In this document: positions 1-64,000 of the stretch, piece by piece
Numbering within the stretch: the stretch's first letter is position 1
How the letters are laid out: each line of letters begins with the position of its first letter
NCBI GenBank assembly: GCA_900617105.1
Contig: UYFQ01000683.1
Coordinates: 1-64,000 of the forward strand
Length of the DNA stretch: 64,000 nucleotides
Direction: 5' to 3'
DNA from: Hydrurus foetidus
Lineage: Eukaryota
The notes under the pieces: model-generated
The model's input: the letters and a program-made list of their open reading frames with translations, nothing else
What the model was told of the DNA's origin: nothing
The model's database searches: none
Translations under genes and position numbers: made by a program

Positions 1-2499
1 GTAATCATTTACATTTTCAGGAAGTATTGCTGAAAGTAAGGTACGTGTTCGAGGTAAGTCGATACGCGGTAAAATTGCGACACTGACAGGTGGTGTTGAA
101 AACTCACTTCTTCGTCTGTCGTCGGAAGCTGGCTTTTTAACCATGCTATATGGTGGTGCACTGGTGCCTTGCCGAGGGTTTGACTTTTGTTGGGTGTTAC
201 CCATGTCAATGTCCTCTTCTTCCGTGGGGAATTCAAAGTTAGTCGGGATGTGGATTTGTTTTCTCTCACGAGATACTCCACCCGATGGAAGATGTGCATC
301 GATTACAAAATATTTGTGACCGAGCCGTTTCCATTCGATCCCCATGAGGGATTCGGACCACATTTTGTGCGAGTTGTTGCAATGCTCGTTCATGTGGAAT
401 CGGCAATTGTAACAGTTGTGTCCGCTGCGTCTACAGGTGTGGCACAGCTTGGTGTTGCGGTCAAGGCCGGGGTAACGTGGTACCTCTGGCTGATGCTTTG
501 CGATCGCCTTGTATGGTGGCGCGCGTGTGTCCTCTTCTGGATGGAATCCCACTGCGTGCGGGTTGGAGGAGTATGATGCATTAGACAACGAGCTTCGTTG
601 TCTATTTGCTTCCTCGGTAGTTGGGCTGTCTGGAGTGGTCCAGCGGTATCTGCTGTTCCCCAGCTCCGCTGCGTCGTTGACGCATTGACGTGCGGTGTTG
701 AGGTGGTCGCTGGGTCGCATGTACATGTCTTGGATGGTGTCCCTTTTGTCTTCTTTATGGACGTCTTTGTGGCCTCTAAGAATTTCATCCCGAGTGCGTT
801 TTCTGCTGGAAGCTTTTTGTAAAATGCTTTGCAGATTTCGTTCTCGCGCTCAGGTGTGAGGTCGGTTCGGTCTGGGTAGTACAGACTGATGATCTCCTCA
901 AACCGAGTGATCGATGCCTCTTCGACGTATGCGTCAGCAAAGTCGTAAGCAAACTTGTAAGCTCTGATCTTCTCATTACAATCGTAGGTCGTGTTGGACG
1001 TCCTTGTTGCTTGTGAGAAGCAGGCTGTCAAGTCCTTTGCGATTTGTCGGATCGATAGGGTGACTCCGCGGATGACTGGCCAAGTGGAACATTCTGGTTG
1101 GGTGTACCCAAGGACTGCCTTCATTCCATTTAGTCTGAACCTTATAGGTACCAGGGCATTCTCGGTAATGATCTGCTTCCAATGTGTTTTGAAATTGGGC
1201 AGGTTGGCTTGATCGTGGAATGCCTGGATGGTAGCGGGACCATCTGTCAAGAGTTTCTCGGCGTTGAGCATGAATACCTCATTCATATTTATGAGTGTAC
1301 GCTGTTGTTGGTAATTCTCGTCTGATAAGACTGAGGTATCACTCTGCTCATTGTCGATGTCTTCCTCCACCTTGCGTCTGCGTGCAGCCTCTGTTGTTTT
1401 TAATTTCAACGCGGCGCTTGTCGCCGCAGACGTCTTCGGTTTTGGCCTCTGAGTAGGGATGGTCTTTTTAGACACATCTTCCTTAGACTCTTTTGCTGAT
1501 GCAGGTTTTGACTGCTCTGCTTTTTTGTCTTTTGTGGAACGATGATCTTTTTTCTTGTGGAAATCTTTTTTGTTTGTCTTGGCGGAGACTTAGTCTTGCG
1601 CTTCTCAGGGGATGTGGACTCGACTGACTCGTCTGACGATCGATCGTCCTCATCCGACACTGACTCGGCAACTATAACGTTGTCGTCGTCGTTGTCGTTG
1701 ACTCCTCGTCGTTTTCGATGTCGCCCTCATCCTCTTCGTCCTCTCCCGACTCTAAGTCTACCTCCATCGAGGTTTGAACCCTGGTCGTTCGAGATGATTT
1801 TCTGACGGGGATGGGCTCACTCTCGATTGACTTAGCATCGTCGTGGATATCTTGTTCGTTTGCTTTCTTGTCTTTCTCGTTGCCTCCTCTTCTTCGTTTT
1901 GGTCTGCCTTTTGGGCTTCCCTCTACGTCGATGGTTTTGGCAAGTGAGGTGCTAGAGCACGGACGAGATCGAGCGCAGATCTCACGTTCTCGCCTCTTGT
2001 CATCGTCCGTTGCCGCTAGGACATATGCAATCATGGCCACTTCGTCTTCAGTCGTTGCGTCTGATGTCTTTTGAGCATCTTGTATACGCTTGCGTTCTGA
2101 AGACCGTTCGGAGTTGCGGGCGGCAATCTCGTCGGGAATGCGTGTGGCAGTGGCTGAGGCCTTTATGGCTTGTCTGGCCATGAGTGATTTGCTTCTAGCA
2201 ATGTTTTCTGCTCTCATCTTCTCCTCGGCCTTTCGTGCCTTGCGAATGCTAAGCATTGTTGCGCTTGGTAGGCCGAGGGAAGTAGTAATTGCTCCTGGGG
2301 AGGCTGATTTGTCAAGGATATCTTGAGCTTCCATTGTCTTCGTCTTCGCTACGATAATGGTCGGTAGTTTACTGAAGGGACCGCGACGGAACTCGGACGC
2401 GGTGGATTCAGAGAGAGGAAGGATAGGTTGAACTTTTGTGAAGACTGGTAGGTGTAGAGTGGAGTAGTAGGAAAAGGAGGATTGGAATGGTTTGGTCAA
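1..2499 (-). mobile_element. Degraded gag of an LTR retrotransposon (probably Ty3/Gypsy-type); pol would lie beyond the left window edge
   Basis: Consecutive minus-strand ORFs 2499-1672, 1660-1406 and 1475-390 are broken by frameshifts. Reading the alternative frame from ~750 downward gives LCHTCRRSGHNCYNCRFH (CX2CX4HX4C zinc knuckle, ~445-395) followed by HCNNSHKMWSESPHG. The N-terminal region is acidic/basic low-complexity. No LTR could be delimited. Confidence 0.6.
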
Positions 2500-2959
2500 T
2501 TTCGGGAGGAAATTGACGAGAATTTCGGGAGGAAATTTCTCGGCGAGGCCTGCGGAGCGAGCAATCCCACGAACGGAGCGTTGCTATTGGGTCTCTAAGT
2601 AGCGCTTTCGATGCTGAAAGCTACTACTGGCGTATCGGCTTTCGTGTGACGAAAGTTTTCGATGGGATTTCTTGATTTCGCGAGGAATCGCTGAGATCGA
2701 GCTTCGTTAAGACGAAGAGATAGAGGCTGTCGCTTTGCGAATCAACTCTCTATATAGTCTAATAGTCGTTTCTGTTACAGAAAGCTATTGACAATCTCTG
2801 TTCGCTTAGAAAATGAGTCGGCTAGCGGTTTGGGAAATCTTGAGTTGGTAATCGGCTTTCTTCTCGAAAGGCTAGCTGATTCCAAGTAAGCTTACTGTGG
2901 TCTCACTGAGGCCTTGGCAGGAACGGGGATCCGGACGGCGCAGGGCAAAGGTGAAGAGG

Positions 2960-4350
2960 CTATGGAACGATGCTAAATGGTAGCAATGTGAGTAGCTTAC
3001 AGATAAGCACAGCAGATATCATGCAACAAATCGTATGGGTCGGATCGTCCTCGATCCGAACCGTGCGTACGTTTGTACCCGAACACGGTATACCCAGTAT
3101 ACTCGGTGTACGGGTCACACCACTACTATCGATATAGTACTGTGAAGGGTTCGGATTAGTAGGAGAATTCCTAAAATCGGGACCTCCAAAGTCGTCGTGT
3201 TCCCAATTTGGGTTTAGTACGAAAGGTGTCATTTGACCATTTTGAAGAAGAGTGAGATAAAGTGAAGGCTCTTTAATATTTACAATGCCGTCGGAAATAG
3301 TTACAACGTCTTCCCGATATACAATTTGTAAATCAGAATGTTTCATTAGTATTTACAGATGCATTAACAGGTATAGTCTCTATGTTTTCACTTGTTATCG
3401 AAATACTCTCAAGTATTGTTGAGATTTTCGTTACCAGTAACTCGTCAAGTGCAGGTGCGATGTCAGGTACTGATGCAGTTGGGTCAAAGCTAACTACGGG
3501 TAGTGCAGTATTCTTACTGCTGTTTTTGTTGTTTTGAAGCTTAGCTTTATCCTTTGGCTGCCTGTTGGTGTAATCACATTTTGAGTTCTCTGAATTAGAT
3601 TCCCATGTGTGTTCTTGTCTTCCTCCGTCTACTTCCGTTAGTGTACATTTTCGGATTGTATCAGTAACGGGTTCAGGGTTGAAGTCGTCTGTAAGTCGAG
3701 GTCGCTGTGGTGTGAGATTTTGAATTCTAGATCTTTCAGAATTACAGCTTTTATCGGCGCTAGTGATAGATGATGATATTGAAGTGTCATCTTTTTCATC
3801 ATTATCTGATGCATTGGGAATTGTTTCAGGGGAACTGAATAGTAATTCCATATTTGATGGTGACTCAGTTATTCCCTTTTCCTGCATTTGCATTTGGTGT
3901 ATACGGTGGAACATTTCTGTCCGTCGGATATGTAGATATCTACTGTTGGATAAAGGTGCGTCGACGAAATTCGGAGGTTTAATATCATCTTTTACAACAG
4001 GGTCTTCATTAATTTCACGATCTTTTTTAGGAATAAATCGAGTTTATGTTTTTATATTTTGTATTAAACATTGGCCGATTTCTTGGTGCAGCGACATCTT
4101 TAGGAGAAAATTCTTCTAAGTTTTCATGTTTAAGTATTCTGTCTGCTTCCAATGTCATTGGAGTTGATGGTGACACTTTAATTTCGTCGATAAGAGGTCT
4201 ACCAATTTGAGCAATTAATTGGAAGTGTTCTTTTATTCCGTGGCACGTGAGTAACGGATCCACAATATCATCTATTTGGAGCGTATGTTCGTGCCGTAGT
4301 ACGGTTATTTTGATAGGGTCATTGTCTCTATAGAACTCTAGGTATTGTGC
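2960..4350 (-). pseudogene. Fragmented ORF series of unknown function, probably TE-derived
   Basis: Co-oriented ORF pieces 4263-4027, 3914-3333 and 3346-2960 abut or overlap in shifted frames and lie among TE remnants. No recognisable motif. Confidence 0.3.
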
Positions 4351-4509
4351 AGGGTCACATTCCGATCAGGGGTATCATACTTTGGGTGGGGGCCCGCAAT
4401 AGTTTATTTCTCCACCAATAATAACCAGATTGACTTGAAAATTTGATAGCATCTTTAACTACTATAGAATAATACGATTCCAAAAGCATTTTAAAAAAAA
4501 AATTTTGGA

Positions 4510-5243
4510 TGTTGAACAAAAAAACAAAAAAAGTTTAGTATGTAAAAGCGAAGTCGAAAAATCAAAAAGGTCGCAAAATGCATCACCGTCTTCTTGAAAG
4601 TCATTTGCCATGATAAGATAAGTATTCCTCAAGAGTTCTCGCGATCTGACGAAGCATCTCATGACTTTAAACTAGATTCTGATCTTATCACGCATGTACT
4701 TACGTGCATGTCATGACTGTGGTTTAAAATGCTCTCTCAAATGCTTTGATGGTCAATTTATTGAGCCCTCTTGCTTTGATAATTCAGCGTTATAATCCAC
4801 TCTACATCAGCTGTCTGTACGATTTCTGCGGTACTATCAATTCACTGTCTCTCAAGATAAATCCCGACAACCTGGTGTTGAACAAAAAAACAAAAAAAGT
4901 TTAGTATGTAAAAGCGAAGTCGAAAAATCAAAAAGGTCGCAAAATGCATCACCGTCTTCTTGAAAGTCATTTGCCATGATAAGATAAGTATTCCTCAAGA
5001 GTTCTCGCGATCTGACGAAGCATCTCATGACTTTAAACTAGATTCTGATCTTATCACGCATGTACTTACGTGCATGTCATGACTGTGGTTTAAAATGCTC
5101 TCTCAAATGCTTTGATGGTCAATTTATTGAGCCCTCTTGCTTTGATAATTCAGCGTTATAATCCACTCTACATCAGCTGTCTGTACGATTTCTGCGGTAC
5201 TATCAATTCACTGTCTCTCAAGATAAATCCCGACAACCTGGTG
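4510..5243. repeat. Perfect tandem duplication, 366-bp period (2 copies)
   Basis: TGTTGAACAAAAAAACAAAAAAAGTTTAG starts at 4510 and at 4876. Both copies end ...ATCCCGACAACCTGGTG (4877 and 5243). No differences seen by eye. Confidence 0.95.
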
Positions 5244-6416
5244 ACCAATTTATGATACTTAGATTTACAAATTAAATAATATTCAGCTGATTCAGGTGCT
5301 TCTATCAATGCTAGTTGTGAATAATATGTTAGAAAGAAGGAAAGTTGGTTCAAAAATGGGTCACGTCAGTGTTGCGGCTGCTGTGCCGTTCTTATCACCA
5401 CGGCATCTCTCTTGAGAAGAGCCACTCGGTCATCGAAGCACTCCCACGGACGTCCCGCACGCCCTCTCCATAATCAGCGAAAACATAGCAACCCGGCTGG
5501 CGAAGTCGCATAAAGTTTGGTTCTGGTTTGGTCTTGCAGTGGTTCATTAGAAGAGGACGAATGTTAGCGTAGAAAGAGATATTGACAATTTTGAACCTAC
5601 AGCGTTATCGCTCACCACTGTGGGCTTGAAACGCTGTGGCCAGCAAACCGTTTACCCTCGATGCATCACGAAAGTCATTTATCGGTTTCATTCACGAGAC
5701 TGGCGAGAAAATCATCCTCGGAGGCGTATTTTTTTCCGCCTGATCCCATTTTCATTCTCCTCTAAATCCTTTTCTGAAAAGTGGTTGAAGATGGGTTAGG
5801 AATGAGAGATTTACTTGTCCTGGCGAAATTGATTCCATAATTCTATGCAATCAGCTACCCTTTCGATGACAAATTGGACAACTCCGAAAATTTGGAGCAC
5901 AAGCTCTCCATAGACGTGCCAGGAATAAAAAATTCATCAGCAAGGTCGTCCATGATGTGGACTTGAAGTTCGTCAACTTCAGGAAGCGACAACTTCACAT
6001 CGAGGTTCGCTAAATTGATCGGCGACGACATGCTTCTTGAGAGTTATTGACGTGAGAGCTGCCGAAGTTGAGAAACTGTACTCAGTAATTCGTTTTTTGA
6101 AAATTACGATTCTAAAAAGAAAACAGTGAAAATATTTATTGTCTGATTTTTGATGCCTCTGATCTGAATGCAGTGAATGCCATGAAGTCGTATATGACCG
6201 AGTGTAGTACTGTATCAGCATATAACGTATTGTGTAGTACTGAGTTGTATGATGTGACACTATCTATCATATTTAGTACACTAACATATTCTCAAGATTA
6301 CGCATTTGTGACCAGTATTCACCAGGCTCATGTGCCGGTAACGGTACTTCAAACTTTCCATTCTTGAGATATGGATTGTATGTGTTATACTTTAGTGTAT
6401 CCGATTCTACTTTCTT

Positions 6417-9223
6417 TCATGGCATTACTATGCATGCTTGAAGCATTGATGCACCCATACTGTACAATAGTCTCATCCATTGTGAGTATGGTAATGTAAT
6501 ATCTGCTCGTCTATCGTCATGTTTGTTGACGTGCCAGCCAAGTAAAGATGTATAGTAGTTTGGTATTTCTTTACCATCTTTAATTGTTGTGGTTATTTTA
6601 TGTATAAATGATCCAGGTAAGATAGATGATGTTTGATCATATCTACCATATTCAGGTACACGTACAATATATTGATAGTTTCCTGCATGTAGAAACGCTG
6701 CAGTGACACCCCGTAGTGGGATGTTTGGTATTATAAAATTATTTGCAATATTATTTATTAGAAATCTATGGTGCACTTTGAGGGTGTCTTCATGTAGGCC
6801 TAAGTGATCATACATAATTCTTCTTTCTGCGATGTCCTTATTTTGCCTAGAGAATCCTTTGTGAATCGTCACCGATTCGTACCTGCATCAGCACGTGTCT
6901 ACATTCCTGTGCAGTCTCAAATGGTGCTTCGGATACATTTGCCCAGTTGGAAAATCCCCCTGGGGACTCCCTATTATGACTAGTATTACGTTGGAGTGAC
7001 ATTAACTTCGTAATAGCTCTTTTTGATTATGTGAATACTGCCCTACATTTGCACCTTGACCTGCCTTAGGTCCGATTTGATCTAGTATATTTCTAGGTAG
7101 GTCTATGTTAAAAGGTTGTTTGGGATTTTGAGGTTGAGCTTGTTTTACATGAGGTGTATTATCCTTTCGTGCCTTATTATTATCATATCCCTTATCACCC
7201 TTAGGTTGCATAATATGGGGCCATTTGCAGGTTGGGTTTTTGCATTGACCACGTTGGTATGCATAGCAGTATTGTGCCACTTGTTCTTGTGGTGGTGATC
7301 CCGCAGCTTTATTTTTAGCTATGTATTTTGGGATGGGATCCACGGTCTTATTCGTATTTGATGTCGAATTTGTACCATAGAAACCAGCTAACTGAGCATT
7401 ATCCCATGATGGATCTGGGGATGGATGTGTGGTCCTTACCGCTGCTAATTGTACTGTTGCGAGGTGAGGTGGTAATGCATCTGAGATCCAGAGCATGTTT
7501 GCCATGGTCATATCGTATCCAAGTCTATTGTTCATTGAGGCTGCGAACGACGATACGATGAGCGGTCTACCATCATCTGAGAAGTGTTTAGCCAAAAATG
7601 CAAGTTTGATTTCGCTAGAAATCTTTTTGTTATTTGCATATGAAAGATTATTAAATAGTGTCTCCAAACTAATAAATTCACTACGCAGTGTCTTAGATTG
7701 ATCAACCTTGAATGATGTGATGTTCGGCAATTTGTATATCTTGCTGGCGTTGACCAAATACATGACTTATTATTTGATGAAAGGCTATAACACCATCTCG
7801 TTCTTGATGTGCCTCGTCAGTGACATGGTGACGACAATCTTTTTGAAAATGCTGTCTAACAGTGAGTACAGTCGGTCAACATCATATGTATAGTAATATA
7901 TGTCATCTTCTTCGAGTACTAGTATAGATATTGTGAAGGAGAAATCGACTCCTGCTACTACTGGTGGCTGATATGGAATTACTTTTTGTTTCCTATACCC
8001 GTGTTTATTCTTATCTTGTTTTAGAATTGGGCGAGTACGGTGTCCTTGGACGAGTGTAAGGAGTCCGAGGGTATTTAGCAGGGAGTGGACTTGTCGTAAT
8101 CGGTAGAACTTGTCGGAGGAGTTAGGATGGATTTGAGAGTTGTTGAACATTTGAATTACTGCGGCAGACGTATCCAACCACTTTGATCTCTTGACTCTTC
8201 TATTATGCTTATCTTTTTTCTTTTTATATTCATTGTCAGAAGAAGAGGAACTGTAATCCTTACATGAACTTTTGTTATTGTAGTGTGAGGTTTCGGAGCT
8301 TGATAACGATGAGTCATTTGATGAATCCGCAGATTTCTTTTTCTTCTTAGGGATGCGACGTGCATTGCCCTTGCTCTTTGTGGAATCCTCCGAGGATGGA
8401 TCGTCTGACGAATCAGAAGGATCTCCTTTTTTACGACAGTTTTTCCGTGAGGAACTCTTACTTTTATTATTGGAATTGCTATCTACCTTCCCATCATTGT
8501 CGTTGTTACTTGTGCTCCCCGGCACAAGGTCAGCTTCATTCCTAGGGCTATCTACATCATCGTTATTAGATGTTGTATTGGAGGACTTTTTGGAAGATTG
8601 TCGAGACGATTTGTCTGACTTCTTCTTTAACATGCGACGTGTGTCGTGTAATTCCATTTTACGTAATTTTAATAGCTCATTCCCGCGTCTATCCAATTTA
8701 GAGGCTCTTTCATTGTCCTCTTCATCGGAAGAGCTATCGTCATCATTTTGTCGACGTGTAGAAACTTTTTTGCGAGGGTTTCCCCTGTAACCTTGATTGG
8801 TTAAATTTTTCTCCCCATTTTCTATGCTGTCTAATGATGTTAGGTCGCCGATAAGTCTATTACTAGTCCGATCTAAGGGGTTACGAGATGAGGACTGATC
8901 GCTATAAGGCTGATCCGTCCTTACTGCGATGTCACCTATCGCATAAACGGGAGGGACCTTCGCAGCATCATCCCTGCTGCCCATCAATCGAACTAGCGCC
9001 CTATCTAATGCTGCAAGAAATGCAGGCGAATTTTCATTCACTTCGATTGAAGCAATGATTTTGGCGGCAATGGGCTCTGGGACGATGGGCTCCAGTAATA
9101 GTGGCGGGCTCTCCTCAGTATCCTCATTGTCGCTGTTGGTCTGTGACCGAGTCGTCATCGACATGATGTCGATGGAATATAATGATGTGGCTGGTCTTCA
9201 AAATCCTTGGCCAATCGCTACCA
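6417..9223 (-). mobile_element. Degraded LTR-retrotransposon internal region: gag-like ORF with CCCH zinc finger and putative PBS
   Basis: ORFs 9164-7785 and 7763-7002 are contiguous across a frameshift. LRQVHSLLNTLGLLTLVQG resembles Copia gag N-terminal helices. CYAYQRGQCKNPTCKWPH is a C-x7-C-x4-C-x3-H finger. A PBS-like CA|TGGTAGCGA at 9223 lies 59 nt upstream of the ATG. A further ORF 6872-6417 has unknown function, and no pol domains were seen. Confidence 0.5.
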
Positions 9224-10222
9224 TGACCCTTTTCTAGTGCAGTGTGAAGTCAGATGAGCACTGTTGACTCCAACAATCGCACCATCAGCATCTTCAGCTG
9301 TTGCTGCTGCCACACTTCTCAACCATAAGTTAATGTTCTCATCCAGCTTAGTCCCGAGAATAATGCAGTCGCGCGGACGGTAAATTTCTCTTGATAGTAA
9401 AACAACTCCCAGCATAAGAAAAGGGCATCTTTCTGGACATGTCGGGTTTGAGAATGGGGCTTTCTCTGTGGGCATCTCACCACACCGATCCCCCTTGTGA
9501 TGAGGGATCACCACTATGATGTGATCACCATTCATCCGTAAATGCTCATACTTAACGTCACCTGTTCTCCCTGATGTAAAACCAAACGTATCAGCGATTT
9601 GACATAAGTACAGTAAGAATTAAAACACTTTCAGCCCAGTGATACCTGATCTTGCCATTAGATTCCATCCCAGCACCAAAAAGCCGTGAGCGTAGAAAGT
9701 GCTCGACTTTGCGGCATGCGTAGCTAACATTTTGTATTCGTTGAAAGTAATCTTGTCTGATCCAGCAGTAGGTGTAACTCCTACTGAGATATTTTCAGCA
9801 ACTTTGTTCCGGTACCCCTTCGAGAATTGAGTCCACTCTTTCTCGAAAGTTTTTGGTAATACAACTTTTGAACGACCAAAAAGATTCACAAACATTGGAT
9901 GGTGGCCTTCTGGAGTAGAGTAACTTTTCAACGTTCCCGTCGACACAGTAAGTGACTGAACTGAAATAAACTTGCACATCATTACTGCAGTAACTCTTTC
10001 TAATGAAGGCATAACGTCATCACTAGTCCAACAAGAAGGGTTCTCAATTTTGAGCCAACGAAAGAATTGCTTTTCTCTTCTAGCGTAATTATCAATGGTA
10101 GCTTGCGATCTACTTGCAGCTTGAATGTTCTCAAAAAAATCGTCCATTTTGGAGATGATTGGGAGATACTGTATGAAGATGGTCATGGCTGACAGATGGC
10201 ACACGTTCATGTGATGTCCCAA
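9224..10222 (-). mobile_element. Crypton-type tyrosine recombinase gene, 3'-truncated, with one intron (9571-9645)
   Basis: Splicing GT(9645)..AG(9571) joins ORF 10222-9620 in frame to ORF 9535-9218, giving FLVLGWNLMARSGRTGDVKYEHLRMNGDHIIVVIPHHKGDRCGE...FSNPTCPERCPFLMLG...SHCTRKG. This contains the catalytic R, K and HxxR of tyrosine recombinases in the style of stramenopile Cryptons. The C-terminal W/H and Y motifs are missing. Confidence 0.75.
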
Positions 10223-10645
10223 TGACTATTCGAAGGAAATTGAGTCTTGTGTTATGAACAATGCGGAATGTGCTTGATCAACTATTGGGAATGTGCTTGC
10301 TACACACAATACAGATTATATTCCGATTATTCGTGTTCCTACTAGTTGAATACCGTCGAGTGCCTATTCTTTGGGGATTCCGGCTGAGAATAGGGGTCTA
10401 GGGTACCACCAGGTGACTCTAAAGCGGCGCACTATACCAGGACACTGAAAGGATCATAACTTTCTTCGTTGATCATCGTTTCCTAGATTTTTGATATCTC
10501 TATTGTGAGAAATAAATTGCTGTTCTAACCAAATCAAAAAAATTGGTTTTCTTGCAAAATTGAGTAAGAATTTCAGCTTAACCTGAGGTGAGTACAATTC
10601 AACACCTCCCACGAAGAATGATAAAACTCTGTAACTACTGATGTC

Positions 10646-11691
10646 ATTGACAAGTTTGATCGTGAAACGCTTGATAAAAAGTATAAACCGAACGCATATA
10701 TCCTCACCGGGTTCCCCACTTATCTTGATTGTTGCAGAAGCCGAAAAGCGATTCCGCACATTAAAATGAAGGATTTGACTTTGGCACTGGAACTGTGTGC
10801 GTTTGCGCTAGCTACAGTCTTGGTTAGACACGTTTCTACTGAGAAGAACTTAACAGAGTACTTCGACTCAGAGGAATTAGCTCTTGAGGTCAAAAACTTG
10901 GAGAATGACGATAGTGAACAGTACCTTGTAGACCCAAGGGCACTGCATCAAGGAATTCGTGCTTTTAAAAGAGCACTGACAGTGTCAAATTATGACTTTT
11001 TAGTCCTGGCACAACGGGAGAATTCGGTTTACATACTGCAGTCATTTCATGACCTAAGTGCAGTGAAAACGGGCTGGTCGCTGAAGTTTCCTGGAGTCAG
11101 TGATGACATGACCGGTATATCGAGTGATTCACTATCCTTTCGAATATTTTCTTGGAGAGACAATTTGCTAAAATTAAGTCATTACAAGAAATCAGTATTT
11201 AAAGATATTCATCTAGTCTATCATGAACTTAACAAACAACAACAATGGAACTTAACAAACAACAAACAAGCCGGAGTCCATGAGGGGAGCAAGAATGCTG
11301 CAGTATTCCCGTCCAATATTCCCGAAATGATCACCTGGCTGAAAGCCAACGACTCCATCAAGAGCTGAGCCCATAGGCAAATGCATCGCAATGCAGTTAG
11401 CATCTAATATATGGGGAAATAATGATATCAGTATTACCCTTACGTTAATGAAGAGGATGCTGTATCATGTATTCACCGTGAACGTTGGTCGGATTTCTAC
11501 GGAGAACACCCTCCGTGCCAACAGGAATCTTGAAGTCCTTATCAAAGGCGAATCCACCTTTACAAGATGCTCGGAATTCGAGTGCATCCTTCATATCACC
11601 TGCAGACGGTGAAAAAATCGAGGCAAGTGAGTTTCGAGAGTTTTGGAGACAGTGGGGAACCCGATGGGATCAGTTTCAGGCACTTGAATAG
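10646..11691 (+). pseudogene. Unknown, partly disrupted coding region divergent from the recombinase gene
   Basis: The 200-aa ORF 10766-11368 is open in frame further upstream. It is followed by shifted ORF pieces 11391-11612 and 11485-11691 ending in a Cys/His cluster (RCSEFECILHITC). Confidence 0.3.
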
Positions 11692-12072
11692 CAATAGACT
11701 AGACTGAAAGTGAGGTTCGTCCTGTGCAGACATGACAGCAGCTAGCACGAAAGTTGAAATCGAAAACACAAGATCGTATGGTTTAATTTCAAAATGGCAA
11801 ATACATATCATAAAACTTCCTTAAGGACCTATGACCAGTGACTCAGTGCGGTCACGTAGAACTCACCAGATCGGATTTTGGTATGGTGCTGATTGTGCTT
11901 TGATGTTGGGAGTTGGAATGAGTTTGTAAATGATAGAGGATTTGCAGTGGTCTACAGTCATGAACTACCGTAACGCCTATTCTCGAAAATCCGGATTTCA
12001 CCACCCACGGAAAAACGAAAGAATAGGCACTCGACGGTATATTTTCAACTTTTACTGGATTGGGATTAGGCG

Positions 12073-12431
12073 TGTTGGAATGAATGGGCTCACAAGGGCA
12101 TACGTATGTGCCTGTACGGCTATTACAAGCTCCCCACTGCTCTCTCCGAGGGCTCTTTACTCGTCGCAACTCGTTTGCAAGAGAAGAGTTGGTATCGGGT
12201 ACGAGATTGGGTTAATTAGCACTGCAACGGTGCAGTGATTGCAAGTTGTCAAAGTTGTATTGGTACTAGTCGTAGTGTCTCTAGTCTACGTGTGTATGTC
12301 GTATGTCAGGCGTTTCAAACAGCATGCACGTACGACCGAGGGTTAATTCAATACGGATAATAGCTTCACAATTTGTATTTTGTACATCAGTGTATATTCA
12401 GTATACGGTTATTTTATATGATATTACGACA
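12073..12431 (-). repeat. 3' LTR of Copia element
   Basis: Direct repeat of 17976-18334 with 4 substitutions counted by eye. Termini TGTTGG...ACGACA on the + strand. Confidence 0.97.
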
Positions 12432-12441
12432 CACCCCTATG
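12432..12441 (-). other. Polypurine tract (plus-strand primer) of Copia element
   Basis: The minus strand reads ...ATAGGGGTG immediately before the TG of the 3' LTR. Confidence 0.7.
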
Positions 12442-12894
12442 ATGTGTTGTGCGTATTTAATATCGAGGTTAATATGAGTAGTTATATTTCTTAATAGATT
12501 TGACAATTAAAATTTAATTCGAACATGTTCATGCAATTCAAGGTGTTCTTATGTCTTAACTTATGATCACCGGAATATCACGTCGGCGTCGTGTACTTGT
12601 CGATCTCTGATCAAAATAATTGCACATGGGTTGGTAGAATGTAGTAGAAATAGAATGAGTTGATGTTTGGAGTCTTGATCTCTGGTCTTCAGTGTTCGCG
12701 TCTTAAGTGTTCAGGTCTTGAGTGTTCGAGTCTTGGAGGATGATGTTGTAGGGTAGAAGATTTCAGACGGAAAAATAGGATCGGATTCAAACATAACATA
12801 AATATCATACAATGCATAGGATTGATTTTTGGCCGAAGTAGTAGGGAAGATTTCGGAAAAGCGTAGGTAGAAGAAAAATAATGGAGTGGAATAC

Positions 12895-15800
12895 TCAGGT
12901 GATGTTGAGTAGTAAATTTCTTAGAGCTCTGAACTGTTCTCCTTGTAGGGGTTTGGTCAGCATATCCGCTAACATCTCTTTTGTCGGTTTGTAAGTCACT
13001 CGTACTTCTTTATTTTTTATCCGGTCGGTCAAGAAAAAGTACCGTATGTCAATGTGTCTTGTCCGTTCGCTGTTCGATCTCCCGTTGGTAATAAGTTGGA
13101 TGGTGGATTTGTTGTCTTGAAATATGATGGCTGGTCTGTTTGTGTATCCTTGGGCTATAATAAAGTATCGGGTCCAAAGCACTTGATTCGCTGAATCGCT
13201 AAGTCCCACCAACTCTGCCTCCGTACTCGACTTAGTTGTAAGTTTTTGAGTGGAGCTTTTTGCATAGATGGATCCTCTGCCGAGGGTGATGGTGCTTCCC
13301 GTATGACTCTTCATGTCTTGGTGGACCCCATATGATGCATCTGTGTAGGAGATGACAGTCAATGGATCGCCAATAGTGAGGGTAAGTCCAAGGTCTCGGG
13401 TACCACGTATGTACTGTATGGTACGTTCCAGCTTCTTCATATCATCCGTCTGAGGCTTCGTCACTCTCTTTGTCAAAAATGCTACCGGCGTTAGGATATC
13501 CGGTCTTGATCTTTTGCTAAGATAAAGCAACTTGGCTGTAATAGAATGAAAGTATTCACGAGCAGAAGTGGTTAACAATGGGTTAGTCGCTTCCGGTAAA
13601 ACCGAAAATAAATCCGGCTTAGCCGGTGTCGGTGACACCCCTAGAATATCCTTACAGTCTTCTAGCAGCTCCTTGATGAATCCTTCCATGTTATAATAAC
13701 TTTTCCAGCTGTCTCAAAATTGAAGGTCATACCTATGTAATTAAGTACTTTTCCTCGATGTTTTGTTAGTCCAGGGTATAGGTTTTCAATTTCATCAATA
13801 ACATAATCAACATGTTTTTCATCACAGCAAGTTATCATCATGTCATCAACGTGGATTATTAGTGTAGTTTGTTTATTATTAGATTCAGTTCTGTTAAACA
13901 CACATATGTCATAAGGGTTAACAGTATACCCTAATAATGATAAGTCATGTGAGATTTTATCATACCATAATTTAGCAGATTCTACACATCCATACAATGC
14001 TTTTTTCAGTTTAACAATGCATGTGCCTTTATCATTAACATATTTGGTATATGATTTATCAATGGATATTAACACTCCAGTCAAGTATTTATTCAGTCGC
14101 ATATATACAGTGTGAGTGCCCTCTAAAGGCATATCACTATTCAAAAATGCACCAGGAAAATCAATTGTAGCAATCGATCTACATTCATATGCAGCAATTG
14201 AAGCAACAATAAACACACTAGTAGTACTAACAGTGGGTGAAGATCCATTATCATATATATCTCTGTCTTGTAAGTGGCCTCCTGCTACTAATCTAGACTT
14301 AAGCTTATCGAATTTTCCATCTGCTGTATACTTATCCTTTAAAAACATGCTACTAGTTATGATGTTACTTCTTTGAGTCTGACTAAGAGAGCTGATCAAC
14401 ACTCCCTCCCAAACATCTTTTTCACACATCTGTTGCATCTCTTTTCTAATGGAATCTACAGCAATATTGCCTAACTTATCAATGCTATCTTTAACAGTCA
14501 TGTTGAAAGCATATGAAAAATTAGTTGATGGTACAGGAATGGCAGCATTACATCTTATAGTGTAATTTCCTCTCCTAGCTACCCATCTACCTGGTTGGTG
14601 ATTTCTAGCGCTACGTCTCAAAGCAGGCTGTTCTATCTCAGGTAGTGCATCAGTATGTACGTCATCAATAGCGTACGTATCATCAATAACATCAGGTAGT
14701 TGATATGGTGTAAGTACTTCATGTTCAGTGTACACATCATTTACATCAGGTGTAACGTAGTCAGTTAAAGTATCGTCATACTCAACATGTTCAATGTTCA
14801 CATCATCAGTTTCTATCTGTGTGTAGTCATAATCATCTTGATTATTTGTTTCACTCATATCATAAATATCGGGTACATCAGGTATGTTATTAATGTCATT
14901 CATGTCATTCATTATGTATGGAACGGGTGCATCATGCTGTACGTTCATTTCATCAACATAAGAATCATCATACATTTCATCAGCGTGAGGTGTGTCTGCA
15001 TGGCTAAATCTAAGCATGTTATGATCGTATATATTTTCATCGTCATAGTCAAGTCCATCATCAAATATCACACGCTTATTCTGCTCAAACACAGGTTGAT
15101 TAGTATTATTATTTCTATTAATCTTTCTCTTCTCAGATAATCCATTAATATACTTAATAACTTCATCAGGCATAGGTAATGATGTGGCTTTAGTACGTTT
15201 TACTATCTGTTCGTTACTGAGTAACATGTAATACCAAGATCCTTCTAGGTTGCCTGCACTCATCAGAGCGATAGCACCTGAAGTTCTGGCTTTATTACTG
15301 TTATCAATATTGTCAGAATGTACTTGAACGTAGTCACCAAAACCATGTTTCAGTTCTTTATCTACGTTAATCTTTCTACCGTATAGTTTCTCCCTAGGGC
15401 TAACATAGTCAACAGTGTTCCTAGTCGGAACCAACACTATACGGTTAACAGCATATCTAACTAACCATCCTACTAACTTCTCGGTTAACTTAAAAGGTAA
15501 TGTGTTAATGACTGCTCTGACTCTCTCTTTAATCTGTCTTATCTTACGCTCAACTACTGTGACTGCCTCACCTGCACCTGTCGTATCTAGTGCAGTACCT
15601 ATACTAGCTAACTTAGTTTCAAACCAAACTGAATTGATTGCGCCTTCGCCATCAACTCTAACTAGATTTAATCTGAAACCATACTTAGTAATATGCCTTA
15701 TGTCGCTCTCTAGGCTAGTCCACAGTGTAAGGTTGGCTCTATTATTTAACTTATTTACCATAACGTATTCTAATGGCTTAACAACGGCAATTAAAAATGG

Positions 15801-16703
15801 ATTGCCGTTAACAAACATAATGTCTATATACATTATTTGGTTCAAATCCTGAATATTACAGTGGTTGCTCATCTTCAACCTGTGCCTGATGGCTTGGCGT
15901 TTTGCCCTTTAGGGAGCCCAAGTCAGGACCCCAGATATCCAACGATCTAACTACGTCTTGTGCTGTAATGTTACTGTTAACTAGTTTACCTTGTCCTATC
16001 AGCTTAACTAACTGACCTGGACTAACGTAACCTAATTTCCTCTGATATTCTCTAGCTAACTCGGCCTGTTTGACCTGTCTAACTGTGTACTTTTTCTTCT
16101 TATCGTTCACAGTAGTAACTAACATTAACTTAGGTTTACTTACCATAGTACTCAAGTTGCATATATATATATTATATTTAATATCCCTATTGAAATAGTA
16201 ACAACATCCACCTTTTCTTATTTGCAAACTGTAAAAATCTCCCTTACAATTGTACTTCACTGAGTAACTATTATTTACCATGTTTGCAAAAGATAAAATG
16301 TTGGCTATACAGTTTGGGTCGTAGTAAACTATTCCGAAATCCGTCCTACCGCACTCTGTAATCGTTAACGGTTCTCCTCTAGAGTTTACTCCATTAACTA
16401 CCATAGGTGTGTGTGCAGGTACAATATCATAAAACAGTGTATCGGTTCTAAATACAGATTCACCAGCACAGGTATCAAGCAACAGCAAATCATCACCAAA
16501 CACGTCAGGATTGTCTGTGATATCTATGCTAGATATGTTACTAGCTACTGCTATGATATCCGTCTTTGAATCTTTGTCATCTATGTATTTTATTTGTACA
16601 TATTTAGATATACGTACGTTTTTATGATTATTATCCACAACATTAGTCACACTATTATTCACATTACTAGCTATGTGATCATGTAAAGAATCATATAAGT
16701 GAC
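12895..16703 (-). CDS. pol: Copia pol polyprotein (protease, integrase, reverse transcriptase, RNase H), interrupted by two single-base frameshifts (~15860, ~13689)
   Basis: Protease LLLDTCAGESVF; integrase YIDIMFVNG...RVDGEG...VVERKIRQIKERVR; RT KLKSRLVAGG, IDFPGAFLN, KLKKALYGCVES, IIHVDDMMI; RNase H YTDASYG, KSSTEAEL, FQDNKS, RHIDIRYFF, MLADMLTKPL. Confidence 0.95.
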
Positions 16704-17936
16704 TTACTTTCCCTTTCCTTTGCCGGGTGGTGTCGTGTTCTTGCCTCCTGGGCTCTTGCCTAGCTCCTCCCCCCAGTATTGGGCTATCTGCTCTGCTGCT
16801 TCTCCTCTGCATTCAAATGCAAAGTGTCCGAATTTACCGCAGTTGTTACAAGGACCACGCTTGTATCCCTTTGGTGGTGTGGCTGTGGCTGTGTAGGCAG
16901 CGACTGTATGGAATCCCTTCTCGCTGCTAGTACTGTCGGGTGAGTCGGCCCCATCCTTCACCCACTTAGCGCCAGGCGCGCTCTTCCCGTTATGTCCTCC
17001 GGGATATCCTCCGCGACCTCCTTTCTTTCCTCCTCTACCAGTCATGGAAAAAGCGTTCGCACGATCCATGGCTCCAGGAGAATTATTATTCTTCTTGGTC
17101 GGTTTGTACTTGGATGCCTCGATGTAGGCGCTCTCCAAACAGTCGGGCCAAGTCTTCAGACTATTAACGTAGTAGTTCTTGAACTCTGCGTAATGGCTGT
17201 TCAATCCCAGTATAAACTTGACAGCCATTATACCCTCCGGGTAGATTTCATCTAGCCCCGTCCTGCCAGCCGCCTCAAATGCTTGTTGGATAGCAGTGAG
17301 TGCCGACTTGAAATTGGTCAGGTACGTGCTTAGATGCTCGTAGGGTTGCATTATCAAATGATCATAACGCTGTTGGATGTTATGCATTTGATGTTCTGCT
17401 CCAAGAGTAGAATCTCCCACATGTGTTGCCAGTATCGCTTGCAACAATTTGCGTGGGTTTTGCTCCGGTTCTGCTTGAACTCCTGCAGCCACTTCCTTCA
17501 CTCGAATCTTCGAGCTTTCGGACATCTGTCCTACCATGGCTCCGTAAAGGTTCTGCTTATCCTCTTCCAGCTTAGTTCTATTCTTGAAGAACTCTACTTG
17601 TTCGACCTCCCCGAGTTTTCTCTCGGTTGGAGTAGCTCCTTCAGCAGGTGGCTCGGGTATGGGTAGTACGGGATAATCTCCTAAGGTTCCGTCCGCACCA
17701 AAGATGAGACTTACTTTCGACTTGAAAGTAGTCATTGAATACTCCTTCATCTTTCCCATAAACTTGGTAACCGTTCCAGGGACAATGTCCTTTCCCGGTG
17801 GTAGATCCAAGTATGTCCCAATGGTCGGGATGCTTCCCTTATGATGGTTCCCAGCGCCAGCTCCTCTTCCGCGACCAGCAAAATATCCTCCTCCTTTACC
17901 ACGTCCTTGTGGCGGAGGGTTTCCTCTCCCTTTCAT
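16704..17936 (-). CDS. gag: Copia gag (410 aa) with CCHC zinc knuckle
   Basis: Intact ORF starting 40 nt after the 5' LTR, with RGG-rich segments and CNNCGKFGHFAFEC (CX2CX4HX4C). Confidence 0.92.
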   Translation of the reverse strand: MKGRGNPPPQGRGKGGGYFAGRGRGAGAGNHHKGSIPTIGTYLDLPPGKDIVPGTVTKFMGKMKEYSMTTFKSKVSLIFGADGTLGDYPVLPIPEPPAEGATPTERKLGEVEQVEFFKNRTKLEEDKQNLYGAMVGQMSESSKIRVKEVAAGVQAEPEQNPRKLLQAILATHVGDSTLGAEHQMHNIQQRYDHLIMQPYEHLSTYLTNFKSALTAIQQAFEAAGRTGLDEIYPEGIMAVKFILGLNSHYAEFKNYYVNSLKTWPDCLESAYIEASKYKPTKKNNNSPGAMDRANAFSMTGRGGKKGGRGGYPGGHNGKSAPGAKWVKDGADSPDSTSSEKGFHTVAAYTATATPPKGYKRGPCNNCGKFGHFAFECRGEAAEQIAQYWGEELGKSPGGKNTTPPGKGKGK

Positions 17937-17964
17937 GGTTGAAATATCTTATTGCAACCTATGA

Positions 17965-17975
17965 AGTGCTAATTA
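17965..17975 (-). other. Non-tRNA primer-binding site complementary to LTR positions 18116-18126
   Basis: Minus-strand TAATTAGCACT directly abuts the LTR end and is the exact reverse complement of AGTGCTAATTA within the LTR. There is no TGG (tRNA CCA complement). Confidence 0.7.
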
Positions 17976-18334
17976 TGTTGGAATGAATGGGCTCACAAGG
18001 GCATACGTATGTGCCTGTACGGATATTACAAGCTCCCCACTGCTCTCTCCGAGGGCTCTTTACTCGTCGCAACTCGTTTGCAAGAGAAGAGTTGGTATCG
18101 GGTACGAGATTGGGTTAATTAGCACTGCAACGGTGCAGTGATTGCAAGTTGTCAAAGTTGTATTGGTACTAGTCGTAGTGTCTCTAGTCTACGTGTGTAT
18201 GTCGTATGTCAGGCGTTTCAAACAGCATGCACGTACGACCGAGGGTTAATTCAATACGGATAATAGCATCACAATTTGTATTTTGTATATCAGTGTATAT
18301 TCAGTATACGGTTATTTTATATGATATTACAACA
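17976..18334 (-). repeat. 5' LTR of Copia element
   Basis: TGTTGG...ACAACA termini, followed by TSD AGGCG. Confidence 0.97.
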
Positions 18335-18550
18335 AGGCGTACATATAATACATAGGAAGCAATAGCTATTTGTCAGGACATCTCTGATTATTATGACATT
18401 GACTCCCTCAACTCGAGACTGGTATTTCTCGAATAATTAAGCTGGAAATAATATCGACCCTTCTCACAGTGTAGTACCGTCGAGATGACGCCATTTTTCA
18501 GTGATAATCCAGTCTATTGGATTTTGCTGGGTGCATCCTAGTTTCCTGCT

Positions 18551-21500
18551 ATGTCGGGATGCACGGTATGGGTTTCATGTGATATATTTCGCAGGGCAGA
18601 CATTCTTATCGGAGGTGCCCGAGAAGTGACCGCACCGGGTCAGAACATAAGAGAGGGTATAGAGCTTCTACTAAAAGGTAATCTCACAAATGATGGGGAC
18701 AATGCCGCATCCCGGACGGGTAGTGTGGACGCGTCAACCTTGCTCGCGAAAGGATTTACAATGTTGCGCAATAATCCTTACGAGGCTCTCGGACTGCAAG
18801 CGGGGGCGAAGACACAAGAAATACGGAAAGCATACAAAAAAGCAGCTTTACTCTATCACCCCGACAAAAATCCGAAGACGACACCACTGTTCCAAGCAAT
18901 TCAACTCGCGTGCGACAAGCTATCAGATAGAGAGGAGAGAGTAGAAGTAGAGAGAGAAGTTGAGAGACGCCAGCGAACGTCAGTGGCTCCTGTTGCATCC
19001 GTGAACAAGTCATATTCATACAAGCAAGATCCTCAGCAAAAGAAGCAAAATAAAGAGAAAACATCCAGCTCACAATCGCGACAGGAAGAGTCTACTCCTC
19101 AGTTCAAGAGGGACAATTTATATGAGCGTTACTATTCCGATGAGCCGAATGCAAGAGGCGGTGCAGGGAAATCCCAGGTGCCTTCGCAGCAAGATTATCG
19201 ACAACGTCATAACGAAGCCGTTGAGGAGGTGACGAAGAGGGCGAAGTATGCAGCCGAATCTGCTCGAAGATGCGAATACGAAATGAAGGCCAGAGATGCC
19301 GCTGAAAAAAGAGCATTTGAATTAAAATTTGTCGCCATGAGGGAGGCGGCAGCTCAGAAGCAGCGGGACAAGGACGGACTCGTGAAGGATGGACAGAAAC
19401 AATATTTCGATGAACAAGCAAAATTAAAATTGGAAAGGATTGCGAAAGAAAGAGCGGTTGCGGAAGCAGCCATGGCAAGTCGAAGAGCTATGTACAGCAA
19501 CATCACATCAACAACTCCTGACTCTAGTGTTCTACCGAGCAGTTACATGTACAGAAAGGCCTATCCTGAAGCAGCAAATCTCCGAGGGCTCAAGCTTGCG
19601 AGTCCACGTTCATCGAATGTTCCAGGGTTCAAAGCGCCCACTTCATCAGCAGGCGCGAAGGTGAATACAGCTGACGGAAGGCATAGCGATGCAGGAAGCA
19701 AGGATATACCTGTGACTGTGCCTGTAAAGGAATGTGAAGGTGTGAACGTACCGCAGACGAGCGGCAGTTGCAGTGCTTACAGCAAATCTCAAGCGACAAG
19801 AACCCGCAAGCACATCGTCTCCATCCCAGGTGACTTCAGTTGCGCAGCAGTCAGTGACTCAGCAGTGGAGCTGGAGTGGAAGAAATCCGTAGTTTCTAGT
19901 GTTCCTGTGCTCATTCAACTGAGCTGGCGGAAGCAATGCGCCCTTGCCCAGTGGCAGTCTGCAACAAGATTGATTAGTGGACAGAAATGTCGCAAGAACA
20001 ATCTTGACTTGGGTTCAGTGGGAGGGTCGCTCTATGAGTTCCGCGTAAGGGCCATCGAAGATCTGCCAGGAGGAATGCTTGGTACGATAATGCTTCGATT
20101 TAGTCGGTCATCTGCAGATAGAATTAAGTGAACCGTCTGTGCGCTGCTTCATTCCACTGCATATAAGACAACGGATCGTTATTACAGTGCTGAAATTGCT
20201 CACAATCGACTGCAATTGATACTTGTGTTATCACCTGACTCACAGTACACTATTTTCCTGAACACTTTTCAGGCGATCGCAGCGAATGGAGTAGCATCAT
20301 ACTCGTGGGCACCTTTAAGTCGAAACAGAGCAACACTGCCGCGTACGCTCCAGGACTGCCTATCAAAGAAAAAATGTCGAAAAAGTATGTTCCAACAAAG
20401 ATTGTTCCTCAGCCGCTGGTTCCTCCAGTTGTTCTCCCCACGCCCCAGCAGGTGTTCAAGAAGTCAGAACACCTCTCCTCTGCATGGTCCCCTGGGATCA
20501 CTCCTCTTCATGTCCCCGGTGTGGGCGTTCCAGTAGCAGCTGTCAACGGCAAGGGCTCCATTCCCGTTCCCCCGACCAACCCCCTTGTAGCTACACCCCC
20601 TTCCACTGCTTTGAATAGGTACCCCTCTTACATCCACAGAGAATCCAAACCCTCCACAGCAAGGGTTAACCTTGTAAGGGATCCAGTAGCCTCCAGAAGT
20701 GGTAGTATTTCGACTGGGGTGGCCAATAACTCTCAGGCAGCAGCCACTGTCATAGCAGCGCCGCAGCCTCCTGAAAGTGCTAAAGTCGAGACCAGTCCTG
20801 CGGCGGGTCTGTCTGGCCGGAGACAATCCGGCTTTCACCGTGAAGCAGTCGATCTCCATAAAGAGGATGTTGCACATGTTGTGGATGATATAACGATGGG
20901 GGTGAACATGGTGGAACTGAGTGATCAGGAGGACAGCGAAGACTTGATATCAGACGATGACGGCAGCAACAGCACCACCAGCAACAACAGCAATAGCAAT
21001 AGCAAGATCGCCGCGGTCAAATCTTTTAGAGAAAAGCGCCTCGCCCAACCCGTCACCCTCAGCCACAAATCAAGCGGGTCGTCCCCACTGCTGAATAATT
21101 CGTTCACCCGCACGGCTTGGGAGGGTATGTCGTCAGGGGCAGCTGTTAAGGGCCCTGGACTGGACATCACGCCAGCTGCACTCCCTAAACCCTCATTGCC
21201 TAAGAGAATGAAATTGAGGGAGAAAAAGAGGGAGAGCGCTTCTCTCTCTTCTGATGAAGAGTACAGCGAGGACATTGAGGAAGATGAAGAAAGTGTCATG
21301 AAGTCCATGTCGCAATCCTTTGCAGAAATAGAGCACACAGAAGCTGACGAATTCATCGAGGATGAAGAAGAAAAGGGAGGGAACTCTTTACCGGACGGCC
21401 CACGGCTAAAACCTCGAATGCACTCTGAGATCGAGATTTCTGCGGAGAAAAAGTCTCCGACACACAGAGTGCGGATTGCGAAGAAAGTATTGAGGAAAAA

Positions 21501-22346
21501 CAAGATCCGCATCATCAACACCAGTGCTCTACCTCCAGTGGAATCCAATCCGAACACACACATTGAGAGGCTGTGGTTTGAGCTGCGACCCCCTAAGGGA
21601 TCTGGAGAGTACGAACACCCTGTACGTGAAGAACCTTTAGCGGGTGCTAGTGTAAGGGGATTCCTGCTACCCGGTAAAAGCATTCTCGCCCAGGCGGTCG
21701 TTGGCACGTGGGCTAAAGTGCGATATCACAAAAAAGCGGGGAGAGGCACTGCAGGTCGATCGGAGGGTTGGGGCTGGTGTCCTCTTCAAGACAGCAAGTC
21801 GGGGCACACGTATCTAGTGAGATTTGAAATAGACGATGACGAGGTCAAAGATGAGGTGGGACTACCCGAACTTGCTCAGATGAAAGAAGACATCACAGAG
21901 AGTGTGCCCATCATCCTGGCTAACAAAAGGAAAGCAAATAACACCTCCTTCATGAATGCGAAAAGGACCCCTGCTGCCGTGAAGACGAATAGTCTGAATA
22001 AGATTGAGGAGTGGCATGAGCGGTATGACGATGATGGTGGGTACAGCTATTACTACAATGTGTGTTCCGGAGTCAGCAGCTGGGAGGCACCGGAATGGGT
22101 GCAGGAAGAAGACCTCGTCTCGAAGACCATGTGAGTCACTGACTGTCAGAATGAGTGACTTCGTGTGTGTGTGTGAACCCATCAACTATTATTTTGTTCT
22201 CATTGTTAGCGTTTACTAACGCTACTGTTCATTTCGCAAATACCAGATACTACATGCAGCTTAATGTATCCGATGGAACACCTCTAAAATCGACCTGGAC
22301 GAAGCCGTCTACGCACGCTAAGTTGATTCGGCGCGTGCAACCGTGA
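18551..22346 (+). CDS. J-domain (DnaJ) protein with fibronectin type III, SH3-like and tandem WW domains; introns 20082-20272 and 22131-22246; start uncertain
   Basis: NPYEALGL...IRKAYKKAALLYHPDKNP (HPD motif). FN3 VELEW...YEFRVRA|GDRSEWS is completed by splicing. PVREEP...GTWAKVRY...EGWGW is SH3b-like. WW domains EWHERYDDDGGYSYYYNVCSGVSSWEAP and WVQEEDLVSKTIYY...STWTKP. Confidence 0.85.
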
Positions 22347-22613
22347 CAGCAACGCATCAACTATTTTAATGCGTTTTTATTTCTGTTTCCTTCATCTATT
22401 GTGAGTTCGCGAGTTGAATCGACAACCACAGCCAATCTGGAAATCCAGATTACTAGGTTACGATAGTCGCGTCTTATTCAAACTTGCAAAGTTTTGGATT
22501 GAGTCTGCCGTATCAATTATTATGTTGAAATGCATTGACAATAATATATGTAAAATATGAGATAAATCATGATTAAGTACGATTGCAACAATCATGGAAC
22601 TTGTGAATTGTGT

Positions 22614-23479
22614 TCATCTGTCGTCATTGAGAGTTGTCCTCTTCCTTGGTTTGAGTTTGCCAGTTGCAAGCAGCTCAGCAATATCTGGATCAAGTGAAAG
22701 AGGAAGGATTCCTGGTTTGTATCTGCCATGAAAAATAGAGTGAAATAATTATCTCATATCAGCAAATTTGTAACGCCGTATCGCGAGTTGTCACTTAAGG
22801 AAACATACCTTCTCACGGGCATGCCCTTAGGGTCAATGAGGAACTTCTCAAAATTCCATGAAATCTTCTTGATAGAGTCCGTTGATGTTCCCAGTCCTTC
22901 GTATGCCTTTAGTTTAGTGTACAGAGGGGAAGAACCTCCACCATTGACCTCGATCTTATCGAAAATTGGAAACTCTACAGCAAACTGTGATTTCATTTCC
23001 TTCCGAATTCTTTCCACAGACTGAGGCTCCTGGGTCCCAAACTGGTTGCAAGGGAAAGCTAGGATGGTGAAGCCATCCTGTTTGTATTTGTTGTACAACT
23101 TCACCAAATCATCATACTGGGGCGTCAGAGCGCACTGCGATGCCACATTTACAATCAATGTGCCCTTTGACCCCAAATATTCTCCAATGGGCTTCGATAC
23201 CCCATCATAGGTAATTGTAATGTCGCTTATTCCAACTGAAGTATCTATAGCTGCTTTACTTGCAAGCGGTAGAAGTAGGACAGACGCCAATGCAGCGCCG
23301 GTAAATTTTAGGACATCCCCTCTGAAAAACTGATCGCGGGTGGTTGTTGGCTCTTGGTACATTAAATGCGCTGCATTTTGCCTTTGTGATTTCGGTTGAA
23401 GAACATAAGTGCTGCCGAAAGAAAAGTACATCCAAACAAAGAGCCCCCTCAGTACGGAGGCCATGCTCGGAGTCGCCAT
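22614..23479 (-). CDS. GPX: Glutathione peroxidase family protein (Cys-type), probable bipartite plastid targeting; intron 22723-22808
   Basis: LIVNVASQCALT, ILAFPCNQFGTQEP, ISWNFEKFLID. The last exon YKPGILPLSLDPDIAELL...DDR* follows splicing. A hydrophobic signal-like N-terminus precedes a RGDVLKFTGAALA segment. Confidence 0.93.
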
Positions 23480-23744
23480 CCGCAATGCTTTCCGCTTTTT
23501 CGCGAACCTCGGTAGTCTTCGCGGTAGAAGGATGATTGTTCAGAGTTCTCAGTGTGACTGCTCGAGTTGCATCGATTGATGTGGTTGCAATCTCAAAACG
23601 TCATCCTAGAATTACACGGTACTAGAAAGTGGTCTGATCGAACATCCAGCAGAGCATCGCACCTCTTCACAACAGTACATAGCACATAGCACTACTTTTT
23701 CAAGAGAAGTATTCATCGGAGCCATTTGTGAGGTCCAGACGTGA

Positions 23745-24014
23745 ATGGATTACATGGACGGAACTCCTGTAAAAGTATTCGCCTCCGTCAACCTAAACAC
23801 AATCAAAGTCGAACAAGCACTGCTTGATTCTGTGGCGAACCTCTCCAAGAGCTCAGAAAGAGCCTGCGATGTTCTCGAAAAATCAGTCGCAAAGTTTGAA
23901 CAACCTATCACCATTCTTATTTTAAGCGTCGCTTTCGGCATCGTCGTGGTGTCCGGTGCATACTTTATCGGAACAGTTGGAAACATTTCGAAAACTTTTA
24001 AAAAAAAGGATTGA
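23745..24014 (+). CDS. Small (89 aa) C-terminally anchored membrane protein, unknown function
   Basis: ATG-initiated ORF with a helical/coiled region, one hydrophobic helix (ITILILSVAFGIVVVSGAYFIG) and a basic tail. It is divergent from GPX. Confidence 0.55.
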   Translation: MDYMDGTPVKVFASVNLNTIKVEQALLDSVANLSKSSERACDVLEKSVAKFEQPITILILSVAFGIVVVSGAYFIGTVGNISKTFKKKD

Positions 24015-25503
24015 TATCTTGATAGAGGAACGATTACATTAAGAGAGATATTACTAGAAAAGTTATTTCTGTAGCTTTGTGGCGTCCGATTTTTTTCATC
24101 ATATACAACCAGCAGCAACAGAATGTGTTTTTATTGATGGAGTAAAGCAATGGTCAGCCTTCATTATATTATGGCGGTCAACTCTGTGGCACCTTTATTC
24201 GAATGCAATTACTGCCCTTATCCCTTAATCTTTAAAGTGTAAGAAGTAACTGAATGCAAGGATCAACTTTTCTTCAAAATGAAGAATCTTGATGACTCAA
24301 TGAGTTCGACGAGGATCTGAGGGACGCTGTACAAGAGTTTCTTTTCGTCTGAGAAACCAAAACGAAGCATGAACCTTGTACAGTAGGACTTACAAATCGG
24401 CTAGTTGTTGAACACACAATTATCGAGCAGGCATCATCGGCTCAAGAGTAATCACGTTTACTATGTTGAAATATGTCTGCAGATCCCAGAGTACTCAACG
24501 TAAGAAAATATTATCTGTGAAGCTTATTGCTTTTCATGATCCTCCGAGAGCAAAGACAAAGACGTTTTCTCATGAGTGCGCATACCCTGACCCTACTCCT
24601 TTCAACTTGAGAAGGTAGATGGCTGTCTATTTGTGTAGAGGTTGCGAAGAGAAGCTATTCGAAACTGATTACTTTGTTATCGCTTTTGTTGAAGTTATCA
24701 AAAGCGACTACCTCAAGAAGTCATTGCAATACGCTCGCTACGGGCAGTATTATGAAGCATAATAAAGAATGGCACTGTAGGAAATCATGAAAGTCACTCA
24801 ATCGCACTGACGTCTTAAGAGTGAAATCAGACGAGGGACATACTTCAGTATTCTGTGATATCTCAGTTCATTCTCATCGGGAAGACTGGAGTTCTGGAAT
24901 GCAACAGAGTCAATCCGAGACAGTAAAATGATCGAACTAATTGCGGAACTGCCTACTGGTATATCTCAATATCAGGTGAACTCTGTTTTTAGTGGTCTCC
25001 CATTTCTCCAGACTTTCGATAACTTCATATTCTCAAAAAAAGCAAGTTCTGTCCAACGACCATTTCTTTAGTTACGAAGAAGACAGCACGTAGGGCCGAG
25101 GATTAAAAGAAATGTAAGTCTAGATCTCAACCATAGGACATACCAAAAGAATTGAAATAGCTTCAGTGTAATACATTGAGATGCATAACTCTCTGCCCGA
25201 CAGTTTTTGGATGGCATATCACTGTTGAAGATAGATAGTGCACTCGGTGTAACTACTGATAGTGCTGAGTCTGCCCTCTCCCCTGCAGCGGATATTTAAT
25301 GCGTGACCAAACTGCTTCTTGGATGTCTGCCTCTCCTTCTTCTCATTCTACATGTGACATTGTGAGGTAGTCTACGCACTAATGGCAGTTTCGCACGAAG
25401 TTTGATTTCACTGACCGAATCATTTTTGTTTTTTAAGGTTTTAGGTTCGAGACGGTGAACTTATCTTGTTTTATCCTGTCCTGTCCTCTTGTCCTATCTT
25501 GCT

Positions 25504-26876
25504 CTATTGGAAAGCATCGCCACCTGCTTCCCATATGTCGATCTCCCCCTCGTTGCTGCCGGGCGAGCTTGAGAGGATTGTGTCGTCACCCTCCGATTTC
25601 GGATCTGCTATGATAGTGTCGATTGCTTTATTGCAAAGTCCACTTTTGACGTCGGCAAGATCCTGCTCACTGATGCAAAGCTCCGCAACCAAATCGTCAT
25701 CCAGTTCACTTTCGATGGTCACACCGTGGTACTCGGGAGGTGGCATCAAATCATCGTCATCATCATCTCTTGAATAGGAGGCTCTCTTCACCTGATTGAG
25801 TAAGTCGTCAGGCATCACACCATCGTCCATCATGACAGCGTTCAGCTCCTCCACTGCTTCAGCTAGAATTCTCTTCAAGCCTGTCAATCGGAAGGAAGTG
25901 CTCTGACTTTGAAGCAGCTGCTGCATCACTTCCACCTGCCGGATGAGAGTAAGAGCAGTTCTTTGAAAAATTGAAATTGAACAGTTTAAGTGCGTTTGAT
26001 GACCTGACTTACCTCAGTCGCTAGGAGATTGGCACATGCATGTGAAAAAGCTTTATGTCTGCTTGAGCCTCCATCTATTTCGAGAATCTTCTCCTTCAAG
26101 GCAAAGAGAGGTCTGCTGTCTCGGATCGCAGGAGAAAGCCCTATTGTTTCTGCACCATCCTCATCAGCATTCTGCAACTTCGCTATTCTAAGGTAGGTCT
26201 TCAGTTCGCAGTACACTTCTTTGCAGAGGTTTTCACACAGCGCAGAATCTCCCGCGATTTCGATGTCGTCAATAAGTTCGACTTCTGCTCGCAAGTAAGG
26301 TTTAGTGGCAAGAATTTTTCGAATCTTGAAACGTGAGTTGGCTTCGATAATAAAGAATCCTTTTCCGTCATCCATTTTCTTCTTCTCAAAAATGCTGCAG
26401 AAACTGCCGATAGATCCTATCGCTCCGCTGCCTGATATAAAGCACCGCCCTAGTCGGTTGCCGTTCTTCTCCGCATCATTCATCAAGCTCCGAAATCTCA
26501 TTTCATAAATATAGAGGAACTCACGTGCTCCAGGAAAAAGCGGTGATTCAAAAGGCATTATTGGGATATCAATTAACTCAATTTTACTTCTGCTTGACTG
26601 CGATGGCCTAATCAGCATATCGTCGGGGCCACTATCATTGTGGGACGATCCATCATCATTTAATACGTACTTGACTCCTCTCCCCCCGAACAGCTCCTCT
26701 AATGAAGGTAGTTCTCCTTTGGAGCTGGTACCACCTATTCCCGCCTCGTTGGATTCGTCTTTACTTAATTTCATTATAGGAGACATATTTCTTCTGCGCC
26801 ACGGGATTGATTTGAAGGAATCAATGGGATATTGCGTCAAGAGAAGGGTAGATAACATGGAAAAGATGACTTTCAT
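25504..26876 (-). CDS. LON protease N-terminal (substrate-binding) domain protein, probable plastid targeting; intron 25936-26012
   Basis: IPIMPFESPLFPGAREFLYIYEMRFRSLM, RFKIRKILATKPYLRAEVE and, after splicing, MQQLLQSQSTSFRL are LON_substr_bdg motifs. The signal peptide ends in IDS-F (ASAF-like). There is no AAA+ or protease domain. Confidence 0.85.
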
Positions 26877-27390
26877 GACAATCGGTGGAATGGTTATAAA
26901 CTGAAGTGATCCCACGAGCTGCAGATTCCCTCTGTCCTAGCAGTACTTTTTTATTGAGAGTACTACGTTACCACTAAACCGGCTCCACTTCATAGTGCGG
27001 TCATTAGACCCAGTGGATGTCAGTTGCTAGTGTAAATAGTGCTTCGAAGTAATTTGAGTGTAGCTGGATCTGACAACTCAGCACTCTTTCTAAACTCTAA
27101 ACTCAACTCACCAACTCGAACAATGTTGAAATTTCTTCCGTCATACGAATCGACGAATCGAAGATGACACGGCATACTATACCGTATCCTACCGTCTCTG
27201 CAGTTTATCCCGTACCATATCAGATGGCATTTGACAACTCTCTCACTCTCAAACTTCTGTCATTTCTCATCTGTCATTTGTCAGTAATCAGTAATCAGCA
27301 TCTCTACAGTGAAAGCGGAAATATTGATCACTATCATCAGAAAATTTGACAGTCAACCAGGCTGTTAGTATCATCGATTCTTAAATCAAG

Positions 27391-28689
27391 ATGTGGAAGG
27401 CCAGCAACGCTGTCGCTATCGATATAAGAGGAGCAAAGGGGTTGAATCAATCAACCATCAATGGTGTTTACGAGCCGACCGATGAGGTCTGCAGCGGCTG
27501 GCCAGTCTATCGAAAGCGAGGTGACGCCAACAAGTGGTTGGAATTCTTCATTGCATCCAATAAGGTATAATCCAACGCCATGTTTTCTCAATCTATTAAA
27601 ACTTTCCCAGCAGTCCACAGTGAAGACTCTTCAATCATTTGCACCTGATATAACACGATGCGATTGATGACAGTGGTACATTAAAGCGACCACTGACAAG
27701 GGGAAAGCGAAAGGCTGGATGCGCCTGTCTTGTGATCCTGTGACACGTCCTGAACTCTGCAAGTCTGTTTGTGAAGTATGGGACGGAAGCAAATGGACAT
27801 CTCAGCAATCTGTATCTATTGTAACTGCGAAACAGCGAAGGGAGGAGGATAAAAAAGCTGGTGCCGAAAGAAGGGCCCAATCAGTACCAGTAGATGTTCG
27901 AGGTGCATACGGTCCATCAGCTACTTCAATAAATGGAGTTTATGAACCAACGAGTGAAGTGTGTGGAGGTTGGCCAGTCTACAGGAAACAAGGAGATCCT
28001 GACAAATGGCTTGAATACATAGTAGCAACAAATGAGGTAAATATGATGCTCTGACTGCTCCTCTCGTGCGAACAGCTCGGAGTAATGCCGACTTCTTCTT
28101 ATTACCGCATACCTCTCTCAACTAACTGCCAAGAAATGCAAAATTTGTTGTCCAGTGGTATGTCAAACCGACAGCTGATAGAGGGAGAGCAGAAGGTTGG
28201 ATGTGCTTGGCTAGCGATCCACCGACTAGACCAGAATTGTCTAGAGGGACTTGCGAAGTCTGGGACGGAGACAGATGGACGATACAGACTTCAGTTACTG
28301 TACTGACTGCCGCTTGTGCGTTTGAGAGCATGTTAGACGTCCAGATATTTTGCGCTGAAGAATCAAAGGCACTTCAGGAGAAATTGAATGCGACTTTGAA
28401 AAGGGCGATTGGTATGTTGAGTACAGGCATCAATCAAGATCGAGTGGAAGAGGGAACGAAGCAGCTTGACTCTCTTCTGGAGGACTTGGAAGAACAGCTG
28501 AGACTGCTCAATCAAATGCAAATGGAGCAAGAAGAAGAAGCAACTGCAACGGCTAAAGTGTTGGAGAATTGCGCTGATAGCGATAAAACTCAAGAAATTG
28601 CAGTTGAGATTAATCTTGGATTTGCGGGAAGTAAAGATCGAGATCAACCGGAAGAAAAGAACAACATCAAATCGACAAGCTTTGAATAA
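27391..28689 (+). CDS. Protein with two tandem ~110-aa Trp/Gly-rich domains and a C-terminal coiled coil; introns 27565-27673 and 28037-28155
   Basis: The spliced frame gives two copies of D(I/V)RGA..INGVYEPT.EVC.GWPVYRK.GD..KWLE...|WY.K.T.D.G.A.GWM.L..DP.TRPEL....CEVWDG..WT.Q.SV. Confidence 0.85.
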
Positions 28690-29590
28690 CATTATTCCCA
28701 GTCCACTTAATGCGTGGAGTGACCTGCATGCGTGATCAACTTACTTTTCTGCACACATTAATCGGTGCCTTTCCACAGCACAGTAATCAAATCAAATTCA
28801 ACTGAGCCAAACTCTGTCAGCTCTTCGAGATAGCTAAAGCAGCGGTGAAGTCCATCGTATCGTATCCTAGCGTTTGTCGACACGTATCTCGTAGTAACAG
28901 TAATGCCGCAGTAACTGAGCTTCTTGCGAGCAGTTTAGTTTTAGGAACGTAGTACAACTGCCCCCGCCCACACACAGTCTAAAATTTGAGCAACGGCAAC
29001 GTACTGTACTGTTGCGTACAGCATGTACAGTAATCACCATCCAAAATCTACTCACACATAATGGCAGTTTGGATGACCATCATTTAGCTTCGCAACGTGA
29101 TAGGATACTATACTGTGACACCAACTAAACAGACAAATAAAAATAAGAAAGGTTTCGATGCGGCACATGCTGCTCGAGAACGTAACGTATGTACATCGTA
29201 TAACCGAACCGCTCCTCTCTAGGGCTCTGGATGGCCGCATGAAGCGCAAAGATACATAAATATGGAACGAGGGAAAAACAAGAGAAGAGGCAGAGCAGCG
29301 TCTAAAGAGAAGCCGCTGTCCGTACACCGTGTGGCTTCCATTGACCCCGATTCCATTCGCTTCAATTCCTTTGCTTCTCATCGCCTTGCTGTGGCTTCAA
29401 TCCACCGATCCATCGTCTACAGTCCCGAGCAGTAATTAATATGTAAAACAAAATCGACGATTTTGCGCGGACACCCCTATACCCATCCTCTAATTATGTA
29501 CTGAGGCTGAGGCGTTATGCAGCAGTGTGTGGAGGGGTGTGATAATGCTGATAAGTTGTTCTTGTTGCTGGTCACGTCACTAAGGGGGTG

Positions 29591-32500
29591 TCACCGATAC
29601 CCTCTGCCAGCTAGAGCCAGTACATGCGCTTCTGCACAGGTGGCCAATCCATCAGCTGCTTTGGAGACGTCATATCCTCCTTCCAGCACACTCACCACTC
29701 TCCCTCCGCACACCTCATCAGCAACCACTTGAATCCTCTCCGCCATCCAGTGGAAGTCTATTGGTTTAAGTCCTACTTGACCCCCTATAGGGTCAGTTGA
29801 TGCGCCATCAAATCCCGCACTGATGAATATTATATCCGGTTTAAACGCCTTTAAAGCTGGCATTATGATGTCTTCAAAGGAGATACGAAACCCACTCCTA
29901 CTCCTCGGTTTGCCTGATTTAAACAGAGGGTTCCCAGCTCTCACTGTGGGATATACGTTGACCAATACTCTGTTGGGATGTCTCTCATCTGCCCCTAAGA
30001 GACAGCAGCTAGACGAGGGAAAGAAGAAATCTTTGGGGCCATCGTACTGGAGATGCACTGACGAGTAGAAGGCGTGAGGGTCGCCTTCAAATATTTCCGC
30101 GGTGCCGTTTCCAAAGTGGGCATCAATATCCACCACTGCGAACCTTCTTAAGCCGTATTTGATACGCGCGTAATACGCACCTATCGCTACGTTATTCAAT
30201 AAGCAGAAACCGTTGTTAGAGCATCCTCTGGTACTACCAAAGCGACCCGCGTGATGACCAGGTGGGCGTATGCAGCAGAACACGTTCTTCACCCCATGCA
30301 CCTCTGTGACCGCAACAGCAGTATTCGCTGCTACGCTGCTGAGCATCTCCGGTGTGACCACCCCCAATGCGGCACCCGATGTTGAAGTTGAAGTTGCTGT
30401 GACCCCCACCTTGGATCTGGTGAGAGAGCCGGAGCTAGCTGCGATGGTGTTTGAAGGAAGAACTACTCCACAGCTGTCACTTTTGTTCTGCCCAATAGCA
30501 GCACTGACTTTCTCAGAGGTGCTTTTGTTATCATGACCAGCAGATGTAGATGTGGAGGCAGAGGTAAAGGCAGTGTCATCGATGTTCTGACTAAAAGTAG
30601 AGTCCATGTCAGCCGGCTCAACGATATGTGCTTGTGCTTGTGCTTGTTGCTGAAGTTGTAGTTGAAGTGTCGCACTCTCCTGTACTGCACAGATGCTCTC
30701 CTCTTCACGAGAGACAGAGACATTAATCCGGTTGAGGGTCCCGTCCATTTTGTCCGTGACTACCGCAGATACGGTAGGATCCTGCTCTTGAATAGCGTTA
30801 TTACACTCCTCCAAAAAGCCCGTCATGAGTTCGCTTATCTCTTCGACATCCATACTCTCTAGTGCACTTACCACGTCGCTCCTGAAAGACCCACCGACAC
30901 TAGTACTCACGGCGGACAAAGAGGGACGAGGGGAATCAGACTCTCCCCTCGCTGCGTCAGTGACAACCTCCGGATCCAGTGAAGGTCTCTGGGGAGAGTT
31001 GGAATTAGACGACGACAGACAAGATGCGACTCTTTCCTCTGCTGTCAAGCCAGCGCACTCCATCCCTTCAAGATCCGACCCAGCAAGCAAGTCACACCCC
31101 ACCACACAGCCCATAGTCACCGCATCCACTCCCGCACACACCACAGCAGCAGCAGCTATAGCCGCCTCGAAGGAACAGGGGGAAATGTACGTATCTGATG
31201 CACCCACATCCAGGTCCTCCCACCAACCAGGACCAGGGACCACACTGCCCTCCCCACAGTGACTTATGAACTTATCCCCAGAGATAAACCTTCCATTGAT
31301 GCGGTGGATTTCCCCAAAGGGATCGCCCTCTCCCTCGTCATCAAACGCTGAGTCAAGTGAGTGATTAGGTGTTTCCGAAGTAGGGTTATCTCGTCTTCTC
31401 TTCGACCTTGGGGGGAGGACTGCCACTCCTTTGGGAGGAATCGTGGGTCGACTTGTGAGGACGTCTATGCTGCTTTGTCTGATGTTGCTATCGCTATTGT
31501 CACTGCTACTACTTGTGCTAGTGCTACCACCTCTGCTAGTACAGCTGCTATGTCGGCTACTGCTACTAGCAGCACCTTCACCAACAGTATTGCTGATGCT
31601 CTGCTCAATTTCTGCAGAAGAGCCTTTGACAGATTTGGTTAGAGAATGTTCTACTGGATGATTGACGTCTCCCTCTACAGACATCAGATCAGTTATCGCT
31701 TGGTCTGATGCACTTGATGACGAATCTGCAGCAAATTGCACTGTGGTGCTATCTTGACTATACTCTACTACCGGGACTAATTCGCTGTCAAAGTGTGCAA
31801 TGGTCTCTAGCGGCTTGCCAGTATCATCGTTGACATCGTCCTCATCAGCTGCTTTATGACTGAGCTGATCCGATCTCTGTTCAGTCGCAGAAACCTCGCA
31901 GTCCATGGATGCGGTACCGTCCGATCCCGTCACATCCGGTTGAACTATACAGGGTGCATCGTAAATTGGGGGAATGTCCGAGTAATTATTCGCAAAATTG
32001 GGTGAACTTGATGCACTCGATGAGGTCTGTTCTTGTAGAGCTAGGTCATGGGATGTCCCGTGCGTCTCCCCCTCTGCAGGCAATGGCACATCATCAGGAA
32101 TGGGGCACACGGCAGCGCAGAGCTGTTTCGATGGATCTCTGTCTGACTCCTCAATTCCCAGTATCAACTTAGCGGCTATGTCACCCGGTAAGAAGGAAGG
32201 AGCATGAGATGAGATAGACATAGACATTGAAGAAGGCGGGGGGTCATCTGCAACGGCTGAATCGTCGAGATCCGCATTACCCTCGCTATCATCATCCAGA
32301 CCCGCCTCATCCCCTTCCCCTTCCCCTTCCTCCTCGTCCTCTTGGAGTTCCATCCCAGTTTCAGGTCCAAGTTCCGGTTCTAGGTCCGCTTCGAACTCGT
32401 TGTCTAGGTCATTGCGTGTGTCTAGTGCATTAGACTCGGAGACGCTTCTCCTCTTCCTGTGTCTCTCCTGTCCGACCCACACCTCATATTCAGGTCGGTT

Positions 32501-35500
32501 GAGAAGGAATTTAGTTAGTTGGCTCCGTAATGGTGCATTGCCCCCTGACACTCTACACTGCCTGAGAGTGTTCCAAACAGACACGTGTCCCTTCTTTAGA
32601 GGCTTGTTCGGCTTCCCAGTCAGGGGATTTAGGGACTTTTTGAAGGCCTTCGCCCTTCTGCCCCTTTTGGCAGGGACATATCCTGGGACTGGGACTGGTA
32701 CTTGGACTGGGATATTTAAGATAGTGACGTCACTGTTGGTGTGGCTGTGTAGATTGCCAGACAGCGCAGCTGCATCAAGAGCAGTGGATTCTGTGGATCT
32801 TGGATTAGAGGCTGGTACCGTGAGAGGGTTGGGAATCACAGTCAACTCAATGGCAGTGGCGGTGGAGGTAACGTCTACATTGGTGCTGACCGTAAGGTCC
32901 CCTTGGATACTGGCATCGACACTCCCGTCTACTGCTGCAGCAGCTGTTTGCGCTGGTGACATGATGTTCTGTTCGATCTCCCTCTCTTTGATATTTCCGA
33001 CGAGCAGTGCAGCCTTCCCCTTCGTCTTGCTACCCCTGGAGACGGAGACTCTCTTCACACTGGATACGTCACTACTATCACTGTCTGACTCTTCGTTTCT
33101 GCTACGCTCCATCCTCAGCATTTCCTCTTGATTGATGTAGACATCTCTGTCCGGATTCTCAGCGATAAAAGTGGTTAAGTCGCATCGCATTGGCGCCTCC
33201 TCTCCCTCGACCTTCAGCAGTCGCACGTTATCCCACATGCAGATACGCTCTGAGGCGTAACTCAGCTGAGGCGCATCATCACCAGCAATAGAAAGCGCCA
33301 ATATTCTCGTCAACTCGTCATCATCATTGTAGTGCAGATCTTGACCTGTATAGATTTCGTACTCTGGTCTAGTGGCTAGGAATTTTAAAAGCATGGACCG
33401 TATAGGCGCATTGCGACCTGATAGACAGCTCTTCCTCCTTGAGTTCCACAGGGGAATGGGACTGGCCATGGAAGACTCGAGTGTCTGTGCTGGCGTCTTC
33501 CCCACCTCCTTCTCCTTCTTCTTGGACATAGCGGAGACAGCGAGAGAGAGAGCCTTCAAGGGCTTGAGAGGGACGCCCAGATTACCGCACACAAGATGCA
33601 GCTTAGCAGCAATGCAGGGGGCTAACTTCTCTACTTTGCACTCAACTGCAACAGCGTCTACCAGGTCGGGTGGTGCCGGAGTGGCTGAAGCTACCGTGAG
33701 TTCCGGCTGTTTCGTCTCGTCTGCTGCAGGTGATGGATAAATACTGCTTATGCCCCTCACTGCGCTGCTGCCTCGACCTCGCCCTCGTCCGCCTCTCCCT
33801 CTTCCCCTGCCTCTTCCAGACTTCAAAGCGTCCCTCTCTGACTTCATCATCCTGGGAACGAGGGGCTCTTGGCCGTCATACACGCAATATTCCGGCCGGT
33901 TTAAGAGGTATTCCTGCAGATCTTTACGGTAAGGCGCGTTGCCTCCTGCTACTCTACACTGCTTGACTTTGTTCCACAAAGACACTCTGCCCTCTTCCTC
34001 TCCCTCCTCCCCTTCAACAGCATCCTTGCGACTCTCCTCTTCTTCCCTCTCATACTCCTCCGACACTCTCACTCTCGCCCTGTCACCCACTCTGCGCGGC
34101 GTAGGGAGGAAGACAGAAGCTTCGAAATGTTTCTTCTCTTTCTCTTTCTTCACACGCACAGGCACTGTGACGCCTTTCATGAGCTCATCCTTTTCTAGAA
34201 TGAGCTTGTCCATCTTATCTGCTATCTCCACTCTATCATGCTTCTCCAACTTATCTTTCTCAGGAGCTGCAGTGCCGATAGATACGCACCTCAAACTGTC
34301 TCGAGACAGAGCGGAGAATCGAGATTTCTGAGACTCAGCGGTTGTGCGTGGCTTGACTAGCTTACTAGAGCTGGATATCTTCTTCACAATCTTAGCCTTG
34401 GAAGCGACTCTTCTCCTGTCCCCATCCACATCTGCCCCTGCTACCCTCTGTCCTGTCCAGATGACATACTCAGGCTTCTCGTCTAGGAAGGCTTTTAAGT
34501 CTTTCTTCATGGGTGCGTTACCACCTGATACTCTGACCTTACGCACTGTGTTCCATACGGAGATGCGCCTGAATGCTGAGAATGCTCCTAGATTGATCTT
34601 GTGCTTCACTTCTGGTTCGCCATCTGCACTGTCGTGTGCTGATGCATCCATGGCAGCATAGTGGCTTACACTGCTCCTCTTTGGCACACCGTGCACCGGT
34701 AGAATGTTCTTGCCCTTGACTTGGCTAGCGCTTTTGGCGGGACGACCTAACAACTTCAACGAGCCGTCTCTGAACTTAGAGCAAACTGCACCAGATGGCA
34801 GGTCGTCCATGGCTTTACGCCTTTTAACCCCTCCAGTGCCGGATCGGTCCCTCTCCTCCTCGTACCCACCATGATAGTCCATCGCAGACTTGTCCATCCT
34901 ATCATTGCATGCGGAGGATGTGTAGATATCCGCTGCACCAGATGGCTGCACGGCTTGTCTGAGCCACTGGACAATGTCCCACTGAATAGGAGGGGTTTCC
35001 TCCTTGTCGTCCTGACCGGTGTACACCAAGAAGTGGGAGTTACGCGATAGGCATTCGCGAAGGTTCTTGAAAAAAGGTGCAGCATATCCACCCACTCTGC
35101 GGCATCTCATGGTGTCCCACATCCACACCCTGTCGGACCCGTTAGGAGAAAAGTCCCTGGGCCATTCTTCTTCTCGGAATGCGAGCAGTGCATCAGCCAC
35201 ATTCTGGGGAATGGAGAGGGGATTGGAGGATGTGGAGAAAACTCTCTGTCTCACTTTACTGTAAAGACCTGCATCGCTTTCATCTTCGTAGCCGTTACTA
35301 GCACTCAGAATGCCTGAGGAGGAGGTCGAAGTGCAACCTCCTGCTCTCACACTGGATCGGGCATTTCTCCTCATCATCGCAATGGGCAAGGGTTCACCAC
35401 TCTCCTCTGCTGCCGCCCTGATGTCCGCTTCATCTACTGGGATGTCTTCATTGAGCTCTGATGAGAACTGCACGTCAGCCTCTGTCTCCCCTGTCATAGC

Positions 35501-37388
35501 GTGGTCCTTCATGGGCAGATAGGGAGGGTTATGCAGACTGGCAGCTTTGGCTCTTTGTCTGAGATGGTCGATGTACTCGTCAGCATGCACGAGAGCCACT
35601 GACTCCCAGAAGCAGTCTTGCAGAGCGATGCTGCTGTCTCTCGCAAGGCATCTTATGTCCAGCTTGTTGGACCCTTCTCTCGGTGCGGTGCATCTTTCTC
35701 TCTCGTACATTTCTCCCTCAGCCCTTAAGGACGACTCCTCCGTCACACTCTCATCGAAACTGTTGCGATGGGTGGGAAGATCAGAACTCTCGGATACTGA
35801 TCCTTGCTTGATGTCGAAGGTGCCGTTGACAGCTGAAAGGCATTCCACCTTGCTCACACCAGAGTCGTTACACGTGTCCTCATTCAGGCATAGCGTATCT
35901 CCTATCACCTTCTCCACATCTTCTGTATTCCCCTTACACCTCTTGGAGAGTGCGAGTTGGAGTGACGTCAGCTTTGCCATTATTTTCACTATCCGGATGC
36001 TGCGCTCTGGCATTTTACGCGGAACTAAATGAGATAAATTCCTAGGATCGCACAGAACAACAGTCACTGACTTTTTGATGACTGGCTGGTCGTCACTCAG
36101 GCCATCAGTAGTGATGAATATGCCACTCAGAGCGTTGCCTTCTACTTTTCTGCAGATGTCTTCTATTACAGACTCCACACTTTCTGGCAGCATTCCATTT
36201 ATCCCTATCTCCCCCTCCACATCACTCTCCAGCTTACTCTGCACTGCGAGAGGCACGACTGCATCATCATATATATCGCGGATATTAAACAGTTTCTCAA
36301 ACTGATCTGTCCTACTTTTCGCTGCTAATCTCTCAAATTCCGATTTCTTCGATGCAATCTTACACCCCGCGTGAGTGGATGCGTACTTGAACAACAAGTG
36401 GCTGGACAAACGCATGCCCTCATAGAGAAGGCGTGAAAATATCAAACTCTCCTTGGGAGTTCTGACTGCTGATGGGGAGAGCAAGAGTGGCGTATTGGCC
36501 TTGGCATTTTCCACCCAGTGGGTCAGCTTGCTCATGAGGTTGGCAGTGTCACTGCTAGTGTGAGTAGCGGTGGCAGACGTTCTGGCCTTGCCCTCGCTGC
36601 CCTCATGCAGTCTCGCAGCCTTTGCCTTATTGTCACTGTCTCTGTCTGCAGTGGAACCTGTGAGTGCAGAGATGTACGCCTTGAACTTTATGAGCAGGGC
36701 TTTGTCCCTCTCCGCCACTGTGAGCATCTCACGGCAGCGCTTGGACTCCTTTGTGGCCAGCTGTATCCTCGCCTTCTCTGTTAGGCGGGCTAGCTTAGAA
36801 GCCTCTTGGTGCTCTGCGAAAGTCTTCTTGGCATTAGAGATTTCGTCTCTGATGCGCTTGAGTTTCTCAGAGAGTTCCCTTTCCTCCACCTCCATGTTAC
36901 CGATGAAGGCGCGTGACTCCACTTGCTCCTGTTCTCTAGAGTTCTCAGAGACCTGATGCTTTGCCTGAAGGAACCCGACCCTCTGGGATAGAGCGCCTCC
37001 CTCTCCGGTGAAGCGCTTTATCCTCCTCACCTCCATGGCACCCTTGACACGCACCGTATCAAAAATTTGTGCGATTTGACTTGTTGTTCTCACTTTTGCA
37101 TCTACCACTCCTAGGATGGAACAGAGGAGCTCTCTTCCTGAGTTGCACCTGCTACTACTACTGACATGGTTGTTGTTGTTGTGGATAACTTGCTCTCTTG
37201 CATCGTGTTCACTCTCTTCACCGTCATTCTGAACTGCTCCCGTTGTCATACGACATTTACTATCCCTGTCTCTGTCCCCGTCCCTTCCTCCTTGTGTTTC
37301 GCTGCTAATACTACCAGAGCGACTTAGACCATCGACATTCCTCTCAAAATACGTAGAAGAGAGAGCAGATGATGAAAATGAAAAAGAG

Positions 37389-37426
<38 letters not shown>

Positions 37427-39908
37427 AGAGGTAGGGAACATGTCATGTGCAGCGACTTGAACACCGCACTTCGGGATATCTTCTGGGCTTGTGATTGATC
37501 CCAAGGCAAAGTCGTCACTGATCGTCTGCTGAGCGTTTCTAGCTCGAAGCACTTCAATCTGTTCAAACGAATATAACAGAGATGAGTAGAAGCGAATAAG
37601 GAGCTTATCACACTGTAAAAGGTGAAACAAATCGTGGTGGACACATTTCAAGTACGCACCTCATATGGTAATAGAACTTGAATAATTCCTGGTTTGAGTT
37701 GTGAAGACAGAGACGTCCCATACGTTCTCCCTCCAGTACTTCCAGCTCGTAGGAGTTTTTCCTCTATGCCCATTAGCAGATCGCTTTTCATTTGGTTTAT
37801 TTGTTTGCTATTATCTCTGTACTCTTCGCTGTTACCGCGACCCAACTTGTGTGTGAGTTGTGAAAAACCTGGACCTGAGGATGAGGCAGAGGAAAAGGTA
37901 GTGCTGCCGCGTTTCATCAATTGCAGCCAGCTCTCCATGCGCACTCTCTGAGTAGCAGCTGTCTCCACATCATCATTTCCGATGACGTCGCCCTCTGGAA
38001 ATGCCTTGATGAAAGCTAGCATCTTGGATCCCAAGAGATGTCTCCCTGGAACATCTGCCATGGAACAGTCCTTGGACTCCCCCCTCCCGAGACGTTTCAC
38101 AATGTCCTTCTTATCCACACGGGACACCTTCGCACCAACAGCAGCAGCACTGTCACAATCCATATCTGTGTGGGATGCTGACAATCTTATGACGTCATCT
38201 TCATCCTCTATACACACACCAACTGTTTCATCCATTGCTGAGTTGCTCTCCGTATCTAGACTGTCAGATCGCGCCAGAAGTCGAGCACTCAACAGTGGCT
38301 GACTTTTGATCATTAGAGATCCAAGGTCCGCTCCATTCTCGGAATCTGACGTGTCTACGGTCTTAGGTGCACTGGTTGCGAGAGCTGCAATCTTCCGCAC
38401 TAGTGGGTGTTGAAAAGTATACTTCCGCTTCGTTCTGATTTTATCTATTTGAGTCACAACCTCTTGCACTGCTCTATCACACATCTCTACAGTTGAAGCT
38501 GTGTTTTCATTGACCTGAATGAGAACATCACCTTTTACGGTGCGATCTCCGTTATTGTGTAAGTCTGACACGTGTAAGCCCTCAGGGAAAAAAATCGGCA
38601 CTGCCTCCACTTTCTGTGCAACTTTCTTCTTTTCTTCCTTGACTTTTGGTTTTGCCTTCACCTTCTGTTTTTGATCTTTATCAGTGCATAAATCTGTCTG
38701 AGCCACACGCTGAATATTCCCAGTTCCCAACCCAGACAAAGACAAAGACAAAGACGCATATCCAGAGGCTGCACCAGAAACAGTCCCAGACCCACTTTCA
38801 GTTTGATGTGCCTGAATACAAGAAGTATCTATAAGCTGCCTAGAGTCGGTGCTGATATACTGTCTTGTAGAGGAAGCGCAATTTAATGTTGAGTTTGCCG
38901 AAACCGCACTCGCCATAGACTGTTCTGTAACTTCTTCAACAGATTTTGTTCCTTTTAACAGTTTCACTGATGAACTGGGCTCGCTCGTGCTGGTAGACCG
39001 GGGGATAAATCTAAATAGACCTTGAGCTTGCTTAAGCGACTCTAACGCCATTTTTTTCTTTACGCCATCAGCTGATCGCTCAGTGATTTCGTAGTTTAAT
39101 TCCTGAGGAGAGTAGTTATGTATTTGGTTTGGATCTGTCAGGACCACCTTCACAAGTGGCTTATCTCCCTTCCTCCTAGGTTTCCTCACTTTGATTACAA
39201 TAGGAACAACTGACGGAGGAGAAAATAATGAAGCACTTCCTGTAGCTGTGGAAGCCAGAACAGCTATTTCTTTCGCTGATGATAAACAGTGTGGCTCTGT
39301 GACAGTCATCGGAATGGGAGTCGCCTCAACTTCTAGAATACCAGCACTCTCAGCTGTGCACACTATTTTCTCGGCAACATGATGCAATAAGCTATTATGA
39401 ATGCACTGATCTACGGTCGCCTCACAAGATGCATCAGTGGTGGAATTTTTCCAGGGAGCTACAATACCCTCGGCATCCATGCTGTAACAGATCAACAATA
39501 GAAATTCAGCGATTTACAGGCACGTTTTTTCGTAGAAGTCAACACTATTGCTCTGATAGTCACCTCAGTTCTGGCGCAGCAATGACAATGTCGCAATGAA
39601 TTCCGGCTGTTGTCAGACCTGCACCTTTTAATGGCATCTGTTGCAAATGAATTTTTACTTCAGATGCGACTCATTGAAGCAGTTTCGGTAATGATCGTTT
39701 AAAAAATAATCTAAAATACCTCTGTAAAAGCTGCAGTAGCAACAAATAAATAACTTTTCCCGTTGTTCTCGTCTGAATACATGTCGGCAGATTTGTCATC
39801 GTTTGATGCGATTTGTGAGTCCGTAATCATCGGCGTTGCACAGGGGAGCGCGCTCGCCTCACCTGGAGTGCCCTCTATGATGTTAGAAGAGTCACTCCGG
39901 TACGACAT
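29591..39908 (-). CDS. Giant histone deacetylase-family protein (class II-like Zn-dependent) with six BRK-like repeats; intron 37559-37659; 5' exons uncertain
   Basis: C-terminal IRPPGHHAG, GFCLLNNVAIGA, DIDAHFGNGT, SAGFDG and VLEGGY. Upstream HDAC pieces are SHLVPRKMPERSIRI, VALVHADEYIDHL and DTYISPCSFEAA. ORFs of 616 and 2686 aa join in phase 0 (GAG|gtgcgt...aacag|ATT). Confidence 0.88.
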
Positions 39909-40928
39909 CTGCTAAATAAAGTGGTTGAATTTGATGCCCCCAGAGAAGAGTATCGGAGAGTACTCCTTAGACAGTAAAGCACCTTCAGCTATTACAGAAA
40001 CAGAATCGCGCGTAATCCCAGAAGCAGCAGGCAGCAGATAACCAGCCACTGCTCAGTCGTGGTTGGACAGGTTGGGCTGCAAAAGATTTGGATTGGGACT
40101 CATCCACATCAGCTCTGAGCTATTTTTGAAAACTGCAGCAATCTATGACTGAAGAGAGAGAGACGCTCAAACAATTCCAACTCGATTTTGTAGGAAGCGG
40201 TTAAATTTCTTGATTCATCGAAAAAACGGTATTAGTAAAGGTCAGGAGGTCAGCTTGTGTGCCCTTTGTCAACTTCAAGTCACACAATTATGAATTAGGA
40301 CGGTGTAGGGTATCAAGCAAGAGGGATACACAAATACCGGCACTGTTTCAAATACCAGGACTGGAGTTAACTATTTTAAAATGCTGTAGTCGTTGACAGC
40401 GCAAAGCTGTCACAAATGCATTTGAATAGAGGCATTCACGTTGTGATCTCCACTCACCAATTGCTAAGAGTACGTCGTATTGTAGGAGACCCTCGCCCGT
40501 GATTTTCTCCGCTAATTCTTTGTGAACTGTACAGATTTTTGAGGTGGCAGGCAATAGTTTCAATGATATTTCTCCCCTGAACAGTAACAAAATCAGGAAT
40601 ACTTTTGCCATACTTGTGCCCGATATCGATGTGATCTCTGGCCATGCATTTAACAAAATATGACATCTTAAATGTTATGCATGAGCGTCCCTCTCGGAAT
40701 CAGCACTTACTTGTAACCCCTGTCTGGCTGGTCTTTCACCTTCAACATTTCCCCTAAATTTTACAGCACCTACCGTTCTGCGTCTAAATTTAGACGGAAC
40801 CCCCCTCCCTCATTCATCCATCGGTCACAGGTTTGCGTTGACATGAATAAGCTCAGAGCTTTGAGCTGCATCCTGCATCGTAACAAAATGTGCACTATCG
40901 TCAAAGAACTTTGAGGTAGCGTGGATGA

Positions 40929-43900
40929 ATGGGTAATGCGCCGCTGATTGACGATCACAACTGCGGTGGTGGAGAGCCTAAAGATCCGATAAATAAACCT
41001 GTTAAGATAAAATCATGTAGAGTCTTGGAAGCGACATTGGATGAAAAAGTAGACCCGAAAACCAAATCGAAATCTGCTCAACAAGGTGGCTCGTATTCTG
41101 AAAATACATCGAGAAAGCTGTCTGTTACAGACGAATCTCCTCTTGTGGTAATAGAGCGTGATGCTCCCACAGAACAGAAACGCGGGTCGAACGCGTACTA
41201 TCGTATTCAACTCCCAGGGAATGGAATGTCCGATCAGGAGTGCAAAACCGTTTGGAGTTCTGAGGTTAATGAATGTCATTTGATTAAAGATAGTGTAGCG
41301 TCAAATCTCCATGGTAATGACCTATTTGAACCTGAGAAGGAAAATCAGATTCATGTGACATCGTCTGGATCATATGATGACGCAGGTGCTAGCGTAACAG
41401 AAACCATTACGGATAATGATGAGGATGATAAAGAACTGCAGCCTTTAGAAATTTTGTTGCAATTCATCCCCTATTACGGCCAAGGGGATCCTTCAAATGA
41501 TGCTATTGTTAGATCAACATTGTCTGGCATGTCCGTAGAGGATATTGATTCACAGGATGAGTATGGAAACACTTTGCTACTGCTGGCATGTCAGCATCGT
41601 TGTGAAGACTTAGCAAGAATCATGCTGAATAAGGGAGCAAATCCAAGCGCACTGAACTCTGCTGGGGCATGTTGTCTGCATTTCGCGTGCTACAAGGAGT
41701 CGCAGTCCATGAGTATCGCAAAGGTGCTTCTCCAGAATGGTGCTGATCCTGAGGTCATAGAATCCACATATGGGTGCACACCTCTGCACTACTGCGGGGG
41801 AAGTGGGAATATTGGACTGTGCAAAATGTTGATCGCCCATGGGGCTCAAATCAACTCCACTGACTTCTACAGCTACACTTGTGTTGACTATGCGAGGGAA
41901 GCTAAGATGCACGAAGCTGTTATTTACTTACAGCAGCGACTTGATCAGTACGTTATGCAAAACTCCTACAGACTAGGCAGCGGGTGCGGCAACTATGGAG
42001 GCAATGGGAATGGAGCATACTACCCCTCACATCACTTTCCACCCTTCCATTCGAATGATTGGAACGAAGAAATCGATCCTGTCAGCGGAGAGAGATATTT
42101 CACTAATTTCCGTACTGGTGAGAGTTTGTGGGAGAACGATTTCAATTCTCGTATCGCAGCTGTTGGACTGAATAGTAATGGACCATTGGGTCATTTGGGG
42201 GGTGTAACTGGTACGGGCCAAAGCCAGTCACCTCAAAAAGATCCCAATAACACAAGCGTGAGTCAAATGGAGACAGGCAGACGTAACAGCATAGGCATAG
42301 GTGCAGCGAATATGCCACCATTAGTGAGAAAGCTGTCCACACTGTCAGCCAATCCCTTCATCTCCCCCGAGAGGGGGTTTGAGATAGAGGCATGCAGAAT
42401 CCGTGTGGAGTCGATACTAACACGTCACGCTCCAGTGAGATTGAAAGAATTGGAATCGATGATGATCGACCACCAAGGGAAGGAGTCTGAGTTGCTGCAA
42501 GGTCTGTGCAAAGAGTATGCACTTAGCAGTGAGGAGGAGGTAGCAGCGTACAGATCAGCTCTCAAAATACTTCAAATAGACCTCACTGGTAGAAGGAAAT
42601 CAATACGACTCAACATGGCCAGTGCAACTCCGTATCACAGCACCATGTCTGCTCGTCCTGGGACTGCTCTTAGGAAACATCCAGTGTCTTCAGTGCCTCC
42701 ATCTCCACTAGCAGGTAGCATGTTAGGGGGATTCAGTGCCACTGCCACCCCTCCTGTCCCTGTTTCAGGGAGTACCATGGATCAGTCGGTTGTGATGCTG
42801 ATGATAGGGGAGGCGAGAGCTGCACATGAAGCACAGGCAATGCAGATGATGGCTGATGCGAGGTGGCAATCTCTTGTTTCTGCCTGGTCTCGTCTCATTT
42901 TCCATCTGTGCGCATTGGTGTTAGCGTCAATTACTGGTACTTGTGTGCATATCGTGTTGTGTTGTGTTGTGTTGTGTTGTGTCGAGTCATAGTTGCACCT
43001 GCGAGTCAATGTGCCAATAGCTTTACCACTATACCGCTGGGCTCATACATCTGTTAGAATCGGAACACTAATTCAATTGAATTCTTGTCAGGACAACGCA
43101 TGAAGCTCTCTTGGAGAGTGAGAGAAAAGCATTCCGATGCGCTATTAGCGAAAGTGAAGGAGTTGTGGTGAAGCTACAGTCAGAATATGATGGCGTTCTA
43201 AACCGTATAAAGGCTTTGGAGGTGCGTCAATGATCATCTTGCTTGATGTATCTTTGCTATCTAATTGCCTCTTCTTTCGCAGTAACACTCTCCCACTTAA
43301 GTCTTAACCACGTCTTAGTAATCCATATCATAGCAAACTCCTCAATTTGTATATGACGCATGTGTAGGAAGAGAAAGAGAAGCTACAAGAGAAATTGCAA
43401 CGCACTCTTTCTCACGGTGGAGAAGCCATATCGAAAGTAGAAGAGGCAATCGAGAAGAAAGACGAACAGAACGCTGCTCTGAAAATTGAATTATCGTCAG
43501 CCAGAGAAGAGCTTGCTTACAAGAAGGAAAGGCAGAGGGGCACGGAATTGATCATCGCCGATTTGAACGCTGGACAAGCAGACATACTCGCAAGGTCGGT
43601 GTTGTATGGTATAGCATAGTATAGTATAACATGAGAATGAGTGGAAGAAATGTAATGTAGACAACAGTATTGTACAGTATTGTTTAGTATAGTATCGCGT
43701 TAGTATTGTACAGTATAGTATCGCGTTAGTATTGTACAGTATAGTATCGCGTTAGTCTATGTAGCATAGTATAGTATAGCATAGCATAAAGAAGAGTAGA
43801 AGAATAGTACTGCGTGTAAACACACAAGCCGCACGAGTCAGCTTCAAGTGCAGTCAGTCATTCTTGTTTGTGTTATGTTCCATGCGTTACGGATACCAGT

Positions 43901-44394
43901 TAGTAGCTTCCGTTTCGTCAGTCCCGCAAATACGGAAGTGCGTATCTACAGATCTTAGAGCATGTATAGATCTTACAGTAATCCGTATGCTGCATTGTGA
44001 TTCGTTCATAGCGCATAATACTGCATGACGACGAAGCATGGCATTCTTTGTCTTGTGTCTCTTGCTAGCTGAATCAAATGAAACTAAATTTAATTGAAAT
44101 GTATGATTACATTGATTACATCGCTGCTCAGTAGTCTATTGTATTCTCCCGTATTTCATATAATAATCGTCTTTATTTATCTTATTCCGTTCTGCTGTAT
44201 TGTCCAACACGCCATTTTCCGGCATTATGATTTTAAGTGCTCTCAGCTAATCTCATCTAGTCTGATTCAATTTAATGTGATAGAGGTCAGGCAGCTGCAG
44301 AAGATAGAGTCAAGCAGCAGAGAGAGAAAGACCAGCAGCACACAGCAGAAATCAGAGAGATTGAGGTCTCGATCCCTTACTCCCTTCTCTTGAT

Positions 44395-44430
<36 letters not shown>

Positions 44431-47400
44431 TTACACATACACATACACATATACATACACACACACTCTCACTCTCTAACACGAACGAACCACAAACTTA
44501 AATTCACTTCTATTCTCTCTTAAGGGTGCTGCTAAAGCCATGGAGGTGAGGGCCCGACAAGACCTGAATAAGGTGAAAGCAGATTTCGAGAAAATAGAAG
44601 AAAGTTTGAAATCGGAGCATGAAAGCGTCAAGAAAACCAAAAACGTTCTGCTGGATGCTCTTAACAGGTAAGATGAGAAAAATCAAGAATATTTGAACCT
44701 TAAAATGAATGCAAGCAACGAGCTGTCAGAAACTGAATATTCATAACGTACGTATGTAGGGAATTAACGATTCTGAAAGCGACTTTTGCAAAAGAAAGTT
44801 CTGCTTACAAGCTGCAAATCGAGGATTTGATGAAGTCTAACGACGAGTTGCTGAAGCGCACAGACACTGCTGAGGGGATGGTGCGCAGCATGCAGGTAAC
44901 TCAAACATACGCTGACTGATACACCGACTGCCTGCCTGCCTGATACGCTGACTGCTCGATTGCCATTGAATTTAAGAATCAAATAGCGCTAGTAGATCAA
45001 AAGAACAGCGAATTGACATAATCGCCCTCAGAGTTCCTCGATTCAGATAGATTCCTAATAGAGTGTTTGCGAAACCTCGTATTTTGAAAATACGAGTTTT
45101 AAACTCGGCTTTTTCAAACTCGTTTGTTGGAAATATTACGACTTTTCATGTTGAAAACCCGACTTCACCACCTGTTTTCGAAGAAGTCGTTTTTATTCTC
45201 GTTGTGACGAGTTTGAAAAAGCCGAGTTTGAAACTCGTATTTTCAAAATACAAGGTTTCGCAAACACTCTAATTGAGGAAGAGGAATACAGTGTATTGGC
45301 CGTGATTCTTCTTATCTCTCAACTCCTTCACTCCACTAGGCTGAAGTGCAGGAGGCTCAGAGATTACAGGTGACCAACTTGCAGCTACACAAGGACCTAG
45401 CGAGGGAGCAGCAAGTGCGTAGAAGACTGCACAACGAAATGGAAGACATGAAGGGCAAGATAAGAGTGTACGTACGCATCAGACCGTTCTCCAAGAAGGA
45501 GAGCGACATGGGCTGCAAGGAAGCTGTTCTCAAGGTTAGTTAGGAATAATGTCGACTTCAAAATAAAACAAAACAGCAGTTTGAGGATTCTCTTGGAGGA
45601 CATTTGACGAATGTAGCGTGAGAAACGTTGTTCTCCGCGATTCTTTTGGAGTACGAAGTTGTGACATACTTGTTTATCCCCTGTTCTGTCCCCTCCAATC
45701 CCCTCCACTTCTCTGTCCTCTTTTCTTCTATCCTCTCAGGACGGCAAGCTCAGTGTGATGGTGAGGGGTCTAGGGGGGTTACCGGATGCGAAAAAAATAT
45801 ACGACTTTGATCAGGTAAATCCATATAGATACATTAAATGAAATGAAAATAGAATGAAGTACTTCTATAATACTTACCGTGATACATTACATATTTTGTG
45901 GCATGCTGCAGCATAATTCTTATCTGATGAGTCTTGTACTCCTCTCTGTCTCTCTGACTAACTGTGTTCTTTGCAATTGTGACTACATACCCGTGCAGGT
46001 GTTTGGGGGGTCGGATGGCAACTCTCAGGCAGACGTGTTCCGAGACACAAAACACCTAATGACGTCAGTCATAGATGGCTACAACGTGTGCATATTCGCA
46101 TACGGACAAACAGGGGCAGGAAAGGTGAGCAAACGCTTTTAGATTCATCCTACCATTTCTTGACGCTGAAGGAGCTACCTACATACCTTTTCTGCCCTCT
46201 ATCTTGCGGGACAATATCACACGTAGAAATTCCACATCCACCAACTGATTTACCACCATTCTGCAGTCCTTCACTATGATCGGTGCGGCAGACATAGGAA
46301 ACTGTTTGCAAGACAACGGAGACTTCGATGACCTTGCAGGCATCACTCCTAGAGCAGTGTCTGAGCTGTTCCGATTACTTGTGGAGAGGACGGCTCAGAT
46401 AGACTTCAATGTTGAAGTGAGCATGTTCCAGGTGCGTACTGCTCAACACCTACACACATTCGCACATCTCTTCTCTGACCTCTCATTGTCTCCCTTCCCG
46501 GCTCCTCCTTTCTTCTATTCCTCCTCATCACGTACGCATCTTTTTTCAGGTCCCTAAATTGTTATCTAAATCATCGATAAGACTTATTGTCTCCTCTCTT
46601 ATCCTCTCTTCTCCTCTCCCCGCGTCTCCTTTCCTCTACTTGTCACTTGCTCTTCTGTACCTTGTATTATCAACTGCAAGCAATGGAATAAAAAGTTGGC
46701 AGTATGGTAGTCATTCAAACACACAGGCTCTGAAACGTCATTACCAGGGCAAATGATGATTTGTGTGTCAACAATTGACTCCATCATTCTAACGCATCTC
46801 ATCGACCTTGAATTCTCCATTTATTCTATCCCACCCTCCTCCATTCTCTCCCTCTCCCATCCTCACTCTTTCACTTCCTCACACTACCTCTCTGTCTCTC
46901 TCTCCACTACGCACAGCTTTATCGAGACGGCCTGGAAGACTTGTTGGTTGAAAAGGATAAAGAAAAACGAAAGACAAAGGACGAGGATAAAGGACCAGGA
47001 ACAGGAACGGGGCCCGGGGCCGGATCGGGGTCAGGGGGGCCTCTGAAGATCACTCTGGCGGAACACAGCCCCACCGGACTTGTGCAAGTTAGTATGAGGA
47101 AAAGGAAGAGGAAGAGAATTCGCCTAACAGCTCTCAGTGGATGTGTCGATTATTAAGTCAGTGTGTGTATATTCCATATTTGAACAGTTTTAAGTACTTT
47201 CTTGAATATTTCGTAATTGCATTAAGTAGAAAATGTTGATCTCGTGAGTCATTTCGGAGTACAGAAATATGATGTCTCTCTTTAATTGTGACCTCCACAA
47301 TATCTTGTGTTTCACTAGGTGGAAGGTGCAGTAGTTCTGACCGCTAGTACGCCCAAAGAAGTTATGAAGATATTCTCTAATGGTACGTGCGTGCGTATGA

Positions 47401-49420
47401 TGGTAATGAATGTGATGATGTTCTTTCTACGTATGCATGTCCTTGCGATTCAATTGAATAGTTCTCTCCTCTTCTGCCTTGTTCCCTTTCTCTCGCCTTT
47501 TGTCCTATTCAATTTTTCCGATATGTTTCTTCTACTCCATGGTGCATATTGCATAGGATCAGAGAGGAGAACTACAGCTTCTACGCAGATGAATAGTGAA
47601 AGCAGTCGGTCGCACCTCATCTGTTCCATAGTTGTAAGACTCACGAACAAAAGAACTGGGACGGAAGTCATAGGAAAGCTCACCCTTGTCGACTTAGCGG
47701 GCTCTGAGGTACATTATCATGACGCATCAGAACTTCCACCCTGCATATATTATCCGCAAAATTAGTTGATTTCAATCTTAAGCTAAAGCATGAAGCCAGA
47801 CTTCATCGCTACTCTTTGGAACGAAGGCTCTATTCTATGCCATTCTATTCTATTCTATTCTTCATGGAATAATCTTAATCTTACAAATTTTATCTGACGA
47901 CAAATTTTTGACAGCGCGTGGACAAATCTGGTGCTACTGGAGAAGTGCTGAAAGAAGCACAGAGCATCAACAAATCCCTCTCTTCTCTCAACCAATCTCT
48001 CTGATTTTCTTTCTCCCTCCCTCCTCTCTCCCCTCCCTGACCTTTCAACTTGCTGGTCGCTCCAAATACTTTGTTCTATCACACACATCACATTGCTACT
48101 GTAACTTTACCCTATATCCCTGTGTAGAACGTCATCCCCCATGCTACAGCAGTGATATTGGATGTTATTACCACCTCTTCACTAAATTACTCTTCACCCC
48201 AAAGACAAATAGCAGAATTTCTGGGCAAAAAACCATGCGATGCACTGTAAAGCGATGCAATGCATTTTAGCACAAAAATCAGATTCCATTTAACATTCTT
48301 CTACTCTTAGGTGACGTGATCGCTGCTCTGACATCGGGTCAGCAACACATTCCATACAGGAATCATCCTCTCACCATGCTTATGTCCGACAGGTGATGCT
48401 CTGCAGCAATGCATCTTAATTTCGCTTCCAGTTTTAATTTTGTTTGTCTGGGGACGTGTCCATTTCAGTCAGGAAGAAGAGCGATGCTGCTACTCCATGC
48501 TCCATACAGCTCTATTCTTGCCATCTACACTTACTCGGTATACCATTCTATTTACTTCTATACATACAGTTTGGGAGGCAATGCAAAGACTCTCATGTTC
48601 GTGAACGCCTCTCCAGCTGACTACAACAATGCAGAATCGAACAGCTCCCTCTCCTTCGCTAATCGATGCAAAGACGTCACTAACTCTGTCGCTACTGCGG
48701 GTCCAGGGGTGCAGGTAGTGCTAGCCGTGACCTGCATTACACCACCTCATTACGTGTTGTTTTGTCAATGTTGTACTCGCTGATATCCATCTATTTGTAC
48801 CCATTCACACCATATCTTCTCTATCCTATCCTATCCTATCCTGCTACCCTACCCTTGCCTAGCCAACAATCCAATAGTATAGCGTAATATAGTATAGCAC
48901 AGCGAAGCGTAGTATATCCCACTGCATCTATTCCAACTGTACACCTTACCTCAATCTGATCTACTCTACTCCCTACTTCACCTTATCATACTGTACCGTA
49001 CAATAACTTCCCGCGCTGTACACCCGATTCTAAATCTGTCCCTATCGTCGCCAGTCCTAGCATACCGTGACTCTACTCTACTCTACTCTACTCTACTCTA
49101 CTCTACTCTACTCTACTCTACTCTACTCTATCCTTCTCTACATTACCCTTCCACTGATCCGCATCCATTTTGCTGTGTCAATCAATTTGGGTGTTTGATT
49201 TCATGGACTAGAGGATTATCCTTGATAGGGACAGTGAAGCAGTATAAGTTCATCTAATCGATTCATTGTTTTAGTATCAGGGCGCCTAATGCCTATCCCT
49301 CCAAACACTCAGGCGGCTCAAATGCAAGCTCTAAAGAAGGAACTTGCGAAGTTGAAGAAGAGCGGGGCGGGCAAGAGCCCAGCTATGAGAGCCCCTCCAG
49401 GCACCTACAATCAAGACTGA
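40929..49420 (+). CDS. Kinesin-14 (C-terminal motor) with N-terminal ankyrin repeats, WW domain and coiled coil; many introns
   Basis: Ankyrin repeats ([19 protein letters not shown]) and WW ([26 protein letters not shown]). Neck [21 protein letters not shown]-loop [13 protein letters not shown]; switch [46 protein letters not shown]. The last exon runs 49313-49420. Confidence 0.9.
43690..43757. repeat. Intronic minisatellite, ~26-bp unit
   Basis: TAGTATCGCGTTAGTATTGTACAGTA repeated ~2.6 times within AGTAT-rich intron sequence. Confidence 0.8.
44395..44467. repeat. (CA)n microsatellite
   Basis: Direct observation. Confidence 0.95.
45060..45270. mobile_element. MITE (211 bp) with ~65-bp terminal inverted repeats in a kinesin intron
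   Basis: AGAGTGTTTGCGAAACCTCGTATTTTGAAAATACGAG... pairs with ...CTCGTATTTTCAAAATACAAGGTTTCGCAAACACTCT. It is flanked by AAT on both sides (45057-45059, 45271-45273). Confidence 0.88.
49071..49130. repeat. (CTCTA)n pentanucleotide microsatellite
   Basis: Direct observation, 12 units. Confidence 0.95.
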
Positions 49421-50072
49421 GAGAAAGATTAAATGATATAATAAAAGTAGTACAGAATCGACACTTCAATTTAATTAAATACACTCGGCTAATGTTTTTT
49501 GCTGCTGGCGACTTTATCAGCTAACTGCAGTGCAAGTGCGTATGCGTTTTTCAGCCCTTATCCGGATTTAATGTCACTAATCATGAGTGAACTGCTCAAT
49601 TCAATCTAACTCAGTTTAACGCAGAGGTATTTAACTCAACTGATTTCAATTGTTTGTTATGCGTGCGTGTATCCTTCACATCTAATTACGTTTGACCATC
49701 TATCCTATTTCGGTTATAGATGGTGCCCAATGTACTCGTGTCGTGTTTTTCACTTATTATTCCCAGGGTGAAGATGTAAATTAATCAGATTTCATGATAT
49801 TCTTGTTTTTACGCACTTCATGCATATACCGTATGTACTTTTTCCATAACGTAGTCACTGCAAAACTCACTTGCTAGACTAATATTCTGTCCAAAGTCGG
49901 GTGATTTTCAAATTTGTATTCCGTATTTTGTATGGGCACAAGGATTACCACACTTCAACTAAGGAACATTCCGTATTTCCTCTACCCGGAAACACTTCAT
50001 CATTGGTAGTGAAATTTTAAAAGAGGAGCATTTGAGAGAATGTTGCATGCCGTCTTGTACGCATCATTGTGA

Positions 50073-52019
<1,947 letters not shown>

Positions 52020-52800
52020 CAGCGCTGGTAGTCAGGGGCCACATAAATAGTGCAGTATGTACCTGTTAGTAACAAGTGGTGAGCACATCTGCTCCGAACG
52101 AATATGTCGCGTCTGAAAATGAGGTTTTTGTGTTGAGTCACATCTAGAGTTTCTGTATCGAAAAACACCTCTACAATGTCTTCATTTTATTTGCTGTGAA
52201 TAGTGCCCAGTTTCTCATCAAATCATGCAATTGTTACTATTGGTATCACATACTATTCCTGTCTTAAATTAAAGATAACATAAAACGCTTTCATGACAAT
52301 TACCGATGGGCATAAATATGCGCGATTGATATTGTGTTAGTCGATGTGGTAGCAAACTACTGTAAGATCACTGGTCTGTGTCCGGAATTTCGACGTTTTG
52401 GATATTACAGCTCATTCCGAAATAGAATCATGCCACGTTACCGATGGATGTTTTAGCTGCCAAAAATACGAAATATATCCCAAGCAAAAATAGTCGTAAA
52501 AAGTAAAAAGTAATACGTCGCCGTACCTACCGGTTTATTAAAAGGGGGACGATATTATACGGACTCTTCTCAAAGAAAGTGAAAAGTGAAACCTCTGTCC
52601 TCTGTCCTCTGTCCTCTGACCTCTGTCAACGAAGTTGTTAGTTGTTGGTTGTTGTTTTTCGTTGTCCGACTCTCCACTTCTCGGCATCCAGCCTTCTTCA
52701 ATTACGTCATTAGGGATTGGCCAACTACTCTCCTCGGTTGAATCAAAAGTCAAAAGTCGGTGCAACATCTGTGCGGCTGTCACCACCCGCTGGAGTCCCC

Positions 52801-54432
52801 ATGGATAAATCTGATGTCGCCACTCAACTGGCTGACACTCGACCTCAGTTTGATGTGGCTTTGAGAGTAGCAATTCCTGTCAATGCTCCCTCGCGAGCTC
52901 AAAAAGTACTGAGGAATTCTTTGATAAGAGCAAACGCGTTTTCTCCTGCTGCTTACGTTGTCAGTAGACAGCTGATCCATGCAATCAGATCTGACGACAA
53001 AGCGGATGTAGAGAAAATCCTCGCGGCATCAGAAATTTGCGCATCGTTCAATCTTGACAACGATTCAGCGATCAAAACTCTCATACGTGATTTTACTTTA
53101 GTTGCTGCAAGCAGTAGGAGGGCTGGGAAAAAGGATACGGAGGCGTCAGCATACGTCTCTCTTGGAGTAATTTGTGATAATCAAGGCAAACTAACCGAGG
53201 GAATTGAATACTACCTGAAGTATTTGAGAATATGTGAGGAAATCGGCGATGAGTTAGGATGCGCTTGTGCATATAATTGCCTCGGAGTTAACTGCATGCT
53301 TTTGGCAAGCCCGCCTACGGATGTTGGAATTCTTCAAGGAGTGAAGAAAACACCGCAGGGAATATTATATTTGAATGATGCTGTCCAATATCATACGAAG
53401 CATTTAGAAATTGGGCCCGATCAAGGAGGCCATTTTGTAGCTCACTCTAATCTCGGTTTGTGTTACGGGATGACAGGTATGGCTGTACCCTTTTGAATTA
53501 CTCATGCCTTGCGATTACATTCCCAGTACAAGCAATTCACCAGAATACCCCCCTTATGCGACTCTAAGAACTGTATGACTGTTAAAAAAAGAAACACGAA
53601 CCAACCACCATGATAAAGTCATTGGTTGCATACGTCCTGAGTGATATTATTCATCGATTCCTACAGGGGAAGTCGTCGGATCAGCTCAGCACCATCAGGA
53701 CGCGCTAAGAATCGCAATTAAAATGCAGACAATGTATGGACAAGCCATAGCTGTCGGCAATCTAGGAGCTCTAGCGCTGCAGAGAGAAGACGTGGCCACT
53801 TCTAGGACGTGCTTCGAGCAGGTACCGTTACAAAGTAATCCATCAAGCGTTTTACGCCACAAATAAAGTCACTTAAGTTGTCGGTAACCGTTTTTGTTCG
53901 ACAACTGTTTATCGCATCCTTAATATTCTGACTCTCCGTGATGCAATACTCCGCAGCACCTCCAGCTGGTTAGGTCTTTATCCGATTCTGCAGCAGAAAT
54001 CAAAGCATGGGAAATGGTAGTAAAATCACTTCAATTCTAATGGCTGATGCTTTCTTGCAATTTCTCTTCTACCGATTTACATCTGTTCCTTTTCTGATTA
54101 TCCATCATTTTCTTTTATTGTTGACAGCTAGCACAATTAAGCGCTATGGAACTCAATCACGCTGACGCGATAGAAAGTCTGAGCCAAGCTAGACAGGTGA
54201 GAATAGAATAGAACAGAAGAGGGGAGAGGAGCGGATATTTCTCATCAATTCCTGACTCTCTCCCTACTGATAAAATGCTCGTAATAAGATCTGCGAAAAG
54301 GAGGAGCTGCTGTGTGAACTCAAGAGAATCAATTCACTGACCGGAATCTCTAAAGGGCACCTCTGTCTAGCGGATCGCATCGACCAGCTAGCAGCTATGT
54401 GCATCAATGCGAGCACGAACAATCTTCGTTAG
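52801..54432 (+). CDS. Tetratricopeptide-repeat protein (multi-exon)
   Basis: TPR helices EASAYVSLGVICDNQGKLTEGIEYYLKYLRI, CAYNCLG, VAHSNLGLCY and IAVGNLG. Downstream GT-AG exons end ...ASTNNLR*. The start may lie further upstream. Confidence 0.8.
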
Positions 54433-55003
54433 GATCGTACTATGCATGTGCACTCAAAGTGCGTTCTGCTCCTCCTGTCGTGTTGCGGCTGATACTGCAT
54501 TGTACCGTACATTCTGATGGACTATTTACCTGTTTCTCGGTTGTAATACTAAGATACAAAACTCAAACGCACGAGGACTTCTCTTGTCACATTTGCATCG
54601 TGTCTGCTAGCAACAGACAGTGTGCGAGCTGTTAGGCATGACTACATCTCATCCCACCTGATCCCATCTCAGCTGATGCAGCAGTGAAGAGACTCATCAG
54701 TGCGCAGTAACAAAGAGGCTGACTGTTGATCGCCCAAACAATGGAAGTGCATTAAAACTGTGATCTAATTAGCTGACATAGAGATGGCAATAGATCAACA
54801 GCTATAAGGTGGAATAAGTTGAAATAGTCTCCGGATAGATATAACCGCCCTGTCCCGTACACGTATCAGACCGCACAGCGCAATATGCACTGGTATGATC
54901 TGATGGCTCAGTTTCAAACTGCACCATCTCAACTACGCATGATGGAAGATGTGGCACGCTGCGCAATACTATCCTGCCGAATCAATGCAACAGATCAAAT
55001 CTT

Positions 55004-57246
55004 CTATTTTTTTGTCTTTTTGCTCCTAGATTTCTTCTTCGCATTTTTAGTGCAACCAATTCCATCTTCGCTATTATCCATAAAAATATTGATAGTTGAT
55101 CCGTCACCCGTCTTGATCGTTATTTGTGCATCGGAAAGTTCCTTGTTATCCGCTTGTTTCATCTGATCTCTAGCTGCATTAAGATTTTCGATCGTGACTC
55201 TCCTGTGGAATATTTCGATGCAGTCTCTGGCATCTAACGTCTTTTCATCCTGGTGGTCGTGAGAAGAGGAAAAGGAGGTTGGCGGAGAAAGGGGAGGATG
55301 GTGGAGTAAAGGGCAGTTGTAATAAAGAGATTACGATCAATGAGCAGAGTGGAAATGCTCGGAAATGATAATGATGAGAAGGATAGCGCCTGTAGCACAT
55401 TGTCTATGATGACCCCGATGAGAAAAAAGATATCCATACAAGGCCGCGCTACAATGAATTGCAGTGCAGTGCGATGTAGTGGAATAGTGCGCAGTGCACT
55501 GCAGTAATCTAGTTTCATGTGGTACTGGCAGTATGGTGTGAAGAGGTGACACGGAGTGTCATGGAAAGTGATTCAAACTAATTCAATTCAATTTAGCGCT
55601 GAACAGAACACTTTAGAGCACAATTGTGTAGCAGAATGTGAAGCAGTATACTCCTGTCCCTTGCAGTGTTCACAGAACAATTCGCAATATAGAGCAGTGA
55701 AGACAACATCGCTTACATCAGCTCCGTACAGGTGCTCCACTAAATTCAGTCTTTGCTTTGACACAGATAGGGCGAGAGAGTACTGCCCCTACAAGCGTTG
55801 CAGTCATCATGTTGCGATGGATATCAATTCAATGAGGAGGTGACGGAGGCATGATCAAGGTCAAAACAAAACGGCAGTTTTAAGGAAAACAAATATGACG
55901 AATACATAATGATAAGCGTTGTTCTCAGCAGCTATTTTTTAGTACGAAGGTGTGGTATCCCTGTTTAGTCGTGACCTTGGCAACACGAGTCTACCAATAC
56001 GAGGTTTGATGGGTGCATGACACAAATAAGAACATTGCAAGAGAGAAAAAAGCGCAAGAGAGAGATTTAGAGAGAGGGAGGGAGACTGAATATAAAGGAG
56101 AGAAAGAGAAAGAGAAAAGAAAGTAAAAGAACGAAAGGATGTAGAATGGGCTACAATATTGAGGGAGAGAGGAGATAAAAGGAAAAATGGAGTGACATAG
56201 GAAAGAAAAGGAAAGCAGAGCCTTTCTCTGGCACAAAGATTGATGACTGATTGTAAGTACGTGCGTCACATCTCCTTCGCTCCTACCATTTTATGATGGA
56301 GCTGAACGATGATTCCTGTCATGGCACACAGCTGTGCGATGTCGTTTGTGAGTGCCTTTGCCTTCATCACGCACTTCAACGCGATGTCGTCTTCACCTAA
56401 TCCCATATAGATACCTGCATCGTTTGAAAGTGCGTGAAGTTGATTACATGTAAGAGGTACACAAATGGACAAAGAGGTTTGTTCTTCTCTGAAAAAGTAA
56501 GGAGGACTTTTCATCGAATGATGTTTGGAGTCATTGTTAATCCTAATGACTTCTAGTTGGCGACAAATGCACAGCTTAGAACCGTTCCCTATGGACTGAG
56601 TTCTGGGATCTGGTTTTTCAAGTTTCTCGTTTCTTCGCTTTTTGTAAAGTCGAGTTCTAAAATCGAAAAACCAGGTCTCAGAACCCAGACCGTAAGGAAC
56701 GGTCTGACATTGAAAGTATGAAATTCGATCAGCTCTGGAGATGATGGAGAAAAGGAGAGTCCGATATGGTATGATATGATAGGGATATATACGAATAGGC
56801 GTATGTAAGTGCGTCTAATGACATTTCATCAATCAGCCGGAAACAGAAACAAAAGAATCAGCTTTTCACAATTGAATGCGCAATGAAGCGAATGAGATAA
56901 AATCTGACCCCCTAGTTTGAAGTATATGCTAGCCAGCTGTGGGTGTCTCGGTCCCCCCATGAGTTGTGCGAGGTACTTGGCAGTCAGCAAGTGTTGCACC
57001 GCAGGGTAGAAGTATCCTGCATTGCATGAAAAGTCAATGATGGTGATTAGATTGGTGCGTACGCGTAAAAGAAATAGTCATATAATGTGCTCTATGTTCT
57101 GTTCTGTTCTATTTTTTAACGCTTTTAAGAGAATATTCCGTACTGTAATGGACTCTCCAAAAATCATCGTCACGGGACTGTTACTTCATTCACAGAAATT
57201 GCAATCTCGTTCATCACAGTTTTATCACAGTAACTTATGAGAGATA

Positions 57247-57291
<45 letters not shown>

Positions 57292-60200
57292 AACTCACTC
57301 TGTCTGTCTGTCTTCCTGTCTCACCCATTTCTGCCAGCAAGGTAGCTATTGTGACGTGGTGGGTGAAGGCGGACTGTGTATCGAGACCTCCGATACGCAC
57401 TGCTGCTTGTAGCGCCATCACAGCACAGGACAGGGCAGAAGTGAGTCGCCCTGAAGGGGAAGAGAAAAGGGAAGAGAAAGAGGAAAAGGAAGGGAGAGGG
57501 GGGAGTGTACGTACATTCAGTATCCAGTAAGTCGGTAGTCTGGAATTAAAGTTCTAGGTCCATGAGTTGTGATGTGATTATAGATGCAAACAGCACTGTG
57601 GTGAAAATTAATCCATCGCGCAGGCGCAGTACATGCTCGTTGTAGTAAATTCGATTGCTCAGCTTGCCATAATTGTCGATGAGAATCTTCATGCAGGGTG
57701 ACTGGAAGAGCGTATGGACATTTGATGGATTAACCATCAGACAGATGTGAGTGACAAGTATTGGGTCTCCATAGAGAGAGATATACGTCAAGAACCGATA
57801 TAGATAAGTAGGGGAGGAAGGAATTCCCACTTAACATGGGTAGGGATGGTTGCGTGGAGTCCTTTACCGATATCGGGATAAGGAATCAGTATGGACGGTT
57901 TTAGCAAAGGGTGAGGTTACAGCAGGCTGCCCATCATGTCATACTGTTGTCGAGGTCACAACAGCTTGAAGTATACTTGAAGATCGTAGAGCAGTTAACG
58001 TTGTTTTCATAGGTCATTTTGAAATACAGAAATATGGTATTCCTTTTCAGTTGTGACCTCAATAGCAAAAAATTGTATAATTTAAATGAGAAATGAGGCT
58101 TTGTCAACTCATCTCATATAAAAGTGAGGTCTCGTACGCAGAGTACATACAGTACAGTACCTGCAGCTACTAAGATCTCCGTCACAAGGTCGTACATCAT
58201 GACCTTCTCCTTGATGACCTTCCCGGATATCTGGGAGTGCGGATTGGAGGTCAGAGACGAGATGAGACGAACAGGTGACATTTGCAAGGCATGTTGCATG
58301 GCATGGCACAGCAGATCAAAGCACAGCGGAGAAACAATATGGTAGAAGATAAAGAATGTATCACATCACATCACATCACAATCCAACCCAACCTAACCCG
58401 GCACAACACCACACATGACAGTACACCACACCACACCACACCACGGATAAGACGGTACCTCCATTTGAACCACTAGTTGGGCAGCCTCTGTGACAAGCTC
58501 ATACGCTACGGGCAAGTCGCCCTCATCCATGTACTTACGTGTGGTGTCCATAATCTCTAGCAGCTGAGTCATCGCAACTTGAGGCTCACACGATGACATC
58601 TGAAATACCATGGAATTGAGAACAGAAGAACAGGATAAAAAGAATGAACGGGATAGAATAGAATGGTACAGAGCAGAGTAGAACTAGAGTCGAGTGGATT
58701 CACACCGCAGGTCATGACATGACATAACGGGATATCAAAGAGAGGAGGAGAGAAAAGAAGTGGCGAGGGGAGGGTGAGGCGAGTCACAGATAGACACTAG
58801 ACTGTGAAGCGAACTGAGAAATTCTAAGCGTGGCAATCCTAGAATCGATATTGCACAGCGCAAATTCACTCCGCTGCACTCCACTCCACTCTACGCTACT
58901 TTGTTGTACTCTACTACCCTACTCTACCCTATCCTACTCTACTTTATTGTACTTTACTACCATTCCCTACCCTACCCTACTCTCTATTGTACTGTACTAC
59001 CGTACCCTACTACTACCCTACCCTACTCTACTCTACTTTATTGTACTTTACTGCCATTCCCTACCCTACCCTACCCTACTCTACTCTACCCTACTTTATT
59101 GTACTCTACTACCATACCCTACCCTAGTCTACTTTCCTTAGCATACTTATCTCTACCACCGTACCCTGCGTCACTCTACTTCTCTTACCAGGGGCTTGAG
59201 ACTGTCGATGTCTCCGGGTTGAAACGGCTGAGGATCAGAGAAGTCGAAGTTCTTTGCAAATATGTTGAGTCCGGTAACCTGCAACCCATAGAAAGAGTTC
59301 AAAGGCAATGTGCAATGTAGCATTGTTGAGGTGCGTATGTATTCGTGTGCATGCGATAATTTTAATCAATAGTTATTCATGCATGCATCGTTCATTGGAA
59401 TGAGAGTATTCAAGAATTCATGTGACACGATGTCAGCTTAGTGGTAAGGAATCTACGAACCCAACGCCACCAGCATGCATGTGGATCGTACTGTTATCAA
59501 GAGAAACAATGTTCTTTCGAGTTGATGGCATCGCATGCGTACCTGACATAGTCTACGCAGCAAAGTAAGCTTGGAGATACGTTCACCAAATATGGGTGAC
59601 GCGACAGACTGCGTGCTGCTATCATTCTCACTCTCATTCTTACTCTTGTTCCTACACTCGCTGTTGGTACTGCTAATGGACGGGGAGAGGGTAATAAGGA
59701 AGAACCTACTATAACAAAACCGTGATCTTGCAATCATCTCCAAACTTTCCAGACAACTCTTGCGGTCCCCTCCCGCATCCGGTATAATGGGGATGGACTC
59801 TGGACCTTTTTGGATGGAATCTTCCGCCTCCGCTGGCTTGCTCTTCTTTTTTTTCTTTTTGACTGTTGGAGCTTTAAGTGGATTTTGATCATTTAATTCT
59901 GTGTCTACATCTTTCACTACCTCTTTATCAGCTGCTGTAGTGACTGATGCAGGTGCTGTCTCCGAAGTGCCGAACAGGTGGTTCAATAGAGTGGCAACGG
60001 TAGCCGCAGGACAGTGCTTTATCTCAGGGTGACCGCGGAAGATTTCGTTTAAGTGATGTTTGAAACACCTGCAATGAGATCATGAATAGTTCGAGATTAA
60101 AGTGCGAATGTGGATCGCAACAGATGAAAGTGTCCAACCCATTTCAAGCCATGGCGATCACCGGCTAGGATTAGCTATACAAGAGACTTCGACAAACTGA

Positions 60201-63200
60201 TACATCGACTGGGTGACTGACCGACTGACTGACTGACTGACCGAATGACTGATCACGGACTGGCACACTTAGTGATGCATCGACTGGGTGACTGACTGAC
60301 TTACTGATGCATTGACTGACCGACTGATACACTGACTGGCTGACTAAGTGTCTCACCTGGCGAATATTTCTATTTCGACCATCTCAAGCCAGTACATCGG
60401 CATGGACGGAATTCTGAAATCTTCACAGGAAGAGAGATCCACTCTGTCCAATACCTCTTGTTCTTTCGCGAGTTCTGCAAGTCGTCCTAACAGATCGGAG
60501 CATGGAGGTAAGTGGGGAGTGCGAAGTACGTACAGTACGTAGTGAATGAGATGAGATGAGACGGTGAGTGGTCGAAAGTGTCAATTAGTGGAATTCAATG
60601 CAAAGTAATATAATTTGTGTAATAATCATTCTCTGGGAGTAGTCCCCGTGGTTATCCGCATAATCTGGCCAAATTTAACGGAAGATTCTATTCCGGTATA
60701 ATAGGCACTGATATTTTGCGTCATTATAATGACGCAATTAGGAAGTTGGTGAGGAGATTAGAATGTCGTGAGGATTATGTACCTAGATATCTCATGTTAA
60801 TTCCGTGAGCATGGATGACTTCCACGAGAGTCAGACTATCGATTGGCATAATGTCACCATTACGAATCTAGCAATTCATGAACAAGGAATGATCGGTTGA
60901 GGTTAGGTGAGTGGGGAAGAGGATGGGGTGTGGTATGCAGTCTGAGTGAGACATGGAAGAATCTGTCTGTCAATTCATCGAACCGCACCGTACCTGTCTG
61001 GTGAGACCAACAAGTGCTTGCTTGTACAAGAAGTGTGCGACTTCTCTGGCCTCTTCTTCGTCCTTTAGGGCGACAGCAGGGTCTACGTCACACTCGAAGC
61101 CGTCAATGAAACAGTTGGTATTCAAGGCAACACCCATGTTATCTTCAGCTATTGCTTGAAGCTTCGCATTCAAGTCGTTCAAGCCATTATCATTATCTGC
61201 CTCAGGATTCTCTCTGACTGGGCTGTCCATGGGAGAGGCGAGATCATCCGCTGCTGCTGCTGCTGCTTTGTTCTCTTCCGTCTGTTCTCCTGTGAGAGCG
61301 TTGTCGAGGGAGAGAGGCTGAGGGCCTTTGACGGGGGTGGCTTCTGGTGACGCCACGTTCCGAAACCAATCCGGTGTGCTGGGAGTGCATGGAGTGGTCG
61401 GCACTGTTGGGGCGACTGTGGGTGGGACTGTAAGTACGTCAGTGGGTGTAGGAGACACAGGTCCACAATCCGCACTGACGGAGGGGGAAGGAATCGTGTC
61501 TAGTGCGACTGGTCTGATTGCTTCGCTAGGAGGCATTAGGGGGGCGGGAATAGGGACGGTGCACCTCTCAATCTCCTCTCTCAGCAACTTGTCGCGCAAG
61601 ACTGAGAATTTATGCTGGGCGTACATCTCCACTAATTCGTGTCTCAGTGCGTATGTCATGGATAGACTTTTGTCGACAGCAGAAAGCTTCTCAGCAGAAA
61701 TGTTGCCGGTGCCTTTTGGACCCTGAGGGGAGAAAAGGAGGGACGACAGAAGGAGGGAGTAGAGTAGGAGTGAAGGTGGGAGGAGAGGAGGGAGGAGACA
61801 AATAGGGAGGAAAGGAGGAGAGAACAAGGGATTAGTAATAAATGACATCACTAATCGTGTTATGTTGTATCATATCATTTCATGGTGTGTGAAGTCAACA
61901 ATCAAACATATTTCATCACTTACCATGACATAATTGGCGTCAATAGGGGTTATACGCAGAGCTTCGAGGATGTAGAGGCGTCCGTCAGTGCCTTTTAAGA
62001 CCTTCATTTCCAAGCACCCGGAGTAGGGAACGGTTTCGCTATCTTTAGGCATCACCTCATCCAGTAAATCAATCAGAAGAGGAGGAGAGGCCTAGCAGCA
62101 GTAGTACCAGTGACAGTGTTAGCATAGTATTGAAATTCAAGCAGAACAATAGCGGCTGTGCAGTAAATATTAAATATAGTAGAAGTAAGGTCTACTCTTC
62201 TGTCAGTCGCAGTAGATGTAGACACTACCTCCTTTTCCAATTCAGGTTGAAACCAAGAGGCGGAGATGGGCATCTTCGCTGGAACCACCTCCTTCTCGGA
62301 TACCTCTGGTCCTTGAGATGTGATGCTGGGAGTGGCTGCAATAGTGCGTGTGGCGATGTGCAGCTTCGAAGAGAGAGCCTGCATGAGGGCCAGTCCCTCT
62401 GTTTTGACCTTTGGGGAGACAGTTGGTGGACGTTAGGAATAGATTCGTTGGAGTTATGATGACGTCATTATGTTCTGCAACACATCGCATTGCAACGCAT
62501 CGCATTGCAACACATCGCATCGCTCAGCGTCAGCATGCATGGTTGCTTCACTTACCGTTAATCTCTCTCCAACTTCCAACAGGCCGCACATTAATCTAGC
62601 GGGGCTGTTGCCGTGCTGCCATGATGTTGAGGTGTATGTGGGTTGGATTTAAGGTAAGATGCAGTGATATGAGATGTGATGGCGGGCGCGCAACACACTG
62701 ATCGACTCATCAGCAGTAATTGATGCGTCAACAGACAGCTGTCATGCTGGCTCTATGCACAGCAGTTCGCGTCTTATCTCACTGATTGTTAGGACACAAA
62801 GAGCAGATGAACACGCACTTACAAATTGATGTTCTACTTTGTCCTCTTCTGTCGACTTACCGTCAATAATACACCGGGAATCACGGTTTGCCCGACCAAT
62901 CTTTCTCCTCTGTGGTCGATCACGCAAGAGAGAACAGTGTGAAGTCCCTCCACACCTTCCCATCAATTGACAATTGTACAGAATGTTAGCGGATCTGTCG
63001 TGATGGATGCGGAAATAGTACTGCAGAAATGTAGAAATAGTACTGCAGAAATGTAGAAATAGTACTGCAGAAATGGTGCGGCACTCTACTGAAGGGGATC
63101 GCCACCTGCAGACTGAATCAGCTTTTGGTTTCTGATATCGTGACCTGCGAACTTCCTATTCGCGTCAATTCCGTAGCATATCTTATCGAAAACAGACGGG

Positions 63201-64000
63201 AAGGTGGGAGCCAAGATCAGTCGAACAACAATCATCATGATATTGGAGAGAAGACTCAGAAAATGTAAAAAGTGACAGCACGTAAAATGTCCCTGAAGAC
63301 GCGTGTAAGAACGGGTAGAAGTAAAATCAAAATTTCAATTACCGACCAGAAAGTTTTCCTTCATGCCCGTAGCAGCGGAGTAGAATATATTGTTGTGGAG
63401 ATAAATCTGCATGTAGTCTGCCTCTGTGCTGTCGGTGTCAATCGGATCGATGCTGCCGTCTAGTATGGCAGCTGCACCCACCTTGACCGCGTTGTTGAAG
63501 TCGTGATGAGACTATGTGGAGATATTAGACAGCAATAGCGTTAGATATGGTTGGTCAAGATCACTGCTCTCATGTCTTGTTAGCGGACTGATTCACCCCC
63601 ATAGTTTGTAACACGCCTCACACCACGTTCATTCAGATACACAGCTTAACTAATCATGCATGCAGCGCAGTCTCACACCTTCAAAATATTTCCCGCAGTC
63701 ATTATTTTATCGTGCATGTTTTTCACATTAAACTCTCTAACAGTCTGCAATTCTTCGTTCCTGATAGTATGCGGCATATAAAGGTAAGTCAGAACTGCAT
63801 ATTCTTCCGATCAGATTGGGAACATAAATCATGAATAGAAGCGTAATAAAAATTATTATCACCATTCTCTAGGCCCCGAGTCACTCACGCCAAAACGACT
63901 CTCCAGATCATCGTGTAAGCGGCTGATGTCAAAGGTGTGTTCGCTGCTCTTTATTCCTGAGTCAGGTTTAGATCCGGTGCGTGCAATAGGAGGAACAACC
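55004..64000 (-). CDS. CLU1: Clustered mitochondria protein (CLU/clueless family), 5' part beyond the window
   Basis: Exons give NEELQTVREF, DFNNAVKVGAAAILDG...IYLHNNIFYS, VIDHRGERLVGQTVIPG, EMKVLKGTDGRLYILEALRITPIDANY, LRHELV, HAHGINMRYLG, EIFARCFKH and TLLRRLCQ, then TPR-like exons. The stop is at 55004-55006. Confidence 0.92.
56578..56705. mobile_element. Degenerate MITE / inverted repeat (~39-bp arms) in a CLU intron
   Basis: ACCGTTCCCTATGGACTGAGTTCTGGGATCTGGTTTTTC pairs, with several mismatches, with GAAAAACCAGGTCTCAGAACCCAGACCGTAAGGAACGGT. Confidence 0.7.
57250..57288. repeat. (CT)n microsatellite
   Basis: Direct observation. Confidence 0.95.
58870..59140. repeat. Compound TACCC/TACTC low-complexity intronic repeat
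   Basis: Direct observation. It generates spurious YPTLL-rich ORFs. Confidence 0.9.
60213..60345. repeat. (GACT)n-type intronic repeat
   Basis: Direct observation. Confidence 0.85.
63012..63074. repeat. 22-bp tandem repeat (~3 copies)
   Basis: GAAATAGTACTGCAGAAATGTA repeated. Confidence 0.9.

Follow-up and report, generated by a model that had tools for sequence, protein, structure and literature searches.

The window, that is, the whole 64-kb stretch of DNA analyzed here, contains a copia-type element on the minus strand. Its 5' LTR lies at 18334-17976 and its 3' LTR at 12431-12073. Each LTR is 359 bp long with TGT...ACA termini, and the two copies differ by 4 mismatches. The 5-bp target-site duplication CGCCT is present at both flanks of the element. 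The features are as follows, with the basis of each in brackets.

18335..18339, no strand: target-site duplication CGCCT, left copy on the element strand (flank sequence)
17976..18334, minus strand: 5' LTR, 359 bp, TGT...ACA (sequence)
18127..18334, minus strand: predicted U3, 208 nt for a transcript beginning at 18126 (inferred by arithmetic)
18123..18140, minus strand: 7-bp hairpin spanning the predicted start, which can sequester primer nucleotides 1-4 in RNA started upstream (sequence and folding)
18116..18126, minus strand: predicted self-primer, the first 11 nt of the RNA, with C before it (CA at predicted +1) (pairing)
17965..17975, minus strand: putative primer-binding site (PBS), abutting the 5' LTR and complementary to 18126-18116 (sequence)
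17933..17964, minus strand: predicted stem-loop abutting the PBS and taking in the gag start codon (minimum-energy fold)
16704..17936, minus strand: gag ORF, 410 aa, intact, with a CCHC zinc knuckle, 98% to P0121 (ORF, homology)
15856..16812, minus strand: pol part 1, protease-like and pre-integrase region, overlapping gag in a different frame (ORF; no Pfam match)
13662..15908, minus strand: pol part 2, integrase core followed by reverse transcriptase (RT; RVT_2, HVDD) (PF07727, E 7.6e-18)
12895..13713, minus strand: pol part 3, in another frame, encoding the end of RT followed by RNase H (weak RVT_3 match, E 0.056; 94% to P0001)
12432..12438, minus strand: short polypurine-tract-like AGGGGTG ahead of the 3' LTR, common to many relatives (sequence)
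12073..12431, minus strand: 3' LTR, 359 bp, in which the primer 11-mer recurs at 12223-12213 (sequence)
12068..12072, no strand: target-site duplication CGCCT, right copy (flank sequence)

The gag ORF starts 39 nt past the 5' LTR, and pol follows downstream in three pieces whose frame differs from that of gag. Pol part 1 contains LLDT, which we take to be a protease-like motif; the Pfam scan of the window element gave no match to either the PR or the IN domain. The integrase region (IN) precedes RT in pol, which assigns the element to Copia. TG...CA LTR ends, a 5-bp target duplication, an RVT_2-type RT after an integrase-like region, and RNase H in last position were all found, as in Ty1/copia. 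Membership of Gypsy or of the Tf1/sushi group was rejected, since IN precedes RT of the RVT_2 type and the Gypsy order RT-RH-IN is not present. The element is a young Ty1/copia LTR retrotransposon. It is also carried by contigs from biofilm, sediment, and freshwater metagenomes. Together with the RNA-seq match of the neighboring gene and its GT-AG intron, described below, this marks the host as a eukaryotic microbe, possibly an ochrophyte alga and perhaps a chrysophyte. Both frame breaks in pol are absent from close homologues, which read across them, and P0001 (94% to pol part 3) reads through without a frame break. Therefore, the window copy would be defective in pol, or the breaks would be assembly errors; if defective, the copy would need pol in trans.

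Several other features were observed in the window. Two 300-nt copies at 4510-4809 and 4876-5175 are 100% identical and 366 nt apart, as a tandem duplication or an assembly artefact. Long minus-strand ORFs at 390-2583 and 7002-9197, which gave no Pfam match above the cut-off and one of which has a weak CCCH finger, may be remains of other mobile elements. In a 2689-aa minus-strand ORF at 29591-37660, a W...R..V.GGNAP-like motif recurs several times, and the C-terminus of this ORF is presumably histone-deacetylase-like, as judged from a motif. A 65-nt inverted repeat at 45059-45271 is 97% complementary with arms 83 nt apart and is MITE-like.

We then examined the sequence past the 5' LTR. As listed above, TAATTAGCACT occupies 17975-17965 of the element strand and begins at the first base past the LTR. 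Within the 64-kb window, its exact reverse complement occurs only at 18126-18116 and 12223-12213, the two positions given in the preliminary description of this locus. The pairing covers exactly 11 nt, as had been stated there, and ends on both sides. With a start at 18126, R+U5 would be 151 nt and U3 208 nt by arithmetic. The analytic chance of finding this 11-mer in one LTR is 1.3e-4, close to the earlier estimate of about 1e-4 per LTR. When the 600 nt of window sequence preceding gag were dinucleotide-shuffled 100 times, 1 shuffle gave an ACA-anchored inverted repeat of at least 11 nt; this test is looser than the analytic estimate because any ACA end was counted. The window PBS contains no TGG.

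Copies of the element from four DNA runs were aligned at 80% likeness. Positions 17959-17980 were free of variants, and both sides varied, among the 40 listed of 60 variant rows; DNA contigs aligned in this way to the LTR and PBS cannot phase the two arms. In DNA contigs from organism A and from three metagenomes, the summed depth over 18092-18135, where the predicted primer and start lie, was several-fold above that of the remaining LTR. This excess suggests that more families have this region in common than share the remaining LTR, probably further LTR families or solo or short elements.

Relatives were collected at the protein and DNA levels. Gag homologues were found as proteins (56 matches, 28-98% identity). 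Gag-based locus scans of three collections gave no confirmed locus, and the nearest gag families (50-98%) are represented here by their proteins. RNase H and integrase scans of viral contigs gave no confirmed locus, and a PDB search returned no relative. The integrase alignment yielded 76 metagenomic loci, from the best 80 of 132 confirmed stretches, and one contig in a prokaryote bin. This contig (L077), whose bin bears an actinobacterial title, codes for a Copia integrase belonging to the same lineage and is most likely eukaryotic contamination of the bin. Many loci are collapsed one-LTR contigs in which the LTR ends were mostly inferred from motifs. The automatic finder of polypurine tracts and terminal repeats was noisy and recovered the same LTR end in only part of the loci, so that it serves as a partial check. 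The gag start could be set in 49 of the 77 loci and was unusable in 28; 7 of the 49 had less than 200 nt upstream. The tested set consisted of the remaining 42 loci and the window, giving 43 rows. After collapse at 80% integrase identity, 31 families were obtained from the best 80 of 132 stretches, namely the window and 30 metagenomic relatives with 31-55% integrase identity to it. Four loci (L019, L029, L037, and L023) have apparent LTR ends AATA or AACG, not CA, and keep the self-complementary site. AATA and AACG ends were admitted to the family test after four such loci had been seen.

In the blind test, perfect inverted repeats whose loop spans 40 nt or more were sought in the 600 nt upstream of gag, and the second arm of the longest one was scored for position at an ACA end. 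The result was positive in 34 of the 43 rows, compared to 10% of shuffles (100 dinucleotide shuffles per row). Several of the nine misses had non-ACA LTR-like ends or a second repeat at the LTR end. Two of the 34 positives were weak, L048 and L076 (9 nt), and the 9-nt match of L048 is probably due to chance, its LTR being cut off by the contig end.

We also compared the pairing of each PBS with its own LTR and with the LTRs of other families. Among the 31 families, which derive from the best 80 of 132 stretches, pairing of at least 10 nt with the own LTR was found in 27, against 18 of 930 cross-family pairs. The corresponding values were 24/31 against 4/930 for at least 11 nt and 31/31 against 61/930 for at least 9 nt. 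Four families reached just 9 nt (L012, L014, L019, and L076), and L076 has no clear LTR ends. Pairing spans 9-33 nt across the 31 families, with R+U5 of 72-284 nt. The first 9 nt of the sites are 29 distinct sequences, and a TGG site was found in none of the 31 families. In 24 families, an initiator-like CA step is found no more than 1 nt from the 5' edge of the pairing, compared to 4.8 expected.

Changes on one arm were matched on the other in closely related pairs. One substitution is mirrored on both arms in L006/L008 (92% IN identity) and one in L066/L073 (95% IN identity), and a one-base length change is mirrored in L019/L024 (89% IN identity). The window and seven families form a supported 8-row clade (100/97) in an unrooted tree built without named references. 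All members of this clade have complements to their own LTR of 9-18 nt, in letters that are unrelated. In L017, a true 3' LTR with its flank sets the LTR end independently, and the 14 nt past the 5' LTR pair with the LTR. Thus, the complement covaries across related elements, and most of the tested families keep the pairing with different letters. Covariation between PBS and LTR in related families had been proposed in the preliminary description as a check on its reading, and it was found here. As a separate observation, the PBS of L040 pairs with its own LTR over 33-34 nt free of mismatches, three times the Tf1 primer length.

Next, the transcription start was considered. In the RNA-seq runs X21 and X22, which bear the same species label and of which about 6% each was used, depth over the LTR and PBS was zero, and the neighboring DnaJ-domain gene was covered. 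The element was nearly silent in RNA-seq; two metatranscriptome contig sets likewise gave almost nothing, with no pile of read ends. RNA reads matched the neighboring gene at 99%, with a GT-AG intron. This expressed DnaJ-domain ORF, in the interval 18335-20131, lies head to head with the element, about 200 bp away, and the reads confirm that its GT-AG intron skips 20081-20271. Indirect support for a start at the pairing edge comes from the CA step there in 24 of the 31 families. The window reads GC-A at the predicted start, and no TATA was found in it at the usual distance from 18126. That transcription starts at or beside 18126 is thus a prediction from the sequence.

RNA folded from 18126 had a z-score of -3.6, and none of 200 shuffles was as stable. 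The predicted structure is closed by the primer:PBS helix, with a pair probability of about 0.9. The mean probability of the LTR-PBS helix was at least 0.5 in 29 of the 31 families. The helix was also predicted from starts at 18160 and 18200 (0.55-0.77) and was lost from 18140, because the 7-bp hairpin then captures the first bases of the primer. Since the helix forms from several upstream starts, the folding models leave the transcript start unfixed.

These results suggest that, in the manner of Tf1, the 5' end of the element's own RNA serves as the primer for minus-strand DNA synthesis in place of a tRNA. We put the probability of this reading at roughly 0.8, and it is well supported because the covariation is lineage-wide. 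A chance match in this one element is very improbable: the sites are AT-rich and 1 of 100 window shuffles gave an equal anchored match, but pairing of at least 10 nt occurs in 27 of 31 cognate and 18 of 930 cross-family comparisons, and compensatory changes are present. At the level of the lineage, these same two results rule chance out. The LTR-PBS helix could also be purely structural, acting in packaging, dimerization, translation control, or as a U5-leader stem, with another primer being used. The helix forms from several upstream starts and the transcript start is known as a prediction, both of which would suit such a role, as would the hairpin conserved at the PBS position in fungal GalEa, for which the account in PMC5445492 gives the primer as not known. 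However, the paired arm begins exactly at the LTR end without gaps or wobble pairs, CA lies at the 5' edge of the other arm, an alternative tRNA site was seen in none of the 31 families, and the geometry is the same as that described for Tf1 and Tj1 in the text of the source papers. We therefore consider a structural helix unlikely, although it is the least improbable of the alternatives.

Priming by half a tRNA-Ile(AAU), cleaved within the anticodon stem and bound to PBS +3..+10, as in the plant lineage Bianca, was weighed for the window family as a sole or alternative primer. In its sequence, the LTR 11-mer is similar to an anticodon arm. Viral contigs were scanned with the 8-nt core of this 11-mer combined with a T-arm motif; among the 97 loci obtained, ARAGORN found 29 tRNAs, 26 of them Ile(AAT). 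In all 26 genes, the anticodon arm complements PBS +3..+10 over 8 nt (9 nt in 2/26); the 8-nt match was built into the search pattern, and the telling part is that the matches are tRNA-Ile anticodon arms. The preliminary description had found neither TGG nor a recognizable tRNA complement past the LTR. The former stands, whereas the latter has to be amended by this complement of 8-9 nt. Half-tRNA-Ile priming is given for 92% of 260 Bianca elements in the text of PMC6317226, and the PBS shows no variant among close copies (40 listed of 60 variant rows). Against this, the complete 11-mer is absent from all 26 viral genes, each of which is mismatched at PBS +2 and the last LTR base, where the 3' end of the primer would lie. 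Bianca-type priming uses the 5' half of tRNA-Ile, whose 3' end is paired to the PBS, and no such pairing was found with the 26 viral genes. No tRNA gene was found within the 64-kb window. The 30 related families, including the seven nearest, match these viral tRNA-Ile genes over 6 nt at most, and a tRNA primer would give the LTR no reason to retain a perfect, covarying complement. A half-tRNA primer is accordingly improbable, more so than a structural helix and less so than chance.

The proposed self-priming was compared with known systems. In Tf1, according to the text of PMC7175516, RNA bases 1-11 are annealed to the PBS and the RNase H cut falls between bases 11 and 12, and a self-priming geometry is described for Tj1 of S. 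japonicus in that of PMC4600332. The PBS likewise abuts the 5' LTR and complements the LTR in Tf1/Tf2 of S. pombe, Tj1, the Tf1/sushi group, and the Tcn1 chromoviruses, all Ty3/gypsy elements. In contrast to the Tf1 group, the window element is a Copia (IN before RT, RVT_2), its lineage has no fixed primer length (9-33 nt), and the start and cut are predicted here. Exactly 11 nt was therefore rejected as a signature of Tf1, since relatives pair over 9-33 nt. The earlier proposal of a self-priming Copia lineage akin to Tf1 is well supported by the covariation as far as self-priming is concerned, but the agreement with the 11 nt of Tf1 is incidental.

For Copia elements, the preliminary description knew of no account of self-priming. 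Such accounts exist: in the plant lineage TAR, 89% of 203 elements are predicted to self-prime (Neumann et al. 2019; PMC6317226), and the text of the same paper cites earlier proposals for Houba and Osr-1 (TAR, Ty1/copia). The criterion used in that text for TAR is an LTR complement of at least 10 nt starting 0-5 nt past the LTR; the window complement is 11 nt long and starts at +1. Thus, the element resembles plant TAR as a Copia with predicted self-priming. Unlike TAR, which is found in plants and has a single ORF in 79% of scored elements, the window element and its seven nearest families have gag and pol in separate frames, although at 79% the single gag-pol ORF is a weak criterion of TAR. 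A further contrast to TAR is that DNA of aquatic microbes is where the element and its nearest relatives are found. The element is probably not TAR, and we infer an origin independent of TAR from comparison by description.

The diatom CoDi Copia lineages (Maumus et al. 2009; PMC2806351) are described in a main text that is silent on primers. Like them, the window element belongs to Copia of aquatic protists, is of the 5-8 kb class, and has TG/CA ends. Its distant integrase matches look CoDi-like, as we presume. Fungal GalEa has a Conserved Hairpin Site, with neither a tRNA PBS nor an LTR complement, and its authors rejected the Tf1 mechanism in the text of PMC5445492. The element is like GalEa in being a Copia without a tRNA PBS, and the first conserved 9-mer past the GalEa LTR can, in the sequences given there, hold the same TAATTAG core. 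It is unlike GalEa in that the window LTR complement is perfect and covarying. The likeness to Bianca, complementarity over 8-9 nt to the anticodon arm of tRNA-Ile(AAU), is confined to the window family; it differs from Bianca in the mismatched 3' end of the would-be primer and in the absence of the complement from all 30 related families. In the literature searched, to which subscription journals were mostly external, we found no report of self-priming for an algal or protist Copia lineage.

In the mechanism proposed for self-priming, the RNA would start at or next to 18126, and its first 11 nt would pair back to the PBS, leaving 140 nt of R/U5 as the loop. The RNase H of the element would cut past the paired stretch to leave a 3'-OH, and RT would extend this primer through U5-R. 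The PBS would then be re-copied from the primer RNA in each cycle, during plus-strand synthesis. By its title, Atwood-Moore 2006 reports that the self primer of Tf1 is not removed. Re-copying of the PBS would explain why the arms are matched without wobble pairs despite drift in sequence and length (9-33 nt), and would allow a 33-nt match as in L040. Taken more broadly, we lean slightly toward the view that tRNA priming was abandoned altogether in an old, large clade of Copia elements from aquatic protists, and that this happened independently of Tf1/sushi and plant TAR. Each family would self-prime with its first 9-33 nt, a Copia-type RNase H would cut the RNA:RNA duplex, and the PBS would be rewritten in each cycle, with primer and site drifting together.

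To our knowledge, demonstrations of self-priming are confined to Tf1-type gypsy elements, and among Copia it is predicted for one plant lineage. The elements described here would form a third lineage, which is diverse and carries compensatory variants of natural origin. Independence from host tRNA primers would then have arisen repeatedly or, as PMC3601003 speculates of hairpin priming in its text, be ancestral. Self-priming in these elements would imply that a Copia RNase H is able to cut RNA duplexes. LTR finders that demand a tRNA PBS will miss or downgrade the clade, and the pairing predicts a transcription start for every family. The elements would also escape silencing by tRNA fragments at the PBS.

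Follow-up and report, generated by a model that had tools for sequence, protein, structure and literature searches.

The window, a 64,000-nt stretch of Hydrurus foetidus contig UYFQ01000683.1 (assembly GCA_900617105.1), carries on its minus strand an open reading frame, P0001, that runs from 29591 to 37651 and stays open over 8061 nt; residue numbers below are those of its translation. The full gene is longer than this frame, with two upstream introns and a protein of ~3290 residues, and it starts outside the region 29591..36070 to which the original prediction assigned it: exon 3 is joined through a 101-nt intron to exon 2, which is joined in turn through an 82-nt intron to exon 1. The coding part of exon 1 (39564..39637; minus strand, as are all features described here) is defined by the spliced reading frame, by RNA cover and by the joint 39481->39564. 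We infer that the start codon is the first in-frame ATG, at 39637; the transcript reaches ~40100 at its 5′ end, beyond this ATG. Intron 1 (39482..39563; 82 nt, GT..AG) is seen in RNA reads, with its joint present in 2+2 raw reads (X8/X9) and in one metatranscriptome contig (X1). Exon 2 (37660..39481) is read in the P0002 frame and encodes ~607 residues without a recognisable domain; a Pfam search returned nothing above any cut-off (best E 0.2), and no relative was found among the proteins compared or in a metagenome contig scan. Intron 2 (37559..37659; 101 nt, GT..AG, phase 0), across which the P0002 frame continues into that of P0001 at residue I32, was predicted from sequence and then found in RNA contigs. 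RNA runs X2 and X3 each have a single contig with its joint, 37558->37660. These contigs, which come from a close relative in two metatranscriptomes, are its only support; the joint is not listed in the same-species raw reads (X8/X9), where the depth is ~0.5-1.9. Exon 3 (29591..37558; 7968 nt, stop codon at 29591-29593) contains all of the deacetylase pieces and all six BRK modules described below.

Exon 3 is transcribed along all of its 7968 nt, with no sign of splicing inside it. Two stranded RNA runs provide continuous stranded cover over exon 3, at a depth of 1-11 along its full length; no splice joint is seen within 29591-37558 in either run, and the depth over the inserts (4-6) is similar to that over the core (6-9), in agreement with the earlier suggestion that the 8-kb exon is unspliced and its inserts are retained. 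Removal of the inserts, wholly or in some isoforms and at either the RNA or the protein level, would yield a contiguous enzyme and a BRK array as a separate product. Because the RNA depth is low, rare spliced isoforms could indeed escape detection, and the public gene call, P0011, comprises only the last 611 residues (100% identity over the queried core region). However, the real introns nearby measure 82-101 nt, the frame is open throughout, and the only Pfam matches in P0001 are Hist_deacetyl and BRK, with no intein or protease motif among them. The first residue of P0011, moreover, is M where the window frame reads V, which resembles an internal start chosen by an ORF caller. We therefore consider removal of the inserts very unlikely. 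ORF-based calls such as P0011 fragment the gene, so that architectures of this kind are easily overlooked in annotation.

The deacetylase core (residues 2453-2682; 29606..30295) lies at the C-terminal end of the protein and is defined by Pfam and by alignment to HDAC6. PF00850 (Hist_deacetyl) matches residues 2437-2673 with 173.8 bits (cut-off 27.9), the match spanning only profile positions 81-295 of 298, and the core matches 70 solved deacetylase sequences, best among them HDAC6 (1.1e-50). The motifs RPPGHHAG (residues 2462-2469; 30245-30268), DIDAH (residues 2508-2512), SAGFDG (residues 2611-2616) and EGGYD (residues 2657-2661) are all present. Retention of the catalytic histidine pair, the zinc ligands and the tyrosine, as originally noted, is confirmed, and H2466, H2467, D2508, D2510, H2512, D2615 and Y2660 are invariant in 10/10 family members. 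Following the HDAC8/HDAC6 literature, we take H2466-H2467 to be the dyad, D2510, H2512 and D2615 to be the zinc ligands and Y2660 to be the catalytic tyrosine. Activity on acetyl-lysine is assumed, since the active site reads as intact and includes the catalytic tyrosine.

Upstream of the core, the remaining deacetylase motifs occur in their normal order but far apart, as had been claimed: SHLVPRKMPERSIRI (residues 540-554; 35990-36034), VALVHADEYIDHL (residues 685-697; 35561-35599) and DTYISPCSFEAAIAAA (residues 2153-2168; 31148-31195) precede RPPGHHAG in the one open minus-strand frame, with 1455 residues from the second motif to the third. They mark three pieces of a catalytic domain. The first, seg1 (residues 527-577; 35921..36073), identified by hhalign, hmmsearch and conservation, comprises the first strand, the H...PER loop and the first helix; the H-P-E of the first loop of usual deacetylases is M-P-E in the window protein. 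It is followed by insert A (residues 578-667; 35651..35920), 90 residues that are variable and acidic/Ser-rich. The second piece, seg2 (residues 668-716; 35504..35650), identified by hhalign, hmmsearch and its invariant residues, comprises the second strand and a helix with VHADEYIDHL, in which H689 and Y693 are invariant in 10/10 sequences. The third, seg3 (residues 2138-2186; 31094..31240), identified by hhalign and by hmmsearch (11 bits), comprises the rim aspartate (DTY) and the long helix preceding the RPPGHHA strand, and is separated from the core by insert C (residues 2187-2452; 30296..31093), 266 residues that are Ser/Ala/Thr-rich and poorly conserved. The inserts in the catalytic domain measure 90, 1421 and 266 residues.

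The pieces seg1, seg2 and seg3 are collinear with the canonical deacetylase domain. A canonical profile built from 15 ordinary deacetylases of 309-359 aa produced exactly four hmmsearch envelopes on the 2686-aa protein, in the order 3-48, 53-73, 81-110 and 99-307. When 16-17 family sequences were compared with 21 canonical sequences by hhalign, seg1 aligned to canonical positions 2-36 (E 2.1e-6, probability 89%) and seg2 to positions 51-75 (E 0.001, probability only 21%); seg3 aligned to positions 82-113 (E 9e-8, probability 94%). With an 8-sequence orthologue alignment the E values were 0.016, 0.0093 and 9e-8, respectively, compared with 0.18-0.78 for five other regions of the protein used as controls, and the best of 30 column-shuffled controls reached E 0.032 for seg1 and 0.052 for seg2. 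The alignment of the N-terminal segments with deacetylase profiles, on which the original proposal depended, is thereby upheld, with all controls scoring worse. In relatives with a short insert C, the Pfam match is continuous through seg3 and starts from profile position 62-66.

Part of this evidence could also be accommodated by an N-terminally truncated or remodelled deacetylase in which the seg1- and seg2-type pieces are family motifs with a chance likeness, the protein then being a scaffold, a pseudo-enzyme or a fold completed in some other way. Pfam gave no match for seg1, seg2 or seg3 taken alone at E up to 10, HMMER scores against the canonical profile are negative (-1.1 bits for seg1 and -3.6 bits for seg2), and in the wider group P0096 begins at seg3 while P0043 and P0040 are without detected seg1 or seg2. 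Against this stand the seg1 match, whose E value is approximately four orders of magnitude below the lowest from 30 shuffles, and the collinearity of all matches. Across seven orthologues (2504-2686 residues) the conserved islands correspond to seg1, seg2 and seg3, to the six repeats described below and to the core, separated by variable stretches, and seg1 and seg2 are among the best-conserved. Because the frame is open over 8061 nt and these islands are conserved in orthologues, the pattern of motifs and repeats is beyond chance.

How the pieces might assemble was modelled in a relative, P0020, a natural protein of 1173 aa with the same split and a core 63% identical to that of the window protein. 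The alignment of the P0020 AlphaFold model to whole deacetylase structures spans model residues 397-1173: it superposes on 8szt_C with Z 29.9 and rmsd 3.1 over 302 aligned residues (chain 2-336), and on 5ji5 over 297 of 305 residues (chain 2-306), from model residue 398. Given this near-whole superposition, seg1 and seg2 must hold the N-terminal positions of the fold in the model. The mean pLDDT of the P0020 model is 43.3, a point in favour of a truncated domain, with values of ~52-64 for seg1 and seg2, so that their placement is a low-confidence prediction made on a relative. On this prediction, the four pieces would come together again as a single catalytic domain; with the extent of the 5ji5 alignment and the intact catalytic residues also against it, a truncated or remodelled deacetylase appears improbable.

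The large insert contains six repeats, at the positions originally reported for six ~40-aa repeats in a gap of ~1450 aa, with a conserved Trp at residues 845, 1033, 1226, 1402, 1473 and 1693 (~35137, 34573, 33994, 33466, 33253 and 32593). When the six are aligned, W, G, A-P, L and Q are invariant. The resemblance to BRK noted at the outset proved correct: the six repeats are BRK domains. PF07533 scores 85.4 bits on the whole protein against a cut-off of 23; scored singly, three of the six repeats pass, two fall slightly below the cut-off and one is without a match. Module 1 (residues 836-886; 34994..35146), the most divergent, has no Pfam match alone and is recognised by the repeats' own profile and by alignment. 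Modules 2 (residues 1024-1069; 34445..34582; 26.6 bits), 3 (residues 1217-1271; 33839..34003; 24.9 bits) and 6 (residues 1684-1734; 32450..32602; 27.8 bits, with an AlphaFold model) pass, and modules 4 (residues 1392-1438; 33338..33478; 18.9 bits) and 5 (residues 1464-1516; 33104..33262; 21.3 bits), both below the cut-off, are recognised by their own profile.

A profile of the six repeats searched against the PDB has CHD7/CHD8 BRK structures as its five best matches. Repeat 6, the one repeat of the six that was modelled, is predicted with a pLDDT of 81.6 to fold as beta-beta-alpha-beta (strands 10-12, 17-19 and 40-42; helix 27-36). The best six of 53 Foldseek matches to this model are the PDB's full set of six BRK entries (probability 0.98-1.00, TM 0.57-0.68, E only 0.009-0.27), and VIA-align over 48,161 chains places the same six entries at the top, with Z 6.7-4.2 compared with 3.4 for the next. 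The groove residues are G in strand 2, A-P before the helix and P after it, of which G, A and P are invariant in 6/6 repeats; the matching residues of BRG1 are given as G625, A633/P634 and P647 (PMC7096718).

The number of BRK copies at this site varies among relatives, being 0, 1, 2, 6 or 8. P0003-P0008 (6 BRK), P0009 (2) and P0139 (1) share the arrangement seg1-seg2-BRK(n)-seg3-core; P0133 has 8 BRK followed by seg3 and the core, with seg1 and seg2 not detected. P0020 is without BRK at the same place and has two RanBP2-like zinc fingers instead, and its insert C is only ~20 residues long. In a quick tree the split-type cores form one clade (SH-aLRT 99). Oomycete proteins are 41-44% identical to the core. 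BRK domains were present in 102 of the 115 cluster representatives scanned, which shows that they are abundant outside animals.

Two other regions of the protein stand out. A conserved helical region (residues 181-330; 36662..37111; conservation 0.72-0.90) is probably a coiled coil, and the homologous part of P0020 is modelled by AlphaFold, with low to moderate confidence, as one long helix, 119-282. An Arg-Gly repeat (residues 1280-1294; 33770..33814) lies between BRK 3 and BRK 4, and basic patches of the type KRRK/KRRR are also present.

Together, these results support the proposed deacetylase with an array inserted into a loop of its catalytic fold: the repeats are BRK, the pieces are collinear and the inserts are unspliced. 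We think it probable that the gene encodes a class-II-type zinc lysine-deacetylase of ~3290 residues that is interrupted three times in frame, whose pieces are predicted to refold and whose six BRK modules, as peptide-binding tethers, would hold the enzyme to partner proteins on chromatin. The 1421-residue insert would exit and re-enter the fold at a point that follows the second helix and precedes the rim aspartate (DTY motif), in what we take to be the loop beside the active-site mouth that is named L2 in HDAC8, and several BRK modules would therefore hang beside the substrate entrance. There, they may attach to short peptide motifs in chromatin proteins or in complexes of partners and so keep the enzyme on its targets, while the KRRK/KRRR patches could serve as nuclear import signals and the N-terminal coiled coil could mediate pairing, either between copies of the protein or with a partner. 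The originally suggested reader/scaffold role of the array is likewise put conditionally, because what the BRK domain does is itself described as not known, even in animals (PMC7096718).

The substrate may be of another kind, the architecture being as described: proteins other than histones, or small amides (polyamines, for example), with the BRK array recruiting the enzyme to a partner outside chromatin. Among contiguous relatives, those closest to the core are ~309-aa bacterial-type proteins of the "histone deacetylase family" (44-47% identical), solved relatives include the polyamine deacetylase HDAC10, acetylpolyamine amidohydrolase and amide hydrolases, and HDAC6, the best solved match, is described as mainly cytoplasmic. 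However, the described BRK domains are all reported from chromatin remodellers or nuclear regulators (PMC7096718, PMC9113485), other BRK proteins that we found carry Myb/SANT, zf-CW or Tudor-like domains, and the window protein has its basic patches and Arg-Gly repeat; we regard a non-histone substrate as unlikely. For the chromatin-directed deacetylase that we favour, a further and more speculative possibility, offered tentatively, is that the active-site-mouth loop in one stramenopile deacetylase clade has become a socket for exchangeable reader cassettes, filled in different lineages with one to eight BRK modules or with zinc fingers while the enzyme stays unbroken, the BRK array binding histone or partner motifs beside the catalytic tunnel and so selecting or gating substrate.

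In chromatin enzymes, accessory modules normally flank the catalytic domain. The window protein seems to pass an entire array of independent domains through a loop on the surface of its catalytic fold, beside the substrate entrance, and the modules at this site vary in number or kind among relatives. If the pieces reassemble, the deacetylase fold can accommodate inserts that are four to five times as large as itself, the protein is a natural case of domain insertion through which the binding of a partner could be linked to catalysis, and BRK domains, whose role in BRG1 and CHD7/8 is not known, gain a new context; these proteins are linked to cancer and developmental disease. If the loop is truly a socket, this would be the first system in which BRK function can be read through the activity of an attached enzyme.

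We found no published description of a BRK-split deacetylase in the literature. The class IIb and bacterial-type deacetylases (HDAC6, HDAC10, Bordetella and Pseudomonas HDAH, Burkholderia 5ji5) have the same catalytic core (PF00850), with about 34% identity between HDAC6 and the window core and Z 28-30 for the P0020 model against their structures. Their ~300-residue domain is contiguous, whereas that of the window protein is interrupted by the three inserts; in addition, HDAC6 carries a tandem pair of catalytic domains and, at its C-terminus, a ZnF-UBP, whereas the window protein has one core and no PF02148 by Pfam. The class IIa cores (HDAC4/5/7/9) match the window core at E ~5e-25. Class IIa enzymes also have an extra structural element beside the active-site entrance for protein-protein contacts, but this is a short zinc-binding loop, whereas the window protein has a 1400-residue array of independent domains. 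In class IIa a His replaces the catalytic Tyr, whereas EGGYD of the window protein retains it as Y2660.

The oomycete class II deacetylases are likewise stramenopile proteins in which the catalytic domain is joined to chromatin or interaction modules, described as ANK, PHD, AP2 and Med27 (PMC5112689); in that account, as far as it extends, these domains flank the catalytic domain and neither BRK nor an "insertion" is reported. No SNF2-type ATPase of the kind in CHD7-9/Kismet and BRG1/BRM was found by Pfam in P0001 or P0002. The BRK domains of CHD7/CHD8/CHD9-Kismet and BRG1/BRM (PF07533; 2v0e, 2v0f, 2cka, 2ckc, 2dl6, 6sy2) are the same 40-45-residue beta-beta-alpha-beta module as the window repeats, and the conserved Gly, Ala-Pro and Pro are common to these repeats and to BRG1 BRK as described (PMC7096718). 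Unlike the BRK domains of CHD7-9 and BRG1, those of the window protein have an invariant Trp (W-N/D) in the first strand, and they are present in six copies, lodged within the fold of another enzyme.

On the minus strand of the window, an open frame of 8061 nt (29591–37651; 2686 codons) encodes P0001, a protein in which a zinc deacetylase domain is divided into three short N-terminal pieces, seg1 (residues 527–577), seg2 (residues 668–716), and seg3 (residues 2138–2186), and a core (residues 2453–2682). The deacetylase motifs of the original prediction are all present in this frame where it had placed them: SHLVPRKMPERSIRI (residues 540–554), VALVHADEYIDHL (residues 685–697), and DTYISPCSFEAAIAAA (residues 2153–2168), followed by RPPGHHAG (residues 2462–2469), DIDAH (residues 2508–2512), SAGFDG (residues 2611–2616), and EGGYD (residues 2657–2661). 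Insert A (90 residues) separates the first helix from the second strand. The 1421-residue insert B stands between the VHADEYIDHL helix and the DTY motif, and insert C (266 residues) follows the long seg3 helix and precedes the strand that runs into RPPGHHA. Insert B carries six repeats; we take its site to be the L2 loop of HDAC8 nomenclature, at the border of the active-site entrance, and the DTY aspartate is presumably the rim aspartate in HDAC8 terms.

The core is readily recognized as a deacetylase. Pfam Hist_deacetyl matches residues 2437–2673 with 173.8 bits, covering profile positions 81–295 of 298 only, and the core matches 70 solved deacetylase sequences, with HDAC6 at the top (1.1e-50, to both of its domains) and the Burkholderia deacetylase-superfamily protein 5ji5 (1e-30), Arabidopsis HDA15, HDAC4/7, HDAH, and HDAC10 next. 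P0001 retains the His-His dyad, the zinc ligands, and the catalytic Tyr, none of which varies across the 10 family members compared. Retention of the catalytic Tyr argues against a class IIa enzyme, and the single catalytic domain and lack of a ZnF-UBP domain by Pfam argue against HDAC6 proper. The nearest contiguous relatives of the core are bacterial-type proteins of ~309 aa (44–47% identity), and its named neighbors in the protein search include Ochromonadaceae and oomycetes.

The N-terminal segments also align to deacetylase profiles, as had been predicted, and do so collinearly. A profile of 15 ordinary deacetylases of 309–359 aa, run unfiltered on P0001, returned exactly four envelopes, all in profile order: residues 530–575 (profile positions 3–48; −1.1 bits) and 683–703 (positions 53–73; −3.6 bits), which are individually not significant, residues 2152–2181 (positions 81–110; 11.0 bits), and residues 2441–2681 (positions 99–307; 215.4 bits). 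With E values up to 10 allowed, Pfam recognizes nothing in seg1 and seg2 together or in seg3 alone. In a first comparison by the more sensitive profile–profile method, between an 8-sequence orthologue alignment and canonical deacetylases, seg1 aligned to canonical positions 3–35 (E = 0.016), seg2 to positions 52–72 (E = 0.0093), and seg3 to positions 82–113 (E = 9e-8, probability 94%), and five other regions of P0001, taken as a comparison, gave E = 0.18–0.78. With distant family members added (16 and 17 sequences) and a canonical set of 21 sequences, seg1 aligned to positions 2–36 (E = 2.1e-6, probability 89%) and seg2 to positions 51–75 (E = 0.001, probability 21%); the best values from 30 column-shuffled controls each were 0.032 and 0.052, respectively. 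The seg3 value is taken from the 8-sequence comparison because contiguous deacetylases inflate it in the widened alignment. In relatives with a short third insert (P0020, P0009, and P0043), the Pfam match is continuous from profile position 62–66 via seg3 into the core.

A structural view of the split domain comes from P0020, a BRK-less relative of 1173 aa with the same split and a core that is 63% identical (seg1 396–434, seg2 470–518, seg3 876–923, core 938–1168). Its AlphaFold model, built from 10 sequences, is of poor quality as a whole (mean pLDDT 43.3, with core blocks at 60–90 and seg1/seg2 at ~52–64); seg1 and seg2 nevertheless show the expected strand-helix, strand-helix pattern. From residues 396–398 to 1173, the model superposes on complete deacetylase structures, including 8szt_C (chain 2–336; Z = 29.9, rmsd 3.1, 302 residues aligned) and 5ji5 (chain 2–306; 297 of 305 residues aligned). 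Since the stretch from seg3 to the C terminus supplies only ~230 aligned residues, seg1 and seg2 must cover the N-terminal elements of the fold, a prediction made for P0020 at low local confidence. The four pieces of P0001 would come together again as a single active zinc deacetylase.

The six repeats in insert B, which had been likened to BRK domains, are indeed BRK domains. Each is ~45 residues long, with a conserved Trp (residues 845, 1033, 1226, 1402, 1473, and 1693), and W, G, A-P, L, and Q are invariant in their mutual alignment. P0001 as a whole scores 85.4 bits against Pfam PF07533 (cut-off 23); taken alone, repeats 2, 3, and 6 exceed the cut-off (26.6, 24.9, and 27.8 bits), repeats 4 and 5 fall just below it (18.9 and 21.3 bits), and repeat 1 has no Pfam match. 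A six-repeat profile searched against the PDB has the CHD7 and CHD8 BRK domains as the five best of 12 matches (E = 7.4e-5 to 0.045) and reaches the BRG1 BRK domain at E = 0.54. Modelled with AlphaFold from a 19-row alignment, repeat 6 (pLDDT 81.6) contains strands at 10–12, 17–19, and 40–42 and a helix at 27–36. When this model is compared by Foldseek, the six BRK entries of the PDB take the first six places (probability 0.98–1.00, TM 0.57–0.68, rmsd 1.0–2.4 over 38–43 columns, E = 0.009–0.27), and the seventh match has a probability of 0.23. None of the Foldseek matches has E ≤ 0.001 because the BRK domain is small, and the argument thus rests on ranking, not on the E-value. An alignment independent of Foldseek against 48,161 chains places the same six entries on top (Z = 6.7–4.2; next 3.4). 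Between BRK 3 and BRK 4 is an Arg-Gly repeat, RGRGRGRGG RGRGRG (33770–33814, minus strand), that resembles an RGG box, an element that in other proteins is associated with RNA binding or arginine methylation.

In two stranded oligo-dT RNA runs, which bear the same species label as the DNA runs containing this stretch, 28868 to ~40150 is covered continuously, on the strand that fits a minus-strand gene, at a depth of 1–11 along the gene. No splice joint is listed within exon 3 (29591–37558; 7968 nt) in these runs, and the depth over the inserts (4–6) resembles that over the core (6–9). The inserts, expected from the original prediction to be unspliced, therefore belong to the main transcript, although rare isoforms could escape such depth. 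Directly upstream of the P0001 frame lies a second frame, P0002 (37648–39498; 616 codons), corresponding to exon 2, and a 101-nt GT..AG intron predicted from sequence (37559–37659) links its “...LLPYE”, in phase, to “IEVLRARNAQQ...” at P0001 residue 32. Two metatranscriptome runs from a close relative each contain one contig with the joint 37558→37660, which skips 101 nt and matches the prediction; this joint is absent from those listed for the raw reads of the same species, which reach a depth of only ~0.5–1.9 at this point. The evidence for an 82-nt intron at 39482–39563 comprises 2+2 raw reads and a single contig. The spliced frame comprises 3287 codons counted from the first ATG at 39637, the probable start codon. 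For exon 2, a metagenome contig scan matching 48 patterns turned up no relative, and BLASTP gave no match among the proteins gathered in this analysis.

A contig of metatranscriptome run X1, from a relative, carries a second 82-nt skip in exon 1 with AT..AT ends (39635–39718, minus strand); it is missing from same-species reads and may be an artefact or a peculiarity of the relative. A TCT/TCC trinucleotide repeat (37368–37439, minus strand) codes for a run of ~20 Ser; DNA contigs of sequencing run X4 break at this repeat and RNA reads are also cut there, so the number of repeat copies is possibly uncertain or variable. A public ORF-style gene call, P0011 (611 aa), comprises the last 611 residues only, with 100% identity across the queried core region, and begins with M at a position where the window ORF has V; nothing in this annotation reveals the full architecture. 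The plus-strand neighbor at 28000–28870, whose transcript ends near the 3′ end of the deacetylase gene, is expressed ~5 times more strongly (depth 14–31) and has a 119-nt GT..AG intron (28035–28153; 23 and 19 reads). Upstream, the next gene, on the opposite strand (40929–42992, plus), encodes ankyrin repeats and a weak WW match (19.6 bits, below the cut-off). Elsewhere, Pfam matches DnaJ at 18551–20131, a weak WW domain just below the cut-off at 20305–22134, and a LON substrate-binding domain at 25986–26915. A Ty1/copia-like retroelement with overlapping ORFs lies ~12 kb from the gene (12895–17936, minus strand); its copia-type reverse transcriptase matches RVT_2 with 65.4 bits, and a CCHC zinc knuckle scores 20.4 bits, just under the 20.8 cut-off.

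The architecture recurs. Both Pfam families are present in six orthologues of 2504–2594 residues, with overall identities of 55–57%, and in a relative of 1850 residues with an overall identity of 33%; the eighth match of that search, an Amoebophrya ankyrin-deacetylase, lacks BRK. Islands of at least 0.9 identity along P0001 coincide with seg1, seg2 and the extension at its C terminus, every BRK repeat, the 60 residues up to and including seg3, and the core, and identity between the islands drops to 0.24–0.6, with gaps, which is the pattern expected of folded pieces joined by putatively disordered linkers. As located with their own profiles, the order seg1-seg2-BRK(n)-seg3-core is found in P0001 and the homologues P0003–P0008 (n = 6), P0009 (n = 2), and P0139 (n = 1); P0133 has eight BRK domains ahead of seg3-core, with seg1 and seg2 undetected by these profiles. 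Fragments P0131 and P0148 run seg1-seg2-BRK, and fragments P0134, P0138, P0158, and P0161 run seg1-insert-seg2. The large insert of P0020 has no BRK and carries two W-x-C-x2-C...C-x2-C RanBP2-type zinc-finger motifs (residues ~640–760), and its close relative P0019 gives Zn_ribbon_RanBP at 16.8 bits, below the Pfam cut-off. A tree of 41 cores, built by a quick method and rooted at its midpoint, groups the split proteins as a single clade (9 rows, SH-aLRT 99) and is silent as to their origin or the direction in which they changed; adjoining clades include an Ochromonadaceae protein, and oomycete, bacterial-type, and HDAC6 cores are more distant.

Residues 520–1719, searched against 1.84 billion cluster representatives, matched 199 proteins at E ≤ 0.001. 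BRK is present in 102 of the 115 proteins scanned with Pfam among the 150 matches listed, the 32 lowest-ranked (P0246–P0277) having been left out. Most carriers are proteins or fragments of 200–600 residues with 2–4 BRK copies and no other domain, and the small BRK-only proteins (among P0141–P0245) contain strong domains (up to 117 bits). BRK occurs with a deacetylase domain in two scanned proteins (P0133 and P0243) and is paired once each with five Myb/SANT repeats (P0159), zf-CW (P0183), and U-box (P0214). To judge from the many small BRK-only proteins and these pairings, BRK domains are far from animal-specific.

The arrangement suggests a model in which the BRK array projects as a loop next to the substrate entrance and probably recruits the enzyme to chromatin partners, acting as a multivalent tether that binds peptides. 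Basic patches (KRRK 943, RKRR 1732, and KRRR 2084) would direct nuclear import, and a conserved N-terminal helix would mediate pairing. A candidate binding surface is suggested by the BRG1 BRK domain, for which the structural paper states the function as unknown and proposes groove residues as a peptide-binding site (PMC7096718); these residues correspond to the invariant Gly, the Ala-Pro, and the Pro after the helix in the P0001 repeats.

Outside subscription journals and preprint supplements, we found no paper, among those listed and judged by title and abstract, joining BRK domains with deacetylases, reviews of animal remodellers (CHD/BRG1) aside, and none mentioning BRK domains in diatoms. 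For BRK in the stramenopile literature, the candidates among the matches listed concern CHD remodellers or the unrelated Brinker, and nothing relevant to large insertions in protist deacetylases was among the literature matches listed. Both building blocks, deacetylase and BRK, are well known; their arrangement appears to be undescribed. A survey of oomycete deacetylases reports flanking ANK, PHD, AP2, and Med27 domains and describes no insertions (PMC5112689); whereas those accessory domains flank the catalytic domain, the modules found here lie inside it.
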